Shown here piece by piece: positions 1 to 60,642 of a DNA stretch of 60,642 nucleotides. The notes below the pieces were generated by a model. The model was not told the DNA's origin, made no database searches, and saw only the letters and a program-made list of their open reading frames with translations. Within the stretch, counting starts at the first letter, position 1, and each line of letters begins with the position of its first letter. The stretch is from Candidatus Hydrogenedens sp. GTDB taxonomy: Bacteria > Hydrogenedentota > Hydrogenedentia > Hydrogenedentales > Hydrogenedentaceae. The position numbers and the translations under genes are program-made. Location of the stretch: positions 1 through 60,642 of the forward strand of contig JBMFRC010000019.1 in NCBI GenBank assembly GCA_049968235.1, in the 5' to 3' direction.

Positions 1-292
1 TAGGAACTGCTTGTCTGGCAGGACTTTCTATCATTTTTTAGTAGTGGGGAGGGAAGTCGGATTTTATCGGACAGTTTTGATGGGTTTGGCGGTGAGAACG
101 CTTGCGGTATTATTGTGAAGTAATGCAATTTTCCTGCTTGTGATGGATATGCTTTGTTTTGTAATAGAGTCGGTTTTGCTTGTATGGAATGGAGATGTTC
201 GCGTTCTAAGAAATTATTCTATACATCAGAGAATTCTTTTTTTATTCTATTTTTGGTTTTTTGTTTAATCAGTGATTGTATATAAGTAGGTG

Positions 293-1483
293 TTAATAAA
301 ATTTTAAGGTGGTTCTGAATGATTTATATAATTCAGGTAAAGCCTGGCGAAGGGCTTTTTGATGTTCTTCGGGGTCGGAACGGAAAAATAGACGGTGAGG
401 AGTTCCTTCATCGGTTTGTTCGATTTCAAAATTACCATCTGGAAACGGTTTAAGATGAACAGGTATAAATGAAGGAGAAATTATTCGGTCGCTGGCTTTC
501 CGTTCTGTGGCAAGGATTATTTGGTAATTACCATCTGCGCGCTGTACGAGTAGACGTTTGCTGACTTCCAACCAAACATCTGTTTCCCAGACATTATGTT
601 TTCGCTGGAACAAGGTATTCTTATCTGTTTCGGAAGGTTCTTCTTCCAGAACCTGCAAGAAATCCACACGATTAGAACGACTATGTGAATATATGAGATA
701 ACGAAGCAGTCGTGGGTCCATCTCTTTCATAAATTCCAAATTGGGCATAAGCCAATAGGTGTTATAATTACCTAAGGCAAAGGCATTATCCTTATCTGCA
801 CATGGGTAAATGTATAGAGGAATATCTAAGGAAAGGACTCGAATAAAAGCCTTAGGGTCTAACTTTACATTCCATTCCAGGAGTTTGCCCGGGGGATATG
901 AACCTGCACAAAGATGTATTCGTTTTACCTTTCTGCGGAGTAAATCAGGAAATTGGTTCCACGCAACTGCAATGGGTCGAGTAGAACCGAAGGAAACAAC
1001 CTCGACAGGTTGATTGGATTGTTCTAATAATGATTTGAAAAGTTGTATCCCCTGATTTTCAAAAACACCTCTTGAAGTTTGTGGGTCTGTTGTTCTTGTC
1101 ATAGGGACAAATGGACATGGAGCACATGGAACTGCCCGGTCAAATAAATAATTTAATTGCCAGACCAGAATAACGCCGGGTTCCCTGCCTCCTGTCGGGT
1201 CGTTATACCATCCCTGTTCTCCTTCTCCTGTGTATTTCATGCGATACCTCTGGCTGACATCCAGCAAAACTCCTAATAGGTCAATTTCCGGAACGGCATA
1301 GGGGAAAATCAAGTCAACGGTATCTCCAAAGTCCTGTGGAGGATGATAAAGGTCTGTTATATCAATTACAGGAATATGATTGGATGACATAGTAAATGGG
1401 GGTATATAGGATGTGGAAGTTAAACTTAGTCCAGCAATACTTATTGCAGACTTAAAAAATTTTCTCCGAGAAAAATTAGGCAT
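293..1483 (-). CDS. Tat-signal (twin-arginine) exported hypothetical protein, 396 aa
   Basis: N-terminus MPNFSRRKFFKSAISIAGLSL has a twin-arginine motif RRKFFK followed by a hydrophobic h-region. No catalytic motif recognised confidently. It may have a nucleoside-hydrolase-like or DUF1593-like fold, but I cannot support that from sequence alone. Confidence 0.5.
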   Translation of the reverse strand: MPNFSRRKFFKSAISIAGLSLTSTSYIPPFTMSSNHIPVIDITDLYHPPQDFGDTVDLIFPYAVPEIDLLGVLLDVSQRYRMKYTGEGEQGWYNDPTGGREPGVILVWQLNYLFDRAVPCAPCPFVPMTRTTDPQTSRGVFENQGIQLFKSLLEQSNQPVEVVSFGSTRPIAVAWNQFPDLLRRKVKRIHLCAGSYPPGKLLEWNVKLDPKAFIRVLSLDIPLYIYPCADKDNAFALGNYNTYWLMPNLEFMKEMDPRLLRYLIYSHSRSNRVDFLQVLEEEPSETDKNTLFQRKHNVWETDVWLEVSKRLLVQRADGNYQIILATERKASDRIISPSFIPVHLKPFPDGNFEIEQTDEGTPHRLFFRSDPEEHQKALRQALPELYKSFRTTLKFY

Positions 1484-1617
1484 AACAAGTAACCCTTATT
1501 AATGTATGAGTTATCTTAACAAATCCTATTTAAGATTGGTGTACAAGACATTATAGAGGAAGAGGAGGAAAGAGGGAAAATGAAATGAAAAGGGGGATTT
1601 TTTATAGGATATATTTT

Positions 1618-2676
1618 TTAACAAATTCGTGGTAGTTGTTCTCCACTCAACATGGGAAGGGCTAACTCAATGCCGATGGTATTTTTTAGAATTACAGGGG
1701 TACCTTTATTTTCAGATACGACGCCAATTTGTTTTGGGGTAAGGTCAGGATATAAATTTTTCCATATCTGCAGGACATCGGAAGTATATTTTTGCGGAAT
1801 AAAGGATATAAATCTTCCTTCATTAGCAACATAGAGAGGATTTAATCCTAAAATTTCACATGCCCCACGGACATCGTCACGGATGGGTATTTCTTCTTCA
1901 TAAATGTAAAAAGTTAATCCGCTATCTTCTGCCAATTCGTTTAATGCAGAAGATAAACCACCTCGTGTGCAATCGCGTAAACAGTGGACAGGTATCCCTG
2001 AGTTTAGTAATGAAAGCACGAAGGGGACTAATGACATACAATCGCTTTTTAATTCGGGGTCAAAATGTATTTCCTCCCGTGCATTTAATACTGCCAGCCC
2101 ATGCCTTCCTACATCCCCGTTAATGAGAATACAATCACCGGGCTGAATTTGAGAAGGACAGGGAGGTGGGTCTTGTTTCACAATACCGATACCGCTTGTA
2201 TTGATATATAAACCATCACCGGAAGAATTGTTAATCACCTTTGTATCTCCGGTAACAATGCTTACACCTGTAAGGTCCGCTTCCTGCTTCATGGTTTGGA
2301 CAATTCTGTGTAAAATCCCCAGTTCCAATCCTTCTTCCAGTATGAATCCAGCACTTATATAAAGTGGACATGCTCCTGCCATTGCTAAATCGTTTACAGT
2401 TCCGCATACAGCCAATTTACCAATATTTCCACCTGGGAAAAAGAGAGGCTTAACAACGAAGGAATCGGTAGTAAAGGCAAGTTTTACACCTTGAATATCC
2501 AGGAAAGCAGAATCATGATGTTGTAAAAGAGGATTTTTGAAAGCACTTTCAAATACATTTTTAATGAGTTGATGCATAAGCGTCCCACCTCCGCCATGGG
2601 CTAAAACGATTTTTGATTTATCCGTTTGCTCTACGGGACAACTCCATGTAATAGGTTGTTTTTCCTTTTCGTGCAT
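1618..2676 (-). CDS. hypE: Hydrogenase maturation protein HypE (carbamoyl dehydratase)
   Basis: AIR-synthase-like PurM fold with glycine-rich VLAHGGGG near the N-terminus. The C-terminus ends in the HypE-specific PRIC motif (EQLPRIC). Last gene of the hyp operon. Confidence 0.9.
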   Translation of the reverse strand: MHEKEKQPITWSCPVEQTDKSKIVLAHGGGGTLMHQLIKNVFESAFKNPLLQHHDSAFLDIQGVKLAFTTDSFVVKPLFFPGGNIGKLAVCGTVNDLAMAGACPLYISAGFILEEGLELGILHRIVQTMKQEADLTGVSIVTGDTKVINNSSGDGLYINTSGIGIVKQDPPPCPSQIQPGDCILINGDVGRHGLAVLNAREEIHFDPELKSDCMSLVPFVLSLLNSGIPVHCLRDCTRGGLSSALNELAEDSGLTFYIYEEEIPIRDDVRGACEILGLNPLYVANEGRFISFIPQKYTSDVLQIWKNLYPDLTPKQIGVVSENKGTPVILKNTIGIELALPMLSGEQLPRIC

Positions 2677-2733
2677 CTTTTATTCCTTTTTTAATAAATC
2701 CTCTACATGAAACAGTTTTTTTTACATGTAATA

Positions 2734-3822
2734 CTATCGTTTTTCATACTGGTAATAAGCAGAGCATGTTCCTTCATTGGATACCATCGGGGCACCTATG
2801 GGATTTTCAGGTGTACATAGAGTGGCAAAAGCAGGGCAATCTGTTGGTTTTTTCTTGCCCTGAAGGATTTCTCCTGCGATACATACGGTTTGTATCTCTT
2901 CACTTTTTTCAGGACCACATCCAAATTTTTTTTCAGCATCATAATCAGCATAATTTGATTTTAATTTTAATCCGCTATGAGGAATACAGCCCAAGCCCCG
3001 CCAGTATTGGTCACATGCCTCAAAAATCTCTTTTATCAATTGTTGAGCGGGGATATTTCCTTCTCTCTGGACAGAGCGAGTATAAGCGTTACAAATGCCG
3101 AATTTACCTTCTTCCAGCATTGAGACGCATCTTTTTATCCCTATAAGCAGGTCTACAGGTTCAAAACCTGTAACGACAATAGGAATTTTATATTTTTCTG
3201 CAATAGGTTCATACTCGTGATACCCCATTACTGTGCATACATGTCCTGCGGATAAAATGCCCTGTATCTGGCAATAAGGGTCGGATAATAAAATTTCCAT
3301 AGCAGGGGGCACCAATACCTGTGAACAAAGTAGTGAAAAATTGGTAAGGTTAAATTCCTTTGCTTTTTTTACAGCCATTGCGTTTACAGGTGCTGTGGTT
3401 TCAAAGCCTACAGCAAAAAAGACTACCTGTTTATTCGGATTTTGTTGAGCTATCTTGACGCTATCCAATGGAGAGTAAACCGTTTGCACGGTCGCTCCCT
3501 GTCCGCGTGCAGACAGTAACGAAGTTTTTGAACCCGGTACTCGTAACATATCCCCAAAACTACAAAGGATAATATCCTTTTCAAGGGCTAATTGTATTGC
3601 GAGGTCAATTTTCTGTATGGGTGTAACACAGACAGGGCATCCTGGTCCATGAATAAGTTGTATTTCCGGTGTCAATGCACGGTCTATTCCAAAGCGAAGG
3701 ATAGCATGTGTCTGTCCGCCGCAAATTTCCATAATGTTCCAGGTCTGATGTGCAAAATGTTTTATCTCACGAATTAAATTTCTGGCTAATTGCGGGTTTC
3801 TGTATTCATCCATATATTTCAT
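2734..3822 (-). CDS. hypD: Hydrogenase maturation factor HypD
   Basis: Conserved HypD motifs CGGQTH and GPGCPVC are present. 362 aa. Start overlaps the hypC stop by 4 nt. Confidence 0.9.
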
Positions 3823-4085
3823 GAATAAAATTCCTTCGGCGGTATCTCCATATCCATGTTCATATCTGTATTTTCAAACTCTGCTAATATCCTTTCCGCT
3901 TCTTCTTCATCCACGACATTAATTGCCATACCTGCATGCACCAATACATACATCCCTTCTCTGGCTTCCGGTGTTAAAGCGAGGGATATTTCTTTAGTTA
4001 TTCCAGCAAATTGAACCTTTGCCATGCGAAGAGTTGGGTCACTTTCATCAATCTGGATAACTTTGCCCGGAATGGCTAAACACAT
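3819..4085 (-). CDS. hypC: Hydrogenase assembly chaperone HypC/HupF
   Basis: 88 aa, N-terminal MCLAIPGKV (essential Cys2 of HypC). Sits between hypF and hypD. Confidence 0.9.
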
Positions 4086-4088
4086 ATA

Positions 4089-6407
4089 TCATTTCTCCTT
4101 CATAATATCTGTATATTTTAACGCATAATAAATCTGTCCCAGCGATATACATCCATCATTAGGCGGAACCTGTTCTGCAAAATAAACATTGTATTCAGAC
4201 CTGAGTAAGTTAATAGTATAGTTAAGCAAAAGCCGATTTTGGAAACAACCTCCATTGACAACAACATTTTCAATACCCGCTTTATTCACTGTCTGCTTTA
4301 TGCAGAGGGCTAAATATTGGTGAAATAAATTCGCTAACTGGGGTGTAGATAGTCTTTTATTACTATGTTCAAGTATAAATTCGATAATGGGTTTCCAGTC
4401 AACAATATATGTTCCTTCCTCTTCATAAATAAGTATAGGGATGTTTATATCTTCAGTGTTTTTTTCTTTCCATGCTAAACTTTCCAGTGCCATAGCGGAT
4501 TGAGCCTCAAAGGAACATACGGGATGAAGACCTAATAATACAGATACTGCATCAAAAAGACGACCTACACTGCTGGTGCGAGGTGTATTTATCTTATGTT
4601 GCAACATTTTTTGTAAGGCAGTCCATTCCCTTTCCTGAAATGCGGAGTATATATGTTCCGGAATGCTTGTTTCTTTATTAAACAAAGAATCTCCGTACAT
4701 TTCATACAGAATGCCTAAAGCAGAACGACGCGGTTCCCGAACTGCTCTATCCCCGCCCGGGAGCGAAAAGGTTCGTAAATGTCCCCATCGTATTACTTTA
4801 TTTTCAGTAATAAAGAAGAATTCCCCCCCCCAAACCGTATGGTCCAGTCCGAAACCTGTTCCGTCCCAGATTACAGCAAAAACAGGCATTGTAACCTTTT
4901 TTTCTGCGATTACGGCAAGAGCATGAGCAATGTGATGTTGAACTTGTATAACCGGTTTGTCTTGTTGGTATGCCCAATGTGTACTGGTATAATCGGGATG
5001 GGCATCTGCAATTAAAATATCGGGAGTTCGTTCAACAAGGTTCAAAAGTATTTCACAGGATTGTCGAAAACCTTCTACTGCTTTTTGCGTTTCTAAATCG
5101 CCTAAATGCTGACTGATTAGCACCTGATTCTCACAATTTACTGCCACCGTATTTTTCAGATGTCCTCCTACGGCAAGAAAGACCTTTCCCGTTTTTTCTG
5201 GTAGGGGTATTGGTTGAGGAACATATCCACGCGAGCGACGTAATAATATCGGTTTATCCATGACCACATGAATGATGGAATCATCTACATGTCGAATAAT
5301 GGGGCGGTTATGCACAAGGAAGTAGTCTGCAATGTCTCTTAACCGTTCTACTGCTTCCTGCTCATCAATACATATAGGTTCGTCGGAACGATTTCCACTG
5401 GTTGCAACAATTGGAATATTCAAACCTGACATCAATAGATGATGAAGTGGAGTATAAGGGAGCATGACACCATGTCTCGCCTGTTCAGGAGCAACTCCTT
5501 CAGCAATACGAAAACTATCTGACCTTTTCTCCAATAGTACAATAGGAGATGCATATGAAGTCAGAAGTGAGGCTTCTATATTGGATACGATACAATCTTT
5601 TTTTACTTCTTCCAGTGTGGGATACATTAAAGCGAACGGTTTTTCCTCTCGATTTTTTCGCTGTCGAAGTCGTTGAACTGCCTCTCGATTTGTTGCATCC
5701 ACTACAAGATGAAAACCGCCTAATCCTTTCACAGCAAGAATAGCCCCATTCCTTATTTGTGATATAGATTCCACCAGTGCTTCTTCTCTTTCAAATTGTA
5801 TTTTCCCCTTTTCGTTCCACAAAGATATTTGAGGTCCACAGATTGGACATGCAATCGGTTCTGCGTGGAACCTTCGGTTTGCGGGATTCTCATATTCTTC
5901 TTTACATTGGGGACACATCTGGAAGGAAGACATAGATGTATTGGCGCGATCATATGGTATTTTATATATAATTGTGTATCTTGGGCCACAGAGGGTACAA
6001 TTGATAAACGGGTAACGGTATCTTCGGTCCTTCGGGTTGTTCATCTCTTGCAGGCAGTTGGAACAGGTTGCAATATCAGGTAATATATGTGTCCGAAACA
6101 CGCCTTCCGTTTGGCTTGTATTAATGTAAAAATGTTTCTCATCCAAAATGACCTGCAATTCAATGATTTTGATACTATCAATATGTGCATGTTCAGGATG
6201 CTCTTTTTCCAGAGCAATAAAAAAATTGTTTATGGATGCACTCTCTCCCTGTATTTCAATATATACACCATCTGAACGATTATGCACCTGTCCTGTTAGA
6301 CCATATCGTGTAGCAATACGATATACAAAAGGACGGAAACCTACCCCCTGAACGGTACCTTCTACAATAATACCTACTCTTCTTCGTTGTTCAGAATAAT
6401 TAGCCAT
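4089..6407 (-). CDS. hypF: Carbamoyltransferase HypF
   Basis: 772 aa. N-terminal acylphosphatase domain (VQGVGFRPFVYRIA). Two Zn-finger pairs (CSNC..CTLC and CPQC..CPIC). YrdC-like domain (AVKGLGGFHLVVDA). C-terminal Kae1-like carbamoyltransferase domain. Confidence 0.9.
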   Translation of the reverse strand: MANYSEQRRRVGIIVEGTVQGVGFRPFVYRIATRYGLTGQVHNRSDGVYIEIQGESASINNFFIALEKEHPEHAHIDSIKIIELQVILDEKHFYINTSQTEGVFRTHILPDIATCSNCLQEMNNPKDRRYRYPFINCTLCGPRYTIIYKIPYDRANTSMSSFQMCPQCKEEYENPANRRFHAEPIACPICGPQISLWNEKGKIQFEREEALVESISQIRNGAILAVKGLGGFHLVVDATNREAVQRLRQRKNREEKPFALMYPTLEEVKKDCIVSNIEASLLTSYASPIVLLEKRSDSFRIAEGVAPEQARHGVMLPYTPLHHLLMSGLNIPIVATSGNRSDEPICIDEQEAVERLRDIADYFLVHNRPIIRHVDDSIIHVVMDKPILLRRSRGYVPQPIPLPEKTGKVFLAVGGHLKNTVAVNCENQVLISQHLGDLETQKAVEGFRQSCEILLNLVERTPDILIADAHPDYTSTHWAYQQDKPVIQVQHHIAHALAVIAEKKVTMPVFAVIWDGTGFGLDHTVWGGEFFFITENKVIRWGHLRTFSLPGGDRAVREPRRSALGILYEMYGDSLFNKETSIPEHIYSAFQEREWTALQKMLQHKINTPRTSSVGRLFDAVSVLLGLHPVCSFEAQSAMALESLAWKEKNTEDINIPILIYEEEGTYIVDWKPIIEFILEHSNKRLSTPQLANLFHQYLALCIKQTVNKAGIENVVVNGGCFQNRLLLNYTINLLRSEYNVYFAEQVPPNDGCISLGQIYYALKYTDIMKEK

Positions 6408-7059
6408 TCTTCGGTTTGCTTACTTGTCCCTTAAGCCAGTTTACCCACTGTTCCACTCCGTTCCCCTGTGTGCAGGAAACATGCAAAATAGGGACATCGG
6501 GCTGTATCCCATGAACCCCCTGTGTAAATTCATCTACATCAAACGGGACATAGGGCAATAAATCTACTTTGTTTAATATTACAATATTGGCTGTTTGAAA
6601 AAGTCGCGGATATTTAAATGGTTTATCCTGCCCTTCTGTAACACTAACTACAGCAACACGCGATTTTTCACCTAAATCGAAACCCACAGGACAAACCAGA
6701 TTGCCTACATTCTCGATGATAAGCAAATCAATAGAATCCAGAGGTAATTTGTCCAATGCCTGAAGTACCAGTTGCGATTCCAAATGACAGCCTCCTGCAG
6801 TATTTATTTGCACTACGGGAACATCGTATTTTGCAATACGTTCCGCATCACGAATCGTTTCAGGGTCACCTTCAATAACCCCTACTTGTACATTTGATAG
6901 ACCCTGTTTTAATGCAGATTCAATTAAAGTGGTTTTGCCGGAACCGGGAGCACTAATCATATTGATACAGGAAATTCCATGTTCATCAAAACGAGTCCGC
7001 ACCAATTTAGCTATATCATCGTTTGCTTTTAATACCTTCTGAACTACATCTACTTTCAT
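6400..7059 (-). CDS. hypB: Hydrogenase nickel incorporation GTPase HypB
   Basis: P-loop GSGKTT. G3E-family GTPase size (219 aa). Overlaps the hypF start by 8 nt. Confidence 0.85.
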   Translation of the reverse strand: MKVDVVQKVLKANDDIAKLVRTRFDEHGISCINMISAPGSGKTTLIESALKQGLSNVQVGVIEGDPETIRDAERIAKYDVPVVQINTAGGCHLESQLVLQALDKLPLDSIDLLIIENVGNLVCPVGFDLGEKSRVAVVSVTEGQDKPFKYPRLFQTANIVILNKVDLLPYVPFDVDEFTQGVHGIQPDVPILHVSCTQGNGVEQWVNWLKGQVSKPKNG

Positions 7060-7078
7060 AAAATTGCTCCTTCATTTA

Positions 7079-7423
7079 TTAATCGTCAAAATGAACTGCT
7101 TCAAGAATAATTTCTGTCCCCTGAACAATTTCTCCTCCTACCTCATTACAATAAGGGCATAACCAGATGCTATCTTCGGGTGTATAAACATTATGGCACT
7201 TTCGACAACGGATTTTTGTCGGTTCAATAATTAAATCTATTTTTGCCTGTCTTACACAGGTACCTTCCTTTACCTGCTCGAACATAAATAAAAAAGTTTC
7301 CATATTTATATGCTCCAAAGACCCTATTCGCAGGTCAATTTTTGAAACACAATCTTTTCCCTGTTTCTTACAGATTTGTTCAATCTGCTCAATTAAAGAT
7401 GTAATAATACTTAACTCATGCAT
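7079..7423 (-). CDS. hypA: Hydrogenase nickel insertion protein HypA
   Basis: 114 aa. N-terminal MHELSI (Ni-binding MHE motif). Zn-finger CRKC...CPYC. Confidence 0.9.
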   Translation of the reverse strand: MHELSIITSLIEQIEQICKKQGKDCVSKIDLRIGSLEHINMETFLFMFEQVKEGTCVRQAKIDLIIEPTKIRCRKCHNVYTPEDSIWLCPYCNEVGGEIVQGTEIILEAVHFDD

Positions 7424-7508
7424 ATCATTTTTTATTTATGATACCACTTTTCAGTAGAAATATTAAAACTATGGTTATTTTAACTATTAAAAGATAAAGA
7501 CATTTACC

Positions 7509-7549
7509 CAATAAAAAGCCGTTATGTGAAAGTTCTCACATAACGGCTT
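7509..7549 (-). terminator. Rho-independent terminator downstream of lipoprotein gene 7576..8718
   Basis: Perfect 14-bp stem aagccgttatgtga / tcacataacggctt (7516-7529 and 7536-7549) with a 6-nt loop. On the minus strand it is followed by TTTTTAT. It lies between the stop of the upstream gene (7576) and the hypA start (7423). That implies the hyp operon has its own promoter in about 7424..7508. Confidence 0.7.
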
Positions 7550-7575
7550 GTTTGTAATCAGTTACTAATTATCGA

Positions 7576-8718
7576 TTAAGGAAATGTGTTAAAGGTAACA
7601 TTGACAGAAGCACTTGTACTTTCATCGGTTCCTTTTAAGGTTAGATAGTATTCATTGGTATTATCGCTGGGGACTACAAATGTTGGGAAAGATAATTGAC
7701 TTTGTGACGCATTGGAATCCACTTTTATCAGTGATGCTGTTACTCCCGTTGTATTCTGTAAAGTAACTGTATATGTCTTCGCAGATTCTACCTGCAATTT
7801 ATAGGATTTGGCTTCCTTCCCGGTAATTGGAATTGTGTTTGCCGTTGAGGAAGCAGAGAGTGTTCCGGCTAATATTTGCTCAAATGTGATTTTCACCTTC
7901 ACATTCCCAAATTCATCTGCATTTTCCAGGATAAGATAATACTTATTTTGGTCTGTAGAATGAGTGGCGAGAGTGTAATCTGTCAGAGTAGCTTTGTCGT
8001 TATAGACATTTGATACATCTCCATCCGCATCCATCCTTACAATTCTCACATCAATATCTGACAATGTATTATCAGGTTCTACTATATTCGGGTCTATTGT
8101 ATCTTCTATTCGAATCCTATACACAGAACCTGCGGATACATTTAATTTAAATATGCTGATAACATCACCTACTACATTTACTTCTTTTACAGTACCAACC
8201 GCAATTTCTGTCGCATCATTATAGGTTTCGGGTTTTGCCAAACCAATCATATAAGGGAGTTGATATTTTTTGTTCTCAGACACGGGCTGGGCATAACCGT
8301 AAAGTCTTATTAAATAAGTTCCTTTATACGGAGCCACCCAGAAACCTCTGGTTTTGTCTTCAATAATAATGTTATCGGGATTTGCCGGTCCTGTTGGGGG
8401 GACTTCAATAGACTCTAACAATATCAAATCACTTTTATTCTTATAATACAAGTTGATTTGATACCCTAACCAGCACTCATCGGCATCCTCCATATTCTTA
8501 AAGATTAGAAGCAATGGGGTATTTTCCTTATCCACTTCAAATTTATACCAGACATCTTTCCATGCTTCGAGGACACCAGCAACAAGGTCTCCACCAATTT
8601 CTAATTTGGTAGAACTCATAGGTGCCAGTGTAGGACAACCTGAAAATAGAATAGCACTGAATACAATAAATAGAGAGAAACAAACTGTTATTAAATTTTT
8701 ACTTTTAATGGAAACCAT
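7576..8718 (-). CDS. Secreted lipoprotein, hypothetical (380 aa)
   Basis: Signal peptide with lipobox-like LFSGC. Ser/Thr-rich, beta-rich sequence. No recognisable catalytic motif. Confidence 0.5.
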   Translation of the reverse strand: MVSIKSKNLITVCFSLFIVFSAILFSGCPTLAPMSSTKLEIGGDLVAGVLEAWKDVWYKFEVDKENTPLLLIFKNMEDADECWLGYQINLYYKNKSDLILLESIEVPPTGPANPDNIIIEDKTRGFWVAPYKGTYLIRLYGYAQPVSENKKYQLPYMIGLAKPETYNDATEIAVGTVKEVNVVGDVISIFKLNVSAGSVYRIRIEDTIDPNIVEPDNTLSDIDVRIVRMDADGDVSNVYNDKATLTDYTLATHSTDQNKYYLILENADEFGNVKVKITFEQILAGTLSASSTANTIPITGKEAKSYKLQVESAKTYTVTLQNTTGVTASLIKVDSNASQSQLSFPTFVVPSDNTNEYYLTLKGTDESTSASVNVTFNTFP

Positions 8719-9082
8719 AGCACTTCTCCTTTCTGTTGAATTATTGTTTTATTGTTCTTTATACAATACCACTACCCACCCCAAGATTTTTTGCCTGTTT
8801 CCCACCTCCTTTCTTTTTATCTCTTACTTTTCACTTATTTGAATTATACTCAAGATAAGAAATAAAGTCAATGTTTTTATCCTTTTTCTCTGTAAGGGCG
8901 AATAATTATTTGTACCTGCATTAATCTGTAAAATTGTGGGAACAGGTGCCTTACGAATGGATATTCTATCTAAAAATGCTTTGGCTTTGAGTGATATGTA
9001 ATATTATAATTCTGAATAAGAGAATGACCTGTCAAAAAGCATTAGTAAGGCGTTACTCAGGGGTAAATTTACATTATCGTGG

Positions 9083-10858
9083 TTATGTGCTGTTATAGGG
9101 TTTAACGAGAGCACCGAAATAAATAAATAATATCCCGCCGATAAGTGAAAGGAAGGATATTGCTATGCCTATATAGCGTTCAATGCCATGGGTAGAAATG
9201 AATATTACAAAGAATAATGCTATAGCAATCAATATAGTACACATTCCGACAATGTTGTATGGGGAAAAATGTGTTTTCCCTTGCAAAACTTCTTTATCTT
9301 CGTCTAAATTACCGATAGGATTTTCTATTTTTTCAAAGAACTCCCCTATTTTATTTCGTTCTATAACACTCACAGGAAAGACTAATGCAATCATTTCCAT
9401 AAAAAGGTAAGTTATAATAGTTGTGGTAAGGAACATAAATATTTCCATTTTGATGGATAGCCCCCATAATAACCATTCTTTTTTGTCTGCAATCCATGTG
9501 ATACCTATGGGTAATGCGAAGGAAGCCGTACCTAATTGAATATACAGCAGGAATAATCCAACGAGGGTGCCCATGCAAAAACCTATGACGGCACTTCGTC
9601 CCGGATAACGTCGTGAGACCATTCCTAACATCACGGGGACAGCCACAGGACCTGTTGCAACACCAAATAGGGTTACCATCACACGGAACATATTCTCCGC
9701 CTTACCACGACTTAATAATAGGGCAATTCCAAGAGCCAGTATCCCTACAAGTAATGTGCTTATTCTGCCTATCCATACCAATTCTTTTTCAGGTGCATCA
9801 GGACGCAATAATCTCCGATAGACATCCTGCGTAACGACGCTGGCACATACATTGAAATCACTGCTGAGTGTGGACATAGTGGCAGAAAACATTGCAGAGA
9901 TGAGCAAACCCAACATTCCTGCTGGTAATAGTTTTGAACAAAGTATGGGATAAATATCACCGGCATCACTTAGTTCAGGTACAATCAATTTACCCGCAAA
10001 TGCTGGGAAAAACATAAGAGGTGGACCGATAATATATAACAAAATCACAGTTAGTCCTACCTTCTGCACCTCTTTTTCATCTCGAACGCAATAATATCTC
10101 TGAATAAGCGACCAATTGATACTACTCCATGAAAAGGCATATAGGATAATGAGGGGAATTACATAACTCCAGGGGAACTCATCATTTGTAAGATGAAAAA
10201 AACCTTCAGGGGTATTTTCAAAGATTTTTGTAATTCCTCCTGCATGATAAATGGAAAGGGGGAGGATGACCATTAACCCAGCAGATAACACGATAAACTG
10301 GATGAAATCAGTAATTGTAACAGCCCACAGACCCCCTAAAAAAGTGCAGAACATGATAATACCCCCAACCAGTGCTATGGAATAGGTAGTTGGCATATTC
10401 GTGATAATAGAAACAAACTTGCCTGTGGCAAAAAGTTTTAAACTATCATCTACAATTTTAACAGGCACACCCTGCCATACGAAGATTTGTCGTAATGTTC
10501 CGTTGTAGCGTTCCTCAATAAACTCAACCGGACTATTTATGCGAAGTCTCCGCCACCGCCATCCAAAAATATAAGCACTGTATATGGTTGCTGGGACAGC
10601 TACCCAGAGTAGGGTAATCCCAACCCAGCCATATTTATAACATAGCGATGGGTAAAATACGAATGCAGCAACACTAAAACTTGTCATCCAGAAAGATACT
10701 CCACTCAGCCACCATGGAATGCGATTGCCCCCTTTGAAGTAGTCTTTTAATTGTTGGATATAACGGTAGGAATAAAGGCTAATACCTAACATAAGTGCAA
10801 AATAGAAAACTATCAGTATCCAGTCTGGGAGCGATAACGATTTGCTAACAAGATTCAC
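9083..10858 (-). CDS. Sodium:solute symporter family (SSF) transporter
   Basis: 591 aa, with roughly 13-14 hydrophobic segments. Overall resemblance to SSF/SglT-type transporters. Last gene of the glpK cluster. Confidence 0.55.
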   Translation of the reverse strand: MNLVSKSLSLPDWILIVFYFALMLGISLYSYRYIQQLKDYFKGGNRIPWWLSGVSFWMTSFSVAAFVFYPSLCYKYGWVGITLLWVAVPATIYSAYIFGWRWRRLRINSPVEFIEERYNGTLRQIFVWQGVPVKIVDDSLKLFATGKFVSIITNMPTTYSIALVGGIIMFCTFLGGLWAVTITDFIQFIVLSAGLMVILPLSIYHAGGITKIFENTPEGFFHLTNDEFPWSYVIPLIILYAFSWSSINWSLIQRYYCVRDEKEVQKVGLTVILLYIIGPPLMFFPAFAGKLIVPELSDAGDIYPILCSKLLPAGMLGLLISAMFSATMSTLSSDFNVCASVVTQDVYRRLLRPDAPEKELVWIGRISTLLVGILALGIALLLSRGKAENMFRVMVTLFGVATGPVAVPVMLGMVSRRYPGRSAVIGFCMGTLVGLFLLYIQLGTASFALPIGITWIADKKEWLLWGLSIKMEIFMFLTTTIITYLFMEMIALVFPVSVIERNKIGEFFEKIENPIGNLDEDKEVLQGKTHFSPYNIVGMCTILIAIALFFVIFISTHGIERYIGIAISFLSLIGGILFIYFGALVKPYNST

Positions 10859-10911
10859 CTTTTTATTCCTCCTCAGAATTGTGTTCTTCTATTCATTTTT
10901 GATTTCTGAAA

Positions 10912-11748
10912 TTATTTAAAACACCCCAGAGAATGGAGATACTTTACAGAATTTTCAATCGATTCTTTTATCTGGGCTTCATTAAGTTCAACACCCTTAA
11001 TTCCTTCAAATTCGATAGTAATAGGACCGTTATAATGATGTTCTTTCAAGATTTTTAATATTTCTGGAAAATTAACCTTTCCCTGTCCTAATGCGGGGAA
11101 ATTCCATGTTTCAAATTCACCGGTATGGTCTTTGAATTCAACCGTAGCAACAAAAGGAATTGATTTCTTTAATTCTGTCACCGCATCGGTATTATGGTTA
11201 TAGTAGGTTATGTTCCCGGTGTCGAAATTTATACGTACACGGGGATGGTTTATTGCTTTCATGGTCTCAATCTGAACATCACCGTTTGTTCCTAAATCAG
11301 GGTGTGTCTCCAACACAAGGGTAACATTATATTTTTCTGCTATATCCCCTGAACGGCGTAATCTTTCATATACAACTTCCTTAGGTGTTTCCTGTCGTTT
11401 TGCAGAGAGAAACAGGAAATGCACACCCATTTGTGAACATATCTTAAACTGTTCTTCTAATTGCTGGACACAAGTATCCTGTGTCAGGTCTGCTTCACCA
11501 CGCATAACAAGTACTTTTAAGTTATGTTCGTTTAATTTTTTCATCATATCCGCAACCTGGTCAGCAGGTGGAACGGAGATAAACAAATATTTCACCCCAA
11601 TAGATGGTAAATGTGTCCATGCGCTTTCTTGATAGTTCCCATAACTTGATAGACGCACACCAATTGGCGGACAAAATTCTTCTTCTGCAAATATAGGATT
11701 ACTTATCATGATAGATAAAACAAAAACGATTACATATACCCACCGCAT
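10912..11748 (-). CDS. Secreted sugar phosphate isomerase/epimerase (xylose isomerase-like TIM barrel)
   Basis: 278 aa with an N-terminal signal peptide (MRWVYVIVFVLSIMISNPIFA). TIM-barrel-like pattern resembling the xylose isomerase-like family. Sits between glpK and the symporter. Confidence 0.5.
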   Translation of the reverse strand: MRWVYVIVFVLSIMISNPIFAEEEFCPPIGVRLSSYGNYQESAWTHLPSIGVKYLFISVPPADQVADMMKKLNEHNLKVLVMRGEADLTQDTCVQQLEEQFKICSQMGVHFLFLSAKRQETPKEVVYERLRRSGDIAEKYNVTLVLETHPDLGTNGDVQIETMKAINHPRVRINFDTGNITYYNHNTDAVTELKKSIPFVATVEFKDHTGEFETWNFPALGQGKVNFPEILKILKEHHYNGPITIEFEGIKGVELNEAQIKESIENSVKYLHSLGCFK

Positions 11749-11903
11749 TTCGTTTTTCCTTCTTCAAACTATTTTTTAAAACACTTTAAACATGAATAAT
11801 AAGAAAAAAGTATAAAGCATTGCAATAAAAATAATTTTACAATTCGGGTAAATTGGACAGGGTAGATAAATTTGACTTGTCCAATAGGTTTAAGAGTTAA
11901 AAA

Positions 11904-13391
11904 CTATTTTTCTTTTTGTTTTTCGTAGGTTTTCTTTATGGCTTTTCGCCAGCCTTCCAATGCAGTCTGGCGTTGGTCTTCACTCCACTGCGGTTCAAAA
12001 ATACGACTGACCCGCCACCGTTTTTGCAATTCATCTTGATTATTCCAGAAGTGCGTAGCCAGTCCCGCAAGATATGCAGAACCCAAAGCAGTTGTTTCCA
12101 GAGTAGAACCACGAATAACAGGTTTACCCAGAACATTCGCTTGATGTTGTAATAAGAAATTATTTGCGGATGCTCCACCATCAACGCGCAGTTGTGTAAT
12201 CCTTGTATTGGAATCCTGCTCCATTGTGAAAACGACATCCGCTGATTGATAGGCTATAGATTCTAGAGCGGAACGAACGATATGTGCCCGTGAAGTTCCG
12301 CGTGTAATACCTGTGATAAGTCCCCTTGCGTGCATGTCCCAATAGGGAGCTCCTAAACCAACAAATGCAGGAACCAAGTAAACACCGCCTGTGTCAGGCA
12401 CGGACATGGCAATCGCTTCACTTTCTGCAGAACTTTGTATTAATTTCAGTTCATCTCTTAACCACTGTACAACTGCACCACCGACAAAGACACTCCCTTC
12501 CAGAGCATAAGTAACTTTACTATCTAATCCCCATGCAATTGTCGTAAGCAAACCATGTTTGGATACGGGTGCTTCCTGACCGGTATTCATCAGTAAGAAA
12601 CAACCGGTTCCGTAAGTATTCTTGCATTCTCCTTCATTAAAAGCGGTTTGCCCAAATAATGCAGACTGCTGGTCTCCAATTAAGGCAGAAACGGGAATCG
12701 ATTTTCCGAGCACTTCGGTAGAACCATAAACTTTACTGCTGGGATGGACTTCCGGCAAAATATCACGCGGTATTTTAAGAGCATTGAGTATGGTGTCATC
12801 CCATTCTAATGTATGTATATTGAACAGCAATGTTCGTGAGGCATTGGTATAATCTGTCGCATGGATGCCCGTAAGTTGATACAATAGCCAACTATCAATC
12901 GTCCCGAACAGAATCTCTCCGTTTTCGGCTCGTTGTCGTAAGCCTGACACATTATCTAACATCCATCGAATTTTTGTGCCTGAAAAATAGGCATCCAATA
13001 GCAATCCTGTCCTTTCTCGTATCTCCTCTTCCAGCCCTTCTGCACGAAGTTGCTCACACAAACTCGCAGTCCTTCTACATTGCCATACAATTGCAGGATG
13101 AACCGGTGCTCCTGATTTCTTTTCCCATAATACAGCGGTCTCTCTTTGATTGGTTATTCCAATGCCGGCTATTTCTTCAGGCATAGCACCACATTTTTTC
13201 AACACTGCTCGTGCTGTGGCTAATTGCGTGTTCCATATCTCATACGGGTCATGCTCTACCCAGCCAGGTCGCGGATAATATTGTTTGAATTCCTGTTGAC
13301 TTACTGCAACGGCGTTGCCTTCATGGTCAAATAAAATGCTACGCGAACTCGTTGTCCCCTGATCTAATGCGAGAATGTATTTCTTTTCCAT
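11904..13391 (-). CDS. glpK: Glycerol kinase
   Basis: N-terminus MEKKYILALDQGTTSSRSILFD is the characteristic FGGY/glycerol kinase start. 495 aa, sugar kinase signatures throughout. Confidence 0.9.
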   Translation of the reverse strand: MEKKYILALDQGTTSSRSILFDHEGNAVAVSQQEFKQYYPRPGWVEHDPYEIWNTQLATARAVLKKCGAMPEEIAGIGITNQRETAVLWEKKSGAPVHPAIVWQCRRTASLCEQLRAEGLEEEIRERTGLLLDAYFSGTKIRWMLDNVSGLRQRAENGEILFGTIDSWLLYQLTGIHATDYTNASRTLLFNIHTLEWDDTILNALKIPRDILPEVHPSSKVYGSTEVLGKSIPVSALIGDQQSALFGQTAFNEGECKNTYGTGCFLLMNTGQEAPVSKHGLLTTIAWGLDSKVTYALEGSVFVGGAVVQWLRDELKLIQSSAESEAIAMSVPDTGGVYLVPAFVGLGAPYWDMHARGLITGITRGTSRAHIVRSALESIAYQSADVVFTMEQDSNTRITQLRVDGGASANNFLLQHQANVLGKPVIRGSTLETTALGSAYLAGLATHFWNNQDELQKRWRVSRIFEPQWSEDQRQTALEGWRKAIKKTYEKQKEK

Positions 13392-13635
13392 ATTCTTTTC
13401 CTTTACCTTTTGATTTAATAAGGCAAGTACTTATTATTAACATTATTATTTATACGACACCAAGCCTGTCAAATTTAAATAGAGCAGTGAAAATTGTTTC
13501 ATCTTGACAAATGAGATAGAAATGTGGAAAAATAGGAATAGAAATATATAATTTAACGAATAACAATAAATTTTACGGAAACAGAAAGAAAAAGAATTAA
13601 CGATAAGTAAATTAACAAATAAGGAGGACAGAGGT

Positions 13636-14094
13636 ATGAGGTTTATTTGTTGTTTCTTTTCTTTCTTATTCAGCAAATTTTGTTTCAACAAACTTCGTGT
13701 GAGAAGAATTGTTTTAGAAGATGAACATGGAACAGCAAAAGCAGAATTAGAAGTGGATGCTCGTGGAAATACGACACTACACTTTAGGGATGATAAGAAT
13801 CAAAATCGTTTATATATAGGTATTACACCTGAAGGAACACCACGAATAGGTTTATCTTATGCGGAAGGCAAAGGTTCTATTCAATTAGAGGCAAACGATA
13901 AATTGAATAGTTCTGCGATTCTCTTTTGTGGACCTGATGGAAAACCTCAAATATTACTGGGTATCGCAAATACAGGTTTACCCGCTTTTGGACTTTATGA
14001 TGGTGATGGGAAATTACTCTTTCCCAATTTCTTGAATAAAAACGAGGAACTGCTACTTGAGCCTAATACAAAAGGCTTGTATTCTCAAAATTAA
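13636..14094 (+). CDS. Hypothetical small protein with internal tandem repeat (152 aa)
   Basis: ORF flanked by AT-rich non-coding DNA. Two related approximately 28-aa segments (NRLYIGITPEGTPRIGLSY / PQILLGIANTGLPAFGLYDG) suggest an internal duplication. No known motif. Confidence 0.35.
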   Translation: MRFICCFFSFLFSKFCFNKLRVRRIVLEDEHGTAKAELEVDARGNTTLHFRDDKNQNRLYIGITPEGTPRIGLSYAEGKGSIQLEANDKLNSSAILFCGPDGKPQILLGIANTGLPAFGLYDGDGKLLFPNFLNKNEELLLEPNTKGLYSQN

Positions 14095-14494
14095 CCTTGA
14101 TTACCGATGGTTAAATAAAATTGCAGGGCTTCATATTCAATGAATTATTCAAGGGCTACTTGTTCGAAAACATCAAAATTATCCCCGTAAACGAAATGAT
14201 TCAGATAAGGTATATAAGACAAGTGGGACACATCGACAATGTGCTGGAATAGATACCGACACTACATTTTATATTAGAAACAGAAGTATATCTTCCCTTA
14301 GTCCTTTTGTGGTTTGAACAATTGTTTGCTCCAATACCGATTAGAGAAGTTGTGCCGCTGAGTAATGAAAATAAAAATAATCTGTCGGAATGTTAGAACA
14401 AATTTACCCCCGTCTCTTCAAACAAGTTTGGAATCCGACTATATAGCGATGGAATTTCCTTCGACAGGCTCAAATATAGATTTTATATTATATA

Positions 14495-15022
14495 TTATTG
14501 CTCTTTCTTATTTGAAAATGTATTTAAAAAATCATGAAGTTTTTCACGAAGAGGTGTTTCAACAGGGAGGGGATTGAAAAGAGAATGTTTGGACATCTTT
14601 GTATCTTGCTGGGTTTGTTGATGGTATTTAATGAATCGTTCCGGTTGCATAACAAACACGCCCATTCCAACACACACCTCCCTCAATGCGCGGTCTGAAG
14701 ACACAACATATATATTCTCTTTATCCATTTCTCTATAAATGCAATGTTCAATGAGACTGTCAGCATCGGAACCTTGAGAAGAAAACAGTATTTCAAATTG
14801 ATACCCTTGAGATGAAGGTTTTCTTGGGAAAAAAGGAGGGGTATTTTCGGAAGAGTTGCCATCAAATACTACTGTTACTCTGCTTCCTGAGAGAGATGTA
14901 AATTCCTGTAAGAGGTGTATAAGTTGATTTCTATGCTCTTCAAGATTTGCATGTTTTATCTTTTTATTTTTTAATAAGACATGAAGTAAATTGTAACCAT
15001 CGATATAATAATGTTCAGGCAC
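14495..15022 (-). CDS. NYN-domain (YacP/Rae1-like) RNA-binding/ribonuclease protein
   Basis: N-terminal YYIDGYNLLH matches the YacP-like NYN domain start. 175 aa. Immediately abuts the alr stop. Confidence 0.65.
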   Translation of the reverse strand: MPEHYYIDGYNLLHVLLKNKKIKHANLEEHRNQLIHLLQEFTSLSGSRVTVVFDGNSSENTPPFFPRKPSSQGYQFEILFSSQGSDADSLIEHCIYREMDKENIYVVSSDRALREVCVGMGVFVMQPERFIKYHQQTQQDTKMSKHSLFNPLPVETPLREKLHDFLNTFSNKKEQ

Positions 15023-16156
15023 TTATGTACTCTCCTTTTGTTCTTCATCTTTATTTATATATGTGCGAAGAACTCGTGGTCCAATTCCAGTGAGTATATC
15101 ATAAACGATAGTTCCCGCTTTTTCTGCTAATTCCTCCGCATGAATCTCTTCATTTCCATCTTTGCCTATCAGAACAACCGGGTCTCCTCGTTTTACGGTA
15201 TTTTTTGTTCTTAGTTCAACAACAATTTGGTCCATGGAAACACTTCCGCAAACAGGACAACGAGTACCATGAATAAGCACTTCTCCTTTATTAGATAATT
15301 GTGTACGATAACCATCCGCATAACCGACAGGAACTATGGCAATATCCATATCCCGGTCACAAATAAATTTTTTACCATAGCCGATGGATGAACCTGCTGT
15401 TATTGAACGAACCTGAGTTATCTGTGTTTCCCAACGGAGAATAGGTTTTAATATAGTTCGTTCTGCTTTCTTTTTTACAGGCCAAATTCCATATGTCATT
15501 AATCCGGGACGAACCGCATCAAAATAACTCTTTGGATAGTTTATTATAGCGGGTGAATTTGCGGAATGAGCAAACTCATATGGAATACCTTCTCGTTCAA
15601 GGTCGTTCAATAGTTTTGAAAAGATACGAATCTGATTTATCGTAAAGACATCGTTTTCCTCATCTGCGCAGGGGAAATGTGTAGCAATACCTTCAATATC
15701 AATATGAGGAAGATAAACAATTTTTTTAATATCTTTTATAAAGGTATCTACACTGAAACCCTGCCGTCCCATACCTGTATCAATTTTACAGTGAACAGAG
15801 ATATTTACTTTAGCACGAGTTGCCAGTTCCGAAATTTTTTTTGCAACTTCAATCTCAGACAATAGCGGGGTAAGTTTATAATCAATAAGTGCTGGCAATT
15901 CATCATCATCAGGCTGAAGTAAAATGAGAATAGGTATTTTTATGCCACTTTTTCGCAAAGTAATACCTTCTTCGATATTGGCAACTGCCAGCATGTTCAC
16001 ACCCCATTTTTCAGCATATTGTGCAATAGGAACAAGCCCATGTCCGTAGGCATTGGCTTTTACAACCGCTATAATACGCACGGAAGAACCGACGAGATTT
16101 CGAACAACCTGGAGATTGTTACAATATGCAGATAAATCAATTATGACTTTAGACAT
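15023..16156 (-). CDS. alr: Alanine racemase
   Basis: PLP-binding motif AVVKANAYGHG. The ORF extends to 16231, but the probable start is the Met of MSKVIIDLSAYC at about 16156. That start avoids overlap with pgsA and gives about 377 aa. Confidence 0.85.
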   Translation of the reverse strand: MSKVIIDLSAYCNNLQVVRNLVGSSVRIIAVVKANAYGHGLVPIAQYAEKWGVNMLAVANIEEGITLRKSGIKIPILILLQPDDDELPALIDYKLTPLLSEIEVAKKISELATRAKVNISVHCKIDTGMGRQGFSVDTFIKDIKKIVYLPHIDIEGIATHFPCADEENDVFTINQIRIFSKLLNDLEREGIPYEFAHSANSPAIINYPKSYFDAVRPGLMTYGIWPVKKKAERTILKPILRWETQITQVRSITAGSSIGYGKKFICDRDMDIAIVPVGYADGYRTQLSNKGEVLIHGTRCPVCGSVSMDQIVVELRTKNTVKRGDPVVLIGKDGNEEIHAEELAEKAGTIVYDILTGIGPRVLRTYINKDEEQKEST

Positions 16157-16197
16157 AAATTCTTCTTTCTCTACATTATAATGAGGTTGTGAAGGTT

Positions 16198-16806
16198 TTA
16201 GTCCAGTTTCAGTTTTTCCCAGTTTTTCCATAAGATTTCACACCCGGAATAAAAAGTATAGATTGCAATAAACATCATGAAGACCAAAGATGCCTTCCCC
16301 AGCAACGGGTCATATGATTTTATCATATTTTCATGTATGAAAGAGAATTGGACATCTAAAAAAAATCTTCTTGTTGTAGCTAAGAGAAGAAAGACTATTA
16401 CATAAGTCATCTGTAGAACGGTTTTTAATTTGCCCCATGGGTCTGCGGGGATAATAGTGCCATCCGCCGCAGCAAGGGTTCTAATCCCTGTAACTAAAAA
16501 TTCACGTGCAAAAATAATAACAACACACCAACCCGGAATTTTCAATTCTTCCAGTTTCATCATCATTACAAATGCGGCGACCATTAATACTTTATCGGCA
16601 ATAGGGTCAATTAATTGTCCAAACTTTGTAACCGTTTTTGTCTGCCGTGCAATTTTTCCATCCCAATAATCCGTGATTGCAGCGATGATAAAGATAATAT
16701 AGGCAAAAGCAAAAGGTATCCAATGCGTAAAGGACATGAAGAAAACAAAAATAATAGCAAGAATACAGCGTGCAATTGAAAGTTGATTGGGTAAATTTAT
16801 TTTCAT
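16198..16806 (-). CDS. pgsA: CDP-diacylglycerol--glycerol-3-phosphate 3-phosphatidyltransferase
   Basis: CDP-alcohol phosphatidyltransferase signature DGKIARQTKTVTKFGQLIDPIADK (D-G-x2-A-R-x8-G-x3-D-x3-D). 202 aa with multiple TM segments. Confidence 0.85.
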   Translation of the reverse strand: MKINLPNQLSIARCILAIIFVFFMSFTHWIPFAFAYIIFIIAAITDYWDGKIARQTKTVTKFGQLIDPIADKVLMVAAFVMMMKLEELKIPGWCVVIIFAREFLVTGIRTLAAADGTIIPADPWGKLKTVLQMTYVIVFLLLATTRRFFLDVQFSFIHENMIKSYDPLLGKASLVFMMFIAIYTFYSGCEILWKNWEKLKLD

Positions 16807-16834
16807 AATGACCGTGCTGTTACTTTGTTATTAA

Positions 16835-17332
16835 TTAAAAATCTTCATCAAAATGGACTACCGGTGCTTCAACAGTTCCAGCATTCACTTTTAATGAAGG
16901 GTCTTCACGAATAGGTTGAGTGAAGAAGGAATATGCAAGCCATGATAAAACAAGCACAGCACAAACAATTCCCCATGTAATTAGTGGTTCTAACCATGGT
17001 GGTAATTCTATATTTCCTCGGGGTATATCGAGGGGAGAGATTTTTTTAGGCTTATTTAAACTCCGTTGTTTCCGCAACCATTCCAGATAAAAATCGTAGT
17101 ATGGTCTCGGGTCAATATTGATATACTGACAATAGGAGTAAATAAAAGCTCGAATATTAGGATTATTTGCTAATAGTGCAAAATTTTCACTCTCAAATGC
17201 TTGAATATATTGGATAGGAACGCGGGTTTGTTCAAATACATGCTGGACAGAAAGTCCTAATGCTTCCCGCTGTTCCTTTAATTTATCTCCAAATCTTTTT
17301 TTTCTATTGTTCATATCCATAATCTTCCTCAT
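16835..17332 (-). CDS. Helix-turn-helix membrane protein, RodZ-like
   Basis: N-terminal XRE-type HTH (FGDKLKEQREALGLSVQHVFEQTRVPIQYIQAFE) followed by one TM segment (WGIVCAVLVLSWLAY). Architecture resembles the RodZ N-terminus. Located between ftsK and pgsA. Confidence 0.5.
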   Translation of the reverse strand: MRKIMDMNNRKKRFGDKLKEQREALGLSVQHVFEQTRVPIQYIQAFESENFALLANNPNIRAFIYSYCQYINIDPRPYYDFYLEWLRKQRSLNKPKKISPLDIPRGNIELPPWLEPLITWGIVCAVLVLSWLAYSFFTQPIREDPSLKVNAGTVEAPVVHFDEDF

Positions 17333-19922
17333 CGGAAGGAATTATATCTTCATCATTATAATTTGTTTGCATCTCGATTTCATCCCTATTTTCAGAAGAC
17401 ATATTCAAAATTTCACGCGGTTTACTTCCACGGTGCGGTCCTACAATTCCTCGTAGTTCCATTAAATCTATCAAATGCCCGGCGCGAGCATACCCGATTC
17501 GCAATCGACGCTGAAGTAAAGAAACCGATGCTTGTTTTGTCTCTCGAACAATACGGACCGCTTCCTCAAATAAAGGGTCATCATCATCGAAAGACGACTC
17601 GGTATCTTTCTTCTTTTGGTTATCAAAACCAATATAATTAAGATACTGCGGTGGCGCCTGTGATTTCAAATAATTTACCAATGTTTCTATCTCTTCATCA
17701 CTAACAAAAGCACCCTGAATACGCATCGGCTTTGGTAACCCAGCATTATGGTATAACATATCACCATGTCCAATCAACTTTTCAGCACCTATCGTATCTA
17801 AGATACATCGCGAATCAATTTTAGAGGAAACCTGGAACGAAATACGAGCAGGGAAATTCGCCTTAATCACACCTGTAATTACATCTACTGAAGGTCTCTG
17901 GGTTGCTACAATTAAATGTATTCCTACCGCTCGGGCTAATTGGGAAAGTCTCGCAATAGCACTTTCAACCGCATTTCGTTGGAGCATCATTAAATCCGCT
18001 AATTCATCAATGATACAAACGATATGAGGAAGTTTGCGGACAACCTTTATAGGAGATGAGAACAAATCTCTGTCACCATCTTCATAAATTTCTAATTGTC
18101 CATTTTCTACATTCTGATTATAAATTTCCAGGTTGCGTGTATTGGTATTTGCGAAAAGGGTATATCGTCGCTCCATCTCTTTTACAAGAATATCTAAAGC
18201 CTCACCTGCTTTCTTCGCATCCGTTACAACGGGTTCCAATAAATGAGGAATATCATTGAATATAGAAAATTCCACCATCTTGGGGTCAATTAAAACCAAT
18301 CGCAGTTCATCAGGCGTATATTGAAATAGTAAACTTGCAAGCAATGCTTTCACGAAAACAGTTTTTCCTGAACCTGTAGCACCTGCAATAAGGAGATGCG
18401 GCATTTGTGTAAGGTCAACAACTTTGACCTCACCTGTAATATCCTTGCCGAGAGGTAATCGCAATCTTCCGCGATGTTTTATTAAGGAATAACTTTCCAG
18501 TAGTTCTCTTAACAATACCTGTTCACGAACGGGGTTGGGAACCTCAATGCCGACTTTGCCTCTTCCTGGAATAGGTGCCTCCACACGAACACGGTCTGCT
18601 TTCAACGCAAGAGTAATATCATCTGCATGTGATAAAAATCGTGTTACTTTTATTCCCGGCTCCGGTTCTAATTCATATCTTGTAATTGTCGGACCGTGAG
18701 TAATTCCTGTAACTCGTGCCTTCACTCCAAATCGTTCTAATGTCCTTATTAAAATTTCTGCCCGTTCTTGTAGTTGTTCGTTATAATTGGGTATTTCAAA
18801 AGGGACAGGTTCATCCAGTAAAGTTAGTGGCGGTTTTGTATATTGCTCCGGATAGTCAGGTTTCGTTGTTATCATCTGTATGTTATTCGACTTATGTTGG
18901 GAAGGGTGACCGGAACGAACAGGCTCTTCGGATGAAATATATGAAAGTGTCGGATTATTTTTTGGCAACTCTTTATTTTCCTTTTTTGAAAAATTCCAGA
19001 ACCCCCCTTTTTTCTCTTTAATATTCTTCGTGGCTCCCTTACCCATAATGGACTCAGAAATAGATGCTTCGCTCACAAATTTATCCGTATTTTCTGTTCT
19101 GGAAAGGGTGGAAACGGGTGATGTTGATTGGGAACACATTTCGGGGGGGTCCTGTTCCATCTCCGTTAAAGGCAAATCTGGCAAACATGAAGTATCTACA
19201 TTACTTCTATGATGAAAGTGTGAGTTATCTTCATTTACATGATTTAATGGAAGTTGAAGTTGGACTGAAGAAGGTTCGGTTAGAACAGTATATTGCTCTA
19301 AAGAAATGATATTTGCATTAATCCACTCAATTCCATGCTTTGCTGAAATGAATAGTTCCTTTGCATAATTATAGAAAGCGGAAAATAAGAAATATATTGT
19401 GCGAAGAAGATAAATGAAGAGCCAATCTAAAGATAAAATAAGTCCCGCAAGAATTAGCATAAACGAAACAAGAACAGACGGAAACACACCGAAATTAGGA
19501 ACCAGTATTTCTGCTACAATTCGATATCCAATACTATTTCCGGCGGCTAATTTTCCAGTCCAGAACAAGTAATACGCCTGCGAAAAGATAGCGATATTTG
19601 TTAATAATAGCGATAGTCCTAAAAAGCCCTGAATAAACGAAAAAGGATAACGCTCATCCCACAAAATAATTGACCATAAAAATAATATTATATAAAGGAA
19701 ATGTACGGCAGGACCTATAGCCAGAAAAATTTGGTAAACAATATTTTTTGTTCCTAATATAATTGGTAATAAAAAAGGGATATTAACAACCGGGGTATCT
19801 GCCTCTCTATCGGAATGGATTTCAGGATTAAATATAATAATTGTGAACAGAAGTATACTAACGAGAAGAAACAATGTGGAAAAAAGAACCTTTTTTACGG
19901 TTATGTAGTGATAATTCAACAT
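17304..19922 (-). CDS. ftsK: DNA translocase FtsK/SpoIIIE
   Basis: N-terminal multi-TM region. Walker A IAGATGSGKT. C-terminal winged-helix gamma domain (SLLQRRLRIGYARAGHLIDLME). The ORF runs to 19976, but the likely start is the Met of MLNYHYI at 19922. Confidence 0.9.
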   Translation of the reverse strand: MLNYHYITVKKVLFSTLFLLVSILLFTIIIFNPEIHSDREADTPVVNIPFLLPIILGTKNIVYQIFLAIGPAVHFLYIILFLWSIILWDERYPFSFIQGFLGLSLLLTNIAIFSQAYYLFWTGKLAAGNSIGYRIVAEILVPNFGVFPSVLVSFMLILAGLILSLDWLFIYLLRTIYFLFSAFYNYAKELFISAKHGIEWINANIISLEQYTVLTEPSSVQLQLPLNHVNEDNSHFHHRSNVDTSCLPDLPLTEMEQDPPEMCSQSTSPVSTLSRTENTDKFVSEASISESIMGKGATKNIKEKKGGFWNFSKKENKELPKNNPTLSYISSEEPVRSGHPSQHKSNNIQMITTKPDYPEQYTKPPLTLLDEPVPFEIPNYNEQLQERAEILIRTLERFGVKARVTGITHGPTITRYELEPEPGIKVTRFLSHADDITLALKADRVRVEAPIPGRGKVGIEVPNPVREQVLLRELLESYSLIKHRGRLRLPLGKDITGEVKVVDLTQMPHLLIAGATGSGKTVFVKALLASLLFQYTPDELRLVLIDPKMVEFSIFNDIPHLLEPVVTDAKKAGEALDILVKEMERRYTLFANTNTRNLEIYNQNVENGQLEIYEDGDRDLFSSPIKVVRKLPHIVCIIDELADLMMLQRNAVESAIARLSQLARAVGIHLIVATQRPSVDVITGVIKANFPARISFQVSSKIDSRCILDTIGAEKLIGHGDMLYHNAGLPKPMRIQGAFVSDEEIETLVNYLKSQAPPQYLNYIGFDNQKKKDTESSFDDDDPLFEEAVRIVRETKQASVSLLQRRLRIGYARAGHLIDLMELRGIVGPHRGSKPREILNMSSENRDEIEMQTNYNDEDIIPSDEEDYGYEQ

Positions 19923-20170
19923 AATGCAAACCTTTATATACAATATATAGAAGTACAATATATTGTATAATAACATAAAAAAGAGACTTTGTCAATCAAA
20001 TAAAATAAAAACTTATCTCTACAAAAAATCCCAATATAGAACCGAAAAATAGCAAATCTAAAACAAATTCGAAATTCCCTTTGCATGTTTTATATCTTTT
20101 ATTTTGTTATAATTAGTTCTCTATAAAAGTTTTGTATAAATTATTCTAACTTGAAAATAGGTAGTAATTT

Positions 20171-21460
20171 ATGGCGGTTTCGTTAAAGACAAAAATATCG
20201 TTCGGGTTGGGAGGTATCGCTCTTACCCTGCCAGACATGGTTTTTACGCAGTGGATTTTCATGCGATATGTGCCAAATGAAAAAGATGCTTTGTTATCTG
20301 CCTCGTTGTTTGGTATTATCTTCATGATTGCTCGTGTATGTGGAGCCATTGCAGAACCGCTGATTGGTCACTGGAGTGATTCCTGTAGAACAAGATGGGG
20401 ACGACGCATACCTTTCGTTCGATTTGGATTATTACCTCTTGTTATATTCTTTTTCTTGATGTGGCATCCTCCTGTTTTGACACCTATCTGGTTTCGGGCT
20501 ATTTATGCATACCTCGTAATACAGATATACCTTTTGTTTTATCCGGGGGTATTAACACCCTATTTATCTCTGCTTACAGAATTGGGAGAAGAAAGTATGG
20601 ACCGTGTTCGATTAATGACGGCACAGGGTGTTTTTGTTATGCTCGGAAGTGTAGTATTTGCATTGGTAGGTGTCGTTAAAGAAAACTACAGTTGGACAAT
20701 AATGTCTTTGCTGGTTGGATTTCTAACATTTTCCTCATTACTTCCCATTGCTATAACGGGAAAAGAACGTAATGTGCTGAAAGAAAATGAACAAAATGTC
20801 TCATTTATCCAATCCGCTATATGGGTTTTAAAAAGTAGGTCATTCCTGCATCTTGTTTTTGGAACCTCTTTTTATTTCCTTGCATTTACCTGTATTGTGA
20901 TGAGTCTCCCCTTCTGGGTTAAGGTGTATTTAGGAAAAGGCGAGGCTTTTGTAACTTACCTCATGCTACCTCTATTGCTGATTACCATGGTTTTGTTTGC
21001 TTTTGTAGGTCCGACGGTAGAACGTTTGGGGAAATACCGTGTTTTTTCGCTCACATTATTGCTGGCAAGTTTAGGGTTGTTTTTCCTATCGGCTGTGGGA
21101 CTCTATCCAATAGGTAGCCCCTTTACTCACTTACTAACTGTGGTGATGTGGATGGGTATCCCTGTGGCAGGATTGGCTGTATTACCTTTTGCAATTCTGA
21201 CCGATGTAATTGATGAGGATGAAAAGAAAACGGGGACAAGACGCGATGCGATATTCTTTGCTATTCAGGGAACAATTCAAAAAATATTTATAGGCATCTC
21301 CGGTGGAATTTTTTCCGTGCTGGCATATTGGGGTAGTGAAAGTAATGTAACAGAACAAGGATTGCGATTGGTTGCTATTGCAGGCGGATTAAGTGCTTTT
21401 GTGGGTTTTTTAATTTTTCTTGGTTATCCCCTAAAAAATATTGATGTAAAACGGAAATGA
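20171..21460 (+). CDS. MFS transporter, glycoside-pentoside-hexuronide (GPH) cation symporter-like
   Basis: 429 aa, about 12 TM segments. N-terminal FGLGG motif typical of the MelB/GPH family. Confidence 0.55.
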   Translation: MAVSLKTKISFGLGGIALTLPDMVFTQWIFMRYVPNEKDALLSASLFGIIFMIARVCGAIAEPLIGHWSDSCRTRWGRRIPFVRFGLLPLVIFFFLMWHPPVLTPIWFRAIYAYLVIQIYLLFYPGVLTPYLSLLTELGEESMDRVRLMTAQGVFVMLGSVVFALVGVVKENYSWTIMSLLVGFLTFSSLLPIAITGKERNVLKENEQNVSFIQSAIWVLKSRSFLHLVFGTSFYFLAFTCIVMSLPFWVKVYLGKGEAFVTYLMLPLLLITMVLFAFVGPTVERLGKYRVFSLTLLLASLGLFFLSAVGLYPIGSPFTHLLTVVMWMGIPVAGLAVLPFAILTDVIDEDEKKTGTRRDAIFFAIQGTIQKIFIGISGGIFSVLAYWGSESNVTEQGLRLVAIAGGLSAFVGFLIFLGYPLKNIDVKRK

Positions 21461-21681
21461 ATATTTGAAAGTATGAATGTTATTTTCTCTAAGTAGAGAG
21501 GCGATGAGAATTTTTCTCTTTGATTACAACACTTAAAGCATAAATTTTTTTACAGTTTTAAAACACTTTTTGACATTTGGTTTTTATTCAATGGTTTTTT
21601 GTAATAAGAAAGGATATTTATACATAATAGAAAGATTGTCTTTGTTGTAAACAAGTGAATATATTTTTGGAGGATAATTAT

Positions 21682-22953
21682 ATGGCACGAAAGAAAACGA
21701 CACGCAGAGAATTTTTGAAAGCGTCTGGAGCGGTAGGGTTAAGTTTTATGGTCCTGCCGAGACGCATATTAGGGGGCAAAGCACACGCCTCGCCAAATGA
21801 AGAATTGACCCGTGCAATTATCGGGGTTGGTGGTATGGGAATGGGACATATCGGATACCCTGGTGCTCGATTACTTGCGGTCTGTGATGTAGATGAAAAA
21901 CACCTAAAGCAGGCACTGGAAAAAGCAGGGCCGGATGTGAAGGGATATAAGGATTATCGAGAAGTACTTGCCCGTGAGGACATTGATATTGTCCATATTG
22001 TTACCCCTCCGCACTGGCATGCTATTATTGCCGTCGATTCTGCCCGTGCAGGTAAGGATATCTGGTGCGAGAAGCCTATGACCCGCACTATTGGAGAGGG
22101 GAAAAAAGTAGTAGAAGCAGTTCAACGGTATGGGCGTATTTTCCGTCTGAATACATGGTTTCGGATGAAAGACACTTTCTATGGGTTTGGCACTACTGCA
22201 TATGAAATAAAAAAAGTTGTTGATAGTGGTATATTAGGCTGGCCCCTGAAAGTTAATGTAGGCGAGTCCACAGGTTTTACTTGGAAATTTTTCTGGTCAG
22301 GAATGACGAATTTAGAACCGCAACCTGTTCCTCCCGAATTGGATTATGACTTCTGGTTGGGTCCTGCTCCATATAAACCGTATCATCCTCATCGTGTTCA
22401 TTCAACCTTCCGTGGATATTGGGATTATGATGGAGGTGGATTGGGGGATATGGGACAGCACTATTTAGACCCGGTCCAATATTTGTTAGGTAAAGATGAT
22501 ACAAGTCCTGTTGAAGTGGAGGTTTCTGCTCCCCCACAACATCCCGATGCGGTCAGTTCTTTCCGCTGGATTCGTCTCCGTTATGAAGATGGTTGCGAGA
22601 TTATTCTTGATGGGGAAGGAAAACCAGGCTTACCCTATCTGGAAGGACCTAAAGGGAAACTCTATCCGGGATTAAAATCTGATGTTCCTAATTTTGAGAA
22701 AAAATTAGCATCATTCCCCAATCCGGAACCCCTTCCTTGCGATTTTGCACATTCTGTTCGCACACGGGAAAAATTCCCTCTAAATGAAGTGAATGGACAT
22801 CGTTCCTGCACCATTGTCAATCTTGCAAAGATTGCCATGCAATTGGGTAGAAGTTTGCGATTTGACCCTGTCAAGCAGGAGTTTATTGGTGATGAAGAAG
22901 CAAACCGACTTATCAACCAACCCATGCGTGCACCCTGGACTTTACAAGTATAA
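21682..22953 (+). CDS. Tat-exported Gfo/Idh/MocA family oxidoreductase (ThuB/glycoside 3-dehydrogenase-like)
   Basis: SD ggagga precedes the ATG at 21682. Twin-arginine signal TRREFLKASGAVGL. Rossmann motif IIGVGGMGMGH. Similar in length and layout to the second copy at 40957. Confidence 0.8.
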   Translation: MARKKTTRREFLKASGAVGLSFMVLPRRILGGKAHASPNEELTRAIIGVGGMGMGHIGYPGARLLAVCDVDEKHLKQALEKAGPDVKGYKDYREVLAREDIDIVHIVTPPHWHAIIAVDSARAGKDIWCEKPMTRTIGEGKKVVEAVQRYGRIFRLNTWFRMKDTFYGFGTTAYEIKKVVDSGILGWPLKVNVGESTGFTWKFFWSGMTNLEPQPVPPELDYDFWLGPAPYKPYHPHRVHSTFRGYWDYDGGGLGDMGQHYLDPVQYLLGKDDTSPVEVEVSAPPQHPDAVSSFRWIRLRYEDGCEIILDGEGKPGLPYLEGPKGKLYPGLKSDVPNFEKKLASFPNPEPLPCDFAHSVRTREKFPLNEVNGHRSCTIVNLAKIAMQLGRSLRFDPVKQEFIGDEEANRLINQPMRAPWTLQV

Positions 22954-22965
22954 GGAGAATAAACA

Positions 22966-25752
22966 ATGAATACATCGAATAAATCAACACAAATATATAT
23001 AACATCTATCTTTGTAACTATTTTTTTATTAACTTCACTTACTACAAGAGCAGAAATAGCACAATGGTTAGAAAAAATAGGTTCTGCCTCTGTGACGGAG
23101 GGTTATGGTATATGTGAAGAACTTTGCAAACAAGGAGAACCCAAAATTGTAGAACTATGTCAGCATATCAAACCTCAGGGCGATGACCGTAATGCGCGCT
23201 TGTTTGTCCGTATGTTAGTAAATTATGCATCCACTCAGTCGACAGAGATACAAAATACGGTAGTAAGAGGTTTCGTAAAAGCACTACAGGCAAATCAGGA
23301 TACACAAATTAAGGCATTTTTAATCAGTGAACTTCAAATGTTAGGAAATCCTCTGTCTGTAGAAGCAATAGCAGAATATATCGGGAATAAAGACCTGTGT
23401 GATTATGCTATTCGTGCTTTGCAAACGATAAATAATGATGTATGCTTTCAGAAACTGTGCGAAAACCTTTCCCGTTCTGAGGGGAGATGTCAACAAGGTA
23501 TTATCACTGCTTTGGCAGAAATAGGCAATCCACAAGCAATTATGGTTTTAGAAAAGTTATTCAATTCTGCCCCACCCGAAACAAAAGAAATAATATTAAT
23601 TGCCATTGCACAACTGGAAAATGACAGTGAGAAATATTACAAACTTATAGAGACACAGTTAAGTGCGGATAAACCACTCACTAGAAAACAGTCTTATACT
23701 CTGCTTTTTACACAAATCGAAAGGGTAGCAAAACAAAAGGGTATAACACCACAGCAGAAAAATATTCTTGAAACTCTATTGCAACAGGCATATAAAGAAA
23801 ATGATAATGGTGCTATATGTGCAATCCTCCATTTATTTACCTATCTACCTCCAAAAGATATTATCGATTTGTTTGCCCGAGAAGTTTATAACCCTCAACC
23901 GGAAATATCCGCAGTTGCTTTACAATATTTCGCTAAGATGAATACGAAAGAAAGTAAAAATGTACTAAAAGAAGCCCTTGTCAAAAGTGCATCTGGTGGA
24001 AACGCTTATCAAGTCCTGGATGCGGTAGAAAAAGTACCTGATTCCTTATTTATCCCTGCAATTGTTCCTTTATTAACTCATTCAGATGAAAAAGTTCGAA
24101 TGAAGGCAATACAGTGCCTGATAAAAATGGATGCGGATAAAGCGATACCGATTTTAGTAAAACGATTAAAAGAGACCACAGATAAAACCAATTTAAATGC
24201 TATTCAACAGGCACTTCTTCAAACACCCCCCAAAGAAACTGTTACGGAATTGGGTTCATCTTTGAAAAAGTTAAAAGGGGAACGATTGGTTGTTGCTCTG
24301 GATATTCTGGCTCAACGACAGGCGGAAAAATATTTTAAGTTCGCACTTCAACAGACAAAGGATAAAGATGCAAAAGTTCAAAAAACCGCTTTGAATGCGA
24401 TAGCACTCATGGGTACTCCAAAGGATGTTCCTTCTCTTATTAAACAATTAACCGACCCGAAGAACCCCAATCAAGATGCGATTGGTGAAGCCATCGTTCA
24501 TATATTAAAACATAAAGAGGATGAGGACCGTTGCAAACCTATCTTTTCAGCAATGGATAAGGCAAAACCGGAACAATATGCATTGTTGCTTTCAATTCTT
24601 GCAAAAGTGGATGATGCGTCCGCACGGGATTTTGTCCTTTCATGGCTCAATCTACCTTCGGATGTCCCTCAAAACAAGGTAAAGATAGAAAACGCCATTT
24701 CTGCTCTGACTCTCTGGGATAACCCAAAACTTGCAGAAAACATGATTGCCTTTCTCAGAAAGAACCCTAATCATCCTTATCGCAATGATGTGTGGAAAAC
24801 ACTTATTCGCTTTTTATCCTTGCCCGGTTTAACCCCGGATGAAAAAGTATGGGTATGTGAACAGGCTATTGGAATTATGCCTGAAAATGCAGGGGATATG
24901 TTTACTATTTTAGGAGGGATAAGCAACAGTGATTCTTTCCTGACGGTTGCAAAATATACCACCAATCCCCAGTTCGCAGATATTGCAAATAAGACACTGG
25001 TGCGAATTGCTATGCCCGATAAAAATAATGAAAATGGTATTACAGGTCGAGACATTGTTCCCTATCTGGAAAATGCATTGAAGTATATTGATGATGCAAC
25101 ATTGAAAGAAAATATTCAGAAACACATTGAAAAATGTAAAAATGCCCCCTATACTCTACCTGTAGTTTATGAAGATGACAATCAGTTTACATTACTATTC
25201 AATGGTAGCAATTTGAAAGGTTGGAGTGGCTATACTCGGGGATTTGTCCCCGAATTTGGGAAACTGGTCTGCTTACCTACCTGCCACCTGAATTTGTTTA
25301 CAGAGAAACCCTATAAAGATTTTATTTTACGATTTGAATTCAAATTATATCCCGGTGCTAATAACGGCATTGGACTACGCGTTCCTTACATGAAACATTC
25401 AGCCTATAATGGCATGGAAATACAAATCCTTGATGATAATGCTCCAGAGAATAGTGGATTGAAACCATATCAATATCACGGTTCTATATATGGAGTATTG
25501 CCCCCTGCAGTTCCTGCTCCATTGAAAAAATGTGGAGAGTGGAATCAACAGGAGATTATCTTACAGGGGTCGAAAATATCCGTTCGTGTTAATGGAGTAG
25601 AGATTCTAACAGCAGATTTGAAAGAATTGGCAAATAAGCCTACCCCGGATGAAAAGGCACATCCCGGTTTGCTTAATGAGGAAGGACATATTGCTCTGCT
25701 TGGACACGGCTCTCGCGTTGAATTTAGGAATATAAGAATAAAGCAACTATAA
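22966..25752 (+). CDS. Sec-exported HEAT-repeat protein with C-terminal DUF1080 (3-keto-disaccharide hydrolase/lyase-like) domain
   Basis: 928 aa. Signal peptide (IFVTIFLLTSLTTRA). Roughly 700 aa of helical repeats with recurring PBS-lyase/HEAT-like units (ALxxIG.P.AI..L). The C-terminal 200 aa (FNGSNLKGWSGY...NNGIGLRVP...MEIQILDD...HGSIYG...GEWNQQEII...FRNIRI) match the DUF1080 jelly-roll. No CxxCH heme motif. Confidence 0.75.
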   Translation: MNTSNKSTQIYITSIFVTIFLLTSLTTRAEIAQWLEKIGSASVTEGYGICEELCKQGEPKIVELCQHIKPQGDDRNARLFVRMLVNYASTQSTEIQNTVVRGFVKALQANQDTQIKAFLISELQMLGNPLSVEAIAEYIGNKDLCDYAIRALQTINNDVCFQKLCENLSRSEGRCQQGIITALAEIGNPQAIMVLEKLFNSAPPETKEIILIAIAQLENDSEKYYKLIETQLSADKPLTRKQSYTLLFTQIERVAKQKGITPQQKNILETLLQQAYKENDNGAICAILHLFTYLPPKDIIDLFAREVYNPQPEISAVALQYFAKMNTKESKNVLKEALVKSASGGNAYQVLDAVEKVPDSLFIPAIVPLLTHSDEKVRMKAIQCLIKMDADKAIPILVKRLKETTDKTNLNAIQQALLQTPPKETVTELGSSLKKLKGERLVVALDILAQRQAEKYFKFALQQTKDKDAKVQKTALNAIALMGTPKDVPSLIKQLTDPKNPNQDAIGEAIVHILKHKEDEDRCKPIFSAMDKAKPEQYALLLSILAKVDDASARDFVLSWLNLPSDVPQNKVKIENAISALTLWDNPKLAENMIAFLRKNPNHPYRNDVWKTLIRFLSLPGLTPDEKVWVCEQAIGIMPENAGDMFTILGGISNSDSFLTVAKYTTNPQFADIANKTLVRIAMPDKNNENGITGRDIVPYLENALKYIDDATLKENIQKHIEKCKNAPYTLPVVYEDDNQFTLLFNGSNLKGWSGYTRGFVPEFGKLVCLPTCHLNLFTEKPYKDFILRFEFKLYPGANNGIGLRVPYMKHSAYNGMEIQILDDNAPENSGLKPYQYHGSIYGVLPPAVPAPLKKCGEWNQQEIILQGSKISVRVNGVEILTADLKELANKPTPDEKAHPGLLNEEGHIALLGHGSRVEFRNIRIKQL

Positions 25753-25802
25753 CGAAGAGATACAACAAGAATCAATAACAACATAAAAAAAGGAAATAAT
25801 AT

Positions 25803-27650
25803 TTGTTTTCTCTGCCTTTGCTCATCGTATTCTCATCGTTTGTAATAGCAGAACCTATGCCTATTTATTATTATGATTTCTCATGGTCAACAGAAATCGA
25901 TATAAACATAGGGAACAATGCTCGTAATGCGTGGGACACAGGACATTTATTGGCATCATTACAGGGAATTGTAAATCGAGCAGAACCTCGTTTATTTATT
26001 CGATTTATGAAGGGAACCGATGATTTTTGGTGGAATGAGTTTTTGAAACCAGGTGGATGGTTGGAAAAAAAAGAAATAAAGCAAGTAGATAATTGGTTAG
26101 ATTTGCTAAATGTCTTCCATTCCTTTATTCAAGGAATTGTTATATATTCGGAAAAAGTTCAGCCATCATCCAATCTTGCCAGTACCATTGCAGGGCTGGA
26201 AAATCGTATCTGCTTGAGATATGACCCGGAAGATGAAAGTGTTTTCAAAAAAGTTCTTGCAACAAATCTTCCTTTTACAAAAAATCTACGATGGCTTATT
26301 GATAACAAAACATTTGATATTCTCCCTGATGTGCAGATAAACAATTATCCCGATATATCCACAACGAGCCTAAAAGCCCGGTTTTATCTCTGGGCAAAGG
26401 AACAATTCTTAGATACAGGTTTATGTAGTCCCGAATTCCTGGCTTATTATATTGACGGCTATTGGTTCCAAAAACCATCCTCAGCCTCGTTTCCCAACGC
26501 TACAATTATGAATCATGACTTTTTCATATCACGAAGGGCGTTTTTCTTCGATTTAGGTATCTGGGGTGATGAATCTGCCAATGATGAACCCCAACAACCC
26601 GCAGGAACAGACCGTAAAATACTTCGTGAAATTTTATTGAGTATGTATAGAAATGCAAGAGGCATGATTTACCAGATAGGCGGTTTTACTCCGTGGATAT
26701 GGAAATACACGCAGGAAACAGGAATGGGAGGAAAACATCAAGGAGTGCCAACCGAATGGGAATTTGTAAAGATGGCTTCTTCTTACAATGGTGTATTGGA
26801 TGCAGATGCCTTAGGGCTTGCTGGTATAGCAAATGCTTCGTTTTATCAACATTACCCAATAAAGTCCTTCTACCCACAAAATCCGAAACCAACCCTCGAG
26901 GACTTGAAACGACAGGGATATATTACACATAGTGGAAAAGTTGTCCCGAAAGTATATCTGTGTTTTTACATGGGAGATTTTGATTCCTCTGCATGGTTAA
27001 ATCAAACTGTGCCGAAATGGTGGTCTGACCCGGCACATGGTGATATTACTTGTACATTCCCCTTTAATCCCAACCTGTCTCGTCGTGTCCCTCATGTATT
27101 TGATTATGTTCGAACCCATGCAAGTCCAAAAGATTGGTTTATCTATGGCGACTGTGGTGCAGGGTATCTGAACCCCGGTATGTTAATTGCCTCCTATAGA
27201 GAATCGGGTATTCCTACTGGTTGGAATGCATGGGTTGAACATAATTTGTTTTATAGCAAACGATTTGACCTATCCATTACAGGATTTATCATTGATGGCT
27301 ATGCCCCTGGTCTGGATAAAGATGGATTTGAAGCATACTCCCAATTTTCGCCAGATGGTATTACAGCCCAAAAAATACCTTTTTTAGGCTGTTATGAAAA
27401 AAAATTACCCTATGTTCGCATGGGTATAGATTTAATGGAAGCTCCAGAAAAATCGTCGGATATCATAGCGGAATATGCCAAAAAGCAGTTACCTTCTTTC
27501 AAATTCATCCGAACTATTTTGAAATCTCCAACATGGCATAAAACTGTAATTGACTTAACTCAGCAGAAAACCGACGCAGTGGCATTCATAGACCCATATA
27601 CTTTTTTTGAATTGGTAAAGATTCACACACAATGTAACAATTCCTTGTGA
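25803..27650 (+). CDS. Secreted hypothetical protein, possible GxGYxYP-family glycoside hydrolase-like
   Basis: 615 aa, TTG start with a short signal-like N-terminus. Contains GDCGAGYLNPG, which resembles the GxGYxYP motif (G-x-G-Y-x-N-P here). Low-confidence family call. Confidence 0.35.
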   Translation: MFSLPLLIVFSSFVIAEPMPIYYYDFSWSTEIDINIGNNARNAWDTGHLLASLQGIVNRAEPRLFIRFMKGTDDFWWNEFLKPGGWLEKKEIKQVDNWLDLLNVFHSFIQGIVIYSEKVQPSSNLASTIAGLENRICLRYDPEDESVFKKVLATNLPFTKNLRWLIDNKTFDILPDVQINNYPDISTTSLKARFYLWAKEQFLDTGLCSPEFLAYYIDGYWFQKPSSASFPNATIMNHDFFISRRAFFFDLGIWGDESANDEPQQPAGTDRKILREILLSMYRNARGMIYQIGGFTPWIWKYTQETGMGGKHQGVPTEWEFVKMASSYNGVLDADALGLAGIANASFYQHYPIKSFYPQNPKPTLEDLKRQGYITHSGKVVPKVYLCFYMGDFDSSAWLNQTVPKWWSDPAHGDITCTFPFNPNLSRRVPHVFDYVRTHASPKDWFIYGDCGAGYLNPGMLIASYRESGIPTGWNAWVEHNLFYSKRFDLSITGFIIDGYAPGLDKDGFEAYSQFSPDGITAQKIPFLGCYEKKLPYVRMGIDLMEAPEKSSDIIAEYAKKQLPSFKFIRTILKSPTWHKTVIDLTQQKTDAVAFIDPYTFFELVKIHTQCNNSL

Positions 27651-27784
27651 ATATATTCCAGAATTAATTGAATACATAGAATCATTTTAAAAGAAGAATA
27701 ATAAGTATGGCGGAAAGATTTTTATAGAAACTCCTGTTACATGTATAATAGAAATAGAGTAAACTTGTCGAAAAAAGGTCTCAC

Positions 27785-29818
27785 ATGGCACAGGTAAGAT
27801 GTTCAAAATGTAATCATATAAATCCGGATGGAGTGAATCAGTGCGAGAATTGTAATGCCCCGTTGCCAGCAATAAAAATCAGTCCCATAACCGCGGAAAC
27901 CCGGAAAGTAGACCGAATACCGTATGAGCAAAAGACCCCGAATTTTCAACAGGGGACATTACACCGAGGGGAAATTTTTGGAAGTCGATACACTGTTGTA
28001 AAACTTATCGGAAGGGGTGGAATGGGTAGTATTTATAGGGTATTTGATAATACCTTAAAAGAAGAAGTTGCCTTAAAGTTATTATTGCCCCAGTTTGCTA
28101 AAGACCCCATGATTGTTGACCGTTTCCTGAATGAAGCCCGTATAGCACGGAAACTATCTCATCCTAATATTGTTCGTGTCCATGATATTGGAATTGCAGG
28201 AAATATCTTATACATATCAATGGAATATATAGAGGGTAAATCTCTACGGGGTATTCTGGAAAGTATGCTTCCGGGACAACGTCTTCCTCTAAAACAGGTA
28301 TTGACCTACTTCGACCAGCTATGCTCCGCTCTGGAATATGCACACCAATTTACGGTCCATCGCGACATAAAACCTGAAAATGTGATGGTAACTCCTCAAA
28401 ATACTGTAAAACTCATGGATTTCGGCATCTCAAAATTGATGGCGGACACAAGGTTAACAGGTGTTTCTGTTGTGATGGGGACACCTTTTTATATGTCGCC
28501 GGAACAGGTTCGAAATAGCAGGGATGTGGATGCTCGTTCTGATATTTACAGTTGTGGAATTATGTTATACGAAATACTGACAGGTCAGGTCCCTACGGGT
28601 GTTCCCAAACCTGCCTCGGAACTCATCAAAGAACTACCTCCTGAATTGGATAAAATTGTGGAGAGATGTATTCAACCCGAACCTAAAGACCGATTCCAGA
28701 GTGCAGGGGAGTTGAGAAAGGCAATAGAACCACTAAAAAATCTCGTTCTTACGGGTGATGAAATTTCTGTTTCTCATCCCACGAAAAGAATAAATAAATG
28801 GAAGACTTTCTTAACACCACGAGTCATAGGCTGGTCTTTGATTACTCTCGTGCTGTTGCTCTGTTCCGCAGGATTATTCTTTGCTGAACAATATAGAGAA
28901 CAATTGCTTGCTCAAGAAGCGGTTTCAGAAGGGAATTTAGTTGCTCTTAATAATAACCAGATATCCACCGTAGATACCTATATAAAATTATTACTTCGCC
29001 TTGCTGAAAAGGCAAAAGAAAAAGCATCTACCGATGATAATGCACGACAGTATTTAAGTTGGGCTGAGCCTATTCTGAATCAAATACAAACAAAATTTAA
29101 TGCGGGCGAAATAGTACCATTAGATTTGTTATTTTCATGTGCCCGTTACCTTTCTGCCATATTTTGTGAACATGAAGGAATGGTTCTTATTCCTGAGGGA
29201 ACTGCTACATGGAACAATCAGCAATATACCGTCCCTGCATTTTTCATTGATATAAATGAGGTTACTCAGGAGCAATATAAGAAATTCTACACCTCCGGTT
29301 CTATCCATTGGGAAATGCCCCCATTCTCCGGTTTAGAAACAATTCAGGATAAGCAAGATTTATTACCTGTTACAATGGTCAATTATTTTGATGCTCTTGC
29401 TTATGCCAGTTACTATAAAAAAAGTCTACCCACAGTTTGGCAATGGTTAAGAGCCGGACAGGGCGAGAGGCAAATAGTATATCCATGGGGCGATGTCTGG
29501 AAAGAAAATGCTTCAAATATAGGCGGTATTAATAATACTCCTGTACCTACAAAATCATATCCTGATGACCGAAGTCCTATGGGCTGTTTTGACATGTTAG
29601 GAAATGTTTCCGAATGGACATGTACCCCTGCTAATTCAGATTGCTCACAAGATAATTTTTGTCCCCGTGTTATTATGGGAGGCGATTATGCTTCCCCTCA
29701 AACATCTCTTGCTCAAAGTCGAAGTGCAGAACCCGAGATACGTTCTCCCCTTATCGGTTTCCGATGTGTAAAAGAAATCCCTATCGCACCTTCTCAACTT
29801 ATAGAATATTTGAAATAA
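27785..29818 (+). CDS. Ser/Thr protein kinase with N-terminal zinc ribbon, TM segment and C-terminal FGE-sulfatase (SUMF1) domain
   Basis: Zn ribbon CSKCNHI...CENCNAP. Kinase motifs VALK, HRDIKPENVMV, DFGIS and SPE. TM segment WSLITLVLLLCSAGLFF. C-terminal FGE-sulfatase-like region (VNYFDALAYASYY...WQW...GNVSEWT...RCV). Confidence 0.8.
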   Translation: MAQVRCSKCNHINPDGVNQCENCNAPLPAIKISPITAETRKVDRIPYEQKTPNFQQGTLHRGEIFGSRYTVVKLIGRGGMGSIYRVFDNTLKEEVALKLLLPQFAKDPMIVDRFLNEARIARKLSHPNIVRVHDIGIAGNILYISMEYIEGKSLRGILESMLPGQRLPLKQVLTYFDQLCSALEYAHQFTVHRDIKPENVMVTPQNTVKLMDFGISKLMADTRLTGVSVVMGTPFYMSPEQVRNSRDVDARSDIYSCGIMLYEILTGQVPTGVPKPASELIKELPPELDKIVERCIQPEPKDRFQSAGELRKAIEPLKNLVLTGDEISVSHPTKRINKWKTFLTPRVIGWSLITLVLLLCSAGLFFAEQYREQLLAQEAVSEGNLVALNNNQISTVDTYIKLLLRLAEKAKEKASTDDNARQYLSWAEPILNQIQTKFNAGEIVPLDLLFSCARYLSAIFCEHEGMVLIPEGTATWNNQQYTVPAFFIDINEVTQEQYKKFYTSGSIHWEMPPFSGLETIQDKQDLLPVTMVNYFDALAYASYYKKSLPTVWQWLRAGQGERQIVYPWGDVWKENASNIGGINNTPVPTKSYPDDRSPMGCFDMLGNVSEWTCTPANSDCSQDNFCPRVIMGGDYASPQTSLAQSRSAEPEIRSPLIGFRCVKEIPIAPSQLIEYLK

Positions 29819-30171
29819 AAGCATACAGGTACGAGACCTCTGAATAAAACAAATACGATAGATAGTACATGAAAGATTATATAAAGAAAGGGGAAATGTG
29901 CTGTATGATAAAAGTGGTAAAGCAGGTGAGTTTTTTAGATTATGCAGTATCAAAACAAAACTGACATGATGAGAGAGATGATTGAGAGTGAGGCAAGAGA
30001 TAACCTGTGGAAGAAATTAGAATGCAGATGGTAGAGGGAAGTATATAATTCAAACTGGGAAGAGCGGATGCTTCCATTTTTACTATTTTGTGTGTTATTG
30101 AGCAGTGTGTGATGATTTCTCTAAGTTCTCTTTGCAAGTAATTTGAATGGTGGCGGTAGAACGACTTTTTC

Positions 30172-30228
30172 TCTGTGTTCTCTGTGGTGGAGTATTTTTT
30201 TTCTCACCACAGAGAACACGAAGAGAGG
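30172..30228. other. Strong stem-loop (15-bp perfect stem, about 15-nt loop) in long convergent intergenic region
   Basis: gtgttctctgtggtg (30177-30191) pairs with caccacagagaacac (30207-30221). Flanking ctct/agag extends the stem across a bulge. No canonical U-tract on either strand. Confidence 0.6.
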
Positions 30229-30587
30229 AGTATATCTTTCCTTGTTAATGACCGCATATAATTTGAAGTGGCTGTATGAGAAATTAAGGGTACAAAAGGA
30301 GAGATGTGCATAGATAATCAAAAGATAAAAGAACTGACAGAAAATAACAAATAAAATGGGTAGAAGTAGAGATACATACTCTTGCATTTTAATTTTTCAT
30401 CGGAATTTTATCCCGTAAAAACATATATAACTTATACCCTAAATTCTTACACTAATTGTTAAGAGGTCTCGTATATAATATCCTATTTATTTACAATAAT
30501 CTGCCTCAATGAGAAAGTATCTGTATTATCTGACTCTTCTTATTAACAACATAAACTGGTTATAATGTAATTTATTTTAGAAAAATT

Positions 30588-31067
30588 TTATCGAGGTAGA
30601 GGTTTAATGTGCAATGCACAGATAGCAAGGGCAAGGGCATCAGCAGAATCATCCGGTCGGGGAATTACATCCAATAATAAGAGTCTCTGCACCATACTTT
30701 GCACCTGTATTTTTTCCGCTCTACCATACCCAACAAGAGCTATTTTAACTTCGGTTGGACTGAATTCAACTACCGGTATCTGCAGATGTGCGGTTGCAAG
30801 TAAAAGAACTCCGCGTGCTTGTGCAACATATATCCCATTGGTTACATTTTTTTCAAAATAGAGGCGTTCTATGGCAATAGTATCCGGCCTATATTTTTTT
30901 ATTAAATCTAAGGCATTTTGATAAATTATAGCCAGTCGTTCCGCTATATCTTTTGATGCAGGTGTTCGGATTGTCCCATGAGAGATATGGAAGTAGCGAG
31001 AACCTTTTTTATGAACGAGTCCATAGCCCGTAGTGGCTAAGCCGGGGTCAAATCCGAGAGCAATCAT
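30588..31067 (-). CDS. ruvC: Holliday junction resolvase RuvC
   Basis: N-terminus MIALGFDPGLATTGYGLV is the RNase-H-like RuvC start. 159 aa. Confidence 0.9.
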   Translation of the reverse strand: MIALGFDPGLATTGYGLVHKKGSRYFHISHGTIRTPASKDIAERLAIIYQNALDLIKKYRPDTIAIERLYFEKNVTNGIYVAQARGVLLLATAHLQIPVVEFSPTEVKIALVGYGRAEKIQVQSMVQRLLLLDVIPRPDDSADALALAICALHIKPLPR

Positions 31068-31075
31068 TACTCCGA

Positions 31076-31825
31076 TTATTCCGACATTGCTTCCGCCACA
31101 GCCTCATCGGTAATGTCCAGATTGGTATAAACATCTTGAACATCATCCATATCTTCCAGCGCTTCCATAAGTTTTAGCACGGAAGCAGCAGATTTGTTTT
31201 CGACGGAAATTAGATTTTTAGGTTTTAAGGTAAGTTTTGCTTCACCGATAGGAAGATTCATCTTTTCAAAATTTTGCAATACTGTATGTAAATCATTGGG
31301 TGCAGTATATACTTCATACATTTCCCCTTCTGTATCGACATCTTCGGCGCCTGCTTCCAGTGCTTTCTCCATAATATCATCTTCTGTTAAGTTCTCCTTC
31401 TTTACGGTAATCAAGCCTTTTTGGTCAAAATTCCATAACACTGCGCCGGCTTCTGCCATTGTCCCACCATGTTTAGTAACAACATGACGAACATCGGCAA
31501 CTGTTCTCCGTTTATTATCTGTCAAAACATCAACGACAATAGCCACTCCCGCAGGTCCATAGCATTCATAGCGAACCTCTTCATAAGCCTCACCACCTTC
31601 ACCCGAACCACGTTTTATGGCACGTTCAATGTTATCTTTTGGCATGTTTGCATTTCGACATGCTATTAACACGGTGCGAAGTCTTGAATTGGCTTCCGGG
31701 TCAGGACCACCCATCTTAACCGCTATTGAAATTTCTTTTGCCAATTTTGAGAAAATCTTCCCTCTTTTCGCATCCAGAGCACTTTTCTTGTGTTTAATGG
31801 TAGCCCATTTAGAATGTCCTGACAT
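31076..31825 (-). CDS. YebC/PmpR family DNA-binding transcriptional regulator
   Basis: N-terminus MSGHSKWATIKHKK is the YebC family signature. 249 aa. Upstream of ruvC, as commonly found. Confidence 0.9.
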   Translation of the reverse strand: MSGHSKWATIKHKKSALDAKRGKIFSKLAKEISIAVKMGGPDPEANSRLRTVLIACRNANMPKDNIERAIKRGSGEGGEAYEEVRYECYGPAGVAIVVDVLTDNKRRTVADVRHVVTKHGGTMAEAGAVLWNFDQKGLITVKKENLTEDDIMEKALEAGAEDVDTEGEMYEVYTAPNDLHTVLQNFEKMNLPIGEAKLTLKPKNLISVENKSAASVLKLMEALEDMDDVQDVYTNLDITDEAVAEAMSE

Positions 31826-31995
31826 CGGTTTTCTCCATAATTTCCCTGTTGTTTAAGTTAAATATTACTTCTTTGCTAAACCATAATTATATCAAAATCG
31901 AAATTATTATAGCAATAAGATTATAATCAAGCACATATTTTTGAAATTATTTTAACATTTTTGTAATTTATAATAACAGGTTTTCAGTAAAAATT

Positions 31996-32631
31996 ATGAC
32001 AGAAAAACTAATCCTATTTGACTTTGATGGTGTTATTGCAGATTCGTTTGAGATTTTCTTTCGTGAGTTTACCTCAGCATGCACAGAAATGGGGTTTGAC
32101 CGATTAAATTCAAAGGTGGCCTTTTTAAATTTATTTGAAGGAAATCTTTTGTTTAATATAGTCAAGGCAGGCTTTCCTCCATGGAAGTTACGAGAATTGT
32201 TTAATAGGTTTCAGCCCCGTATCGCAAAAGCGAATGATAGTGTCTCTGTATTTGATGGAATACGAGAAATGCTCGCGCATCTTTCTGCAAAATATCCCGT
32301 ATACATCATCAGTTCCAATCTTACAGAAGCAGTGCAAAGGTTCCTGGTTCGTGAAAAAATAGATACTATTCAGGATGTCCTTGGAGCGGATGTAGAGACC
32401 AGTAAGGTAAAGAAAATTAAACGTGTCTGGAAAAAGCATCCCGAATCAATTGCTTATTATATTGGCGATACAAGTGGTGATGTGTATGAAGGCAAAGAAG
32501 CCGGGGCTATTACAATTGCAGTTACATGGGGTTGGCATGAAATTGAGCGATTAATCAAAGCAAAACCCCATTATCTCGTTCACTCCCCAGAAGAGTTAGA
32601 ACAACTACTCTTATCGAAAACAATAGATTAA
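31996..32631 (+). CDS. HAD-superfamily hydrolase (phosphatase)
   Basis: Motif I LILFDFDGVIADS (DxDGV). 211 aa. Confidence 0.75.
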   Translation: MTEKLILFDFDGVIADSFEIFFREFTSACTEMGFDRLNSKVAFLNLFEGNLLFNIVKAGFPPWKLRELFNRFQPRIAKANDSVSVFDGIREMLAHLSAKYPVYIISSNLTEAVQRFLVREKIDTIQDVLGADVETSKVKKIKRVWKKHPESIAYYIGDTSGDVYEGKEAGAITIAVTWGWHEIERLIKAKPHYLVHSPEELEQLLLSKTID

Positions 32632-32671
32632 AGCGTTAAAATGAACTTGTAAAAAATTCACAGGGATAAGA

Positions 32672-35317
32672 TTATTCTATAATTGCAATTTGGTTCCAGT
32701 CGTTAATGCTTATATCAATAATGAAAAGATTCTCTTTCTGAGTTATTTTAAATTTATGTGGGATTTGTCTTCCTTTCAAATCAAAGAGAAACACTTGAGG
32801 TTTTTTATGCCATGTAAATGTTTTTGAAATTGATGTGATAATTCGTTCCTCGCCAATGAGATAGCCTTCATTTATTTCAACAGGAGTAAATGGGAACATG
32901 TGGTTGATAGGTCCATATTCTCCGGAACCTTCTCCTTCCAACGGGATAATATCTCCATAGTAATAATACAACAATCCATTTCTTAATGCAGTAATTACTG
33001 ATTTAATAATAATTTCTGCACATTTTTTCTTCCCTTCTTCTTCGAAGCGTTGCGGTCGGATACCCAAAATAATGGGAGTGGATAGGTGTCCTTTAGCACA
33101 ATATATCGTCAAAGGGGGTTTTTTATCCATGTAAGTTAGAGGATTTACTGGGTCGTTTTCAAATTCGGCAAATCGAAATACTTTTGGGATGTTTTGTTCT
33201 TCATTGGAACTCGGGAAACTGTTAATTACGGATATTCCACCTTTGGAGACGATATAATTGAGAATATCTTTCCGGGCTTCTGCTCCAATAAGTCCACAAT
33301 CGGTATATTTTTTTGTAATTTTCCCCGTAACTTCGTCAATATCTACTGTATAGCCGTCCCATTTTTCATAAGTATGTCTATCTACTCTTCCGATGGGTCC
33401 CCAATTCAGGGTAAATTGGTCGATATAAACACCATCCAGACCGACTTCATCCATCAGGAAGTCTATCTGGCTTTTAAAGAAGTTATAACGGTAATTGTTT
33501 CTTTCGATATATAACAATAAATTTAGGGTATCCGGACTGCTCGGATAATAAGTATCCACGATAACTCTACCATCCTCCGTTTGCAAAATAGAATCTAACC
33601 ATGTGTTAATGCCTGCTTTCAAAACCTCGCTTTGTTTTTTATCGAGAATGGCTCCATATTTTCCGGACCGAGGCATAGAACCGCCCGGAAGGATTTCTCC
33701 GCCTTTAATATTCCTTTTGTCTATAGTATACAAATTAGTTTCAGTCATACCCAATATGAACGTATCAGGCTGGGCTTGTTTAATCTTATCAATAATAGGT
33801 TTGACTTGCTTTTTATAATCTTCCCGCGTAAATATTTTGCCCGTCTCCGGATTTAAACTGTAATAATCCAGCCAGGGACCAACTGTATATATTTTAATTT
33901 TTCGTTCTGGAATAATCTGGTCGGAGAAAGCAAAAGGTCCCTCAATGGTATGATTTACACCCCATTCTCTTCGTACCTTGTTAATAAAGGTAAAATAATC
34001 CCCTCCTTTCGATGGATAAAGTGAAAATTGGAATATATAACTCCCGCCCCTGTCCAGACCAAAATGTTTTGCGGAATATTGGAACATATTACTTTTCTTT
34101 GTTATCTCACCTTGTGCCCGAAGCAAATTATCTTCTGCCAGAAAACCTAAGGATGTGTCTCTATAAGCCATAAAGATAGTTGGGTTCTCTGCCACTCCTG
34201 CTAGTCTCTCCATATCCTCAATACCTGCAATACGATATCGAACGGGCATATCTTCTAATATAATTTGATGTGTAATAATAATACCAACAGGTTCATCATT
34301 TTTATTTGTAATGGTTTCTTTTACCGATATTTTTTCACTCTTTGTCTCGATACTACATGTAATTGAATAGTCTTTACCTGAACCTTCGATAGATACCGAA
34401 TTATTCGAGATTTTTTGAATAGTTACTTTCCAATCGGGTGAATTCTCATATGTAGAATCGAAGGAGTTAAAACCGATTTTCTCGGAGGGGTATGAATAGA
34501 TACTAACGAGTTTATATTTTCCCTCTGCTATCTTAATTTCTGTTTCACCTCCTTCTCCAATATTGACGGTGTAATTATCGGTGGAAATACTTTCCCGAGT
34601 ATTTAACCAGGTATATGCAGTCATTTCCGGCTTTGAATATTTTTCCACGAATCCACTCGGTAGATAACCTATCTCAAGATTTTCAATGACCATATCGATG
34701 TTCTTACACGGAACATTCTTGTTAATATATGTATTGATAAAATCAATTTGATTCTTTTCTGCTTTTTCGATTCTCTCATCCGCCCCTATTTCAACATAAT
34801 GAACAACATCTGAAATATTTAATAAATACCAATAACCCTCTTCTTGATAATTCAATATACGCTCATCTAATTTTTCTCCATTCCCAAAATATGTAAGTAT
34901 CACAGGATAGCCATTTCTTGAACTCCACCATGCCTGTTCTCCTGGTATAGTTTTTAATGCAGTTCCGCGATTAATAAGGCGATTGTATCCACTTGACTGT
35001 TCTGAGAAAGAAGTCTGTTTATCTAATTTTTGTCCATTTATTTCGATTCCTAAATATTCATTCCAGCCACCGGGGGCATCTGTATGCAACCGTGCTTTAA
35101 ATTTCATAACCAGAATCATATCCTTTTTCTTCTCAAATGAAGGTAGTTCTACCGAATATTTACTAACATCCGTATCGTGAGAATGTATGATGATGGGAGT
35201 ATCCATTTTCCAAACAGAAGAAAAGACGTTCGTTTCACATAATGAAGCAGAATAAGACGAAATACAGGGACAAAGAAAAACAATGCATAATAAAAAATAT
35301 ACTATTTCTTTTTTCAT
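32672..35317 (-). CDS. Large secreted hypothetical protein (about 881 aa), possible glycoside-hydrolase-like
   Basis: The probable start is the Met of MKKEIVYFLLCIVFLCPC (signal peptide); the ORF extends to 35371. No motif confidently recognised. Rich in aromatic/Asp residues typical of carbohydrate-active enzymes. Confidence 0.4.
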   Translation of the reverse strand: MKKEIVYFLLCIVFLCPCISSYSASLCETNVFSSVWKMDTPIIIHSHDTDVSKYSVELPSFEKKKDMILVMKFKARLHTDAPGGWNEYLGIEINGQKLDKQTSFSEQSSGYNRLINRGTALKTIPGEQAWWSSRNGYPVILTYFGNGEKLDERILNYQEEGYWYLLNISDVVHYVEIGADERIEKAEKNQIDFINTYINKNVPCKNIDMVIENLEIGYLPSGFVEKYSKPEMTAYTWLNTRESISTDNYTVNIGEGGETEIKIAEGKYKLVSIYSYPSEKIGFNSFDSTYENSPDWKVTIQKISNNSVSIEGSGKDYSITCSIETKSEKISVKETITNKNDEPVGIIITHQIILEDMPVRYRIAGIEDMERLAGVAENPTIFMAYRDTSLGFLAEDNLLRAQGEITKKSNMFQYSAKHFGLDRGGSYIFQFSLYPSKGGDYFTFINKVRREWGVNHTIEGPFAFSDQIIPERKIKIYTVGPWLDYYSLNPETGKIFTREDYKKQVKPIIDKIKQAQPDTFILGMTETNLYTIDKRNIKGGEILPGGSMPRSGKYGAILDKKQSEVLKAGINTWLDSILQTEDGRVIVDTYYPSSPDTLNLLLYIERNNYRYNFFKSQIDFLMDEVGLDGVYIDQFTLNWGPIGRVDRHTYEKWDGYTVDIDEVTGKITKKYTDCGLIGAEARKDILNYIVSKGGISVINSFPSSNEEQNIPKVFRFAEFENDPVNPLTYMDKKPPLTIYCAKGHLSTPIILGIRPQRFEEEGKKKCAEIIIKSVITALRNGLLYYYYGDIIPLEGEGSGEYGPINHMFPFTPVEINEGYLIGEERIITSISKTFTWHKKPQVFLFDLKGRQIPHKFKITQKENLFIIDISINDWNQIAIIE

Positions 35318-35789
35318 GTATCTACTCCTTATATATTTAAAAGGAACTATTGAGATAGGAAAAAATCCCATTCCTTTTTTACATGCTTTTATACAACAAT
35401 TTATCTACATATTATATTAGATGCCATTATAAATGAAAGGTAAAACTATGTTGCATAATAGGTGTAAAAAACTTGCATTCACACGGATTCCATCCTACTT
35501 ATGCCGGGATTCATTAATAATTTGGAATGACGAAATATCTTTCGCCCAAATGTAGCATAGATATTTTTGCCTGTGGATGGAGTATATAGAGGAAGAAAAC
35601 AAAAACAAAATGTCTATTTTTTACTCCTATATTTATATTGGAAGGTCCCTGTTCATTTTATATGAAACAATATCATTGTTCCTTGGTTTAACTAAATTGA
35701 ATATTCGTTGCATCCCCTTTGCTGTATCCCTCTAAACAGTTTGATTTTTTTAATAAGAAGTATAAGGGTAGTTTAAGGAAAACCTTTAT

Positions 35790-36479
35790 TTATAGAATTT
35801 GTCTGTTTTCACTTATTTGATTATAAGCATTTGATCCTTTAAATTCAGTCAGCCAATGTTGAAATTTAAGAGGAATATTTTGTCTCTGAAGTTTCTTATT
35901 TTCTCTTTCTGTAATTGATATATTTCGATGATACCTTTGCCATAATTGCTGGAAAAAACTTTCCGCATCGGTATCCGAAGGAAGCGAGTCATGAAAAACA
36001 ACCTCATATAACTTTCCCTCTTCTACGAATAGGGCTTTCCTCCGTTTTATATCGTGAATTATAAATCGTTCATTATTAAATCGTCTCGAAAAATGCAGAG
36101 CAAGAGGAACTATTATGTTAAAATCAGAAGTATATGACGCATAAAGATATCCCCCTTCAATTTCATGAAAACGAAGTAAACCCATTAATTTATGAATTTG
36201 TCGCTGAATACTTCTTGCTGTCTTTATTACCTTGTAAACAATGGGGTCATTTATTTTTTCAACAGGAAATTTCTTATTCTCTTCGATGTGTTTTAGAAAA
36301 ATATGAATCTCTTCATATGTATTTTCAGAATCTGTTAAAAGATAGTATTTCAATATTTTCTGTATTGCAATAGGTGCCTTTTTAATTTGTTCTTCAATAT
36401 CATTTTTATTTACTTCTTGCGGGAATAACAGCCAATCTGTTTTTTCTGAAACCTTATTTTCAGGTAAGTTGAAGTTCAC
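35790..36479 (-). CDS. Putative DNA metabolism protein (DUF4130/TIGR03915-like), partner of radical SAM repair protein
   Basis: 229 aa. Translationally coupled (20-nt overlap) to the upstream radical SAM gene. Size and position match the conserved two-gene putative DNA modification/repair pair. Confidence 0.45.
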   Translation of the reverse strand: MNFNLPENKVSEKTDWLLFPQEVNKNDIEEQIKKAPIAIQKILKYYLLTDSENTYEEIHIFLKHIEENKKFPVEKINDPIVYKVIKTARSIQRQIHKLMGLLRFHEIEGGYLYASYTSDFNIIVPLALHFSRRFNNERFIIHDIKRRKALFVEEGKLYEVVFHDSLPSDTDAESFFQQLWQRYHRNISITERENKKLQRQNIPLKFQHWLTEFKGSNAYNQISENRQIL

Positions 36480-37725
36480 AGTTAAACAGGTCTCCTATGG
36501 TTATATCGTTACAAGATTTTCGTTCTAATAATTTTTCGGACAGTAGAGGATGTCCCAAAGGAATAGTTCCAAAATATTTTCCTTTGATAGTTATGAAATA
36601 AATAGCTCTTTTAATAACAACACCCAATTTTTTTAGGGTATCCATATCGAGTTTTCCTGTTTTTCTTGCCAGTATAATCCTTCGTGCTGATGTAGGACCT
36701 ATGCCCGGAACACGAAGTAATTGAAACATATCCGCCTGCATTATTTCCACTGGGAAAAACTGTAAATTTCTCAAAGCCCAGGATATTTTTGGGTCAAAAT
36801 GCTCATCAAGATTGGGATTGTTTTCTGTAAGAAGTTCGTCTAATGAGAATTTGTAAAACCGCAGAAGCCAGTCCGCTTGATATAAACGGTGTTCGCGTTG
36901 CAAAGGGGGACTTCCAATAGAAGGTAAAATAGGTTCTTGATTTAGTGGAACATAAGCAGAGTAGTACACTCGTTTTAACAGAATATTTCTATATAAGTAT
37001 TCGGAAAATCGTAAAATCTGCCAATCTGTTTCAGGTGTAGCCCCTATTATCATCTGCGTGCTTTGACCGCTCTTTGCATAAAAGCCCTTTCTTTTTGGAG
37101 AGGAAAGCAATTTCTCACGAATTGCATTTATTTTACGCATTGTCGCGATAGTTTTTTTCAAATCCTTTTGTGGTGCAAGCAATTTCAAAGAAGAGGTCGT
37201 AGGCAACTCTACATTAATACTTACCCTATCTGCCCAGAAAACTGCCTCCTCGATAGCATTCTCTTCTGCTCCCGGAAGTATTTTCATGTGGATATAACCA
37301 TTAAACCCATAGCGTTCCCTTAATATCTTTACCGTATCCAGCATAAGTTCCATTGTCCGATTGGCATCGTTAAATATTCCCGAACTCAGGAAAAGCCCTT
37401 CAATGTAATTTCTACGATAAAATTCGTATGTTATTTTTGCCAACTCTTCCGGAGCAATTGTTGTTCTGGCTATGTCATTCTTACATCGGTTAATGCAGTA
37501 TGCACAATCGTTATGACAATAATTGGTTTGTAGAGTTTTTAGAAGAGAAATACATCTTCCATCCGATGACCAACTATGGCATAACCCCCCTGACAGAGTA
37601 TTTCCTATCTTACCTTTTGTTGGTTTCCGTTCTACACCACTGGAGGCACAAGAAACATCATATTTTGCTCCACGAGTCAGTATATCTAATTTTTGTATTG
37701 TATCCGGAGATTTCTTTATTAACAT
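36460..37725 (-). CDS. Putative DNA modification/repair radical SAM protein (TIGR03916-like) with C-terminal helix-hairpin-helix
   Basis: CX3CX2C radical-SAM motif CHNDCAYC. C-terminal HhH-like LLRVPGIGPTSARRIILARKTG. 421 aa. Confidence 0.65.
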   Translation of the reverse strand: MLIKKSPDTIQKLDILTRGAKYDVSCASSGVERKPTKGKIGNTLSGGLCHSWSSDGRCISLLKTLQTNYCHNDCAYCINRCKNDIARTTIAPEELAKITYEFYRRNYIEGLFLSSGIFNDANRTMELMLDTVKILRERYGFNGYIHMKILPGAEENAIEEAVFWADRVSINVELPTTSSLKLLAPQKDLKKTIATMRKINAIREKLLSSPKRKGFYAKSGQSTQMIIGATPETDWQILRFSEYLYRNILLKRVYYSAYVPLNQEPILPSIGSPPLQREHRLYQADWLLRFYKFSLDELLTENNPNLDEHFDPKISWALRNLQFFPVEIMQADMFQLLRVPGIGPTSARRIILARKTGKLDMDTLKKLGVVIKRAIYFITIKGKYFGTIPLGHPLLSEKLLERKSCNDITIGDLFNCELQLT

Positions 37726-37898
37726 AAATTGATAATCATCCTTTTTATTACAGGCTTATAATATCACAGAAACAGATATACTGCAAATTTTTTCACTATA
37801 TAGAATGAGTTAATATGTGCTTTCTTTTGTAAAAAACGAAAGGGGACAGTAAAAACTGTCCCCTTAAAATTCCTTGCGAGGTCGGAAAAAGTTAAATA

Positions 37899-38912
37899 TT
37901 ATTGATAACCAGCTGCCTGAGAAATGATACCAATGACAACACCAACACTGGGCAGTATTGGTTCTGTAGCATTTACATCCGGGTTGTTCATATCAGTGGC
38001 ACCGATGTAGCGAATGAATTCAACATGGCCATCCATGTAAAGCACATTGCAACCACCAGGCAGATGGTTGAAGAAATCAATAGCACCATAAGCAGAGAAT
38101 TGGTCTAACATAACATAGACTTCACTCTGAGCATTGTTCGATGCGGCTGGATTATTAATATCCGTAATCAAGAACCTTTCAATACCTTCACGAAGCCTAT
38201 AGATAGTACTACCTCCTCCATTTCCAACACCTGCAGGAACAGAAATATCTTTATCAGTAATTCCTATCAATTGGGTTGCAGCTGCTTGGTTGGGAGAACT
38301 AATACAGGCACCTATGGGTGTAAGCGAATCATTGATAAGTTTGCTGACTGCTTCTGCCAGTTGAATAGGAACCGGAGCAGTACCGCTAACAGCACTACCA
38401 CCCATCAAAGAAATAAGAGAATTCAATGTTGAGTAGTTGCTTAATGGCGCTGTTCCCAATTCTTTATTACGGTCGAAAACCTAGCCCAGATAAGCATAAC
38501 TGGCATCCAGTCTTTCCGGTTCACAGGTTAAGTAACTGGTCCCATCTTGCTTTTTCAAATAGGCTGCAGTATCCCGTGCATCAGACGGACAAATTGCAAT
38601 GGCTGGGTCTGTCAGATACTCGGGGTAAATAGTATCTACCGCAGGTGCAGCCGCGATTGCAAACTTATAATTTTCACTGGGGTTTTCGCATTTTGTTCTG
38701 ACAACCTGCAACGGTGGGAACCTTTCTCCTTTGGCTTCGTTACAATACATCTTAAGTACGACACCCCACTGCTTCAGATTATTCTGGCAGGAGGAACGGC
38801 GGGCCGCTTCACGTGCACAGGCAAGTGCCGGCAGTAATATTGCGGCGATGATACTAATAATAGCGATGACGACGAGTAGTTCGATGAGCGTGAAACCTTG
38901 TTATTTCATAAC
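37899..38912 (-). pseudogene. DUF1559 prepilin-type (H-X9-DG) protein gene disrupted by two in-frame nonsense codons
   Basis: The minus-strand translation begins [50 protein letters not shown] at codon 3 sits where the intact paralog at 46208 has MKKHGFTL. The same frame continues through a second stop, TAG at 38481-38483, where the paralog has Trp (YLAW vs YLG*). It runs on to ...[17 protein letters not shown]. Both lesions are single-base substitutions and there are no frameshifts. Confidence 0.7.
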
Positions 38913-39248
38913 CCTACTCCTTTCCTTTTTCTTCTGTTACCCGAGTTCTCGGTATACTTAAGCCCTCGCAAGTCGCTCGGATAACATTCGGGGTTAATGT
39001 TGTTTATTAAACTATTAAAGAACACTTAAAACTACAGTATTATTAATACATAGTTATAACCTAAAAGTCAAATTTTTAGCAACCTAAATTCCATACAAAA
39101 GTAAAGTTATATAAATATTCCTGTCTTTCTCACAATCGTGGATTAATTTTTTTGTCAGTTCCATAAACACATCAGAAATGATTTAATAAAATCCAAATAT
39201 TTGCAAAAAACTATAAAAAACTAATGTGGTAAATACTGATAAAAAAAT

Positions 39249-40697
39249 TTACGGTAATTGTTCTGAGGCTAATGCTACTACTCTATAAGCACCGTTATAA
39301 GTACCTACTTTCTTTAATTGAACAATCTGTTCGTTATACATTTTTAATAAATCATCTTCCTCAACAAGCATATTTAGAACCTGTAATGTAAAATCGAGCC
39401 CGACGCATTCTGGTGTACTATCACCAATTTCACTAGCACGAATTGCTCCCCATGCCTCATGACCACCAACTCGTTCCAGTAATAATTTCGGTATAGGATA
39501 AAATGCAAGTTCACTCGGTTTTGTTATTAGCAAATCACTGGGACGCATTAGTAAATTCGTAGTATAAACAGCAGAATAGGTATTATCATGGAGAAAACCA
39601 TGAAGCGTCCCCGATACTTTATTATCCAATGCATTTTTTACAAATTGTTTCGTTTCATCCCAGTGATTATGCAAATTAAGCAGGTCATCAAAGTGTGGAA
39701 TATTTTTCTTAAAGTATTCCAATGCATTTACATGGTCCCCAAAATTTAAGAACAGAATTAATTTTCCTTCTATTATCCATTTCCATAGAAATTTAACAAT
39801 ATTTACGAGCAAATTTTGCTGTGCACCGGCTCCTCCAATAGAAATCAAAAATCTGCGAGGTTCTTTTTTATCCATACGGGATATACGATTTTGCACATCT
39901 TCCTCTAATGGAGCGAGCAACTCATGGTCAACATAATGTCCAACTGCTTTAATTTGACTTTGTGGAATTCCTTTTCCAATACCCGGCGGAATCATCCCCC
40001 GTAAGGTTCGGAAACCAAAATATTCAGATGGACCCTGCACAACCTGTAATGCATCCGGGGAAAGATGAAAACCTAATGGACAATTATCCGGAATAAGGTT
40101 CAAAACCTTACGCATACCTGCAAAACTTGCTCCATGTGCATTGAACGGATGTGTCGCCAGAACAGGGATATTGGGGTCCAGTTGACGATATACATCGGAT
40201 AATATCTCTGCGGTTGCCATTACGGGATAATTCTTTTCCAGTCCCCGATACCATTTCCCCATTAACGGGTCCCAAAAGAAACGGTTAAACATTTTCGATT
40301 TCTGTGAGATGCGAGAACCTAATGAATACCAATAATCCAGATAGCGAATCATTCGTGCTCCTGCACTATTAAAGTTCAACAAATCAAACCAGTAAGGAAT
40401 ATAGCCCGCATAGTTAACAGCAGAGGCTATTGCCATTCCGATGCGATAATGTCCATATCCCATACGAATTGTTCCAATTACCATTCCTTTTTGTGGGTCA
40501 AGGGCTATGCCCTCCTTCTCCGAAAAGACATCATGCAAATTAATAAAAGGAGATAAAATCTCATTGGGTTTTGCAATTAGTGGGAATTCATCTTTACCTG
40601 TATATCCAAACTTTTTGGCAAACTTCCTCTTTAATTTTTCACCTTTTTGTATCGATTTATCTGAAAGAGGCATTCCGAACAAAGTTTTATGGTTCAT
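39249..40697 (-). CDS. Putative glycosyltransferase (GT28 / MGDG-synthase-like)
   Basis: 482 aa. N-terminal GTIRMGYGHYRIGMAIASA resembles the GxGH(x)2A motif of the MurG/MGDG synthase N-domain. A later ISIGGAGAQQ segment resembles the C-terminal nucleotide-sugar binding domain. Low-to-moderate confidence. Confidence 0.4.
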   Translation of the reverse strand: MNHKTLFGMPLSDKSIQKGEKLKRKFAKKFGYTGKDEFPLIAKPNEILSPFINLHDVFSEKEGIALDPQKGMVIGTIRMGYGHYRIGMAIASAVNYAGYIPYWFDLLNFNSAGARMIRYLDYWYSLGSRISQKSKMFNRFFWDPLMGKWYRGLEKNYPVMATAEILSDVYRQLDPNIPVLATHPFNAHGASFAGMRKVLNLIPDNCPLGFHLSPDALQVVQGPSEYFGFRTLRGMIPPGIGKGIPQSQIKAVGHYVDHELLAPLEEDVQNRISRMDKKEPRRFLISIGGAGAQQNLLVNIVKFLWKWIIEGKLILFLNFGDHVNALEYFKKNIPHFDDLLNLHNHWDETKQFVKNALDNKVSGTLHGFLHDNTYSAVYTTNLLMRPSDLLITKPSELAFYPIPKLLLERVGGHEAWGAIRASEIGDSTPECVGLDFTLQVLNMLVEEDDLLKMYNEQIVQLKKVGTYNGAYRVVALASEQLP

Positions 40698-40956
40698 TGT
40701 TATCTCCTTACAAAATCAATTCATTGTTTTTATAGAAAAATTACCATAACAATTCATATTTTAGAAAATCAAATAAAACAAAAGAAATTATAATATCTTT
40801 ATTTCGGGATTGTTAATATCCAATCACTACAAAGGATACCACAATTTCGTTTTTTTTCATTTTATTTTCAAAACTCGTTTTTTATTTTGTTAGTCTGATA
40901 TGATAAAAAAGCCTTTTATTTTTGTAGCAAAACCCAATTTATGGAGGTAAATTTTT

Positions 40957-42282
40957 ATGAAACGGAAAAAACAAAAAAAGGAATCTTTAAATCGAAGGGA
41001 ATTCTTAAAAAGGACGGGGCTTGCCTCGTTAGCAACAGTTGCGTTTCCATATATCATTCCGGGCAGGGCACTAGGACTTGATGGAGCAGTTCCTCCCAGT
41101 GAACGAATTACAATTGGTTGTATCGGTGTTGGTGGTATGGGCACATCCAATATGGAAGGTTTTCTCAGCCAACCTTCTGCACAGGTTGTGGCTATATGTG
41201 ATGTCGATGCAAAGCATCTTGAAACGGCGATGAAAAAAGTAAACGACCGTTATGGCAATCAGGATTGTGCAGGTTATAAAGACTTCCGAGAGTTAATTGC
41301 CCGTGATGATATTGATGCGGTTTCATTAGCGTTACCGGACCAATGGCATGCAATTCCTGCAATTATGGCTGTAAAAGCGGGAAAAGATGTTTATGGTGAA
41401 AAACCATTAGCAGGCTCAATTAAAGAAGGACGAGCCATTGTCGATGCAGTGGAACAATATGGCAGAATCTGGCAAACGGGCAGTTGGCAGAGGTCACAGG
41501 AGCATTTCCGTCAGGCATGTGAACTCGTTCGCAATGGATACATCGGTGAAGTGAAATATGTTGTTGTTGGTTTACCCGCAAAGAACTCCATTAATAAAGG
41601 CAGTACAACCCCAACAGACCCACCTCCGTGGTTCGATTATAATATGTGGTTAGGACCAGCCCCATACGCACCGTATTGTGAAGCCCGATGCCATTGGAAT
41701 TTTCGCTGGATTAGTGATTACGCAGGTGGACAATTAACCGACTGGGCTGGACACCATTGCGATATTGCCCAATGGGGCATGGGAACCGAACTCACAGGAC
41801 CCGTTGAAATCATCCCAAGAGGCGGACATTGGCCTAAAGCAGAAGATGGACTTTTTGATACCGTAGAAGATTATGAATTCCTTTGCAAATTCAAAGAAGG
41901 TTTTGATATGTTAGTAACTGCACGGCAAAAAGGGGGCGTTTTATTCAAAGGTTCGGAAGGCTGGATACATGTTGACCGTGGTGCTTTCGATGCATACCCG
42001 CGGTCTTTAGTTCAAACAGAAATTAAACCTCATGAATTACATTTGTACCGTTCTTCAAATCATATTGGAAACTTTTTAGAATGTGTCCGTACTCGCAAGA
42101 AAACCATCACCCCTGCTGAAGTAGCACATCATTCCATTATGATTGGACATTTAGGACTGATAGCCCTTAAATTAGGCAGACCATTAAAATTCGACCCTGA
42201 TACAGAAACCTTTGTAAATGATTCCGAAGCCAATCGTATGCTCTGCAGACCCATGCGTGAGCCGTGGCACCTAAATATTTAG
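40957..42282 (+). CDS. Tat-exported Gfo/Idh/MocA family oxidoreductase (ThuB-like), second copy
   Basis: Twin-arginine signal NRREFLKRTGLASLATVAF. Rossmann motif IGCIGVGGMGTSN. Colinear with 21682..22953, including the shared C-terminal ...RLI.QPMREPW motif. Confidence 0.8.
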   Translation: MKRKKQKKESLNRREFLKRTGLASLATVAFPYIIPGRALGLDGAVPPSERITIGCIGVGGMGTSNMEGFLSQPSAQVVAICDVDAKHLETAMKKVNDRYGNQDCAGYKDFRELIARDDIDAVSLALPDQWHAIPAIMAVKAGKDVYGEKPLAGSIKEGRAIVDAVEQYGRIWQTGSWQRSQEHFRQACELVRNGYIGEVKYVVVGLPAKNSINKGSTTPTDPPPWFDYNMWLGPAPYAPYCEARCHWNFRWISDYAGGQLTDWAGHHCDIAQWGMGTELTGPVEIIPRGGHWPKAEDGLFDTVEDYEFLCKFKEGFDMLVTARQKGGVLFKGSEGWIHVDRGAFDAYPRSLVQTEIKPHELHLYRSSNHIGNFLECVRTRKKTITPAEVAHHSIMIGHLGLIALKLGRPLKFDPDTETFVNDSEANRMLCRPMREPWHLNI

Positions 42283-42323
42283 TAATTACTTATGAACCTT
42301 CTTTCATACATAGGAGAAATAAT

Positions 42324-45300
42324 ATGAATTATAGGACAAGACAAATAATTGTAGGAAAGTTTCTTATTGCCCTTATTTTGACTTTTATTCCTATGAATCT
42401 TATGGCAGAACCTACAATTAAAGCACTACTATTAACAGGGCAAAACAATCATCGCTGGGACATCAGTTTCCCCATTTTGAAGGATGCTCTGGAAAAAACG
42501 GGACTATTTCAGGTGGATGTGCTTCAATCGCCTGCTCAGGGCGCTGATTTTTCCTCCTTTAAGCCAGAATTCCAAAATTATCAGGTGGTTATTTTAGATT
42601 ACAACGGTGACCCCTGGCCTGAAAATGTAAGACAATCCTTTGTATCTTATGTGGAAAATGGTGGAGGGGTAGTTGTTTACCACGCTGCAAATAATGCTTT
42701 CCCTGACTGGCCTGAATTTAATAAAATTATTGGTCTTGGTGGTTGGGGCAACCGTGATGAGCGCTGGGGTCCGTATGTTCGCTGGCGAGATGGGAAGGTC
42801 GTAAAAGATAATATTCCGGGACCCGGTGGTAGTCATGGAACACAGCATGCCTTTCAAGTTGTAATACGCGACCGCAATCATCCCATTACAAAGGGACTCC
42901 CTCCGATATGGCTCCATGCAAAAGATGAGTTATATGACCGTCTGCGTGGTCCTGCAGAAAACTTAACTGTTCTCGCAACCGCTTATTCCAGTCCCGAAGA
43001 AAAGGGAACCGGTGAACATGAACCGATTCTTTTCACAGTACAATATGGAAAAGGCAGAATTTTCCAGACTGTTTTAGGACACCCGCAAGAGGATACTCCT
43101 GTGGCATTACAATGTGCAGGTTTCCTTACTACATTCCTGCGAGGTGCAGAATGGTGTGCTACCGGTAAAGTAACACAACCTGTTCCCGAAGATTTTCCGG
43201 GACCTGATGAAATTCGTATCTGGGAAGAAAATCGTTATATTCCCCTTGCGGAATTATTGGAACGGATAAAAGGGTATAAAGCCCTGGATAGCCTTGCCAC
43301 AATAACTCAAATTAATGAATACCTCCGTGTTATGACCTCTGATAAAAGGTCTCTGGCAAATGCTGAAAAGGAAATGATTAAATTCCTTCTTTCCGACGCG
43401 ACAATAGATGCCAAAAAATATGTATGCTCAAAATTAGGAGAATTAGGTTCTCAAGCATCTGTCCCCGTTCTAACGGATTTGTTACAGGTCCCTGAATTAT
43501 TTGATTCAGCCCGTTTTGCTCTCGAAAAAATACCCGGGGAACTATCCGCTCGTGCCCTGCGAAATGCGTTACAGACAACCGAAGGGAAAAACCGTATTGG
43601 CATTATTACCTCACTTGGTTTGCGAAAGGATGTCAAGTCCATCTCTTCTATTGCGGTATTTTTGAACAATAGTGACCCTGATATTGTAATTTCTGCGGGT
43701 TCTGCTCTTTGTATGATGGAAGAGGAAAGTGCTCTTTCAGCATTATGGACAGCACATTCACAATCTATTGAATCAGCCCGTTTGAAATTAACACAACATG
43801 CTTTTGCCTGTGCCGATAAAATATTAGCGAAGAAGAAATCCCCCGATGCCCTTGCAGTAATACGTAGTTTATCCGCAGATAGTTCGCTTACACCTTCTCT
43901 ACGGATAGCATCGCTACGCAGTCTATTAAAGTACTCTGAGGAAGAAGGGACAAAAGTATTAGTAAAGGCACTTGGTGACCCTGATACTGATTTTGTTCGG
44001 CTCGTTATTGCCTCTACACCCTTAATAAAGAATAAGCAACTTCTATTAAATGTTGTATGCAAGGAAATGGCTTTTTCTACACCTGAAAATCAAGTGCAAT
44101 TTATCAATCTGTTCGCTTCACAAAAAAGAAAAGATATACTTCCCTATGTAGTTAACAGTCTCAATAGTGAGAATCCTGCAATTCGAGAAGCCAGCATAAA
44201 AGCACTCGGTGTTATAGGTGGCAAATCGGAAATAGAATTACTTATTCCCAAAGCCCTCGGCGAAGGAACAGAGGCAGAACTGGCAAAAGCAAGTCTTGCT
44301 TCGATGCCCGGAGATGACGCCGGACAGGGAATGTTGGATATATTGAAGAAACCCGATATAGAACCCGCTTTAAAGAAACTCCTTCTGCCCTTAGTTGCTA
44401 CACGAAAAGTACCCGGCAGTGAACCCATCATACTAAAATCTGCCGGAGATGCTGACCCGGAGTGTAGAATATCCGCTATAAAGAGCCTTATCGAACAGCC
44501 TAATGCAGAAATGCTTGACACGATTTTACAAATATTGCCGGGAGTCAGTTCCGATGAAGAACAAGAACTGTTTGCAGAACTGATTTTGAAAATTGCATTA
44601 CTGAATCCTGATGAAACGGAAAAACAATTGGTCAAAATTTCATCCGTACTGGATTCCAATTCCGCATTACCGGTGCAAACAGTTCTACTTCATGTCCTCG
44701 CACAGTCGGGGCATGTCAAAGGATGGGAGAAATTAAGCACATGTATAAGTACAAATACACCCGCCGATAAGTTGGGCATTGTAATACAAGCATTAAATAA
44801 ATGGCCAGATGATACGCCTGTTCCTGTCCTGATAGAATTTGCCCGTGCAAATCCTGAACTGCCACATCGAGATAGGTTACTCGAAACATGTTTGAATTTA
44901 ACACAAAAGACAAAATCTACCGATGAAGAAGTTATACAAAGGATTGCTTCTTTATTAGAATTAAATCCTTCTGCATCGGTAAAGAAATCTGCATTAGAAA
45001 AGATTGCCCAGCGGAAAGTTGATAGTTCATTACCCTTACTGCTTAAATACCTTCATGAATCTGAAGACCCTGTAAAGGAAACTTTGATTCGTTCTTTATC
45101 CAATTGGCGAAATGCGGAACCTCTAAATGCTTTATTGGAACTTGCCCGCACAACAGATAACGATTCTATTCGTCGGCAGTCTCTTGCAGGTGTTATTCAA
45201 TTATCGGATAATATTTGCAATATGTCCTCTGAACAACGGACACAATTGTTTAACGATGTGATAGCAATTGGCACAAAGCCTGAGATATTAAAAGGTATCA

Positions 45301-46031
45301 TAGGTGCCTTGCAAAACACATCTTATCCCGAAGCATTAGCCATTGTAACCCAATACCTGGATAATGAACAGGTAAAAAGTGAAGCGGAAGTTGCGGTCGT
45401 TAAACTTTCAAAAACGCTTATAGGAATTGCGACGGATATAGTTGCCCCCGCTCTCGAAAAAGTCATCCATCAAGGACAGATGGAACTAATCAAACAAGAA
45501 GCACAGAAAACTCTGGATATAATCCCGAAATTTGAGGATTTTATTACTACATGGATGGTCTCAGGTCCTTATATAAACGATGAAATTAACGCTAACATGT
45601 TGTATGAGTTCGTATTTGCACCGGAGAAACCCGAAGAAGCAGAAAAAGCATTATGGAAACCCGTTTCACCGGGAACCAATCCTAACAAACCCATGGTGGT
45701 TGAACTCCATAAAATATTAGGAGGGGAAAACCGTGTCGCTTATTTAAGCACTTATGTGTGGAGTGATACAGAGCAGGATGTTAATTTGTTAATCGGTAGT
45801 GATGATGGTGCCCGTATTTGGGTTAACGGGACAAAAGTATTCGGGAAAAATGCAAATCGTCCCTGCGTGCCTGATGATGATACAATAGGAATCCACTTGA
45901 AACAAGGTTGGAACCATATACTCGCCAAAATCCGTCAGGGTAGTGGAGAGTGGGAATTCTGTGCACGTATCCGCAAATCGGATGGCTCCCCATTTGAGCC
46001 AAAACTTAAAACTGCGATATTGCCTAAGTAA
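42324..46031 (+). CDS. Sec-exported multidomain protein: ThuA-like (type-1 glutamine amidotransferase-like) domain + HEAT repeats + C-terminal beta-sandwich (PA14/LamG-like) domain
   Basis: SD aggag precedes the ATG at 42324; the ORF runs from 42264. Signal peptide FLIALILTFIPMNLMA. Residues about 30-300 match ThuA (ALLLTGQNNHRWD...VVILDYNG...ENGGGVVVYHAANNAFPDW...HPIT...YGKGRIFQTVLGHP). About 650 aa of HEAT/PBS-lyase-like repeats follow. The C-terminal 200 aa (WMVSGPY...LIGSDDGARIWVNGTKVFG...) look like a beta-sandwich carbohydrate-binding fold. No CxxCH. Confidence 0.7.
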   Translation: MNYRTRQIIVGKFLIALILTFIPMNLMAEPTIKALLLTGQNNHRWDISFPILKDALEKTGLFQVDVLQSPAQGADFSSFKPEFQNYQVVILDYNGDPWPENVRQSFVSYVENGGGVVVYHAANNAFPDWPEFNKIIGLGGWGNRDERWGPYVRWRDGKVVKDNIPGPGGSHGTQHAFQVVIRDRNHPITKGLPPIWLHAKDELYDRLRGPAENLTVLATAYSSPEEKGTGEHEPILFTVQYGKGRIFQTVLGHPQEDTPVALQCAGFLTTFLRGAEWCATGKVTQPVPEDFPGPDEIRIWEENRYIPLAELLERIKGYKALDSLATITQINEYLRVMTSDKRSLANAEKEMIKFLLSDATIDAKKYVCSKLGELGSQASVPVLTDLLQVPELFDSARFALEKIPGELSARALRNALQTTEGKNRIGIITSLGLRKDVKSISSIAVFLNNSDPDIVISAGSALCMMEEESALSALWTAHSQSIESARLKLTQHAFACADKILAKKKSPDALAVIRSLSADSSLTPSLRIASLRSLLKYSEEEGTKVLVKALGDPDTDFVRLVIASTPLIKNKQLLLNVVCKEMAFSTPENQVQFINLFASQKRKDILPYVVNSLNSENPAIREASIKALGVIGGKSEIELLIPKALGEGTEAELAKASLASMPGDDAGQGMLDILKKPDIEPALKKLLLPLVATRKVPGSEPIILKSAGDADPECRISAIKSLIEQPNAEMLDTILQILPGVSSDEEQELFAELILKIALLNPDETEKQLVKISSVLDSNSALPVQTVLLHVLAQSGHVKGWEKLSTCISTNTPADKLGIVIQALNKWPDDTPVPVLIEFARANPELPHRDRLLETCLNLTQKTKSTDEEVIQRIASLLELNPSASVKKSALEKIAQRKVDSSLPLLLKYLHESEDPVKETLIRSLSNWRNAEPLNALLELARTTDNDSIRRQSLAGVIQLSDNICNMSSEQRTQLFNDVIAIGTKPEILKGIIGALQNTSYPEALAIVTQYLDNEQVKSEAEVAVVKLSKTLIGIATDIVAPALEKVIHQGQMELIKQEAQKTLDIIPKFEDFITTWMVSGPYINDEINANMLYEFVFAPEKPEEAEKALWKPVSPGTNPNKPMVVELHKILGGENRVAYLSTYVWSDTEQDVNLLIGSDDGARIWVNGTKVFGKNANRPCVPDDDTIGIHLKQGWNHILAKIRQGSGEWEFCARIRKSDGSPFEPKLKTAILPK

Positions 46032-46054
46032 AAGAATAAAAATTAACTTACACG

Positions 46055-46103
46055 ACAAGCCTCAATATATTTATATGTTATATGTTGAGGCTTGTTTTTT
46101 TTG
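46055..46103 (+). terminator. Rho-independent terminator after the ThuA-HEAT gene
   Basis: 11-bp stem acaagcctcaa / ttgaggcttgt (46055-46065 and 46085-46095) followed by T8 (46096-46103). About 25 nt after the stop codon. Confidence 0.7.
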
Positions 46104-46207
46104 TAAAATATATTGAATTCTAAAAAAATATAATGTAAAATAGTAAGAGTTATACACAGTATAATTTACTATAATTATCAAACAAAATTACTATTAAGGA
46201 GAATATT

Positions 46208-47134
46208 ATGAAAAAGCATGGTTTCACCCTCATTGAACTTCTCGTCGTTATTGCTATCATCGGTATTCTTGCGGCAATACTATTACCAGCGCTTGCTCGT
46301 GCTCGTGAGGCGGCTCGTCGTTCCAGTTGCCAGAACAACTTAAAGCAAATCGGGCTTACATGTAAAATGTATGCAAACGAAGCCAAAGGGGAAAGATTCC
46401 CACCATCGAAACTATACAATTGCACAGAATTAAGTGGAGAATTTGTAATAGATTGTATGGCGGTGTATCCGGAATATTTAAACGACCCTGCTGTTCTATT
46501 ATGCCCTTCCGCAACAACAGGGAATGACCCGGAGAAAGTATTTAATAAAGCAGATAATCGTGCTCAGGTTATTGGAGACCGCGCCGGAAACTTTGTCCCC
46601 ACTGCTGGGGTTCCTAATACCGAATTTTATCCCTGCGAAGTAGATGATAGTAGTTGTTCTTACTTATATTTAGCATGGAACACATGGTTTCCGGGGATTA
46701 TTGACCGACCCGACCCACCGGAGAATCCTGATGTAAATGTAATGATAGATTGGTTAATGGCGAATAATCCGCAAGTGGTTATTATGTTAGGCAATCTATA
46801 CCCGCGTTTAGGGAATCCATCCCAAAATGATGAGGATTTCCAATTCAACGATGGAACCCAGAACTTAACGATGTATCGTTTGAGAGAGGGAATTGAACGC
46901 TTCATGATAACGGATATCAACAATCCCGCAGCAAGTGCCAAAGCCCAAAGTGAAATCCCTGTGTGTGGAGACTGGGTCAGCACCGATATAGGACAGGAAT
47001 TCAATCATGTACCCGGCGGTTGTAATTTCCTGTATATGGATGGTCATGTCGAATTTATTCGATACCCCGGCAAATGGCCTGTTAATCGCACAATGGCTGT
47101 TCTACAAAGTGAAGAAATTATGGACAGGTTCTAA
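46208..47134 (+). CDS. DUF1559 family protein with prepilin-type N-terminal cleavage/methylation domain and H-X9-DG-like C-terminal motif
   Basis: SD aaggag present. N-terminus [50 protein letters not shown] is the Planctomycete DUF1559 pseudopilin-like head. C-terminus [18 protein letters not shown]. Confidence 0.85.
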
Positions 47135-47151
47135 ACGAATTATCCAGACCC

Positions 47152-47190
47152 AAAAGGTGAGGTATATTTCTCCGATACCTCACCTTTTTT
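47152..47190. terminator. Terminator hairpin between convergent DUF1559 gene and LarE-like gene
   Basis: Stem aggtgaggtat / atacctcacct (within 47152-47184) with a 9-nt loop, followed by T6 on the plus strand. Weaker T-run on the minus strand. Confidence 0.65.
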
Positions 47191-47327
47191 ACTTACTATA
47201 AAGTTTAACTATTGCAGAGGAGAAGAGATTCTTCGTGTTGTTCTTATCAGAGCAGGATGTGCACATGTATTCGTTTTTCAGTATCAAAGAGAAATTAAAA
47301 TACATTTATGAAAGGGGAAAATATATA

Positions 47328-48143
47328 TTATCTTGCAGTACTACCTGTGCGATAGCCAGCAATATCAACAGTGATATAGCGGTACCCCAGTTTCGTAAAT
47401 TCCTGAAATATTTTGTAGCGAATAGGTTCGGAAATCAATCGGGGTAAGTCTTGCAATTCCACTTCAATGCGAGCAAGGTTTTGGTGATTACGAACACGAT
47501 ATTGCTTAAATCCTAATGACTTTAATATGTTCTCTGCACTTTCTATTCGTTTCAGGTCTTCAATAGTAATTGGTGTTCCTGTGGGGATTCGTGATGATAA
47601 ACAAGCAAAACTGGGTTTGTCTGCTGTGGGTAATTGACGAAGTTTGCTTAGAATACGAATTTCCTCTTTTGTCATACCTACTTCCGAAAGAGGAGTTATT
47701 ACCCCAAATTCTTTCATGGCTAACTTCCCACTTCGCGTTGTATCCAATAAATCATCCGCATTTTCACCGCAGGCAATTGCCTGAAAATTATTCTGTTTTA
47801 TAAACTCCAACATAGTTTTAAAAAGTTCACTTTTGCAATAATAACAACGTTGGGGGTCATTTCTTAAAAATCGTTCATCCTTGAACTCATGGGGATATAT
47901 TACGGACACATTCCATTGTTGTTGTTTTGCAAATTCAAGGGCTTCTTTTAACTCTTCGCGGGGCATACTGGGTGTATCTGCGATAAGCAAAATGCAGCGG
48001 TTGCTCAATACTTCGTAGGCAACCGCTGAAAGATAGGTTGAATCCACACCTCCCGAATAGGCTATTGCAATTGATGTAAATTTCTGCAGATATTTTTTCA
48101 ATTCCCGTTCTTTACAAAGTGCTTGTTCTTCTAATAAAGACAT
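47328..48143 (-). CDS. PP-loop ATP pyrophosphatase, LarE-like (TIGR00268 family) sulfur transferase
   Basis: PP-loop SGGVDSTY (SGGxDS). 271 aa. Conserved Cys-containing CYYCK region. 14 nt downstream of the mtaB-like gene. Confidence 0.7.
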   Translation of the reverse strand: MSLLEEQALCKERELKKYLQKFTSIAIAYSGGVDSTYLSAVAYEVLSNRCILLIADTPSMPREELKEALEFAKQQQWNVSVIYPHEFKDERFLRNDPQRCYYCKSELFKTMLEFIKQNNFQAIACGENADDLLDTTRSGKLAMKEFGVITPLSEVGMTKEEIRILSKLRQLPTADKPSFACLSSRIPTGTPITIEDLKRIESAENILKSLGFKQYRVRNHQNLARIEVELQDLPRLISEPIRYKIFQEFTKLGYRYITVDIAGYRTGSTAR

Positions 48144-48156
48144 TATTTACCCTTTT

Positions 48157-49470
48157 CTATCCTTGGTTGATAATATTTAAAACTGTGCCACTCATATGTT
48201 CTACGAAAACATTTTCTAATCGGACATCACATAATTTGTTTTCCAGACATTCCGGACTTTTTGCCGTAACACGAATATAATTATCTGTATATCCTTGCCA
48301 ATGGTCGTTATTTTTTTCCTCAAATAAAACCGTCCTCACCGTATTTTGTGATTTTCGGTAAAACAGATTACGTTTCCTTTTACTTAATTCAATTAACAAA
48401 TTTACGCGGTGTTCAATTTCAGGATTTGCGACTTGTCCAGAAAAAGAATAGGAAGGGGTTCCTTCTCGCGGTGAATATGGGAATATATGCAGGAAAAATA
48501 TGGGTAAATTTTCGAGGAAATGTAATGTTTCCTCAAATAATAGGGTTGTTTCACCGGGAAAACCTACAAGGATATCGGAACTAATTCCGATATTGGGGAC
48601 TGTATCTATCGCCTGTAGAACAAAATCCCGATAGGTCTCACAAACATACTGGCGGTTCATCTGCTTTAATATTGTATTTGAACCCGATTGTAGAGGGATA
48701 TGTAGATATGGAACCAGAGGGAAATAACTATCTTTCATTCGCAGGAGAAATTCTTCATTTAAGGAGTTAATCTCAATAGAACTTAATCGAATTCGTGCTT
48801 GATTTCCGAACTGTTCATAGATGGTATCCAGTAGTTTTATCAGGTTCTTTCCCTCAAAATTGTAATTTCCTATATTAACACCTGTTAGGACAATCTCTTT
48901 AACTCCCGCTTCGATACGCCAATTTATTTCCTGTAAAATCTCCTGTATATTTCTTGAACGGGAAGGTCCACGTAGGTAAGGGATTATGCAGTAAGAGCAA
49001 TACTGGTTACAACCTTCCTGTATTTTGATATTTGCTCGATGAAAACCCGGAATGGCGACAGGTTTTGTAAATGAGCAACTCAATGCGGTGAGTTCCCATG
49101 TGGTTCCGGTTAGAATACAGGGTGTTTCTCGTTTTTTCCCCGTTATGTATGGGAACCAGTTCATTTTCCGTTTATTATCTACAATTAGGTCTATGCCGGG
49201 AATTTTCTTTAATGTTTCTATATCTTTTTCGACATAACAACCAATTACAACGATTTCAGCAGATGGATTCTTCCGAATCGTATGTCGAATGACTTTTCTG
49301 CATTTTACCTCTGCTTCATGCGTTACGGCGCAGGTATGAATAATACAGAGGTCGGCAGGAGAGTCTTTTGATGCAATTTCATAACCCTGTTCGTAAACTT
49401 TTTGGAGTATTGCATCGGATTCTGCCTGATTTAATCGGCATCCAAGTGTATGTATGTATACATATTTCAT
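48157..49470 (-). CDS. mtaB: Radical SAM methylthiotransferase, MtaB-like (tRNA ms2t6A) family
   Basis: N-terminal MTTase domain (TLGCRLNQAESD, three Cys). Radical SAM CNQYCSYC. C-terminal TRAM-like region. 437 aa. Distinct from the MiaB copy at 51491. Confidence 0.7.
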   Translation of the reverse strand: MKYVYIHTLGCRLNQAESDAILQKVYEQGYEIASKDSPADLCIIHTCAVTHEAEVKCRKVIRHTIRKNPSAEIVVIGCYVEKDIETLKKIPGIDLIVDNKRKMNWFPYITGKKRETPCILTGTTWELTALSCSFTKPVAIPGFHRANIKIQEGCNQYCSYCIIPYLRGPSRSRNIQEILQEINWRIEAGVKEIVLTGVNIGNYNFEGKNLIKLLDTIYEQFGNQARIRLSSIEINSLNEEFLLRMKDSYFPLVPYLHIPLQSGSNTILKQMNRQYVCETYRDFVLQAIDTVPNIGISSDILVGFPGETTLLFEETLHFLENLPIFFLHIFPYSPREGTPSYSFSGQVANPEIEHRVNLLIELSKRKRNLFYRKSQNTVRTVLFEEKNNDHWQGYTDNYIRVTAKSPECLENKLCDVRLENVFVEHMSGTVLNIINQG

Positions 49471-49500
49471 AGGACGAGTATATGTTTTCTATTTATGGGA

Positions 49501-49947
49501 CTACTTGAATAATTCCGATCCCTGAGGATAATTTTCGAGCAACCGCGAAAGATATAACTCTGCGGATTCCAATTCACGATACGCCTTTTGCACATCGGCA
49601 AAGGAAACTTCTCGTTTTAAGGACTTATTCTGAATCTCTTCATATTTGCAATGGGCTATTACTTTATTCTGATATGCCATTATCAATTCCAATTCTTTTA
49701 GTAGTTTCTGCTCGGGAGCAATGGTTTCTTCTTTCCCTTCGATAACTTCATTGTTTTCGGAAGAGACTTTGGGGCAATTTTCAATGATAGCCCTTAGTTT
49801 TGAAATGTTTGCCGTTGCTTTTTTGAATAAGAGGGTATCAGGGAAATGATTGCTATCCTTATCGGATGAAATAAAATGTGGGTTTATTCCGAGGAATATA
49901 AGTATCAAGGTAAGGATGCATACTATAAAGAAAAGGATATATCTCAT
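49501..49947 (-). CDS. Membrane-anchored coiled-coil hypothetical protein
   Basis: The likely start is the Met of MRYILFFIVCILTLILIFLG, a single N-terminal TM segment. The remainder is predicted helical and charged. The ORF upstream of that Met overlaps pepA and is probably not translated. Confidence 0.4.
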   Translation of the reverse strand: MRYILFFIVCILTLILIFLGINPHFISSDKDSNHFPDTLLFKKATANISKLRAIIENCPKVSSENNEVIEGKEETIAPEQKLLKELELIMAYQNKVIAHCKYEEIQNKSLKREVSFADVQKAYRELESAELYLSRLLENYPQGSELFK

Positions 49948-49958
49948 AACAGTGCCTC

Positions 49959-51470
49959 TTATAGTTCTGTATCTTTTGTATGTAAAAACCAATGAGTTAA
50001 TAATCGAATGCCGTAACCTGTTGGGTATTTGCTGTCCCAATAGGGAATGTGCTTAACACCCCAGGCAGTTCCAGCAATATCAATATGTGCCCATGGAGTA
50101 TCACCTTCAATAAATTGTTTTAAGAACACGCCACCCACAATGGTTGATGCCTCTGATTTCGGACCGATATTGGCTATGTCTGCAAAATCAGACTGTATAA
50201 GTTTATCATAATCCTCCCAGAGTGGAAGTTTCCAGAGACGTTCTCCTGTTATCTCTCCCGACTTTATCAGTTCCTCTGACAATCTGTCGTTATTACAAAG
50301 AAGCCCCGCAGAATAATGTCCCAATGCAATGATGCATCCACCCGTAAGTGTGGCAACATCTATAATTTGCCGTGGAGAATAATCCTTCTGGGCATACGAT
50401 ATTGCATCGGCTAAAATTAAGCGTCCTTCCGCATCCGTATTCAGAACCTCTACCATTTTTCCACTGTATGTTTTGATAATATCGCCTGGAAGCAAGGCAG
50501 ACCCTCCGGGCATATTTTCTACTAAAGGAATAATTCCAACAACAGGGACATCCGTTTTTAATTCTGCGAGGGCATAGATTGTCCCTAATACAACACCAGC
50601 ACCCGCCATATCATATCGCATATCTTGCATATCATCACGCGGTTTTAAGCAAATACCCCCTGTATCAAAAGTTACCCCTTTCCCTATAAGTGCTATAGGT
50701 TTTCCCGCAGTAGAAGTAAGGTTGTATTCCAGAACAAGAAGTAAAGGTTCATTCTTTGAACCTTTCCCCACTGCTAAAATGCTGTTTAGTCCTTTTTCTT
50801 CCAATGAATTTTTGTTAAGTATGTAAGTATTAATGGGTGTTTTCTGACAGAGGTCCTGTGCGAATTCTGCAAAGGATTGAGGGGTTAATTCGTTGGCAGG
50901 AGAACAAATTAAAGAACGTGCCATTTTGACTGTATCACAAATCATAATCGTGTTATAGCATTGAGTGCTCAGTAAAGATATATCATTATCGTTCGATACT
51001 ATATATGTGATATGGGTAATTTCTACGTTTTTTTCTTTTCGTGTCGGGTCTGAACTTTTATACTGTTCAAAAGTATATTGACATAGCATAACCCCTTCTA
51101 TAAATGGATTGATATACTCCGTGGAGACATTTAACCAGTAACAAACGAACTCTTTAATTTTATTTGCTTTGCTACATTCAATTATTTTTGCGGATATTCT
51201 GCGAATTTTTTCAGAATTTATTTTATCTTGAAGCCCCAGTCCTACAAGAATTGCTCCTGCAAAGGTTGCATTGATAAAGGGAACAAATAAAACTTCATTT
51301 TCCTTGCCATGAAATAAATCGCGGTCTATCATTGCTTGAACAGTTAGTTCTTGTTCTTCTGTAAGTAAAGAACATTCAACAGGAAGATTATTCTCATAAA
51401 TAGGGATGAGTAAAGCAGAATTCCAGTTCCAATCAATAGTAGATTGAGGATTAATAACAGAGACTTTCAT
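49959..51470 (-). CDS. pepA: Leucyl aminopeptidase (M17 family)
   Basis: M17 signature NTDAEGRL. Metal-binding region MRYDMAGAGVV. The likely start is the Met of MKVSVINP (about 51470); the ORF extends to 51545, overlapping miaB. Confidence 0.85.
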   Translation of the reverse strand: MKVSVINPQSTIDWNWNSALLIPIYENNLPVECSLLTEEQELTVQAMIDRDLFHGKENEVLFVPFINATFAGAILVGLGLQDKINSEKIRRISAKIIECSKANKIKEFVCYWLNVSTEYINPFIEGVMLCQYTFEQYKSSDPTRKEKNVEITHITYIVSNDNDISLLSTQCYNTIMICDTVKMARSLICSPANELTPQSFAEFAQDLCQKTPINTYILNKNSLEEKGLNSILAVGKGSKNEPLLLVLEYNLTSTAGKPIALIGKGVTFDTGGICLKPRDDMQDMRYDMAGAGVVLGTIYALAELKTDVPVVGIIPLVENMPGGSALLPGDIIKTYSGKMVEVLNTDAEGRLILADAISYAQKDYSPRQIIDVATLTGGCIIALGHYSAGLLCNNDRLSEELIKSGEITGERLWKLPLWEDYDKLIQSDFADIANIGPKSEASTIVGGVFLKQFIEGDTPWAHIDIAGTAWGVKHIPYWDSKYPTGYGIRLLTHWFLHTKDTEL

Positions 51471-51490
51471 GAGACATCTCTCCTCTTCGT

Positions 51491-52843
51491 TCAATGTGTT
51501 AATGGTGATTTTTTTATTGTTTTCATATATTCTGCTTCTAACCAATGACCCCGGAAACCTGTAACGCGTGCAGAAATGAGGTCTCCGATATTTAGATTAA
51601 CTCCCGAAACAGTAATAGAGCGGTAAGAGTTTGTTCTGCCATTCCAGAAATTTTCATTTTTCGGATGTTTTTCTTCGATGAGTACTTCCTGTTCCGTATG
51701 AATTAATTGTTCCATTGCCGATTGGTTTATTTTCTCTTGCAACTCAATTAACCGTGCTAACCGTTCCTCTTTCGTTTTTCGGGGAATGTTATCTCCTAAT
51801 TTTTCTGCATGTGTACCGGGTCGTGAAGAATATTTGAATGGATAAATTTGACTGAATTTAATCTGTTCCACGACTTTAAGTGTTTCCTGAAAATCCTCAT
51901 CGGTTTCTGTGGGAAATCCGACAATTAAATCAGTACTGATTTCGATATTAGGCACTTTTTCTCGCAGGTATATAATATTTCCAATGTATTGTTCTATGGT
52001 GTGCTTTCTCCGCATAAGTTTCAAAATTCGGTTTGACCCTGATTGTAGAGGCAAATGAATATGCCGTGCAATGTTTTCTCGTTCCGCAATTAAATCAGTC
52101 AATTCCTTAGTCCAATCGTATGGATGCGGTGAGGTAAATCGGATACGCCACAAATCCTTTATACGAGATACATCTCTTAATAAATGGACAAATGAATAAT
52201 TAGAATGAAATTTATAAGCATTTACATTCTGCCCCAATAACCATATTTCTCGAATCCCTTCGGCAACGGTGGATTGTACCTCTTTCAAGATATTCTCCGG
52301 TGTGCGATACACTTCGCGACCACGTGTTCTTGGGACGATGCAGAAACTGCACGCATTATTGCAACCTTTACTAATAACGATGTATGCCTTTACCCCTTCA
52401 CGATGTCCTTTCTCAAGCCATTCATTCGGAATAAAGTCAAACACAGGAGGTCTGGGATATGAGCGTTGTGTAATACAAATCCGTTCACCATTACGAACAC
52501 GCTTAATCAATTCCGGCAATTCAAAATAATGGTCAGGACCAATAACCAAATCTACAGCCGATTCGCGTTCCAGAATATTATCCCCTTCCTGCTGAGCAAC
52601 ACAACCACATACTGCAATAATCGTTTCAGGTCTCTTTTTCTTTATAGGACGAAGTGTTCCTAATAAACTATATACCTTATTTTCAGGATTCTCACGGACC
52701 GAACAGGTATTAATTAAAATAAGATGTGCCTTCTCCGGCGTATCCGTGGTAGAAAATCCTAACTGTTCAACTATAGATATAATACGAGCACTGTCATGCT
52801 CATTCATCTGACAACCAAATGTTCTTATATATACATGTTCCAT
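51491..52843 (-). CDS. miaB: tRNA-2-methylthio-N6-dimethylallyladenosine synthase MiaB
   Basis: N-terminus MEHVYIRTFGCQMNEHDS. Radical SAM CNNACSFC. C-terminal TRAM domain. 450 aa. Confidence 0.85.
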   Translation of the reverse strand: MEHVYIRTFGCQMNEHDSARIISIVEQLGFSTTDTPEKAHLILINTCSVRENPENKVYSLLGTLRPIKKKRPETIIAVCGCVAQQEGDNILERESAVDLVIGPDHYFELPELIKRVRNGERICITQRSYPRPPVFDFIPNEWLEKGHREGVKAYIVISKGCNNACSFCIVPRTRGREVYRTPENILKEVQSTVAEGIREIWLLGQNVNAYKFHSNYSFVHLLRDVSRIKDLWRIRFTSPHPYDWTKELTDLIAERENIARHIHLPLQSGSNRILKLMRRKHTIEQYIGNIIYLREKVPNIEISTDLIVGFPTETDEDFQETLKVVEQIKFSQIYPFKYSSRPGTHAEKLGDNIPRKTKEERLARLIELQEKINQSAMEQLIHTEQEVLIEEKHPKNENFWNGRTNSYRSITVSGVNLNIGDLISARVTGFRGHWLEAEYMKTIKKSPLTH

Positions 52844-52978
52844 TTTACTTCAACTTTGACTACTGCGATTATATTTATTTATGAAGAAATATTAGAAAAA
52901 GAAATTCAAAAACCAAAAATCTTTATTTATCCAAATATTATACAATTCATAAAAAGTGGGATAATACAAATTTGTTAT

Positions 52979-53944
52979 TTAGCCTGATTTCAGTTTTTTC
53001 TGTATATGTTCGGTTACTTTCAGGATTATGGTTTCAAGAGATGTTTGGGGTGTATAACCGATAGCCTGCTGTATCTTTTTCAGGCAGGGAACACGGTGTC
53101 GCATGTCCTCGTATCCTTCGGGATATGCTTCATCATAGGGAATAAGTTGGATGGTGGAGGAACTTTTTGTAAGTTCAATTACCTTGTGGGCAAGGTCAAT
53201 GATACGAACACTTTTATCATTGCCTAAATTGAATACTCTACCACATAAATCAGGTCGTTCTATAATCTGGACTAATGCAGGGACAATATCGCCAACATAA
53301 GCAAAAGAACGAGTTTGTTGTCCATCCCCGAATACACGAAGGGGGGCTCCTTTTAATGCTTGTGTTATAAAATTGGGTAAGACCATTCCATATTGTCCTG
53401 TCTGACGCGGTCCTACAATGTTGAATAGCCGAACGATATATACAGGATGTCGTTTTTCCTTCCAGTAAGCAAGAGCAAGAAATTCATCAATTGCCTTTGA
53501 CGCTGCATAACACCAGCGATGACGATGAGGTGGACCGATAATCTGGTCGTCCTCTTCTTCAAAGACTTCTTTCATGCTTTTCCCATATACTTCACTTGTT
53601 GATGTTATAAGTAAAGGACGGCGATAGCGACAGGTCTCTTCGAGAACCGTCTCTGTTCCACGAATATTGTTTACAATGGTCTGAATAGGATTATTAATTA
53701 CGAGATTAACTCCCACAGTTGCTGCCAAATGAAACACCATGTTCACATCTTTTACCAGATCACGAACTAAATTTTGATTTAATGTAGAATCAATTATGCA
53801 TTCAACTCCGGGAACATGTTCAATATTCTCAAATTTACCGGTGCTCAAATCATCCAGCACAATAACATTATCGCCTCGTTGAATGAGAAATTCGCATAAA
53901 TGTGAACCGATAAAACCTGCTCCACCTGTTATCAATACTCGCAT
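52979..53944 (-). CDS. NAD-dependent epimerase/dehydratase (SDR, UDP-sugar 4-epimerase/decarboxylase-like)
   Basis: N-terminus MRVLITGGAGFIGSHL (GxxGxxG Rossmann). 321 aa, extended SDR layout. Confidence 0.75.
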   Translation of the reverse strand: MRVLITGGAGFIGSHLCEFLIQRGDNVIVLDDLSTGKFENIEHVPGVECIIDSTLNQNLVRDLVKDVNMVFHLAATVGVNLVINNPIQTIVNNIRGTETVLEETCRYRRPLLITSTSEVYGKSMKEVFEEEDDQIIGPPHRHRWCYAASKAIDEFLALAYWKEKRHPVYIVRLFNIVGPRQTGQYGMVLPNFITQALKGAPLRVFGDGQQTRSFAYVGDIVPALVQIIERPDLCGRVFNLGNDKSVRIIDLAHKVIELTKSSSTIQLIPYDEAYPEGYEDMRHRVPCLKKIQQAIGYTPQTSLETIILKVTEHIQKKLKSG

Positions 53945-54183
53945 ATAAATTCCTTCCTTTCATAAAGCCGAAAGATAAATAATTATAAAGGATTATGCAT
54001 GCTTGATAAAAATGAGTGAATATGTTCCCCTTTGTGGCAGGTTTCATAAATGAATTTACAGAAGGAATAAATATCACTTTTTTGCAATTTTAATAAAAAA
54101 TTAACTTTCTATTTTGAGATTAAATTCAGCAGAAAAAACAGAGAGGATTTTATGTGAAAATTAATATTAGCATAAAAACATGC

Positions 54184-54212
54184 TTGACATATTACTATTA
54201 ATAATGTAAAAT
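54184..54212 (+). promoter_or_regulatory. Near-consensus sigma70-type promoter upstream of cspA
   Basis: TTGACA (54184-54189), then a 17-nt spacer, then TAAAAT (54207-54212). About 80 nt upstream of the csp start, consistent with the long 5' UTRs of cold-shock genes. Confidence 0.55.
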
Positions 54213-54294
54213 ATTAGTTAAAAAACTTCTCAAAGAAGTATAAGTATAGATAAAGGTTTAAAATGAAAACTTTAACTAAAGAAGGATTTCAGCA

Positions 54295-54534
54295 GTGGAC
54301 CAGGTAGTATCTACATCCTCCGGCATCCGGTATGTCGGAAAAGTAAAATGGTTTAATGACCGCAAGGGCTATGGTTTTATCATCAATGAATTAGGCGAGG
54401 ACATTTTTGTCCATCATACAGAAATCCGCATGAGAGGTTTTCGCACCCTTCGTGAAGGCGAGAAGATAACCTTTGAACTGGTGCAAGGACCAAAAGGGTT
54501 ACTTGCCAAAAATGTAAGCAGGGTGCGAATGTAA
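54295..54534 (+). CDS. cspA: Cold-shock protein (CspA family)
   Basis: GTG start with SD gaaggat. RNP1 KGYGFI and RNP2 VFVHH motifs. VKWFNDRKGYGF. 79 aa with a short N-terminal extension. Confidence 0.85.
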   Translation: MDQVVSTSSGIRYVGKVKWFNDRKGYGFIINELGEDIFVHHTEIRMRGFRTLREGEKITFELVQGPKGLLAKNVSRVRM

Positions 54535-54680
54535 AATAAGACCTGATTAAAATTACAAAACTTATAGGGGTATGAAAAGGCGGAGAGGTGTTTGTATTAT
54601 TTTGTAGAATTGAGTAATAATATTTTTCATACCGAAATTTGTTTTGGAATTTATAATCTAAATCAAGAAAGGAAAAGGAT

Positions 54681-55916
54681 ATGGGTATTTTCATTCTTAT
54701 GATAAGTTTGACCATGTTTGCACAAAGTTCAGATTGGGTCTCTCTTATTGAGAACAATACATTAGACGGATGGAAACCTTTAGGGGGAGAATGGACGATT
54801 CAGGACGGAATAATAAAAGGAAAATTAACAAAAACACCGGAAGAAAAAGATAAGCAAGTAAATATTTGGCTTCTTTATACGAGAAAAGAATTCGCTGACT
54901 TTGAGTTTGAGTGTGAATTTCGGACACAAAATCCTATCAATGGTGGCATTCAGTTTCGAACACAATGGCTACCTTTACTGCCGGTGCCTGAAAATGTTCC
55001 GCTCGAACAAGTCAAATATGATTGCTATGGTTATCAAGCGAATATTGAAACTCGTGAACGGTTTGGGACAGGCAGGATTATTGAAGAGAATGGCAGAGGT
55101 CTGTTAGCAGAACCTGCTCGCGAGGCAGTTATGACATTGAAACAGCGGGATTGGAATCGAATGAAGGTCGTCGCTATTGGACCTAAAATTGAGGTGTATC
55201 TCCATGACATTTTAGCAGGGACAATAGAAGATGATAACTACCTTAAAGGTTATATCCTTTTGCAGGTTCGTGCAGATGAAGTAATTCCAGAGACAGCAGA
55301 AATAGAGTATAGAAACATACGCATAAAAGATTTAGGTCGTAATGGAGATTGGCAGTGTCTTTTTAATGGGAAAGACCTTTCTGGCTGGCAAAATTATGGT
55401 TCGGAAGAATGGGTCGTTGAAGATGGTACTATTGTAGGGAAAAGTGGTCCTAAAAAATCAGAAGGCTATTTAGCAACAGAAAAACGTTGGAAGAACTTTC
55501 GTATTCGGGCTCAATTCAAAATGTTAGGTGAAGGAAATTATGGGCTATTTTATCATTCCAGTATTAAAATGCGTGAGGACGGTTATCCTCTTATTTCCGG
55601 TGTTCAAGTCGAGGTGGAGCCTGGCTATCCAACCAAAACAGGGTTCCTTTATGAAAGTTATAAACGAGGTTGGTTAACAGAACCGCATATTAAAACGCCC
55701 GGTGCATGGGCTCTTCGCAAGGGGGATTGGAATGAGATAGAAGTTAAAATGGAAGGCAATAGAATAATTTCGTGGTTAAACGGTGTTAAAGTAGTTGATT
55801 TTACAGATGCTTCTCCGAATTTACTTGAAGGTTTCTTTGCATTACAACTGCATACCGGTGGTGTTGCAGGTATCCAGTGGAGAGAACTATATGTGCAGGG
55901 AGAACCATTGCCATAA
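54681..55916 (+). CDS. Secreted protein with two tandem DUF1080 (3-keto-disaccharide hydrolase/lyase-like) domains
   Basis: Signal peptide MGIFILMISLTMFAQS. The first domain starts DWVSLIENNTLDGWKPLGGEWTIQDG and ends ...IEYRNIRIKDL. The second starts GDWQCLFNGKDLSGWQNYGSEEWVVEDG and ends ...GIQWRELYV. Both show the jelly-roll pattern of DUF1080. Confidence 0.75.
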   Translation: MGIFILMISLTMFAQSSDWVSLIENNTLDGWKPLGGEWTIQDGIIKGKLTKTPEEKDKQVNIWLLYTRKEFADFEFECEFRTQNPINGGIQFRTQWLPLLPVPENVPLEQVKYDCYGYQANIETRERFGTGRIIEENGRGLLAEPAREAVMTLKQRDWNRMKVVAIGPKIEVYLHDILAGTIEDDNYLKGYILLQVRADEVIPETAEIEYRNIRIKDLGRNGDWQCLFNGKDLSGWQNYGSEEWVVEDGTIVGKSGPKKSEGYLATEKRWKNFRIRAQFKMLGEGNYGLFYHSSIKMREDGYPLISGVQVEVEPGYPTKTGFLYESYKRGWLTEPHIKTPGAWALRKGDWNEIEVKMEGNRIISWLNGVKVVDFTDASPNLLEGFFALQLHTGGVAGIQWRELYVQGEPLP

Positions 55917-56017
55917 AATGAGAATAATTTAAATTTTTTTGTGATTTTTTTTATTCTATGGTGTATAATTTCATTACAAATAAAAAAATATCCAACCTTA
56001 AAAAAGGAGGGTGGAAA

Positions 56018-56626
56018 ATGAAAATGTATCACAAAAGTACTCGCAATCTATTTTTAATCCCGGTTGTTTGTCTTGTGATGTCCGGTTGCATAGGTGGATG
56101 TTTTGTTATTTCGGACATAAAATTTACAACACCCCTTATAAAAGGGGCAACCATTCCAGGTGGACCCGATGTGTATATTGACAAAGACATCGCTTTACCC
56201 AGGGTATGCGGACAATTCAATATGGAAAAAATTAAAGAACAGATAAAAACAGCCATACAAGCGTTGCCGATACCTCGAATAACTTCAAGAATATTGTTAA
56301 TGTTAATCAATAATGTTGAAATTAAAAATTTATGGATAGAAAAACTTACAATAACTGCAACTGAAGGTAATTTTTCAAAATTACAAAGTCTTGCCATAAA
56401 AGTAAAAATAGGAAATGGTGAGATTGACTTTGGACAGGGCAGTTTTAGTGATGACAAAACATCCATTGTGTTTGAAAAAGACCCGAAAGTAGATATTTAT
56501 CCGTATATAAAAAGTTTTTCGGATGGAGGTTGTGTAGAAGGGAATATCCATATCATTGGTTATAATAGTCAAACGGATATTAAGGTTGATGTTGTTGCTA
56601 ATGTTTCATTAAAAGTAGGCTTTTAG
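56018..56626 (+). CDS. Hypothetical lipoprotein (about 202 aa)
   Basis: Strong SD aaggaggg precedes the ATG at 56018; the ORF runs from 55958. Signal peptide and lipobox LVMSGC. No known motif. Confidence 0.45.
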   Translation: MKMYHKSTRNLFLIPVVCLVMSGCIGGCFVISDIKFTTPLIKGATIPGGPDVYIDKDIALPRVCGQFNMEKIKEQIKTAIQALPIPRITSRILLMLINNVEIKNLWIEKLTITATEGNFSKLQSLAIKVKIGNGEIDFGQGSFSDDKTSIVFEKDPKVDIYPYIKSFSDGGCVEGNIHIIGYNSQTDIKVDVVANVSLKVGF

Positions 56627-56685
56627 ATAATTTATTATAATTCTTTTTCCTTTACAATCATCAAAAAGTGTAGAAAGAGGTTTTT

Positions 56686-58011
56686 ATGTCTTTCGAACTA
56701 TTAAAATCGCAGGTTTTTGAACAGTTAAAGACTGTTATTGACCCAGACCTACATACAGATATTGTAACTGCGGGTTTTATCAAATCCGTATCGATTACAG
56801 AACAGGGTATTGTAGAATTAACAGTGGAACTTACCATTCCCACATGCCCATTACAGTCAAAATTTAAGGAGGAAATAGAACAAAAACTCCTCAGCATAAA
56901 AGAAATTAAAAAAGTAACTATACATTTTACATCACGAAAAAGAGCAGGAGTGCAAGTACCCCAACAAAACTCCCTGAACCAAATCCATTCCGTCATAGCC
57001 ATTTCTGCATGTAAAGGTGGTGTTGGAAAATCTACAATCGCTTCCTTTTTAGCCCGAGCTTTACAAAGAAATGGTTTTAAGGTTGGCCTTATGGACTTAG
57101 ACATATATGGTCCTTCATTACCTACACTTATGAACCAACCTCATGCAGATGTAGCAATTATTGATGAAAGAATTATTCCTGTTGAGGTAGATGGCCTTCT
57201 AACCATGTCATTAGGTTATATTCTGGGCGATGCTCCCGCAGTATTACGGGGTCCTTTGGTGTCAACATATACCTCTCAATTAATACATCAAACGGAATGG
57301 GGAACCCTCGATTTTCTAATCATTGATTTGCCCCCCGGAACAGGGGACATTCAGTTGACCCTTCTGCAACAGGTAGCGTTAGATGGAGCCATAATCATTA
57401 CTACTCCGCAAACATTGTCGCTGGTCGATGTTGCTCGTGGAATATTAATGTTTGAAAAATTGCATGTGCCTGTGCTGGGCATTATAGAAAACATGTCTTA
57501 TTTCGTTTGTGATAACTGCGGGAAAAAACATTTCATATTCGGAAACGGAACATCGAACTTGCAAAAACGATTTGGCTTGCCAATACTGGCAAATATTCCC
57601 ATCCTCCCCGATTTTCAGGATGCTTCCACTAAAAATGCTGGGAAAGAACACAATACGCTATGGGAACCTCTGATAGAACAGATACAAAGAGAAGTAGGGA
57701 AACGGAGAGTAGACACCTTATCCTCACCAGAAACACAGGTAAAAGGAAATAAATTAATCATAGATTGGAAAGACGGAACGTTTTCTGAAATTTCGTTGGA
57801 TGTCCTTCGTAGAGCATGTAGATGTGCCTATTGTGTAGATGAATTAACAGGTGAACCTCTGCTAAAACCAGAAGAAATACCCGAAGACATAAAAATAGAA
57901 CAAATTCAAACCTTAGGTCATTATGCGATAAGTATATTCTGGAGTGATGGACATACATCCAGTATATACCCATGGGATTTCCTGAAAAGTTTAGCCCCTC
58001 CTCATTCCTGA
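56686..58011 (+). CDS. apbC: Fe-S cluster carrier ATPase Mrp/ApbC (NBP35 family) with N-terminal DUF59-like and C-terminal DUF971 domain
   Basis: N-terminal MIP18/DUF59-like region (VIDPDLHTDIVTAGFIK). P-loop CKGGVGKST. CxxC pair (FVCDNCGK). C-terminal 90 aa with WKDGTFSEISLDVLRRACRCAYC...GHYAISIFWSDGHTSSIYPWDFL matches DUF971 (gamma-butyrobetaine hydroxylase-like N-terminal domain). Confidence 0.8.
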   Translation: MSFELLKSQVFEQLKTVIDPDLHTDIVTAGFIKSVSITEQGIVELTVELTIPTCPLQSKFKEEIEQKLLSIKEIKKVTIHFTSRKRAGVQVPQQNSLNQIHSVIAISACKGGVGKSTIASFLARALQRNGFKVGLMDLDIYGPSLPTLMNQPHADVAIIDERIIPVEVDGLLTMSLGYILGDAPAVLRGPLVSTYTSQLIHQTEWGTLDFLIIDLPPGTGDIQLTLLQQVALDGAIIITTPQTLSLVDVARGILMFEKLHVPVLGIIENMSYFVCDNCGKKHFIFGNGTSNLQKRFGLPILANIPILPDFQDASTKNAGKEHNTLWEPLIEQIQREVGKRRVDTLSSPETQVKGNKLIIDWKDGTFSEISLDVLRRACRCAYCVDELTGEPLLKPEEIPEDIKIEQIQTLGHYAISIFWSDGHTSSIYPWDFLKSLAPPHS

Positions 58012-58143
58012 TTATAGGCATCCTGCCCATTCTATATCGTAGATTAAATTTATTCGCAGAACTTCAAATTTACTCAAACTAAGTTAATTCATTATTATAA
58101 GAATCAGAAATTCATTAAAATGCAAATCCATGAAGGATGAACT

Positions 58144-60390
58144 ATGTATCTTTTTATCATTATTGCTTTGTTATTGTCGAACTTTTTAGCATTTAATACC
58201 ACCGCACAGTCACCTTTGGATATAGCCCAAAAACATAATATTATTTATACAAAGATGCCCAAAACCTGGGATGAAGGGTTACCATTGGGAAATGGTTCTA
58301 TGGGTGCTTTAGTTTGGGGTAATGGTTCACCATTGATTATTTCGATTGACCGTATCGATTTATGGGATTTACGACCAGTTCCTGAATTTGAAAAGGAAGA
58401 GTATAACTTTGAAACAATGAAGAAATGGGAAAACGAAGGTCGCTATGATGATTTAATTAATTTGTATGAAAAACCATACGATAACCCCGGTCCTACAAAA
58501 ATTCCTGCGGGAAGAATAAAAATAAATTTACCCCAGGACAAAAACATAAAAAAAATGGAACTACATTTAAATTGTGCAATGGTCTCTATACATCTAACTG
58601 GTGGTGGACAATTAGAAGTTTACATTCTTTCTGAGTATCCGATAGGATTTATACGTTTGAAAAATTTACCGGATATAACTCCCGAACTAATTGCCCCGCC
58701 ATTTGGGAAACCATCCGATAACAAAAAATTAAGTAATGATGACTTGAGGATGCTTGAGTATCCACCCCCTCAAATGAGAAAAGAAGAGAATACACACTCT
58801 TATTTACAGGAAGGTTGGGGAGGATTTAAATTCGCTGTTTATATGGGCAGGGTAAAGGTAAGTGATAATGAGCAATTGATTGCATGGTCAATTATCCCTT
58901 CAAGTAATGAAACGACAGAACCTTTAGCCATTGCAGAAGAATGTGTCAAAGGTGTGTTAAATAAAGATTACAAGAACTATATACAATCGCATATACAATG
59001 GTGGGAAAAATACTGGAAACAGACCTATGTATCCATACCGGATGAAATTATTGAAAAACGTTGGTATCACGAAACTTATAAATTTGGTTCTGCGGGTGGT
59101 ATTTATCCAATTGCTTTACAGGGACCCTGGACCGCCGATAATGGGAAACGACCACCTTGGAAAGGGGATTATCATCACGACCTGAATACCCAAATGTCCT
59201 ACTGGATAGCTTATTCCGGCAATCGATTAGAACAAGAACGATACTTTATTGAATGGCTATGGAATATCCGAGATGAATGTTTCAAATGGACACAGCGATT
59301 TTTTAATAAACCAGGCTTAAATGTAGCCATGACCACCGATATTATTGGCAGACAAATCGGAGGCTGGCGACAATATACACATTCCGCAACGACAGGTGCT
59401 TGGTTAGCCCATCATTTTTACTGGCACTGGAAATATACAAATGACAGAAACTTCCTGGAACAACGTGCATATCCTTACCTGCACGACTGTGCGGTCTTTC
59501 TCGATGCGATAACCAAAGATACCCGTTCTACCGATGGAAAAAGAAATCTTCCATTAAGTTCCTCTCCCGAAATTAACGATAACAATCCCAATGCATGGTT
59601 TGATGAATTGACCAACTACGATTTATCGCTCATTCGCTGGCTGTTTACATCCACTGCCGAATTAGCAGGAATTCTTGGAAAAGAAGAAGAACAAAAACAC
59701 TGGTTGACAATCGCCGAAGAATTCCCTCAACTCTGGGTTTCTGATAAAGAAGGATTATTAGTAGCAAAGGATTACAAATTACCTCATTCACATCGCCATT
59801 TCTCTCATTTAATGTCAATATTCCCATTAGGTATGTTAAATCCGTATAATGACAATGATATGGAAATCATAAATAAATCGTTGGACTATCTTGATAAATT
59901 AGGCACATCCCAATGGTGCGGATATAGTTTCGCATGGAAAAGCATTTTGTCCGCTCGTGCTGGTAGAACCGAAGACACAATTCGAAACCTAAAAATCTTC
60001 TCAGAAGGCTTTGTATTACCAAATAGTTTCCATTGCAACGGTGACCAATCCGGCAAAGGATATAGCGATTTCAAATATCGTCCATTTACATTAGAAGGAA
60101 ATTTTGCTTCAGGAACTGCCGTTCAGGAAATGCTATTACAAAGTCATAATGGGTTGATACACATATTTCCTTGCATTCCTGATGATTGGAAAAATGTATC
60201 CTTTTACCAACTTCGAGCGGAAGGTGGTTTCTTAATTTCTGCTGAACGAAAAGCAGGGAAGACAATAAAAGTTATTATCCAATCCGATATGGGAACACAA
60301 AGCACAATACTTTGTCCCTTTACCAACAAAAGAATAGACTTAAAATTCAAACCCGGAGAAACAAAAGAATTGAAACCACCAAACAATTAA
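58144..60390 (+). CDS. Secreted glycoside hydrolase, GH95-like (alpha-L-fucosidase/galactosidase family)
   Basis: Signal peptide. The N-terminal region LPLGNGSMGALVWGNG...IDRIDLWD resembles the conserved GH95 N-terminal LPIGNGRLGAMVFGG...LNEDTLW block. 748 aa fits GH95 size. Family call not verified. Confidence 0.45.
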   Translation: MYLFIIIALLLSNFLAFNTTAQSPLDIAQKHNIIYTKMPKTWDEGLPLGNGSMGALVWGNGSPLIISIDRIDLWDLRPVPEFEKEEYNFETMKKWENEGRYDDLINLYEKPYDNPGPTKIPAGRIKINLPQDKNIKKMELHLNCAMVSIHLTGGGQLEVYILSEYPIGFIRLKNLPDITPELIAPPFGKPSDNKKLSNDDLRMLEYPPPQMRKEENTHSYLQEGWGGFKFAVYMGRVKVSDNEQLIAWSIIPSSNETTEPLAIAEECVKGVLNKDYKNYIQSHIQWWEKYWKQTYVSIPDEIIEKRWYHETYKFGSAGGIYPIALQGPWTADNGKRPPWKGDYHHDLNTQMSYWIAYSGNRLEQERYFIEWLWNIRDECFKWTQRFFNKPGLNVAMTTDIIGRQIGGWRQYTHSATTGAWLAHHFYWHWKYTNDRNFLEQRAYPYLHDCAVFLDAITKDTRSTDGKRNLPLSSSPEINDNNPNAWFDELTNYDLSLIRWLFTSTAELAGILGKEEEQKHWLTIAEEFPQLWVSDKEGLLVAKDYKLPHSHRHFSHLMSIFPLGMLNPYNDNDMEIINKSLDYLDKLGTSQWCGYSFAWKSILSARAGRTEDTIRNLKIFSEGFVLPNSFHCNGDQSGKGYSDFKYRPFTLEGNFASGTAVQEMLLQSHNGLIHIFPCIPDDWKNVSFYQLRAEGGFLISAERKAGKTIKVIIQSDMGTQSTILCPFTNKRIDLKFKPGETKELKPPNN

Positions 60391-60642
60391 CAAACACCTC
60401 CAAATAAATAAGAACCATCACAGATAGATCTGCCCTACTACATTCACACAAAAAAATTTTTTGCCCCTACATTACCACGTCTGCATGGCAATACCCTTGC
60501 GAAATGTCATTCCTCTTTGTCTAACGCGTCAAAACAGTCAGCCATGTCCGATTTTCCATCCCGTAACCAAACCCCGCCTGTATGGTAATGTCTCTCTTTG
60601 TATAGGCAAATAATCATTTGCTCTGAAATGGGAAATATGATA

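What the first reader, a model, noticed from the sequence alone, without database searches (positions are those of the whole stretch)
21682..25752. Module 1: Tat-exported ThuB-like oxidoreductase followed by a giant HEAT-repeat protein ending in a DUF1080 domain
Gfo/Idh/MocA oxidoreductases of the ThuB/glycoside-3-dehydrogenase type and DUF1080 proteins (3-keto-disaccharide hydrolase/lyase) are established partners in oxidative glycoside cleavage. Here the DUF1080 domain is not free-standing: it is the C-terminal cap of a 928-aa Sec-exported protein whose first 700 aa are HEAT/PBS-lyase-like repeats with no heme motif. The oxidoreductase carries a Tat signal, so it is exported folded with its NAD cofactor, and the partner carries a Sec signal. 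The gene pair is 12 nt apart. This suggests a periplasmic two-enzyme machine held on a helical-repeat scaffold, and that architecture is not described for the canonical pathway. The same logic recurs at 40957..46031.
Basis: partly seen in the sequence, partly recalled or inferred. Interest (0 to 1): 0.7.

Follow-up and report, generated by a model that had tools for sequence, protein, structure and literature searches.

The report
Conserved periplasmic dehydrogenase plus HEAT-solenoid lyase pair
Two adjacent genes encode an exported sugar dehydrogenase and a long helical-repeat protein ending in a 3-keto-sugar lyase domain; the pair turns out to be a strictly conserved, so far undescribed cassette in many bacterial phyla, probably a variant of the recently discovered "oxidise-then-eliminate" way of cutting glycosides.

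Summary
The 423-aa protein at 21682..22953 is a Gfo/Idh/MocA oxidoreductase (PF01408 plus PF19051) with an RREFLK twin-arginine signal. Twelve nucleotides downstream, 22966..25752 encodes a 928-aa protein. It has a signal peptide, about 21 HEAT repeats (aa ~30-725), no CxxCH motif, and a C-terminal DUF1080/PF06439 domain (aa 741-926).

The organism is Candidatus Hydrogenedens, not a PVC bacterium. The closest solved relative of the oxidoreductase is the Alistipes glucoside-3-dehydrogenase AL3, so "ThuB-like" is only loosely apt.

The architecture is not rare. There are hundreds of 50%-identity clusters of HEAT+DUF1080 proteins, in ~920-aa and ~1130-aa classes.

- All 52 testable long genes in a species-level genome scan have an ortholog of this oxidoreductase (60-94% identical) directly upstream. 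None of 32 short DUF1080 ORFs does.
- In the reverse test, 47 of 50 oxidoreductase orthologs in metagenomes have a HEAT+DUF1080 gene directly downstream.
- Module 2 (40957..46031) is a paralogous pair whose solenoid carries ThuA instead of DUF1080.

Best reading: a functionally coupled periplasmic pair for oxidative, non-Koshland glycoside cleavage, with the solenoid probably docking the dehydrogenase. The chemistry and the physical complex are inferred, not shown. Verdict: a new variant of a known kind, of moderate interest.

The parts
21682..22953 (+). Gfo1: a 423-aa Gfo/Idh/MocA oxidoreductase of the PF19051 type. It carries the Rossmann motif GVGGMG (aa 48-53), EKP (aa 130-132) and GDMGQH (aa 255-260).
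   Evidence: Pfam domains. Motifs. Best PDB sequence hits are 8TDF/8TDH (AL3), E 3e-29. The AF2 model's best Foldseek hits are AL3, TM 0.66-0.69. NCBIfam BT_2158_fam is the best family but scores below its cut-off.
21682..21789 (+). Twin-arginine (Tat) signal region of Gfo1, aa 1-36: MARKKTTRREFLKASGAVGLSFMVLPRRILGGKAHA. The cleavage site is uncertain.
   Evidence: TIGR01409 17.4 bits against a 16.7 cut-off. Pfam TAT_signal is below its cut-off. The RRxF[L] motif is kept in 133/134 orthologs. This segment has pLDDT below 50 in the model.
22954..22965 (+). 12-nt intergenic spacer, GGAGAATAAACA, which carries the ribosome-binding site of ORF B.
   Evidence: Sequence read directly. In homologous loci the gap is typically -41 to +66 nt.
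22966..23052 (+). Sec-type signal peptide of ORF B (aa 1-29, ...LTTRA/EI).
   Evidence: Hydrophobicity and sequence. An equivalent N-terminus is found in 105/105 homologs, and only 7 of them have a lipobox-like motif.
23053..25140 (+). HEAT-repeat alpha-solenoid (aa ~30-725), about 21 repeats and 42 helices, with no heme motif. The best-conserved block is aa 61-160.
   Evidence: HEAT_2 and HEAT_PBS hits. AF2 model with pLDDT 92. Foldseek gives only generic similarity to karyopherin-beta2, Kap121, CAND1 and SF3B1. Conservation profile. The region aligns collinearly with the module-2 solenoid, 23% identity, E 4e-10.
25186..25749 (+). C-terminal DUF1080 / PF06439 beta-jelly-roll domain (aa 741-928), a putative 3-keto-glycoside 1,2-lyase/hydratase.
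   Evidence: PF06439 2.1e-39. PDB sequence hits include 4jqt, 3s5q, 3imm and BT2157 8tda. Foldseek TMt is 0.84 to 3imm, 0.80 to 3s5q and 0.64 to BT2157/AL2/8rr2. E791, N799, E818, Q820, Y842 and H914 are conserved. There is no GH16 motif.
20171..21460 (+). MFS_2 (glycoside-pentoside-hexuronide type) sugar transporter, upstream on the same strand. It is a possible accessory gene and is not conserved with the pair.
   Evidence: PF13347 8.8e-48. A homolog is seen near the pair only in L007. A 220-nt gap separates it from Gfo1.
25803..27650 (+). GxGYxYP-family putative glycoside hydrolase, 50 nt downstream of ORF B. It is conserved with the pair only in close Hydrogenedens relatives.
   Evidence: PF14323, PF16216 and PF20957. 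Synteny in L001-L004. Family description in PMC4071793.
27785..29818 (+). Ser/Thr kinase fused to an FGE-sulfatase-like domain. It is a conserved downstream neighbour in close relatives, and its role in the module is unknown.
   Evidence: Pfam. Synteny in L001-L004.
40957..42282 (+). Gfo2: a paralogous Tat-signal PF19051 oxidoreductase (module 2), 35% identical to Gfo1 over the full length.
42264..46031 (+). Module-2 partner. It consists of a signal/TM segment, a ThuA domain (aa 54-297), a HEAT solenoid homologous to that of ORF B, and a C-terminal beta-rich domain without a family match.
   Evidence: Pfam. 649 homologs, some of which are ThuA+HEAT+DUF1080. A PF19051 Gfo lies directly upstream in L168 and L169. 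Solenoid alignment.

Best explanation
The two genes form a functionally coupled, periplasmic, non-Koshland glycoside-cleaving pair.

**Proposed mechanism**
- Gfo1 is folded in the cytoplasm with a tightly bound NAD(H) and exported by the Tat pathway.
- In the periplasm it oxidises C3-OH of a glycoside. In this it resembles its closest solved relative, the glucoside-3-dehydrogenase AL3.
- ORF B is exported by Sec. [quoted passage not shown]
- The resulting 3-keto-sugar is reduced again by Gfo1-NADH. The cycle is therefore redox-neutral and needs no free cofactor.
- The released sugar is taken up, for example by the adjacent MFS_2 transporter.
- The ~700-aa HEAT solenoid is most likely a docking arm that holds the dehydrogenase next to the lyase/hydratase domain(s). 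This would let the labile keto-intermediates shuttle back and forth.

**Shown here**
- Domain identities.
- Export signals.
- Fold similarity.
- Conserved catalytic motifs.
- Strict two-way synteny across phyla.
- Paralogous reuse of the "PF19051 Gfo + solenoid" unit with other appended domains.

**Inferred**
- The chemistry.
- The substrate.
- The bound cofactor.
- The physical complex.
For: **Identity of the parts**
- Domains.
- The best PDB sequence and fold matches of Gfo1 are AL3 (8TDF/8TDH; E 3e-29; TM 0.66-0.69).
- In the alignment, Gfo1 keeps EKP and the Asp/His of GDMxxH, which correspond to AL3 D248/H252. It also keeps the Trp equivalent to W195, and has Lys in place of R192.
- The DUF1080 domain superposes on BT2157/AL2 and on "3-keto-glycoside eliminase/hydratase" 8rr2/9fbe. 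It keeps E791, N799, E818-x-Q820, Y842 and H914, which are invariant across 130 relatives and shared with 3s5q/4jqt.

**Localisation**
- The Tat motif is present in 133/134 orthologs, and a signal peptide in 105/105 partners.

**Coupling**
- 52/52 long HEAT+DUF1080 genes with upstream DNA have a Gfo1 ortholog immediately upstream. None of 32 short DUF1080 ORFs has one.
- In the reverse test, 47/50 Gfo1 orthologs have a HEAT+DUF1080 gene directly downstream. One has DUF1080 only, one has HEAT only and one has an unrelated gene.
- Gfo1 orthologs form a tight group, with a median pairwise identity of 68% and a minimum of 58% over 91 loci. Their divergence tracks that of the DUF1080 domain (rho 0.60).
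- The cassette occurs in Hydrogenedentota, Bacteroidota, Planctomycetota (Anaerohalosphaeraceae), Aminicenantes and Balneolaceae.

**The solenoid itself is the conserved partner**
- Module 2 and its relatives pair a PF19051 Gfo with a homologous solenoid that carries ThuA. Some members carry both ThuA and DUF1080.

**Carbohydrate context**
- In the window: an MFS_2 transporter and a GxGYxYP protein.
- In other loci: GH29 fucosidase (22 loci), ROK (14+6), MFS (14) and sulfatase (10).
- Some family members have F5/8-type-C carbohydrate-binding inserts.

**Rationale for tethering**
- In vitro, AL3/BT3 stalls in the reduced form, and re-oxidation is rate-limiting by more than 100-fold (preprint 10.1101/2024.03.25.586180, section 8).
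Against: - No interaction was computed or measured. AlphaFold-multimer was not available, and no Gfo-solenoid fusion (Rosetta stone) was found among the eight longest or atypical family members scanned.
- The canonical AL2/AL3 and BT2/BT3 enzymes are interchangeable, and the authors conclude that they are not obligate complexes (preprint, section 8).
- The solenoid is poorly conserved (about 20-25% identity). That would be unusual for a fixed interface against a 60-70% conserved partner.
- Gfo1 misses the BT_2158_fam equivalog cut-off, and only its N-terminal half aligns. Its C-terminal half is PF19051, so substrate and regiochemistry may differ.
- The Gln two residues before the C-terminal His in 3s5q/4jqt is Leu912 in this subclade. 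By its spacing I infer that this Gln corresponds to BT2 Gln273, which the preprint describes as a sugar ligand. I could not align BT2157 directly.
- No AL1/BT1-type TIM-barrel beta-lyase lies within the module.
Confidence: 0.6

Rival explanations
1. The chemistry is the same (oxidation, elimination, hydration), but the solenoid does not bind the dehydrogenase. Instead it binds the polymeric or oligomeric glycan substrate, as helical-repeat SusD-like proteins do, or it anchors the lyase to another envelope component. The two proteins would then act as free, diffusing enzymes, and the synteny would reflect only a shared substrate.
For: - Canonical AL/BT enzymes are not obligate complexes (preprint 10.1101/2024.03.25.586180, section 8).
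- The solenoid sequence is weakly conserved.
- Some family members insert F5/8-type-C carbohydrate-binding modules between the solenoid and DUF1080, and module 2 ends in a beta-rich, possibly lectin-like domain. Both suggest that the long protein is the substrate-recognition part.
Against: - The association is with one tight Gfo orthogroup, and DUF1080 proteins without a solenoid lack it.
- The paralogous module keeps the solenoid and the Gfo while swapping the appended domain. This argues that Gfo and solenoid are the co-evolving unit.
- The closest structural analogues of the solenoid are protein-binding karyopherin/CAND1-type solenoids, although that similarity is generic.
Confidence: 0.25
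2. The DUF1080 domain here is not a 3-keto-glycoside lyase. It would be a lectin or a GH16-like endo-glycanase, as reported for the DUF1080 protein THTE_1561 (endo-xanthanase/lichenase, cited in PMC9007349). Gfo1 would then oxidise or reduce a released sugar independently.
For: - DUF1080 has a GH16-like jelly-roll fold, and at least one member is reported as an endo-glycanase (PMC9007349).
- This subclade carries its own invariant residues (Q836, H838, D895, H899), and has Leu where 3s5q and 4jqt have Gln.
- Its best PDB matches are uncharacterised structural-genomics proteins rather than BT2157.
Against: - ORF B has no GH16 E-x-D-x-(x)-E motif.
- The residues shared family-wide with the lyase/hydratases are kept.
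- The obligatory pairing with an AL3-like, Tat-exported dehydrogenase is what the oxidative pathway predicts, and a hydrolase has no need for it.
Confidence: 0.1
3. The solenoid protein links the dehydrogenase to an electron acceptor, making this a respiratory sugar dehydrogenase. It would resemble the HEAT plus cytochrome-c multidomain proteins of Planctomycetota/Verrucomicrobiota (recalled from my own knowledge of TIGR02603/TIGR02604-type proteins, not tested here). Net oxidation rather than redox-neutral cleavage would then take place.
For: - Re-oxidation of the bound cofactor is the known bottleneck (preprint, section 8).
- A multihaem cytochrome gene lies at the end of the ThuA-HEAT locus L169.
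Against: - ORF B has no CxxCH or other cofactor motif.
- There is no NCBIfam hit to heme-binding PVC models.
- No cytochrome gene recurs near the pair.
Confidence: 0.05

Closest known systems
BT2156-BT2160 / AL1-AL5 oxidative glycoside-cleavage clusters of Bacteroides thetaiotaomicron and Alistipes (Liu et al. 2021, PMC8121099; Nasseri et al., bioRxiv 10.1101/2024.03.25.586180)
   Same: - A Tat-signal Gfo/Idh/MocA dehydrogenase and a signal-peptide DUF1080 protein are encoded side by side.
- Gfo1's best sequence and fold matches are AL3.
- The DUF1080 domain superposes on BT2/AL2.
- Both systems are periplasmic and lack access to a free cofactor pool.
   Different: - Here the DUF1080 domain is the C-terminal cap of a ~700-aa HEAT solenoid. 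In relatives there are one to three DUF1080 domains.
- The dehydrogenase has a PF19051 C-terminal half and misses the BT_2158_fam cut-off.
- The module contains no TIM-barrel beta-lyase (AL1/BT1), no second cytosolic Gfo (AL4/BT4) and no SusR-type regulator.
- The canonical enzymes are free-standing and not obligate complexes.
ThuA/ThuB trehalose 3-dehydrogenase of Agrobacterium/Sinorhizobium (as summarised in PMC8121099)
   Same: It is a Gfo/Idh/MocA dehydrogenase that makes 3-keto-disaccharides. Module 2 of the window pairs a Gfo with a ThuA domain.
   Different: Module 1 has no ThuA. Gfo1's nearest characterised relatives are AL3/BT2158 rather than ThuB. Here the ThuA domain is fused to a HEAT solenoid and is exported.
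LacABC + DUF1080 (CCNA_01705) periplasmic 3'-ketolactose route of Caulobacter (PMC9007349)
   Same: A periplasmic glycoside 3-dehydrogenase is encoded next to a secreted DUF1080 protein.
   Different: The dehydrogenase there is a membrane-bound FAD/cytochrome LacABC type, not a Gfo family enzyme. The DUF1080 protein there is single-domain.
Glucose-fructose oxidoreductase (GFOR) of Zymomonas mobilis (PDB 1h6d, 'precursor form'; its biology is from my own knowledge)
   Same: It is a periplasmic Gfo/Idh/MocA enzyme exported with a tightly bound nicotinamide cofactor, and it runs a redox-neutral ping-pong cycle.
   Different: It acts on free monosaccharides, has no lyase partner and has no solenoid. 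Similarity is weaker (E 6e-8, TM ~0.55).
Karyopherin-beta / CAND1 / SF3B1 HEAT solenoids (fold analogues only)
   Same: They are super-helical HEAT solenoids of 700-1000 aa that wrap protein cargo. They are the top non-DUF1080 Foldseek hits.
   Different: They are eukaryotic and cytoplasmic or nuclear. TM-scores are 0.2-0.3 with rmsd above 15 A, so the resemblance is in fold class only, and no homology is claimed.

Membership tests
Pfam PF06439 (3keto-disac_hyd / DUF1080) | Score above the gathering cut-off (26.8 bits) with full-length domain coverage. | tested here: met
   135.9 bits; aa 741-926 match profile positions 2-187 of 187.
Pfam PF01408 + PF19051 (Gfo/Idh/MocA, C2-type C-terminal domain) | Both domains score above their gathering cut-offs. 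| tested here: met
   PF01408 scores 68.9 bits (cut-off 24). PF19051 scores 441.6 bits (cut-off 23.3) over profile positions 2-253 of 254.
NCBIfam NF058561 BT_2158_fam (glycoside 3-dehydrogenase, equivalog) | Whole-protein score of at least 750 bits. | tested here: not met
   148.8 bits; only profile positions 1-256 of 487 are matched. Gfo1 is a relative, not an equivalog.
AL/BT-type oxidative glycoside-cleavage system | The dehydrogenase carries a twin-arginine signal, and the DUF1080 protein carries a secretion signal. | tested here: met
   RREFLK motif and TIGR01409 above its cut-off. Signal-like N-terminus of ORF B. Both features are conserved in orthologs.
AL/BT-type oxidative glycoside-cleavage system | Dehydrogenase active-site residues of AL3 (Q161, R192, W195, D248, H252, Y349). 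| tested here: inconclusive
   The phmmer alignment to 8TDF gives D256/H260 for D248/H252, Trp for W195, and Lys for R192. The Q161 region is gapped and Y349 lies outside the aligned part.
AL/BT-type oxidative glycoside-cleavage system | DUF1080 active-site and metal-site residues of BT2 (E103, N134, E164, Q166, Y190, K245, Q273, H275). | tested here: inconclusive
   - The BT2157 sequence could not be aligned directly.
- By alignment with 3s5q/4jqt, E791, N799, E818-x-Q820, Y842 and H914 are invariant.
- The Gln two residues before the terminal His is Leu912.
- The Lys equivalent is uncertain (K854 or K897).
AL/BT-type oxidative glycoside-cleavage system | A TIM-barrel 3-keto-beta-glucoside lyase (AL1/BT1) and a second Gfo (AL4/BT4) in the same cluster. 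| tested here: not met
   Neither is present between 20171 and 29818. A secreted xylose-isomerase-like TIM barrel lies about 10 kb away on the other strand (10912..11748), with only generic PDB matches.
AL/BT-type oxidative glycoside-cleavage system | Enzymatic activities: 3-oxidation, 1,2-elimination, hydration, and a tightly bound NAD. | not testable with these tools
   Requires biochemistry.
ThuAB | A ThuA (PF06283) partner for the dehydrogenase. | tested here: not met
   ORF B has no ThuA domain. The feature is met by module 2 (ThuA at aa 54-297).
PVC-type heme-binding HEAT proteins / cytochrome c | A CxxCH heme-binding motif. | tested here: not met
   ORF B has no CxxCH, and no matching NCBIfam or Pfam model was hit.
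GH16 glycoside hydrolases | The catalytic motif E-[ILV]-D-[IVAF]-[VILMF](0,1)-E. | tested here: not met
   A regex search of ORF B finds none.

The most novel reading that the evidence does not exclude
The unit [quoted passage not shown] is an undescribed, widespread bacterial enzyme platform. On this reading the solenoid physically clamps the dehydrogenase (probably a dimer) and presents interchangeable appended modules to it: one to three DUF1080 lyase/hydratase domains, ThuA, or discoidin/PA14-like binding domains. The result would be a self-contained, cofactor-recycling "glycosidase machine" that channels unstable 3-keto intermediates. It would solve the re-oxidation bottleneck seen with the free Bacteroides/Alistipes enzymes.
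Probability: 0.35. Interest if true: 0.7.

Novelty: new variant of a known kind. Interest (0 to 1): 0.55.

Why it matters
Oxidative, non-Koshland glycoside cleavage was worked out only recently, and so far it is known from free-standing enzymes of gut Bacteroidota. This cassette shows that a large, unnamed branch of that chemistry exists in at least five phyla. These include anaerobic-digester Hydrogenedentota, marine and soil Bacteroidota, and Planctomycetota.

In this branch the lyase/hydratase is always carried on a ~700-aa HEAT solenoid and is always partnered with one tightly conserved Tat-exported dehydrogenase.

If the solenoid docks the dehydrogenase, this would be:
- a rare bacterial periplasmic use of a karyopherin-like scaffold;
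- a natural solution to cofactor recycling without a free NAD pool;
- a template for engineering broad-specificity glycoside-cleaving assemblies.

Even if it does not, the pairing gives a precise annotation rule for thousands of proteins now labelled only "DUF1080 domain-containing protein", "HEAT repeat protein" or "myo-inositol 2-dehydrogenase".

The pair occurs in cultured strains: Sphingobacterium spiritivorum ATCC 33861, Alistipes hominis, Mariniphaga sediminis, Arundinibacter roseus and Aquirufa spp. It is therefore directly testable.

Tried and rejected
**Tried without result**
- Promoter/terminator scan of 19900..30600. Counts did not exceed shuffled expectation, so operon limits remain undefined.
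I repeated it with database homologs.
- A multimer or fused-chain prediction of the pair is not possible.
- Direct residue mapping onto BT2157 was not possible, because its sequence never ranked among the printable alignments. I used 3s5q and 4jqt as proxies.
- Literature searches for HEAT+DUF1080, PF06439, PF19051, ThuA+HEAT and glycoside 3-dehydrogenase+Tat found no description of this architecture.

**Considered and rejected**
- A search for a Rosetta-stone Gfo-solenoid fusion among eight long or atypical family members found none. These carried extra DUF1080, F5/8-type-C or ThuA domains instead.
- A heme or cytochrome identity for the HEAT region (no CxxCH).
- GH16 hydrolase identity (no motif).
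- "PVC-specific" distribution.
- GxGYxYP and the Ser/Thr kinase as core parts of the cassette. They are conserved only in close relatives.
- The apparent exceptions to synteny in the BLAST screen. Pfam showed that most are divergent HEAT+DUF1080 proteins.

Full report
**1. Observation**

ORF A most likely starts at the ATG at 21682, which has a GGAGGA 7 nt upstream. It ends at 22953 and encodes 423 aa. ORF B starts 12 nt later, at 22966, behind its own GGAG, and runs to 25752, encoding 928 aa.

Pfam results:
- ORF A: PF19051 GFO_IDH_MocA_C2 (1.2e-132) and PF01408 (8e-19).
- ORF B: PF06439 over aa 741-926 (2.1e-39), four HEAT_2 stretches (2.9e-31) and HEAT_PBS.

ORF A begins MARKKTTRREFLK. The Tat model passes the NCBIfam cut-off narrowly (17.4 against 16.7) and misses the Pfam cut-off. 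The motif is nevertheless conserved in 133 of 134 orthologs.

ORF B has a Sec-like N-terminus and no CxxCH. An AlphaFold2 model built on 34 homologs is confident (pLDDT 92.3, pTM 0.68). It shows 42 helices over aa 7-725 followed by a beta-sandwich.

The flanks add a same-strand MFS_2 sugar transporter (20171..21460) and a GxGYxYP putative glycosidase (25803..27650).

**2.

ORF B is 100% identical to an NCBI protein from a Candidatus Hydrogenedens MAG. The "PVC" frame is therefore wrong, although a DUF1559/pilin-like gene at 46208 gives the window a Planctomycetota-like flavour.

"ThuB-like" is loose. By sequence, the best solved relatives of ORF A are 8TDF/8TDH, the Alistipes glucoside-3-dehydrogenase AL3 (E 3e-29, N-terminal half). 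The best NCBIfam family is BT_2158_fam "glycoside 3-dehydrogenase", but at 149 bits against a cut-off of 750. The AF2 model of ORF A (pLDDT 79.7) has AL3 as its top Foldseek hit (TM 0.66-0.69), ahead of DgpA, aldose-aldose oxidoreductase and GFOR.

ORF A keeps the motifs GVGGMG, EKP and GDMGQH. In the alignment the Asp and His of GDMGQH fall on AL3 D248/H252.

**3. The DUF1080 domain**

By sequence, the domain matches structural-genomics DUF1080 proteins (4jqt, 3s5q, 3imm) and, more weakly, BT2157 (8TDA, E 3e-6).

By fold, it matches 3imm (TMt 0.84) and 3s5q (0.80). It also matches BT2157/AL2 and the "3-keto-glycoside eliminase/hydratase" entries 8rr2 and 9fbe (about 0.64).

Across 96 solenoid-fused and 34 free-standing relatives, E791, N799, E818, Q820, Y842 and H914 are invariant and are shared with 3s5q and 4jqt. 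The subclade adds its own invariant residues Q836, H838, D895 and H899. It has Leu912 where 3s5q and 4jqt have Gln. No GH16 catalytic motif is present.

The literature establishes three points:
- BT2157 consumes 3-keto-trehalose (PMC8121099).
- These enzymes act with the Tat-signal dehydrogenase AL3/BT3. Its tightly bound cofactor must be re-oxidised by a keto-sugar, and that step is rate-limiting in vitro (bioRxiv 10.1101/2024.03.25.586180, sections 6, 8, 9 and 10).

**4. How common is the architecture?**

A full HMMER scan of 1.84 billion cluster representatives found 673 proteins with E below 1e-30. Nearly all of the best 150 are 900-1150 aa long. They fall into two classes:
- about 920 aa, collinear with ORF B (HEAT plus one DUF1080);
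- about 1130 aa (HEAT plus two DUF1080 domains).

Variants include three DUF1080 domains, F5/8-type-C inserts, and ThuA+HEAT+DUF1080. Source annotations are generic, such as "DUF1080 domain-containing protein" and "HEAT repeat protein". None of the literature searches found a description of the fusion.

**5. Co-conservation**

Within Hydrogenedens relatives, the block Gfo, HEAT-DUF1080, GxGYxYP and Ser/Thr-kinase-FGE is kept while the flanks change.

The key finding is that Sphingobacterium alkalisoli (Bacteroidota) already has a PF19051 Gfo directly upstream of a 1130-aa HEAT+2xDUF1080 gene. I followed this up with two scans.

*Species-level genome scan seeded on the DUF1080 peptides, followed by ORF calling and BLAST.*
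- It gave 54 long (at least 800 aa) genes.
- All 52 with upstream DNA available have an ortholog of ORF A on the same strand immediately upstream, at 60-94% identity.
- The gaps are mostly -41 to +66 nt.
- None of 32 short DUF1080 ORFs has such an ortholog.

*Reciprocal metagenome scan seeded on ORF A.*
- It gave 80 loci with orthologs at 64-96% identity.
- Of the 50 loci with at least 3.3 kb downstream, 44 were BLAST-positive for both HEAT and DUF1080.
- Pfam showed that three further loci also have both, which gives 47 of 50.
- Of the remaining three, one has DUF1080 only, one has HEAT only and one has an unrelated kinase.
- Truncated loci mostly show the start of a HEAT protein.

Taxa with the pair include:
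- Hydrogenedentota;
- many Bacteroidota, among them Sphingobacterium spiritivorum ATCC 33861, Alistipes hominis, Mariniphaga sediminis, Chitinophaga, Draconibacterium and Aquirufa;
- Anaerohalosphaeraceae (Planctomycetota);
- Aminicenantes;
- Balneolaceae.

Over 91 loci, the Gfo orthologs have a median pairwise identity of 68% and a minimum of 58%. Their divergence correlates with that of the DUF1080 domain (Spearman 0.60). By contrast, the solenoid is only about 20-25% identical between phyla.

**6. Module 2 and the unit of conservation**

Gfo2 (40957..42282) is 35% identical to Gfo1 over its full length.

Its partner (42264..46031) carries a ThuA domain, HEAT repeats and a C-terminal domain with no family match. 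The solenoid of this partner aligns collinearly with that of ORF B: aa 103-616 against aa 371-879, 23% identity, E 4e-10.

The partner family is large (649 hits) and includes members of about 1350 aa with ThuA, HEAT and DUF1080 together.

Neighbourhoods of three homologs:
- In L168 and L169 a PF19051 Gfo lies directly upstream.
- L167 packs several Gfo genes and an AP_endonuc_2+DUF1080 fusion around a ThuA-HEAT-DUF1080 gene.

The recurring unit is therefore "PF19051 Tat-Gfo plus solenoid", with exchangeable appended domains. This is the strongest available argument, though an indirect one, that the solenoid itself works with the dehydrogenase.

**7. Context and substrate**

Recurrent neighbours of the pair in other lineages are GH29 alpha-L-fucosidase with an F5/8-C domain (22 loci), ROK kinases or regulators (14+6), an MFS transporter (14) and sulfatases (10).

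The window itself adds several related genes:
- a GH95-like gene (58144..60390);
- a free-standing double-DUF1080 gene (54681..55916);
- a secreted xylose-isomerase-like TIM barrel (10912..11748) next to an SSF symporter and an FGGY kinase.

All of this is carbohydrate catabolism, but the substrate is not identified. A link to fucosylated or sulfated glycans is only a hint.

**8. Mechanism**

*Best-supported reading (confidence 0.6 overall; about 0.4 for the docking step).*
- Gfo1 is Tat-exported with bound NAD and oxidises C3 of a glycoside.
- The DUF1080 domain eliminates the leaving group and hydrates the glycal.
- Gfo1-NADH then reduces the 3-keto-sugar, which closes a redox-neutral cycle in a compartment without free NAD.
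- The solenoid tethers the two activities. This would address the re-oxidation bottleneck documented for the free enzymes.

*Shown:* domains, signals, fold, motifs, synteny and paralogous reuse.

*Inferred:* chemistry, bound cofactor, substrate and complex.

*Against the docking step:* the canonical enzymes are not obligate complexes, the solenoid is weakly conserved, no fusion proteins were found, and no interaction could be computed.

*Rivals:*
- The solenoid is a glycan-binding or anchoring arm (0.25).
- The DUF1080 domain is a lectin or endo-glycanase, as reported for THTE_1561 (0.1).
- The solenoid protein is an electron-transfer adaptor (0.05).

**9. Comparison and novelty**

The system works like the BT2157/BT2158 and AL2/AL3 pathway and is related to it. 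It is not a member of the curated BT_2158 equivalog family, and it lacks the AL1/BT1 and AL4/BT4 components in cis.

The distinguishing features are the solenoid fusion, the PF19051-type dehydrogenase orthogroup, and their near-obligatory pairing across phyla. I found none of these described. I class it as a new variant of a known kind.

Interest is moderate (0.55). A CAZyme specialist would find the strict pairing and the periplasmic karyopherin-sized scaffold notable, and it is testable in cultured strains. The underlying chemistry, however, is probably the known one.

Noticed in passing
window 40957..46031: Module 2 is a paralogous pair. It consists of a Tat-signal PF19051 Gfo (35% identical to Gfo1) and a 1255-aa exported protein with ThuA, a homologous HEAT solenoid and a ~200-aa C-terminal beta-rich domain. 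That domain has no Pfam or PDB match (best hit an agglutinin, E 0.2). The two ORFs overlap by 19 nt if the GTG at 42264 is the start. The family has 649 or more homologs, some carrying ThuA+HEAT+DUF1080.
   Followed up: partly
window 54681..55916 (+), with 55958..56626 and 58144..60390: A third DUF1080 gene in the window: a free-standing 411-aa protein with two PF06439 domains. It is followed by a 222-aa ORF with no family, an Mrp/NUBPL-type ATPase and a GH95-like glycosidase. GH29 or GH95 fucosidase genes also recur next to the Gfo-solenoid pairs elsewhere (22 loci, and L168).
   Followed up: partly
window 9083..13391 (-): A secreted (signal-peptide) xylose-isomerase-like TIM-barrel protein (10912..11748) sits between an SSF sodium:solute symporter and an FGGY sugar kinase. 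It could be the AL1/BT1-like beta-lyase counterpart, but PDB matches are only generic (4ovx 7e-10, DgpC1 3e-7).
   Followed up: partly
window 27785..29818 (+): A Ser/Thr protein kinase with an N-terminal zinc ribbon and a C-terminal FGE-sulfatase-like domain. It is conserved directly downstream of the GxGYxYP gene in all close Hydrogenedens relatives (L001-L004), so it may sense or regulate something related to the module.
   Followed up: no
window 25186..25749 (ORF B aa 741-928) and 130 related domains: This DUF1080 subclade has its own invariant residues (Q836, H838, D895, H899, R805). It has Leu912 where the solved structures 3s5q and 4jqt have Gln. By its spacing to the terminal His I infer that this Gln is the BT2 sugar ligand Gln273, which hints at a different sugar specificity.
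   Followed up: partly
window 32672..35371 (-): An 899-aa ORF with no Pfam hit at E below 1e-5.
   Followed up: no
window 39249..40697 (-): A 482-aa protein made of DUF6937 and DUF6938 (E 1e-72 and 1e-88), transcribed divergently from module 2.
   Followed up: no
L167 (ENA ERZ27256808 contig), 971..11289: A Sedimentisphaerales-type locus that concentrates the whole toolkit. In order it holds a Gfo (PF02894 type), a ThuA-HEAT-DUF1080 protein (1356 aa), two PF19051 Gfo genes, an AP_endonuc_2+DUF1080 fusion protein, and another Gfo.
   Followed up: no
L104 3537..5666; L161 6245..8503; L166 6283..8157: Rare departures from the cassette. In L104 a Gfo1 ortholog is followed by a Ser/Thr kinase-TPR gene. 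In L161 it is followed by a 753-aa protein with two DUF1080 domains and no detectable HEAT. In L166 it is followed by a 625-aa HEAT-only ORF, which may be a truncation or frameshift.
   Followed up: partly
window 293..8718 (-): Hydrogenase maturation genes (HypD, HypF, a HypB-like cobW GTPase and a HypE-like AIRS protein) occupy the left end of the window. This is consistent with a hydrogen-metabolising anaerobe.
   Followed up: no

Follow-up and report, generated by a model that had tools for sequence, protein, structure and literature searches.

A DUF1559 gene with a prepilin-type N-terminus in Candidatus Hydrogenedens is probably a young pseudogene that decayed stepwise

Within a 60,642-nt stretch of DNA (the window), which is the complete contig of a Candidatus Hydrogenedens MAG, one minus-strand gene of the large DUF1559 family carries two in-frame stop codons. 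We consider it very probable that this locus is a young, strain-specific pseudogene that decayed stepwise, the TAA arising first and the TAG second. The window was compared with two near-identical MAGs (99.75-99.93% DNA identity), and among the three genomes an intact allele, an allele with the TAA only and an allele with both stops are found. An initial annotation, made from the sequence of the window, had suggested very recent pseudogenization and had proposed a comparison of the orthologous locus in related strains; the allelic series provides this comparison and bears the suggestion out.

Results

A prepilin-type DUF1559 gene with two in-frame stop codons

Translation of positions 37850-38960 (minus strand) gives a single frame of 336 codons with two internal stops and no frameshift (Table 1). 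This agrees with the initial annotation, which had described a TAA at codon 3 and a TAG further in. The translation around the second stop reads SYAYLG*VFDRNKE, and the C-terminal end is GYQ*. The span had been given as 37899-38912, an end that lies 3 nt too far (GTT is not a start, and the ATG runs from 38909); the other coordinates were right.

With the stops replaced, the product is 98% identical to the intact 336-aa protein of a sister MAG. When codon 3 is read as Lys, the N-terminus is recognized as prepilin-type by TIGR02532 (34.7 bits, cut-off 16.3) and also matches PF07963 (36.2 bits, cut-off 21.2). The match to PF07596 (DUF1559) reaches 46.9 bits against a gathering threshold of 23.3 and aligns solely to profile positions 3-61 of 268. 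At the other end of the protein, TIGR04294 (H-X9-DG-CTERM) scores 28.6 bits (cut-off 19) over residues 284-300, with the preceding His at residue 282, in line with the earlier reading that conservation continues through to an H-X9-DG-like end. Given the match to the intact sister protein and the family profile scores above their cut-offs, the frame is not a chance ORF. The best database matches of the locus are proteins of Candidatus Hydrogenedens and other Hydrogenedentota.

The more specific profiles are not matched at their cut-offs. The GspG equivalog scores 32.4 bits (cut-off 88.85) and the PilA_Myxo equivalog 33.1 bits (cut-off 400), and in both the N-terminus alone aligns. A sequence search of the PDB gave matches only over residues 2-66, which correspond to the alpha-1 helix of type IV pilins, geopilins and GspG, and found no solved relative of the 270-residue globular part. 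Judged from these comparisons, the encoded protein is predicted to have an N-terminus like that of a prepilin-peptidase substrate and to fall outside any characterised pilin or pseudopilin family.

Table 1 Coordinates of the probable pseudogene, its signals and the neighbouring features in the window
Feature	Position	Strand	Basis
DUF1559 / prepilin-type / H-X9-DG gene, 336 codons, now a probable pseudogene	37899..38909	-	Translation, profile matches, intact allele of 336 aa in GCA_049971155.1
ATG start codon	38909-38907	-	Sequence
TAA at codon 3, from AAA (Lys) via A>T at 38903	38901..38903	-	Common to GCA_049969095.1, hence the older lesion
TAG at codon 143, from TGG (Trp) via G>A at 38482	38481..38483	-	Window only, hence the younger lesion
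Natural stop TAA	37901-37899	-	Sequence
Codons 19-21, Ser-Ile-Ile replacing Gly-Ile-Leu (G19S at 38855, L21I at 38849)	38847..38855	-	Only in TAA-carrying alleles
Shine-Dalgarno (SD) AAGGAG, 7 nt before the ATG, intact and the same in three strains	38917..38922	-	Sequence
Intrinsic-terminator-like hairpin and T-run 3' of the gene	37840..37865	-	Sequence
DUF6937+DUF6938 gene (E 1e-87, 7e-72)	39249-40697		Pfam
Intact paralogue, 308 aa, 44% aa identity, CDS identical in three strains	46208..47134	+	Translation, profiles, alignment
Variable 5' region of the intact paralogue	46138..46204	+	Strain comparison

Upstream of the gene, positions 38910-39248, which include the SD, show zero differences among the three strains. 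Downstream, a window-specific SNP at 37882 falls between the stop codon of the pseudogene and the terminator-like hairpin. Because the promoter region, the SD, the frame and the terminator are untouched, the loss appears to be very recent.

Three alleles in near-identical genomes

The allele of GCA_049971155.1 (annotated as MGC9052251.1) is an intact, uninterrupted gene of 336 aa with Lys (AAA) at codon 3 and Trp (TGG) at codon 143. Its contig, JBMFLO010000001.1 (30.6 kb), is collinear with window positions 21371-51982 at 99.84-99.93% identity. In GCA_049969095.1 the gene carries the TAA at codon 3 only: it reads ATG AAA TAA CAA GGT at its start, but CTG GGC TGG GTT at the site of the second lesion, where the Trp is intact. 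The contig concerned, JBMFPN010000024.1, is collinear with window positions 35942-48882 at 99.75% identity. The window allele has both stops. Collinearity among the three strains spans 12.9-30.6 kb. Their accessions are of one series, and the three MAGs probably come from one study.

All four members of the 90%-identity protein cluster of this gene come from the same three MAGs. Two exact-pattern scans of JGI metagenome contigs for further strains, one per stop and each with the variable base left degenerate, returned zero matches.

Order of the changes and constraint on the gene

We aligned five genes of 1011 nt, comprising those of the three strains and the orthologues of P0002 (92% aa identity, L083) and P0003 (86% aa identity, L084). 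There are no indels in this alignment, and both outgroup orthologues are intact. The 92% orthologue, from a sister species, is syntenic and adjoins the same downstream radical-SAM and DUF4130 genes, and in its cluster 8 out of 8 members are intact at 336-337 aa.

Four changes map to the stem common to the window and GCA_049969095.1, namely K3* (AAA>TAA), G19S (GGT>AGT), L21I (CTC>ATC) and a synonymous GCA>GCG at codon 86. W143* (TGG>TAG) maps to the window branch, whereas S167T, V174I and a synonymous change at codon 264 map to the branch of GCA_049969095.1. None of the eight outgroup-polarised changes falls on the branch of the intact allele. N204S differs as well and is ambiguous, since the two outgroups disagree. 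Changes among the strains are mostly GC>AT.

Several of the altered sites are otherwise highly conserved. Positions 19-21 are GIL in 125 out of 127 homologues, with SII confined to the two TAA alleles, and the equivalent of Trp143 is Trp in 108 out of 114 homologues. Between species dN/dS is 0.07-0.10, which indicates strong constraint, as against 0.6-0.9 among the three strains with the nonsense changes left out. The gene of the window thus has premature in-frame stops at codons 3 and 143 where its orthologues are intact and constrained. Relaxed constraint is apparent from the substitutions at near-invariant sites, from the elevated dN/dS among strains and from the intact lineage being without polarised changes. 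The simplest history compatible with the alignment would be a functional gene that acquired the TAA at codon 3, then drifted, and then acquired the TAG at codon 143 in the lineage of the window.

Two other origins of the altered residues were considered and rejected. Import of SII at positions 19-21 from a paralogue finds no donor, as the triplet is absent from all 125 other homologues and from the further loci that were retrieved. Nor is targeted mutagenesis, by a DGR-like or another mechanism, indicated, since the bases that mutated (ancestrally A, G, C, A, G, T, G, C) show no restriction to adenine and no repeat that could serve as template was detected.

The intact paralogue and the neighbouring genes

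A second DUF1559 gene, which the initial annotation had correctly described as intact, lies on the plus strand (Table 1) and has Lys and Trp at the positions that match the two stops. Its expression signals differ among the strains. The window alone is without one copy of a tandem 10-mer (AATTATCAAA AATTATCAAA) upstream of the paralogue, its SD has changed from GGAGG to GGAGA, and the spacer between SD and ATG is 3 nt shorter. A further window SNP is located at 47141, 7 nt past the stop codon of the paralogue, and GCA_049971155.1 has a SNP at 46138.

The gene directly upstream of the pseudogene had been called GT28-like, an assignment that we replace, as its product matches DUF6937 and DUF6938 in Pfam. 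In two other, more distant Hydrogenedens species (L001 7941-9377 and L015 6172-7611; 70-72% aa identity) the DUF1559 orthologue likewise has a DUF6937/DUF6938 gene immediately upstream that points in the same direction. The conserved, co-oriented pair hints at a functional link between the two genes. Between the DUF6937/8 gene and the divergently oriented GFO oxidoreductase gene, a 10-nt indel in an A/T run (40845-40858) is carried by the window and by GCA_049971155.1 but not by GCA_049969095.1.

Two similar modules, at 20171-25752 and 40957-46031, each encode a GFO/IDH/MocA oxidoreductase and a large HEAT-repeat protein, which is fused to a 3-keto-disaccharide hydrolase domain in one and to ThuA in the other; the module at 20171-25752 also has an MFS sugar transporter. 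They look like duplicated sugar-oxidation cassettes. In the window, 42264-46031 is a single ORF of 1255 aa in which HEAT repeats follow a ThuA domain (aa 54-297), but the gene tables of both sister MAGs list only an 899-aa product for this interval and leave the ThuA part of about 1 kb without a called gene. As the DNA over the ThuA part is the same in the sister MAGs where compared, this is probably a discrepancy of start site or annotation.

Other DUF1559 copies with damaged N-termini

In related MAGs, three further DUF1559 paralogues with N-terminal damage are annotated as proteins (L091 232-262; L092 1480-1510 and 2560-2600). One has a 1-nt deletion in the region of the Gly(-1) codon (ATGCGTAAAAAAGTTTCAC), another has lost about 19 nt including the ATG and the leader, and in the third the first 17 or so codons are absent. 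Two of the three annotated products start 'MELLVV' at an ATT codon. The search used preferentially retrieves N-terminally damaged copies, since long ORFs survive such lesions. We therefore claim no hotspot, and the apparent pattern may reflect the way in which these copies were retrieved.

Alternative explanations

A first alternative is that a protein is still made, either because the stops are read through or suppressed, as the initial annotation had allowed in principle (by a suppressor tRNA or a reassigned codon, for instance), or because translation restarts at the ATC of codon 9. The NCBI records could be read in this way, given that the locus of a sister MAG is annotated as a 328-aa protein (P0001) from the ATC of Ile9, and that PGAP annotated the window locus as two CDSs, MGC8739235.1 (134 aa), which starts 'MELLVV' at the same codon, and MGC8739234.1 (186 aa). 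However, there are two different stop codons, both of them derived from sense codons within a 99.9% identical lineage and absent from the closest strain and from all orthologues. In a six-frame scan of the 60.6 kb for stops with at least 80 open codons on both sides, TAG143 was the sole case inside a gene, the others being the boundary of the alanine racemase and YacP genes, a gene end and antisense ORF(s). ARAGORN detected no tRNA in the window, and an Rfam search of the whole window gave zero matches. Moreover, the spacing of the SD suits the original ATG, and the ATC9 used by PGAP is about 30 nt away from the SD. A product that starts at residue 9 would be devoid of Gly(-1)/Phe(+1), the defining feature of prepilin-type substrates in type IV pilin processing. 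The substitutions G19S and L21I at invariant positions also indicate that constraint was lost. We regard continued production of the protein as extremely improbable. We give as little credence to a switch, in which the inverted paralogues serve as arms that invert the 7.3-kb segment between them or in which the stops are phase-variable. The layout that had suggested inversion is real, with two DUF1559 genes in inverted orientation (7.3 kb between the genes, initially put at about 8 kb) and a best inverted match of 42 nt at 86%. Yet the copies share only 44% protein identity, and their most similar DNA segments, of 200, 66 and 72 nt, match at 75.5%, 79% and 74%, respectively. RecA-type recombination needs perfectly matched stretches of roughly 20-30 nt, and the longest that the copies share is 14 nt. 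The three strains agree in gene order, the orientation of the DUF6937/8-DUF1559 pair is kept in the two more distant species, and a scan of 19 neighbouring proteins revealed no recombinase domain. Low DNA identity and collinearity also led us to reject gene conversion between the two copies; the intact paralogue is context, not a recombination partner. As for phase variation, each lesion replaced a single base and neither lies in a repeat; the A-run of the intact allele, ATGAAAAAACAAGG, was altered by substitution rather than in length. An assembly or sequencing artefact, with one or both stops being consensus errors in a gene that is intact in the cells, stands a somewhat better but still very small chance. 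The source is a MAG and may be a mixed-strain consensus, TAG143 occurs in the window assembly only, and the collections searched hold no further contigs of the species. Against this, TAA3 recurs in a second assembly, which was made separately, as its differences from the window at other sites show, and TAA3 travels with three other derived changes in the gene. Both lesions are substitutions and not homopolymer indels, and the rest of the 60 kb is free of broken genes. For the TAA, the sequencing error that had been considered initially is thus very unlikely; for the TAG, with its single assembly, it may still apply.

The remaining alternative concerns the distribution of SNPs, which peaks on the gene. 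Between the window and GCA_049971155.1 there are 16 substitutions in 30,612 nt, 6 of which lie in the 1011-nt gene (binomial p = 7.8e-6), with a seventh at 37882; between the window and GCA_049969095.1, 5 out of 11 substitutions within 21,148 nt are in the gene (p = 9e-5). Compared with 20-30 kb of flanks, SNPs are about 17-fold denser in the pseudogene, the changes extending over 37882-38903, from codon 3 to the terminator. The ten flank changes relative to GCA_049971155.1 comprise 5 nonsynonymous, 1 synonymous and 4 intergenic ones. The flanks are therefore already near neutral, and relaxed selection alone cannot explain the approximately 17-fold excess. One reading of this peak is adaptive or balanced loss, in which null and intact alleles of a putatively exported pilin-like protein are kept together, for example because it is a target of phages or predators or because it is costly, as an old on/off polymorphism that homologous recombination carries from one near-clonal background to another. 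Consistent with it, all three alleles (intact, with one stop and with two) occur side by side in genomes whose flanking DNA differs by only about 0.03%, and every window-specific change in the region covered by both sister MAGs is in or beside one of the two DUF1559 genes. But the comparison comprises three genomes, the second stop adds nothing to an allele that is already null, and an ordinary cause may suffice, namely the import, by homologous recombination, of one or two tracts (about 1-1.6 kb) into a near-clonal background from a member of the species with 0.5-1% divergence, an event that would give the same cluster without selection. Clustered mutation or a long-lived intact/null polymorphism could also be the cause, and three genomes cannot separate these. 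We consider balanced loss unlikely, although less so than the alternatives above.

Discussion

Taken as a young pseudogene, the locus suggests the following course of events. Ancestrally, the gene would have been functional and under constraint. Before the window strain and GCA_049969095.1 parted from each other, in their shared ancestor, an A>T change would have converted Lys3 (AAA) to TAA, and translation from the intact SD and ATG would since have ended after Met-Lys. No in-frame ATG, GTG or TTG follows TAA3 before Met54, and by this next start candidate both the prepilin cleavage site and the hydrophobic helix have already been passed, such that an exportable pilin-like product should be impossible. 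The dead gene would then have drifted, with G19S and L21I at otherwise invariant helix positions, until Trp143 changed from TGG to TAG in the window lineage. We infer loss of function from these features of the sequence. It was presumably tolerated through redundancy within the family.

In planctomycetes the family has many members. Planctopirus limnophila has 68 DUF1559 paralogues, 2 of which are essential (PMC10632474), and Rhodopirellula baltica has 74 DUF1559 copies (PMC2754498). The family is multi-copy in Hydrogenedentota as well, where the best 80 genome matches include as many as 7 separate DUF1559 loci from a single MAG, and tandem arrays of 3-4 copies occur. With such redundancy the loss of one copy is likely to be tolerated. 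Like the families of Planctomycetota and relatives that combine DUF1559 (PF07596, 'SBP_bac_10') with a prepilin N-terminus and H-X9-DG, the gene of the window has all three signatures above cut-offs once the stops are replaced. It differs in being inactivated, in its divergent mid-protein and in its host, which belongs to Hydrogenedentota and not to Planctomycetota.

Other known systems resemble the locus in part. With type IV pilins and type II secretion pseudopilins (PilA, PilE, GspG) it shares the N-terminal leader, the G/F cleavage site, Glu5 and the hydrophobic alpha-1 helix, but the equivalog scores are far under the cut-offs and the globular part is without a solved relative by sequence; no pilus or secretion machinery genes were found among the neighbours scanned. 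The silent pilS cassettes of Neisseria are likewise non-expressed pilin-like copies near an expressed paralogue, as the window gene is predicted to be. The window gene is nevertheless not such a cassette, since it has the promoter region, SD, ATG and 5' coding part, is too dissimilar to the paralogue for gene conversion, and carries derived residues that occur in no homologue. Closest in kind are recent single-strain pseudogenes in redundant bacterial families (birth-and-death turnover), which likewise combine nonsense point mutations with preserved regulatory signals, have an intact counterpart in sister strains and show dN/dS rising towards 1. The local SNP density, unlike in that model, is above the prediction of neutral drift for a near-clonal background.

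As an ordinary young pseudogene in a redundant family, the locus is of little importance beyond annotation. It should carry a pseudogene flag in the NCBI records in place of protein-coding fragments. DUF1559 database members without the N_methyl domain deserve suspicion, as the 'MELLVV...' start also marks other N-terminally damaged copies in related MAGs. A maintained on/off polymorphism under phage or grazer pressure, if true, would explain both the gene-centred peak of diversity and the changes in the expression signals of the paralogue. The SNP excess is a small lead on the population-level turnover of the DUF1559 family, and the three-allele series offers a clean, dated example of what is very probably stepwise gene death in an uncultured phylum.

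What the first reader, a model, noticed from the sequence alone, without database searches (positions are those of the whole stretch)
40957..46031. Module 2: second Tat-ThuB-like oxidoreductase paired with a ThuA-HEAT-beta-sandwich protein, paralleling module 1
ThuA and ThuB are the classical two-component 3-keto-trehalose-forming system from rhizobia. In this window the ThuB-like gene overlaps a 1235-aa gene with a Sec signal. Its N-terminal 300 aa are a clear ThuA domain. About 650 aa of HEAT repeats follow, and it ends in a 200-aa beta-sandwich (PA14/LamG-like). The two modules in this window each fuse the ThuB partner domain (DUF1080 in one, ThuA in the other) onto a HEAT scaffold. That points to a lineage-specific periplasmic sugar-oxidation family of scaffolded complexes. 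The C-terminal sandwich may supply substrate binding.
Basis: partly seen in the sequence, partly recalled or inferred. Interest (0 to 1): 0.7.

Follow-up and report, generated by a model that had tools for sequence, protein, structure and literature searches.

The report
Sugar dehydrogenase with multi-domain scaffold partner
A two-gene unit in a Candidatus Hydrogenedens genome pairs an exported sugar-oxidising enzyme with a large exported ThuA-HEAT-sugar-binding protein, a pairing conserved across many uncultured phyla; it probably belongs to the recently described oxidative (3-keto) route for cutting glycosides, but no activity has been tested.

Summary

- **Oxidoreductase gene:** 40957..42282 encodes a GFO/IDH/MocA oxidoreductase with a conserved twin-arginine (Tat) export motif.
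- **Partner gene:** it starts at ATG 42324, behind an AGGAG ribosome-binding site. The genes are 41 nt apart and do not overlap.
- **Partner protein (1235 aa):** Sec signal peptide, ThuA domain (Pfam E 1e-27; PDB 4e5v E 1e-106), about 770 aa assigned as HEAT repeats, and a C-terminal beta-sandwich.
- **Link to module 1:** the two oxidoreductases are 34% identical, and the two HEAT regions are homologous (hhalign 99.6%, 543 colinear columns).
- **Co-conservation:** about 57 of 59 informative metagenome loci carry this oxidoreductase type directly upstream, and 8 of 8 checks in the reverse direction agree.

The family spans several phyla, so it is not lineage-specific. The oxidoreductase's constant partner is the HEAT scaffold, not ThuA. 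ThuA-less HEAT partners exist, and ThuA-only proteins have no oxidoreductase gene nearby. ThuA, DUF1080, the PA14-like domain and F5/8-type-C domains behave as exchangeable cargo.

The oxidoreductase is closest to the Alistipes glucoside 3-dehydrogenase AL3. The likely role is a scaffolded variant of the oxidative glycoside-cleavage pathway. This is a new variant of a known kind. The role of ThuA remains unknown.

The parts
40957..42282 (+). GFO2: GFO/IDH/MocA oxidoreductase, 441 aa, with a Tat signal. Best candidate function: periplasmic glycoside 3-dehydrogenase-like enzyme.
   Evidence: Pfam PF01408 and PF19051. The nearest solved relatives by sequence are 8tdf/8tdh at E 7e-30 over residues 43-267, with the EKP and D-x3-H motifs kept. 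The best structural match is Alistipes glucoside-3-dehydrogenase AL3, TM 0.70.
40957..41076 (+). Twin-arginine (Tat) signal region of GFO2, residues 1-40, with motif NRREFLK at residues 12-18.
   Evidence: Read directly from the translation. R13, R14 and F16 are invariant in alignment A4. TIGR01409 scores 16.3 bits, just under its 16.7 cut-off.
42283..42323 (+). 41-nt spacer between the two genes, with a Shine-Dalgarno AGGAG at 42312-42316, 7 nt before the ATG.
   Evidence: Sequence read.
42324..46031 (+). Gene for the 1235-aa exported protein: signal peptide, ThuA domain, HEAT scaffold, PA14-like sandwich.
42324..42407 (+). Sec-type signal peptide, residues 1-28 (MNYRTRQIIVGKFLIALILTFIPMNLMA).
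   Evidence: Read from the translation: basic N-region, hydrophobic core, then LMA before EP. No signal-peptide predictor was available.
42408..43208 (+). ThuA-family domain, residues ~29-295, of the periplasmic 4e5v-like subfamily.
   Evidence: PF06283 E 1e-27. 4e5v_A E 1.4e-106. Many invariant His, Glu, Asp, Trp and Arg residues in alignment A3. It is 58-63% identical to stand-alone ThuA proteins.
43209..43532 (+). First ~108 aa of the helical region, residues ~296-403. This is the smallest element whose presence tracks with an upstream GFO gene.
   Evidence: ThuA proteins of 405-445 aa stop at the position aligned to residue 403 of this protein and nearly all have GFO2-type genes upstream. 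ThuA proteins of 305-325 aa do not.
43209..45530 (+). HEAT-repeat scaffold, residues ~296-1069. Residues 347-899 are homologous and colinear with the module 1 scaffold.
   Evidence: HEAT_2 x4 and HEAT hits. AlphaRep PDB hits between residues 352 and 665. hhalign 99.6%, 543 columns. The outer boundaries are inferred from the neighbouring domains.
45531..46028 (+). C-terminal beta-sandwich, residues ~1070-1235, PA14 / galactose-binding-like. Putative carbohydrate-binding module.
21682..22953 (+). Module 1 oxidoreductase (GFO1), a Tat-signal paralogue of GFO2.
   Evidence: 34% identity, E 6e-74. PF19051 E 1e-132. TAT_signal and TIGR01409 hits.
22966..25752 (+). Module 1 scaffold protein: signal peptide, HEAT region, DUF1080 (PF06439, 3-keto-glycoside lyase/hydratase family).
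   Evidence: Pfam. Signal peptide read. 100% identical to an NCBI Candidatus Hydrogenedens sp. protein. Scaffold homology with module 2.

Best explanation
Module 2 is a two-gene unit for periplasmic oxidative processing of glycosides.

1. GFO2 is exported folded through the Tat pathway. Like its closest characterised relatives (Alistipes AL3, Bacteroides BT2158), it probably carries tightly bound NAD and oxidises the C3-OH of a glycoside to a 3-keto-glycoside.
2. The Sec-exported 1235-aa protein is a modular scaffold. Its HEAT solenoid, starting with the ~100 residues after ThuA, is the part that co-evolves with the oxidoreductase. It probably docks that enzyme.
3. The C-terminal PA14-like sandwich probably binds the glycan.
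4. The ThuA domain is an autonomous and very conserved module. It probably acts on the 3-keto-sugar chemistry set up by the oxidoreductase, but its reaction is unknown.
5. Module 1 is the same design with a DUF1080 3-keto-glycoside lyase/hydratase as cargo.
6. Holding the dehydrogenase next to the downstream domains would let 3-ketoglucose be passed back for reduction. That would regenerate the bound NAD+ in a compartment without free NAD.

Shown here: domain identities, export signals, paralogy of the two modules, and gene-pair conservation.
Inferred: oxidation at C3, a physical complex, the sugar-binding role, any ThuA catalysis, and channelling.
For: - **Domains and signals:**
- **GFO2 is nearest to AL3** in sequence (E 7e-30, with EKP and D-x3-H kept) and in structure (TM 0.70, next families <= 0.61).
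- **Gene pair conserved:** 7 of 7 diverse homologue loci. About 57 of 59 informative metagenome loci. In the reverse direction, 8 of 8 GFO2-type genes on contigs of 31 kb to 5 Mb have a HEAT-scaffold gene just downstream.
- **HEAT rather than ThuA is the constant partner:** L100 and L103 partners lack a Pfam ThuA hit. The L100 partner is colinear with residues 306-1226 of this protein (E 4e-96). ThuA-only and DUF1080-ThuA proteins have no GFO within 4 kb.
- **Link to 3-keto chemistry:** DUF1080 is fused to this ThuA/HEAT family in at least three arrangements. It recurs as a neighbour together with AP_endonuc_2 TIM barrels.
- **Published functions:** the Tat-GFO oxidises C3 with tightly bound NAD. 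DUF1080 and the TIM barrel are 3-keto-glycoside 1,2-lyases/hydratases. NAD recycling limited the rate in vitro (bioRxiv 10.1101/2024.03.25.586180; PMC8121099).
- **Scaffolds of modules 1 and 2 are homologous**. The two modules sit next to each other in L010.
Against: - No biochemical or interaction data exist for any member of this family.
- GFO2 scores 160 bits against the 750-bit cut-off of NCBIfam BT_2158_fam. It aligns with that model and with AL3 by sequence only over its N-terminal ~60%.
- AL3's sugar-contacting R192 and W195 align to K and I in GFO2, so the substrate, and possibly the regiochemistry, may differ.
- AL/BT enzymes were reported not to work as obligate complexes.
- Gene adjacency can reflect co-regulation alone.
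- Module 2 has no lyase or hydratase domain of its own. The nearest ones are 15 kb (module 1) and 9 kb (54681..55916) away.
- The sandwich does not reach any Pfam carbohydrate-binding or PA14 threshold.
Confidence: 0.5

Rival explanations
1. Classical two-component reading. ThuA is the obligate second subunit of the dehydrogenase, as in rhizobial ThuAB. The HEAT region is only a spacer or tether.
For: ThuAB are reported to be needed for 3-keto-disaccharide formation (Ampomah 2013, as cited in PMC8121099 and PMC10433430). A GFO-ThuA gene pair also occurs in Sinorhizobium sp. K101. ThuA is the most conserved part of the scaffold protein.
Against: The same GFO2 type is followed by ThuA-less HEAT(-sandwich) proteins in L100 and L103. 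Module 1 pairs a paralogous GFO with HEAT-DUF1080 and no ThuA. Stand-alone ThuA proteins 58-63% identical to this domain have no GFO within 4 kb. Rhizobial-type ThuA is only ~24% identical.
Confidence: 0.2
2. Co-regulated but not physically associated. The scaffold protein is an independent exported glycan-binding or envelope-associated protein with its own ThuA enzyme. It shares an operon with GFO2 only because both act in one pathway.
For: AL/BT enzymes are interchangeable between organisms and were reported not to be obligate complexes. In L104 and L105, two or three other genes, including DUF1349, lie between the GFO and the ThuA-HEAT gene. The HEAT region is poorly conserved in sequence.
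Against: Adjacency is very tight (20-130 nt) and is kept across phyla and across changes of cargo domain. The linkage follows a specific ~100-aa element.
Confidence: 0.2
3. Not 3-keto-glycoside chemistry. GFO2 oxidises another position or another substrate class, such as an inositol, an aldose C1 or an amino sugar. The scaffold serves that process.
For: GFO/IDH/MocA enzymes are functionally very diverse. GFO2 fails the BT_2158 equivalog cut-off and differs at two AL3 sugar-binding positions. Other GFO structures also match with Foldseek probability 1.0.
Against: AL3 is the best hit in both sequence and structure, followed in the structure search by the 3-oxidising DgpA. DUF1080 is repeatedly fused to and neighbours this scaffold family.
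Confidence: 0.1

Closest known systems
Oxidative (non-Koshland) glycoside cleavage clusters BT2156-BT2160 of Bacteroides thetaiotaomicron and AL1-AL5 of Alistipes sp. (Liu 2021, PMC8121099; Nasseri 2024, bioRxiv 10.1101/2024.03.25.586180)
   Same: A Tat-exported GFO/IDH/MocA oxidoreductase that is the best sequence and structure match of GFO2. Periplasmic location. Association with DUF1080 lyase/hydratases and AP_endonuc_2 TIM barrels in related loci.
   Different: Those systems are described as separate single-domain proteins with no HEAT scaffold and no ThuA component. They were reported not to be obligate complexes. GFO2 is not a member of the NCBIfam BT_2158 equivalog (160 against 750 bits), and its C-terminal half shows no detectable sequence match to AL3.
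ThuAB of Sinorhizobium meliloti / Agrobacterium tumefaciens (thuEFGKAB operon, Ampomah 2013; known here only through citing papers)
   Same: A ThuA-family (PF06283) protein encoded next to a GFO-family oxidoreductase and linked to 3-keto-disaccharide formation.
   Different: From what is known of thuEFGKAB, the rhizobial proteins are short and act after ABC uptake. The rhizobial-type pair examined here (L102) has no Tat motif or HEAT region. Rhizobial-type ThuA is ~24% identical, with marginal E-values, and its GFO partner is of the C3 type rather than PF19051. In this window both proteins are exported, ThuA is one domain of a 1235-aa protein, and no ABC transporter gene lies beside the pair.
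PDB 4e5v, 'putative ThuA-like protein' (a structure with no assigned function in its PDB entry), and stand-alone Bacteroidota ThuA-domain proteins
   Same: The same ThuA subfamily: E 1.4e-106 to 4e5v, and 44-56% identity to Parabacteroides, Runella, Alistipes and Bacteroides proteins. In the Bacteroides MAG locus L002, ThuA closes a GFO-TIM-GFO-DUF1080 cluster.
   Different: They are single-domain proteins of ~300 aa without HEAT or a sandwich domain. They are often not next to any GFO gene.
Scaffold proteins that carry carbohydrate-binding modules and dock enzymes, such as cellulosomal scaffoldins (an analogy recalled from general knowledge, not tested)
   Same: The same idea: a non-catalytic backbone with a sugar-binding module and exchangeable enzyme partners.
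   Different: No cohesin or dockerin modules. The backbone is an alpha-solenoid, the location is periplasmic, and docking is only inferred.

Membership tests
Pfam ThuA (PF06283) | Score above the curated gathering threshold over the full domain | tested here: met
   98.2 bits against a cut-off of 33.4, profile positions 2-208 of 209. 4e5v E 1.4e-106.
Classical rhizobial ThuAB system | ThuA-family gene adjacent to a GFO-family oxidoreductase gene | tested here: met
   41-nt spacing in the window. Conserved in related loci.
Classical rhizobial ThuAB system | Close sequence relationship (orthology) to rhizobial ThuA | tested here: not met
   Rhizobium and Sinorhizobium plasmid hits are only 23-25% identical, E 0.009-0.5. 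The hit examined was confirmed to be a ThuA gene (L102), but it was not shown to be the thuA of thuEFGKAB.
Classical rhizobial ThuAB system | Cytoplasmic enzymes acting after ABC (thuEFGK) uptake | tested here: not met
   Both products carry export signals. The flanking genes are a DUF6937/6938 gene and a DUF1559 gene, not an ABC transporter.
Classical rhizobial ThuAB system | Formation of 3-keto-disaccharides | not testable with these tools
   Needs enzymology.
Glycoside 3-dehydrogenase, BT_2158 family (NCBIfam NF058561) | Score above the equivalog cut-off over the full length | tested here: not met
   160 bits against 750. Only model positions 1-253 of 487 are matched.
Glycoside 3-dehydrogenase, BT_2158 family (NCBIfam NF058561) | Tat signal, implying export of a folded, cofactor-loaded enzyme | tested here: met
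   NRREFLK motif. RR.F is invariant in 27 homologues.
Glycoside 3-dehydrogenase, BT_2158 family (NCBIfam NF058561) | Catalytic EKP lysine and the Asp-x3-His pair (AL3 D248/H252) | tested here: met
   EKPL and TDWAGHH align with EKPL and GDMACH of 8tdf. D262 and H266 are invariant.
Glycoside 3-dehydrogenase, BT_2158 family (NCBIfam NF058561) | AL3 sugar-contacting residues R192 and W195 | tested here: not met
   They align to K and I in GFO2. The alignment in this loop is of moderate confidence.
Glycoside 3-dehydrogenase, BT_2158 family (NCBIfam NF058561) | Overall fold closest to AL3 | tested here: met
   Foldseek top hits are 8tdf and 8tdh, TM 0.70/0.68, ahead of all other GFO families. Model pLDDT 81.6.
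DUF1080 / 3-keto-glycoside lyase-hydratase (PF06439) | PF06439 domain present in the module 2 protein | tested here: not met
   No hit. The C-terminal sandwich is a separate module that precedes DUF1080 in the ~1352-aa relatives. Module 1's protein does have it (E 2e-39).
PA14 domain (PF07691) | Pfam threshold, or a clear structural match | tested here: inconclusive
HEAT repeat proteins (PF13646 / PF02985) | Repeat hits above threshold | tested here: met
   HEAT_2 128 bits in 4 stretches. HEAT 40.7 bits.

The most novel reading that the evidence does not exclude
The HEAT solenoid is a periplasmic docking scaffold for a Tat-exported dehydrogenase with bound NAD. It carries exchangeable cargo: ThuA, DUF1080, a PA14-like domain or an F5/8-type-C domain. 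Together these would form a self-contained, redox-neutral 'oxidative glycosidase' assembly that hands 3-keto intermediates back to the dehydrogenase. In this reading ThuA is a so far unrecognised catalytic step of the 3-keto-glycoside pathway.
Probability: 0.3. Interest if true: 0.75.

Novelty: new variant of a known kind. Interest (0 to 1): 0.55.

Why it matters
Two questions in the 3-keto-glycoside field are still open.
- No biochemical role for ThuA was found in the searched literature. The genetic link to 3-keto-disaccharides dates from 2013.
- It is unclear how a periplasmic oxidoreductase with non-exchangeable NAD is re-oxidised.

This family offers natural fusions that tie ThuA physically to DUF1080 lyase/hydratases, and genetically to an AL3-like dehydrogenase. 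It also singles out a ~100-residue element as a candidate docking site. Both ideas can be tested directly with recombinant proteins.

The family has hundreds of sequence clusters across uncultured phyla (Hydrogenedentota, Planctomycetota, KSB1, Marinimicrobia, Aminicenantes). Databases name its members only 'HEAT repeat protein' or 'predicted dehydrogenase'. The oxidative glycan-breakdown route may therefore be under-counted in environmental carbon-cycling surveys.

Tried and rejected
- **Genome-contig scan:** It returned only one close homologue plus stand-alone ThuA loci, so taxon names come from source labels rather than GTDB genomes.
- **Promoter/terminator scan of 40600..46300:** counts were at shuffle level. 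No operon boundaries could be called.
- **Literature on ThuA function:** no biochemical role found. The primary ThuAB paper (PMC3754603) and the Nature version of Nasseri 2024 are not held. I used the bioRxiv version and citing papers instead.
- **pSymB 320-365 kb:** the record has no annotation and there is no ThuA hit in that stretch. The thuAB genes were not located, so direct identities to S. meliloti ThuA and ThuB were not obtained.
- **C-terminal sandwich as a degenerate DUF1080:** rejected. It precedes a genuine DUF1080 in the ~1352-aa class and has a PA14/GH2-N-like fold.
- **Haem binding:** rejected for this protein. The translation has no CxxCH motif.
- **Chance adjacency:** rejected on the synteny counts.
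- **Stand-alone ThuA neighbourhoods in Parabacteroides and Runella plasmids:** uninformative.
Full report
**1. The observation**

ORF listing shows 40957..42282 (+, 441 aa) and a mechanical ORF 42264..46031 (+, GTG start, 1255 aa).

An AGGAG at 42312-42316 lies 7 nt upstream, and the upstream gene stops at 42280-42282. The genes are therefore separated by 41 nt and do not overlap.

Pfam results:
- The first product is a GFO/IDH/MocA oxidoreductase (PF01408 E 2e-17; PF19051 E 1.3e-32).
- The second carries ThuA (PF06283, E 1e-27, 98 bits against a cut-off of 33.4) and HEAT repeats (HEAT_2, four stretches, E 1.6e-37).
- Nothing significant is found in its last ~190 residues.

Residues 31-293 of the large protein match PDB 4e5v, 'putative ThuA-like protein', at E 1.4e-106.

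The oxidoreductase starts MKRKKQKKESLNRREFLK. R13, R14 and F16 are invariant in 27 homologues, so the Tat motif is conserved. The large protein starts with a typical Sec signal (MNYRTRQIIVGKFLIALILTFIPMNLMA). I read this by eye because no signal-peptide predictor was available.

**2. The C-terminal domain**

The last ~195 residues are a conserved module. It is present in the ~1120, ~1230 and ~1352-aa length classes of homologues. In the ~1352 class it is followed by a genuine DUF1080 domain, so it is not a decayed DUF1080.

An AlphaFold2 model built from a 28-sequence alignment has mean pLDDT 94.7. It shows two terminal helices followed by a beta-sandwich.

'PA14-like' is reasonable. 'LamG-like' is not supported.

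**3. Relation to module 1**

- Module 1 consists of an MFS_2 transporter (20171..21460), a Tat-GFO (21655/21682..22953), a 928-aa protein with a signal peptide, HEAT region and DUF1080 (22966..25752), and a GxGYxYP protein.
- The two oxidoreductases are 34% identical over their full length (E 6e-74).
- The two HEAT regions align colinearly by BLASTP (538 aa, 23% identity, E 1e-11).
- They also align profile against profile: hhalign Prob 99.6%, E 7e-24, 543 columns, with module 1 residues 99-654 against module 2 residues ~347-899.
- The scaffolds are therefore homologous in register, not merely both made of HEAT repeats.
- Module 1's protein is 100% identical to an NCBI entry from a Candidatus Hydrogenedens sp. 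MAG, which identifies the source of the window.

**4. How widespread is it?**

The ThuA-HEAT architecture has at least 648 clusters at E <= 1e-5. Source names include Planctomycetota, Sedimentisphaerales, Hydrogenedentes, Marinimicrobia and Aminicenantes. A KSB1 contig carries the pair, and source names on GFO2 homologues include Calditrichaeota. It is not lineage-specific.

Only module 1's HEAT-DUF1080 form is narrow, with 11 clusters at >= 47% identity.

No source gives a functional name. The labels are 'HEAT repeat protein', 'type 1 glutamine amidotransferase' or 'family 16 glycoside hydrolase'. No NCBIfam model covers the protein, and I found no paper describing the architecture.

**5. Co-conservation**

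- In seven diverse homologue loci (35-56% identity, lengths 941-1356 aa), a GFO gene lies immediately upstream on the same strand, 20-130 nt away. It is of the PF01408+PF19051 type in six of the seven.
- In L010, modules 2 and 1 are neighbours, separated by a GH2 gene.
- A metagenome scan with the family alignment found 502 relatives. I analysed the best 80 by tblastn.
- Among loci whose ThuA protein carries a helical extension and that have enough upstream DNA, about 57 of 59 have a GFO2-type (or, less often, GFO1-type) gene directly upstream. The exceptions are L022 and L030. Some loci are near-duplicates, so these counts are approximate.
- In the reverse direction, eight GFO2-type genes (60-82% identical) on contigs of 31 kb to 5 Mb all have a HEAT-scaffold gene downstream. 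Six are directly adjacent. Two follow a DUF1349 gene and one or two inserted genes.

**6. What the oxidoreductase is actually linked to**

The same analysis splits this periplasmic ThuA subfamily into architectures:

| Architecture | Length (aa) |
|---|---|
| ThuA alone | 305-325 |
| DUF1080-ThuA | 540-573 |
| ThuA plus ~100-aa helical extension | 405-445 |
| ThuA-HEAT | ~950-1000 |
| ThuA-HEAT-sandwich | ~1120-1250 |
| DUF1080-ThuA-HEAT-F5/8-type-C | ~1245-1280 |
| ThuA-HEAT-sandwich-DUF1080 | ~1352 |

- ThuA-alone and DUF1080-ThuA proteins are 58-63% identical to the window's ThuA domain. Yet none has a GFO gene of any tested type within 4 kb on either strand.
- The 405-445-aa proteins end at the position aligned to residue 403 of the window protein, and nearly all have the GFO upstream.
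- In L100 and L103, GFO2-type genes (66% and 69% identical) are followed by 954- and 948-aa HEAT proteins with no Pfam ThuA hit. The L100 protein is colinear with residues 306-1226 of the window protein, sandwich included (27% identity, E 4e-96).
- Module 1 likewise pairs a GFO with a ThuA-less scaffold.

The constant partner of the oxidoreductase is therefore the HEAT scaffold, minimally its first ~100 residues. ThuA, DUF1080 and the two kinds of galactose-binding-like sandwich are exchangeable cargo.

**7. What the oxidoreductase resembles**

- Its best solved relatives by sequence are 8tdf and 8tdh (E 7e-30 and 5e-28, residues 43-267). The EKP motif and an Asp-x3-His pair are conserved.
- Foldseek identifies these entries as the Alistipes sp. 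glucoside-3-dehydrogenase AL3.
- They are also the best structural match of an AF2 model of GFO2 (pLDDT 81.6): TM 0.70, against <= 0.61 for DgpA, GFOR, inositol dehydrogenases and the P2B11 glucuronide-3-dehydrogenase.
- GFO2 is nevertheless not a member of the NCBIfam BT_2158 equivalog (160 bits against 750, N-terminal half only).
- AL3's R192 and W195 align to K and I in GFO2.

**8. The known pathway**

[quoted passage not shown] They proposed that the Tat-exported BT2158 makes 3-keto-disaccharides using a tightly bound cofactor (PMC8121099).
- Nasseri et al. showed that AL3/BT3 oxidise C3 with non-exchangeable NAD (bioRxiv 10.1101/2024.03.25.586180).
[quoted passage not shown] - Re-oxidation of the bound NADH limited the rate in vitro. 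One reason is that 3-ketoglucose isomerises to a furanose.
- ThuA is not part of that scheme.
- In the related loci examined here, DUF1080, AP_endonuc_2 TIM barrels, further GFOs and sometimes multihaem cytochromes accompany the pair. A Bacteroides MAG has GFO-TIM-GFO-DUF1080-ThuA.

**9. The most likely mechanism**

Module 2 is most likely a scaffolded variant of this oxidative glycoside-cleavage system.
- GFO2 oxidises a glycoside at C3 in the periplasm.
- The HEAT solenoid docks it.
- The PA14-like sandwich holds the glycan.
- ThuA performs an unidentified step on the keto-sugar.

Proximity to lyase/hydratase domains would favour return of 3-ketoglucose to the dehydrogenase and so regenerate NAD+. 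Those domains are in cis in relatives and in the paralogous module 1 here.

The domain identities, export signals, paralogy and gene linkage are shown. Oxidation at C3, docking, glycan binding, ThuA catalysis and channelling are inferred. I give the overall reading a probability of about 0.5.

**10. Relation to classical ThuAB**

- The ThuA domain is a clear member of Pfam PF06283.
- Rhizobial-type ThuA proteins are only 23-25% identical, with E 0.009-0.5.
- The one I inspected (Sinorhizobium sp. K101) is a 215-aa protein behind a 366-aa GFO of the C3 type, with no export signal.
- I could not obtain the S. meliloti thuAB genes themselves or the primary paper.
- The window's pair works like ThuAB only in the loose sense of 'GFO next to ThuA'. 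It is not an orthologue.

**11. Verdict**

The finding is real and better supported than a sequence-only reading could show. It is a new variant of a known kind rather than a new kind of system.

Its value lies in three things:
- natural fusions that tie ThuA to 3-keto-glycoside enzymes;
- a candidate docking element;
- evidence that this route is common in uncultured glycan degraders.

Interest 0.55.

Noticed in passing
window 54681..55916 (+) and 58144..60390 (+): A 411-aa protein with two tandem DUF1080 (PF06439) stretches (E 5e-66). This is a third DUF1080 gene in the window. A GH95 glycoside hydrolase lies 2 kb downstream.
   Followed up: partly
window 9083..13391 (-): A sugar-utilisation trio: SSF sodium:solute symporter, AP_endonuc_2 (xylose-isomerase-like TIM barrel, 278 aa) and an FGGY carbohydrate kinase. 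The TIM barrel belongs to the Pfam family that includes the 3-keto-beta-glucoside lyases, but I did not compare it with them.
   Followed up: no
window 46208..47134 (+) and 37899..38459 (-): A DUF1559 / prepilin-type N-methylation protein lies directly downstream of module 2, and the same arrangement is found in L001. The ORF at 37899..38459 shares the C-terminal ...[20 protein letters not shown]...[17 protein letters not shown] segment but lacks the N-terminal methylation motif. It may be a truncated paralogue or have a mis-called start.
   Followed up: partly
window 39249..40697 (-): A DUF6937+DUF6938 protein (482 aa, E 1e-72 to 1e-88) is transcribed divergently from module 2 across a 260-nt AT-rich spacer. 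An ORF of the same length (482 aa) sits in the same position in the 81%-identical locus L001.
   Followed up: partly
window 27785..29818 (+): A 677-aa fusion of a zinc ribbon, a Ser/Thr protein kinase and an FGE-sulfatase (formylglycine-generating-enzyme-like) domain, just after module 1.
   Followed up: no
window 32672..35371 (-) and 7576..8718 (-): Two sizeable ORFs (899 aa and 380 aa) with no Pfam hit at all.
   Followed up: no
window 293..7059 (-): Hydrogenase maturation genes (AIR-synthase-like HypE, HypD, HypF, HypB-type GTPase), in keeping with a Hydrogenedens origin.
   Followed up: no
L014 13583..14943 and L015 12451..14787: In two ThuA-HEAT loci (a metagenome contig and an Aminicenantes MAG), the run of GFO, TIM-barrel and ThuA-HEAT genes ends with a large protein that gives faint multihaem cytochrome c hits. 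It could be an electron outlet for the periplasmic dehydrogenases. No such gene was found among the ORFs scanned in the window.
   Followed up: no
L104 6370..7053 and L105 6406..7089: A 227-aa DUF1349 protein sits between the GFO2-type gene and the ThuA-HEAT gene in two loci. It may be a further accessory component.
   Followed up: no
L028 2182..5919 and L044 3317..7087: A relative architecture: DUF1080-ThuA-HEAT-F5/8-type-C (1245-1256 aa). DUF1080 is at the N-terminus, and a discoidin-type domain takes the place of the PA14-like sandwich.
   Followed up: yes
P0152/P0044 and P0232/P0055 (same contigs): The oxidoreductase is much better conserved than its scaffold partner on the same contigs: 60-67% against 35% identity to the window proteins.
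   Followed up: partly

What the first reader, a model, noticed from the sequence alone, without database searches (positions are those of the whole stretch)
54681..55916. Free-standing secreted tandem-DUF1080 protein, with other oxidative glycoside pathway parts scattered in the window
Besides the two modules, the window encodes a secreted protein made of two DUF1080 domains. Further candidate parts are a secreted xylose-isomerase-like TIM barrel (10912..11748, the fold used by the 3-keto-glycoside hydratase step in Bacteroides), a GxGYxYP-like protein (25803..27650) and a GH95-like enzyme (58144..60390). Together they suggest an unusually heavy investment in periplasmic 3-keto-type glycan processing. 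The substrate specificity of each DUF1080 copy is unknown.
Basis: partly seen in the sequence, partly recalled or inferred. Interest (0 to 1): 0.5.

Follow-up and report, generated by a model that had tools for sequence, protein, structure and literature searches.

The report
Secreted two-domain DUF1080 protein, ordinary
The gene is real and encodes an exported protein made of two DUF1080 sugar-processing domains, but it is a routine and already annotated member of a large known family, and only its second domain looks like an active enzyme.

Summary
ORF 54681..55916 (+) encodes a 411-aa protein with two PF06439 (DUF1080) domains (95 and 136 bits; cutoff 26.8).

The window is a contig of a Candidatus Hydrogenedens MAG, and NCBI already names this protein "3-keto-disaccharide hydrolase". 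About 400-aa orthologues (44-87% identity) are common in Hydrogenedentota, and nearly all carry clear Sec signal peptides.

The closest solved structure is BT3469 (PDB 4jqt), itself a tandem DUF1080 protein.

Against the characterised BT2157 3-keto-glycoside eliminase/hydratase:
- The C-terminal domain keeps the Asn, Tyr and Gln-x-His residues and a Gln/Glu pair, all invariant in 31 orthologues.
- It lacks the Lys245-bearing insertion.
- The N-terminal domain has lost the His and the Tyr and evolves faster.

Across ten orthologue neighbourhoods there is no conserved link to GFO dehydrogenases or TIM-barrel lyases.

The window holds three DUF1080 domains, not four.

Most likely this is a periplasmic 3-keto-sugar lyase/hydratase with a non-catalytic N-terminal module. 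It is a new member of a known kind, of low interest.

The parts
54681..55916 (+). Gene for the 411-aa tandem-DUF1080 protein (stop codon included)
   Evidence: ORF list. PF06439 matched twice, E 5e-66. 100% identical database entry named 'MAG: 3-keto-disaccharide hydrolase [Candidatus Hydrogenedens sp.]'.
54668..54679 (+). Purine-rich Shine-Dalgarno-like stretch (aaaggaaaagga) just before the ATG
   Evidence: Read directly from the sequence. An in-frame TAA at 54654-54656 excludes a longer N-terminus.
54681..54725 (+). Putative Sec signal peptide, residues 1-15 (MGIFILMISLTMFAQ)
   Evidence: Hydrophobic 10-mer score 2.65. All 31 orthologues have an equivalent segment, most with a K/R n-region and an A-x-A type site. 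No signal-peptide predictor was run.
54729..55334 (+). N-terminal DUF1080 domain D1 (residues 17-218), degenerate
   Evidence: PF06439 95.5 bits. 13 of 202 columns invariant; mean pairwise identity 48%. The BT2157 His275 position is Arg197 and varies in the family; the Tyr190 position is Ile134.
55335..55913 (+). C-terminal DUF1080 domain D2 (residues 219-411), the probable catalytic domain
55536..55538 (+). Asn286, aligned with BT2157 Asn134
   Evidence: Invariant in 31 orthologues. Alignment to BT2157.
55605..55613 (+). Gln309-Val-Glu311 on the central strand, in place of BT2157 Glu164-Tyr-Gln166
   Evidence: Both Gln309 and Glu311 are invariant. MAFFT pairs E164 with Q309 and Q166 with E311. 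hhalign of D1 implies a register two residues different, so the exact equivalence is unresolved.
55650..55652 (+). Tyr324, aligned with BT2157 Tyr190
   Evidence: Invariant; part of the YESYxRGWL motif shared with BT3469 domain 1 (GIYDEARRNWL).
55845..55853 (+). Gln389-Leu-His391, aligned with BT2157 Gln273-Asp-His275
   Evidence: Invariant ALQLH motif. Alignment to BT2157.
54295..54534 (+). Context only: cold-shock protein gene 146 bp upstream on the same strand
   Evidence: PF00313, E 6e-24. No functional link shown.
55958..56626 (+). Context only: conserved small lipoprotein gene directly downstream (the real start is probably a Met about 20 codons into the ORF)
   Evidence: Lipobox-like VMSGC. 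Homologous + strand ORF in the 73%-identical relative, L001 11325..11942. No Pfam or NCBIfam hit.
21655..22953 (+). Candidate partner, unlinked: TAT-signal GFO/IDH/MocA oxidoreductase 1
   Evidence: PF19051 441 bits. RREFLK twin-arginine motif. 27% identity to a BT2158 orthologue. BT_2158_fam 149 bits against a cutoff of 750.
22966..25752 (+). HEAT-repeat protein with the third DUF1080 domain (residues 741-926), canonical ExQ / Y / H type
   Evidence: PF06439 135.9 bits. Motifs EIQILDD, SIYG and LLGH. Groups with the BT2157 family in the NJ tree.
40957..42282 (+). Candidate partner, unlinked: TAT-signal GFO/IDH/MocA oxidoreductase 2
   Evidence: (33% identity to a BT2158 orthologue over 265 aa).
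42264..46031 (+). ThuA-domain plus HEAT-repeat protein following oxidoreductase 2
   Evidence: PF06283 98 bits and HEAT_2 128 bits. No PF06439 match.
10912..11748 (-). Secreted xylose-isomerase-like TIM barrel, 43 kb away
   Evidence: PF01261 96.8 bits. Signal peptide. Best PDB match is 4ovx; no match to BT1/AL1.

Best explanation
The gene encodes a Sec-exported, soluble periplasmic or extracellular protein made of two concanavalin-like DUF1080 jelly-roll domains.

The C-terminal domain (residues 219-411) is the working enzyme. It belongs to the DUF1080 sub-type of the BT3469 N-terminal domain. By analogy with BT2157/AL2 it most likely binds a 3-keto-sugar through a metal plus the Asn286 / Gln309-Glu311 / Tyr324 / Gln389-His391 constellation. 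It would then catalyse 1,2-elimination of the aglycone from a 3-keto-glycoside and/or hydration of the resulting 3-keto-2-hydroxy-glycal.

The 3-keto substrates would come from TAT-exported GFO/IDH/MocA dehydrogenases encoded elsewhere. Two lie in this window, 8.6 and 29 kb away.

The N-terminal domain (residues 17-218) arose from an old duplication, has lost the His and Tyr, and is less constrained. It most likely acts as a non-catalytic glycan-binding or scaffolding module.

Shown here: gene, domain architecture, fold, export signal at family level, residue conservation, and the lack of operon linkage. Inferred: the chemistry, the substrate, the dehydrogenase partner and the role of the N-terminal domain.
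For: Family and fold:
- Two PF06439 domains.
- AF2 model with pLDDT 91.9 and pTM 0.89.

Active-site mapping:
- The BT2157 sequence was recovered from L010, and its numbering matches the eight published active-site residues (bioRxiv 10.1101/2024.03.25.586180).
- D2 retains Asn, Tyr and Gln-x-His plus a Gln/Glu pair on the equivalent strand. All are invariant in 31 orthologues spanning 44-87% identity to the window protein.
- D2 has 47 of 193 invariant columns against 13 of 202 in D1.

Export:
- Signal peptides are found throughout the family.

Biochemical precedent:
- BT2157 consumes 3-keto-trehalose (PMC8121099). It is an alpha-lyase/hydratase.

Possible partners in the window:
- Two TAT-signal GFO enzymes of the BT2158 lineage, and a ThuA protein.

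Domain history:
- In the NJ tree D1 and D2 each form a clade. D2 is sister to BT3469 domain 1, so the duplication predates the family's radiation.
Against: - No member of the D2 / BT3469-N sub-type has been assayed.
- BT2157 Glu164 has no straightforward equivalent. The position is either Gly307, or it is swapped with Gln (the alignments disagree by two residues).
- Glu103 is not alignable.
- The Lys245-bearing insertion is absent.
- In ten orthologue neighbourhoods the gene is never in a conserved cluster with a GFO dehydrogenase or a TIM-barrel lyase. A GFO gene is adjacent only once, in L091.
- The window copy's signal peptide lacks a charged n-region.
Confidence: 0.5

Rival explanations
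1. A non-enzymatic tandem lectin or carbohydrate-binding protein. Both jelly-roll domains would only bind glycans, as CBM66, galectins and LamG domains do, for example to capture substrate or interact with the cell surface.
For: - DUF1080 and CBM66 designations overlap (PMC5673643).
- Tandem galectins and laminin-G pairs appear among the two-domain Foldseek hits.
- DUF1080 is a frequent periplasmic sensor-side domain of Planctomycete Ser/Thr kinases (PMC11032199).
- D1 has lost the His and the Tyr.
Against: - D2 keeps, as invariant residues, the same Asn/Tyr/Gln-x-His positions that line the BT2157 active site. D2 is also unusually conserved (47 invariant columns), which fits a catalytic site better than a binding surface.
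- These residues also contact ligand in BT2157, however, so binding alone is not excluded.
Confidence: 0.2
2. A true hydrolytic endo-beta-glucanase, like the DUF1080 protein THTE_1561 of Thermogutta terrifontis (lichenan, CMC and xanthan backbone). It would act directly on polysaccharide without prior oxidation.
For: - THTE_1561 is reported to hydrolyse several beta-glucans and xanthan at 0.1-1.5 U/mg (PMC10881899).
- A GH95 gene lies 2.2 kb downstream on the same strand, here and in the 73%-identical relative.
Against: - None of the 31 orthologues contains the GH16 catalytic motif E-[ILV]-D-[IVAF]-[VILMF]?-E.
- Only one acidic residue on the central strand (Glu311) is invariant.
- The reported THTE_1561 activities are low.
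Confidence: 0.1
3. A phylum-wide housekeeping periplasmic enzyme acting on an endogenous glycan or keto-sugar (cell-envelope or exopolysaccharide turnover), rather than a nutrient-acquisition enzyme.
For: - Orthologues are found across Hydrogenedentota with very strong conservation of D2.
- The gene stands alone among unrelated, often housekeeping, genes in ten different contexts.
- In this window and in its 73%-identical relative L001, its neighbours include an NAD-dependent sugar-nucleotide epimerase/dehydratase and a conserved lipoprotein.
Against: - This rests on the absence of a catabolic context.
- Copy number per genome and presence in every genome were not established.
- Glycosidase genes (GH95, GH116, GH38, GH31) occur within 10 kb in several contexts.
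Confidence: 0.15

Closest known systems
BT3469 of Bacteroides thetaiotaomicron (PDB 4jqt), a tandem-DUF1080 'putative glycosyl hydrolase'
   Same: - A secreted chain of about 430 aa with two DUF1080 jelly rolls.
- The two share the motifs GxQxExE/D, Y-[ED]-x-x-[KR]-R-x-W-L and ALQxH.
   Different: - The domain order is not equivalent. The partner domain of BT3469 is a canonical 'EFQILDD' type at the C-terminus, whereas here the partner is a degenerate His-less domain at the N-terminus.
- BT3469 has no published biochemistry. KEGG labels it alpha-3'-ketoglucosidase by homology (PMC12619756).
[quoted passage not shown]
   Same: - Same Pfam family and fold, and both are exported.
- D2 conserves the equivalents of Asn134, Tyr190, Gln273 and His275, plus a Gln/Glu pair on the strand that carries Glu164 and Gln166.
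   Different: - BT2157 is a single-domain lipoprotein encoded in an operon with two GFO dehydrogenases, a TIM-barrel lyase and a regulator.
- It has extra 'finger' insertions, including the one carrying Lys245.
- Only about 18-20% identity.
- The window protein has two domains, is not a lipoprotein, lacks that insertion and is not in such an operon.
CCNA_01705 / CCNA_01698 of Caulobacter crescentus (DUF1080, genetic evidence for 3'-ketolactose / raffinose use)
   Same: Periplasmic DUF1080 proteins proposed to act after a periplasmic glycoside 3-dehydrogenase (PMC9007349).
   Different: They are single-domain and encoded next to the LacABC dehydrogenase. Sequences were not compared here.
THTE_1561 of Thermogutta terrifontis (DUF1080 endo-glucanase / xanthanase)
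   Same: A secreted DUF1080 protein.
   Different: It is a 23.7-kDa single domain with reported direct hydrolytic activity.
CBM66 (Bacillus subtilis SacC levanase module, PDB 4b1m)
   Different: It is a non-catalytic fructan-binding module attached to a GH32 enzyme. About 20% identity. Its binding residues were not compared.

Membership tests
Pfam PF06439 (DUF1080 / 3keto-disac_hyd) | Each domain scores above the gathering cutoff (26.8 bits) | tested here: met
   D1 95.5 bits, D2 135.7 bits. Whole protein 222.7 bits with 2 stretches.
Pfam PF06439 (DUF1080 / 3keto-disac_hyd) | Concanavalin-like beta-jelly-roll fold | tested here: met
BT2157/AL2-type 3-keto-glycoside lyase/hydratase | Active-site set Glu103, Asn134, Glu164, Gln166, Tyr190, Lys245, Gln273, His275, tested in the C-terminal domain | tested here: inconclusive
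   - Asn286, Tyr324, Gln389 and His391 are present and invariant.
- The Gln309/Glu311 pair is present, but swapped or shifted relative to Glu164/Gln166.
- Glu103 is not alignable.
- Lys245 is absent.

BT2157/AL2-type 3-keto-glycoside lyase/hydratase | The same active-site set, tested in the N-terminal domain | tested here: not met
   His275 corresponds to Arg197, which varies across orthologues. Tyr190 corresponds to Ile134. Glu164 corresponds to Gly117. The Lys245 insertion is absent. Only Asn87, Gln119 and Gln195 are kept.
BT2157/AL2-type 3-keto-glycoside lyase/hydratase | Export to the periplasm (signal peptide) | tested here: met
   N-terminal hydrophobic segment in 31 of 31 orthologues, with a K/R n-region in about 25 of 31. 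The window copy lacks the charged n-region. No dedicated predictor was run.
BT2157/AL2-type 3-keto-glycoside lyase/hydratase | Gene cluster with a TAT-exported GFO glycoside 3-dehydrogenase and a TIM-barrel lyase | tested here: not met
   Ten orthologue contexts were read. A GFO gene is adjacent in one (L091) and lies within 10 kb in two others (L001, L006). No arrangement is conserved. In the window the nearest GFO module ends 8.6 kb away.
BT2157/AL2-type 3-keto-glycoside lyase/hydratase | Elimination/hydration activity on 3-keto-glycosides | not testable with these tools
   Needs an enzyme assay.
BT3469 (4jqt)-type tandem DUF1080 | Two DUF1080 domains in one exported chain of about 400-430 aa | tested here: met
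BT3469 (4jqt)-type tandem DUF1080 | Same order and types of the two domains | tested here: not met
   The window's D2 matches BT3469 domain 1 (80.8 bits) and only weakly matches domain 2 (40.7 bits). The window's D1 gave no reported match to 4jqt.
GH16-like endo-glucanase mechanism (rival; THTE_1561 analogy) | Catalytic motif E-[ILV]-D-[IVAF]-[VILMF](0,1)-E | tested here: not met
   A regular-expression search found it in 0 of 31 orthologues.
GH16-like endo-glucanase mechanism (rival; THTE_1561 analogy) | Sequence similarity to THTE_1561 | not tested
   The sequence (ASV74163.1) could not be obtained with the tools.
CBM66 | Fold similarity | tested here: met
CBM66 | Fructan-binding residues or demonstrated binding | not tested
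   No residue-level superposition or binding assay was possible.

The most novel reading that the evidence does not exclude
The C-terminal domain, together with the BT3469 N-terminal domain, defines an uncharacterised DUF1080 sub-type. Its signature is GxQxE ... Y[ED]xx[KR]RxWL ... ALQxH, with no Glu164 equivalent and no Lys245 finger. Its chemistry or substrate would differ from BT2157, for example another keto-sugar, or hydration only.

In this reading the N-terminal domain is a pseudo-enzyme recruited as a binding module. The protein's conservation across the phylum, with no fixed gene context, would reflect a housekeeping periplasmic role in Hydrogenedentota rather than nutrient scavenging.
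Probability: 0.2. Interest if true: 0.45.

Novelty: new member of a known kind. Interest (0 to 1): 0.2.

Why it matters
The oxidation-elimination-hydration route for breaking glycosidic bonds was worked out only recently, in gut Bacteroidota. DUF1080 is one of its least understood components and is greatly expanded in Planctomycetes (PMC5673643).

This protein adds a conserved Hydrogenedentota family. It gives a testable prediction: only the C-terminal domain is catalytic, and residues Asn286, Gln309, Glu311, Tyr324, Gln389 and His391 matter. It also flags the BT3469-N sub-type as unassayed.

It does not reveal a new kind of system. The gene is already annotated by Pfam-based naming, and the tandem architecture already has a crystal structure.

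Tried and rejected
1. Conserved operon partners. Ten orthologue neighbourhoods were read. Only the 73%-identical relative shares the window's context. An aldo-keto reductase lies divergently upstream in two cases (L006, L007), and a GFO gene is adjacent once (L091). That is too sporadic to count as linkage.

2. A curated equivalog for DUF1080. NCBIfam has BT_2158 and BT_2159 models but nothing that matches BT2157 itself or any of the three window domains. No membership call was possible that way.

3. Promoter and terminator scan of 53900-56800. Counts were at shuffle level and say nothing about the transcription unit.

4. GH16 catalytic motif. Absent.

5. Cytochrome c (CxxCH) motifs in the two HEAT-repeat proteins, as possible electron acceptors. 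None found.

6. The AFDB Foldseek library was not available.

7. Exact equivalence of BT2157 Glu164/Gln166. hhalign and MAFFT differ by a two-residue register. This could not be resolved because model coordinates cannot be superposed with the tools.

8. A fourth DUF1080 domain. Not found. The C-terminus of the ThuA-HEAT protein looks (by eye, untested) like a beta-sandwich region but does not match PF06439.

9. Papers on 8RR2/9FBE or BT3469 biochemistry. None found in the library.
Full report
**1. Observation**

The ORF 54681..55916 (+) exists as stated and encodes 411 aa. An in-frame TAA eight codons upstream leaves ATG 54681 as the only start, and a purine-rich Shine-Dalgarno-like stretch precedes it.

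Pfam PF06439 (DUF1080, now named '3keto-disac_hyd') matches twice (E 5e-66). Scanned separately:
- D1 (residues 17-218) scores 95.5 bits.
- D2 (residues 219-411) scores 135.7 bits.
- The gathering cutoff is 26.8 bits.

- a secreted AP_endonuc_2 TIM barrel at 10912..11748 (-);
- a GxGYxYP-like protein at 25803..27650;
- a GH95-like protein at 58144..60390.

An HMM scan of every six-frame ORF finds three DUF1080 domains in the window, not four.

**2. Origin and family**

A 100% identical protein sits on a 60,642-bp contig of a 'Candidatus Hydrogenedens sp.' MAG. NCBI names it '3-keto-disaccharide hydrolase'. Orthologues of about 400 aa with the same two-domain layout, 44-87% identical, are numerous. 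Where they are named, almost all come from Hydrogenedentota.

In an alignment of 31 of them (A1), nearly all have a textbook Sec signal peptide. The window copy and its closest relatives have the hydrophobic core and an A-Q|S site but no charged n-region. No cysteine follows the signal, so the protein is not a lipoprotein. Export is therefore well supported for the family and probable for this copy.

**3. The two domains are not equivalent**

| | D1 | D2 |
|---|---|---|
| Invariant columns | 13 of 202 | 47 of 193 |
| Mean pairwise identity | 48% | 65% |

In a neighbour-joining tree each domain forms its own clade. D2 is sister to the N-terminal domain of BT3469. The third window domain, at the C-terminus of the HEAT-repeat protein 22966..25752, groups with the BT2157 family. 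The duplication therefore predates the radiation of the family.

**4. Structure**

AlphaFold2 run on alignment A1 gives a confident model (pLDDT 91.9, pTM 0.89).

- Foldseek against the PDB puts 4jqt first. This is BT3469 of B. thetaiotaomicron, itself a tandem DUF1080 protein.
- Single-domain DUF1080 structures follow, including BT2157 (3osd, 8tda, 8rr2, 9fbe) and AL2 (8v31).

**5. Comparison with the characterised enzyme**

In the Bacteroides/Alistipes pathway:
- a TAT-exported GFO dehydrogenase makes the 3-keto-glycoside;
- the TIM-barrel protein BT1/AL1 is the 3-keto-beta-glucoside 1,2-lyase;
- the DUF1080 protein BT2/AL2 is the 3-keto-alpha-glucoside 1,2-lyase and the efficient 3-keto-2-hydroxy-glucal hydratase.

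The conserved BT2 site is Glu103, Asn134, Glu164, Gln166, Tyr190, Lys245, Gln273 and His275, with a Ca2+-type metal (bioRxiv 10.1101/2024.03.25.586180). Purified BT2157 consumes 3-keto-trehalose (PMC8121099).

I recovered a BT2157 orthologue from a B. thetaiotaomicron genome (L010:3809-4681). All eight published residue numbers fall on the expected amino acids.

Profile and multiple alignments give this mapping:

| BT2157 residue | D2 | D1 |
|---|---|---|
| Glu103 | not alignable | not alignable |
| Asn134 | Asn286 (invariant) | Asn87 |
| Glu164 / Gln166 | Gln309 / Glu311 (both invariant), on the same strand | Gly117 at the Glu164 position; Gln119 kept |
| Tyr190 | Tyr324 (invariant) | Ile134 |
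| Lys245 (on an insertion) | insertion absent | insertion absent |
| Gln273 | Gln389 (invariant) | Gln195 |
| His275 | His391 (invariant) | Arg197, variable across orthologues |

For the Glu164/Gln166 pair, the D2 residues are either swapped or shifted by two residues relative to BT2157. The two alignment methods disagree on which.

D2 shares its particular motifs (GxQxE, Y[ED]xx[KR]RxWL, ALQxH) with BT3469 domain 1. The third window domain has the canonical EIQILDD / IYG / LLGH pattern.

D2 is thus a plausible catalytic domain of a BT2157-related but distinct, unassayed sub-type. D1 fails the active-site test.

**6. Genomic context**

In the window, the following genes lie on the + strand with gaps of 41-146 bp:
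1. a cold-shock gene;
2. the DUF1080 gene;
3. a small conserved lipoprotein gene;
4. an Mrp/ApbC-type ATPase gene;
5. the GH95 gene.

This order recurs only in the 73%-identical relative (L001). Nine further orthologue contexts are all different. They show no conserved GFO, TIM-barrel, ThuA or transporter partner. 'Free-standing' is therefore correct, and the gene cannot be tied to the window's two GFO modules by position.

Those modules do look like periplasmic sugar dehydrogenase systems:
- Both GFO proteins have twin-arginine signals.
- They are 27-33% identical to a BT2158 orthologue.
- Their best NCBIfam hit is the BT_2158 'glycoside 3-dehydrogenase' model, though far below its cutoff.
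- One is followed by a ThuA-domain protein.

The TIM barrel is exported but has no detectable sequence match to BT1/AL1.

**7. How common is the architecture?**

A phmmer search with D1 alone against 1.84 billion representative proteins gives 1813 hits at E <= 1e-3 and only 11 at E <= 1e-30. Many of the best 150 are proteins of about 400 aa with two matched stretches. Tandem DUF1080 proteins are therefore common, while the D1 sub-type itself is narrow.

**8. Explanation and rivals**

Most likely (about 0.5): an exported 3-keto-sugar lyase/hydratase whose C-terminal domain is catalytic and whose N-terminal domain is a non-catalytic binding or scaffold module. It would act on products of TAT-exported GFO dehydrogenases encoded elsewhere.

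Rivals:
- A purely glycan-binding tandem lectin (0.2). This draws on the closeness to CBM66 and on the use of DUF1080 as a periplasmic sensor domain (PMC11032199).
- A THTE_1561-like direct endo-glucanase (0.1). No GH16 motif is present, and the activities reported for THTE_1561 are low (PMC10881899).
- A housekeeping role on an endogenous glycan (0.15).

**9. Verdict**

The enzyme roles were imprecise: in Bacteroides the TIM barrel is mainly the beta-lyase and DUF1080 is the efficient hydratase. The domain count is three, not four. GH95 and GxGYxYP are not known pathway parts. 'Unusually heavy investment' is untestable from one contig.
- The protein is a new member of a known kind, already annotated, and its architecture already has a crystal structure. 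Interest is low.
- The useful residue of the analysis is the prediction that only D2 is catalytic, and that it belongs to the unassayed BT3469-N sub-type.

Noticed in passing
window 54295..54534 (+): A 79-aa cold-shock protein gene (PF00313, E 6e-24) with a GTG start lies in what looked like a 736-bp intergenic gap upstream of the DUF1080 gene. An 11/12 sigma-70-like site (TTGACA-17-TAAAAT) sits at 54184-54212, which would give the gene a 5' leader of roughly 80 nt.
   Followed up: partly
window 55958..56626 (+); L001 11325..11942 (+): A conserved lipoprotein gene of about 200 aa (lipobox-like VMSGC / FFSGC) with no Pfam or NCBIfam hit lies directly downstream of the DUF1080 gene in both genomes. 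In the public gene calls for L001, two antisense ORFs (75 and 145 aa) were called instead of it.
   Followed up: partly
L001 9962..11239 (+): The 73%-identical orthologue P0007 has an in-frame ATG 13 codons upstream of its called start. Using it would add a K/R-rich n-region (MLSKCKLRVRKIC) to its signal peptide, so the called start is probably too short. The window copy cannot be extended this way because a stop lies 8 codons upstream.
   Followed up: partly
window 42264..46031 (+), residues ~1130-1255: The C-terminus of the ThuA + HEAT-repeat protein contains a segment with W..NG-type motifs that, by eye, looks like a beta-sandwich region (not tested). It does not match PF06439 or my DUF1080 HMMs.
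   Followed up: partly
window 27785..29818 (+): A Ser/Thr protein kinase is fused to an FGE-sulfatase (sulfatase-modifying-factor-like) domain. A survey of Planctomycete kinases (PMC11032199) describes this sulfatase-modifying-enzyme domain as widespread and mostly periplasmic; here it occurs in a Hydrogenedens MAG.
   Followed up: no
window 1618..7059 (-): A hydrogenase maturation gene set: a HypE-like AIRS protein, HypD (503 bits), HypF and a HypB/CobW-type GTPase.
   Followed up: no
window 46208..47134 (+): A protein with a prepilin-type N-methylation motif plus DUF1559 lies directly after the ThuA-HEAT gene. From my own knowledge this combination is typical of Planctomycetes; it is notable in Hydrogenedentota.
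   Followed up: no
window 32672..35371 (-), 7576..8718 (-), 39249..40697 (-): Large ORFs of 899 aa and 380 aa have no Pfam match. A 482-aa protein consists of DUF6937 + DUF6938.
   Followed up: no
L006 6794..7768 (-), L007 6958..7917 (-), L091 4902..5954 (+): In two distant orthologue contexts an aldo-keto reductase gene lies divergently upstream of the tandem DUF1080 gene. In a third, a 350-aa GFO/IDH/MocA gene lies 46 bp upstream on the same strand, with a second single-domain DUF1080 gene nearby. These could be sporadic functional links, or chance.
   Followed up: partly
L008 (CAAEVC010000124.1): A 2.4-kb contig binned as 'uncultured Dialister sp.' carries a GFO gene of the BT2158 type and a BT2157-like gene whose 91-aa matched segment is 99% identical to B. 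thetaiotaomicron BT2157. It is probably a mis-binned Bacteroides contig.
   Followed up: no
window 21655..22953 (+): The listed GTG start of the first GFO oxidoreductase precedes the twin-arginine signal by 9 residues. The real start is probably the ATG at residue 10 (MARKKTTRREFLK...).
   Followed up: no
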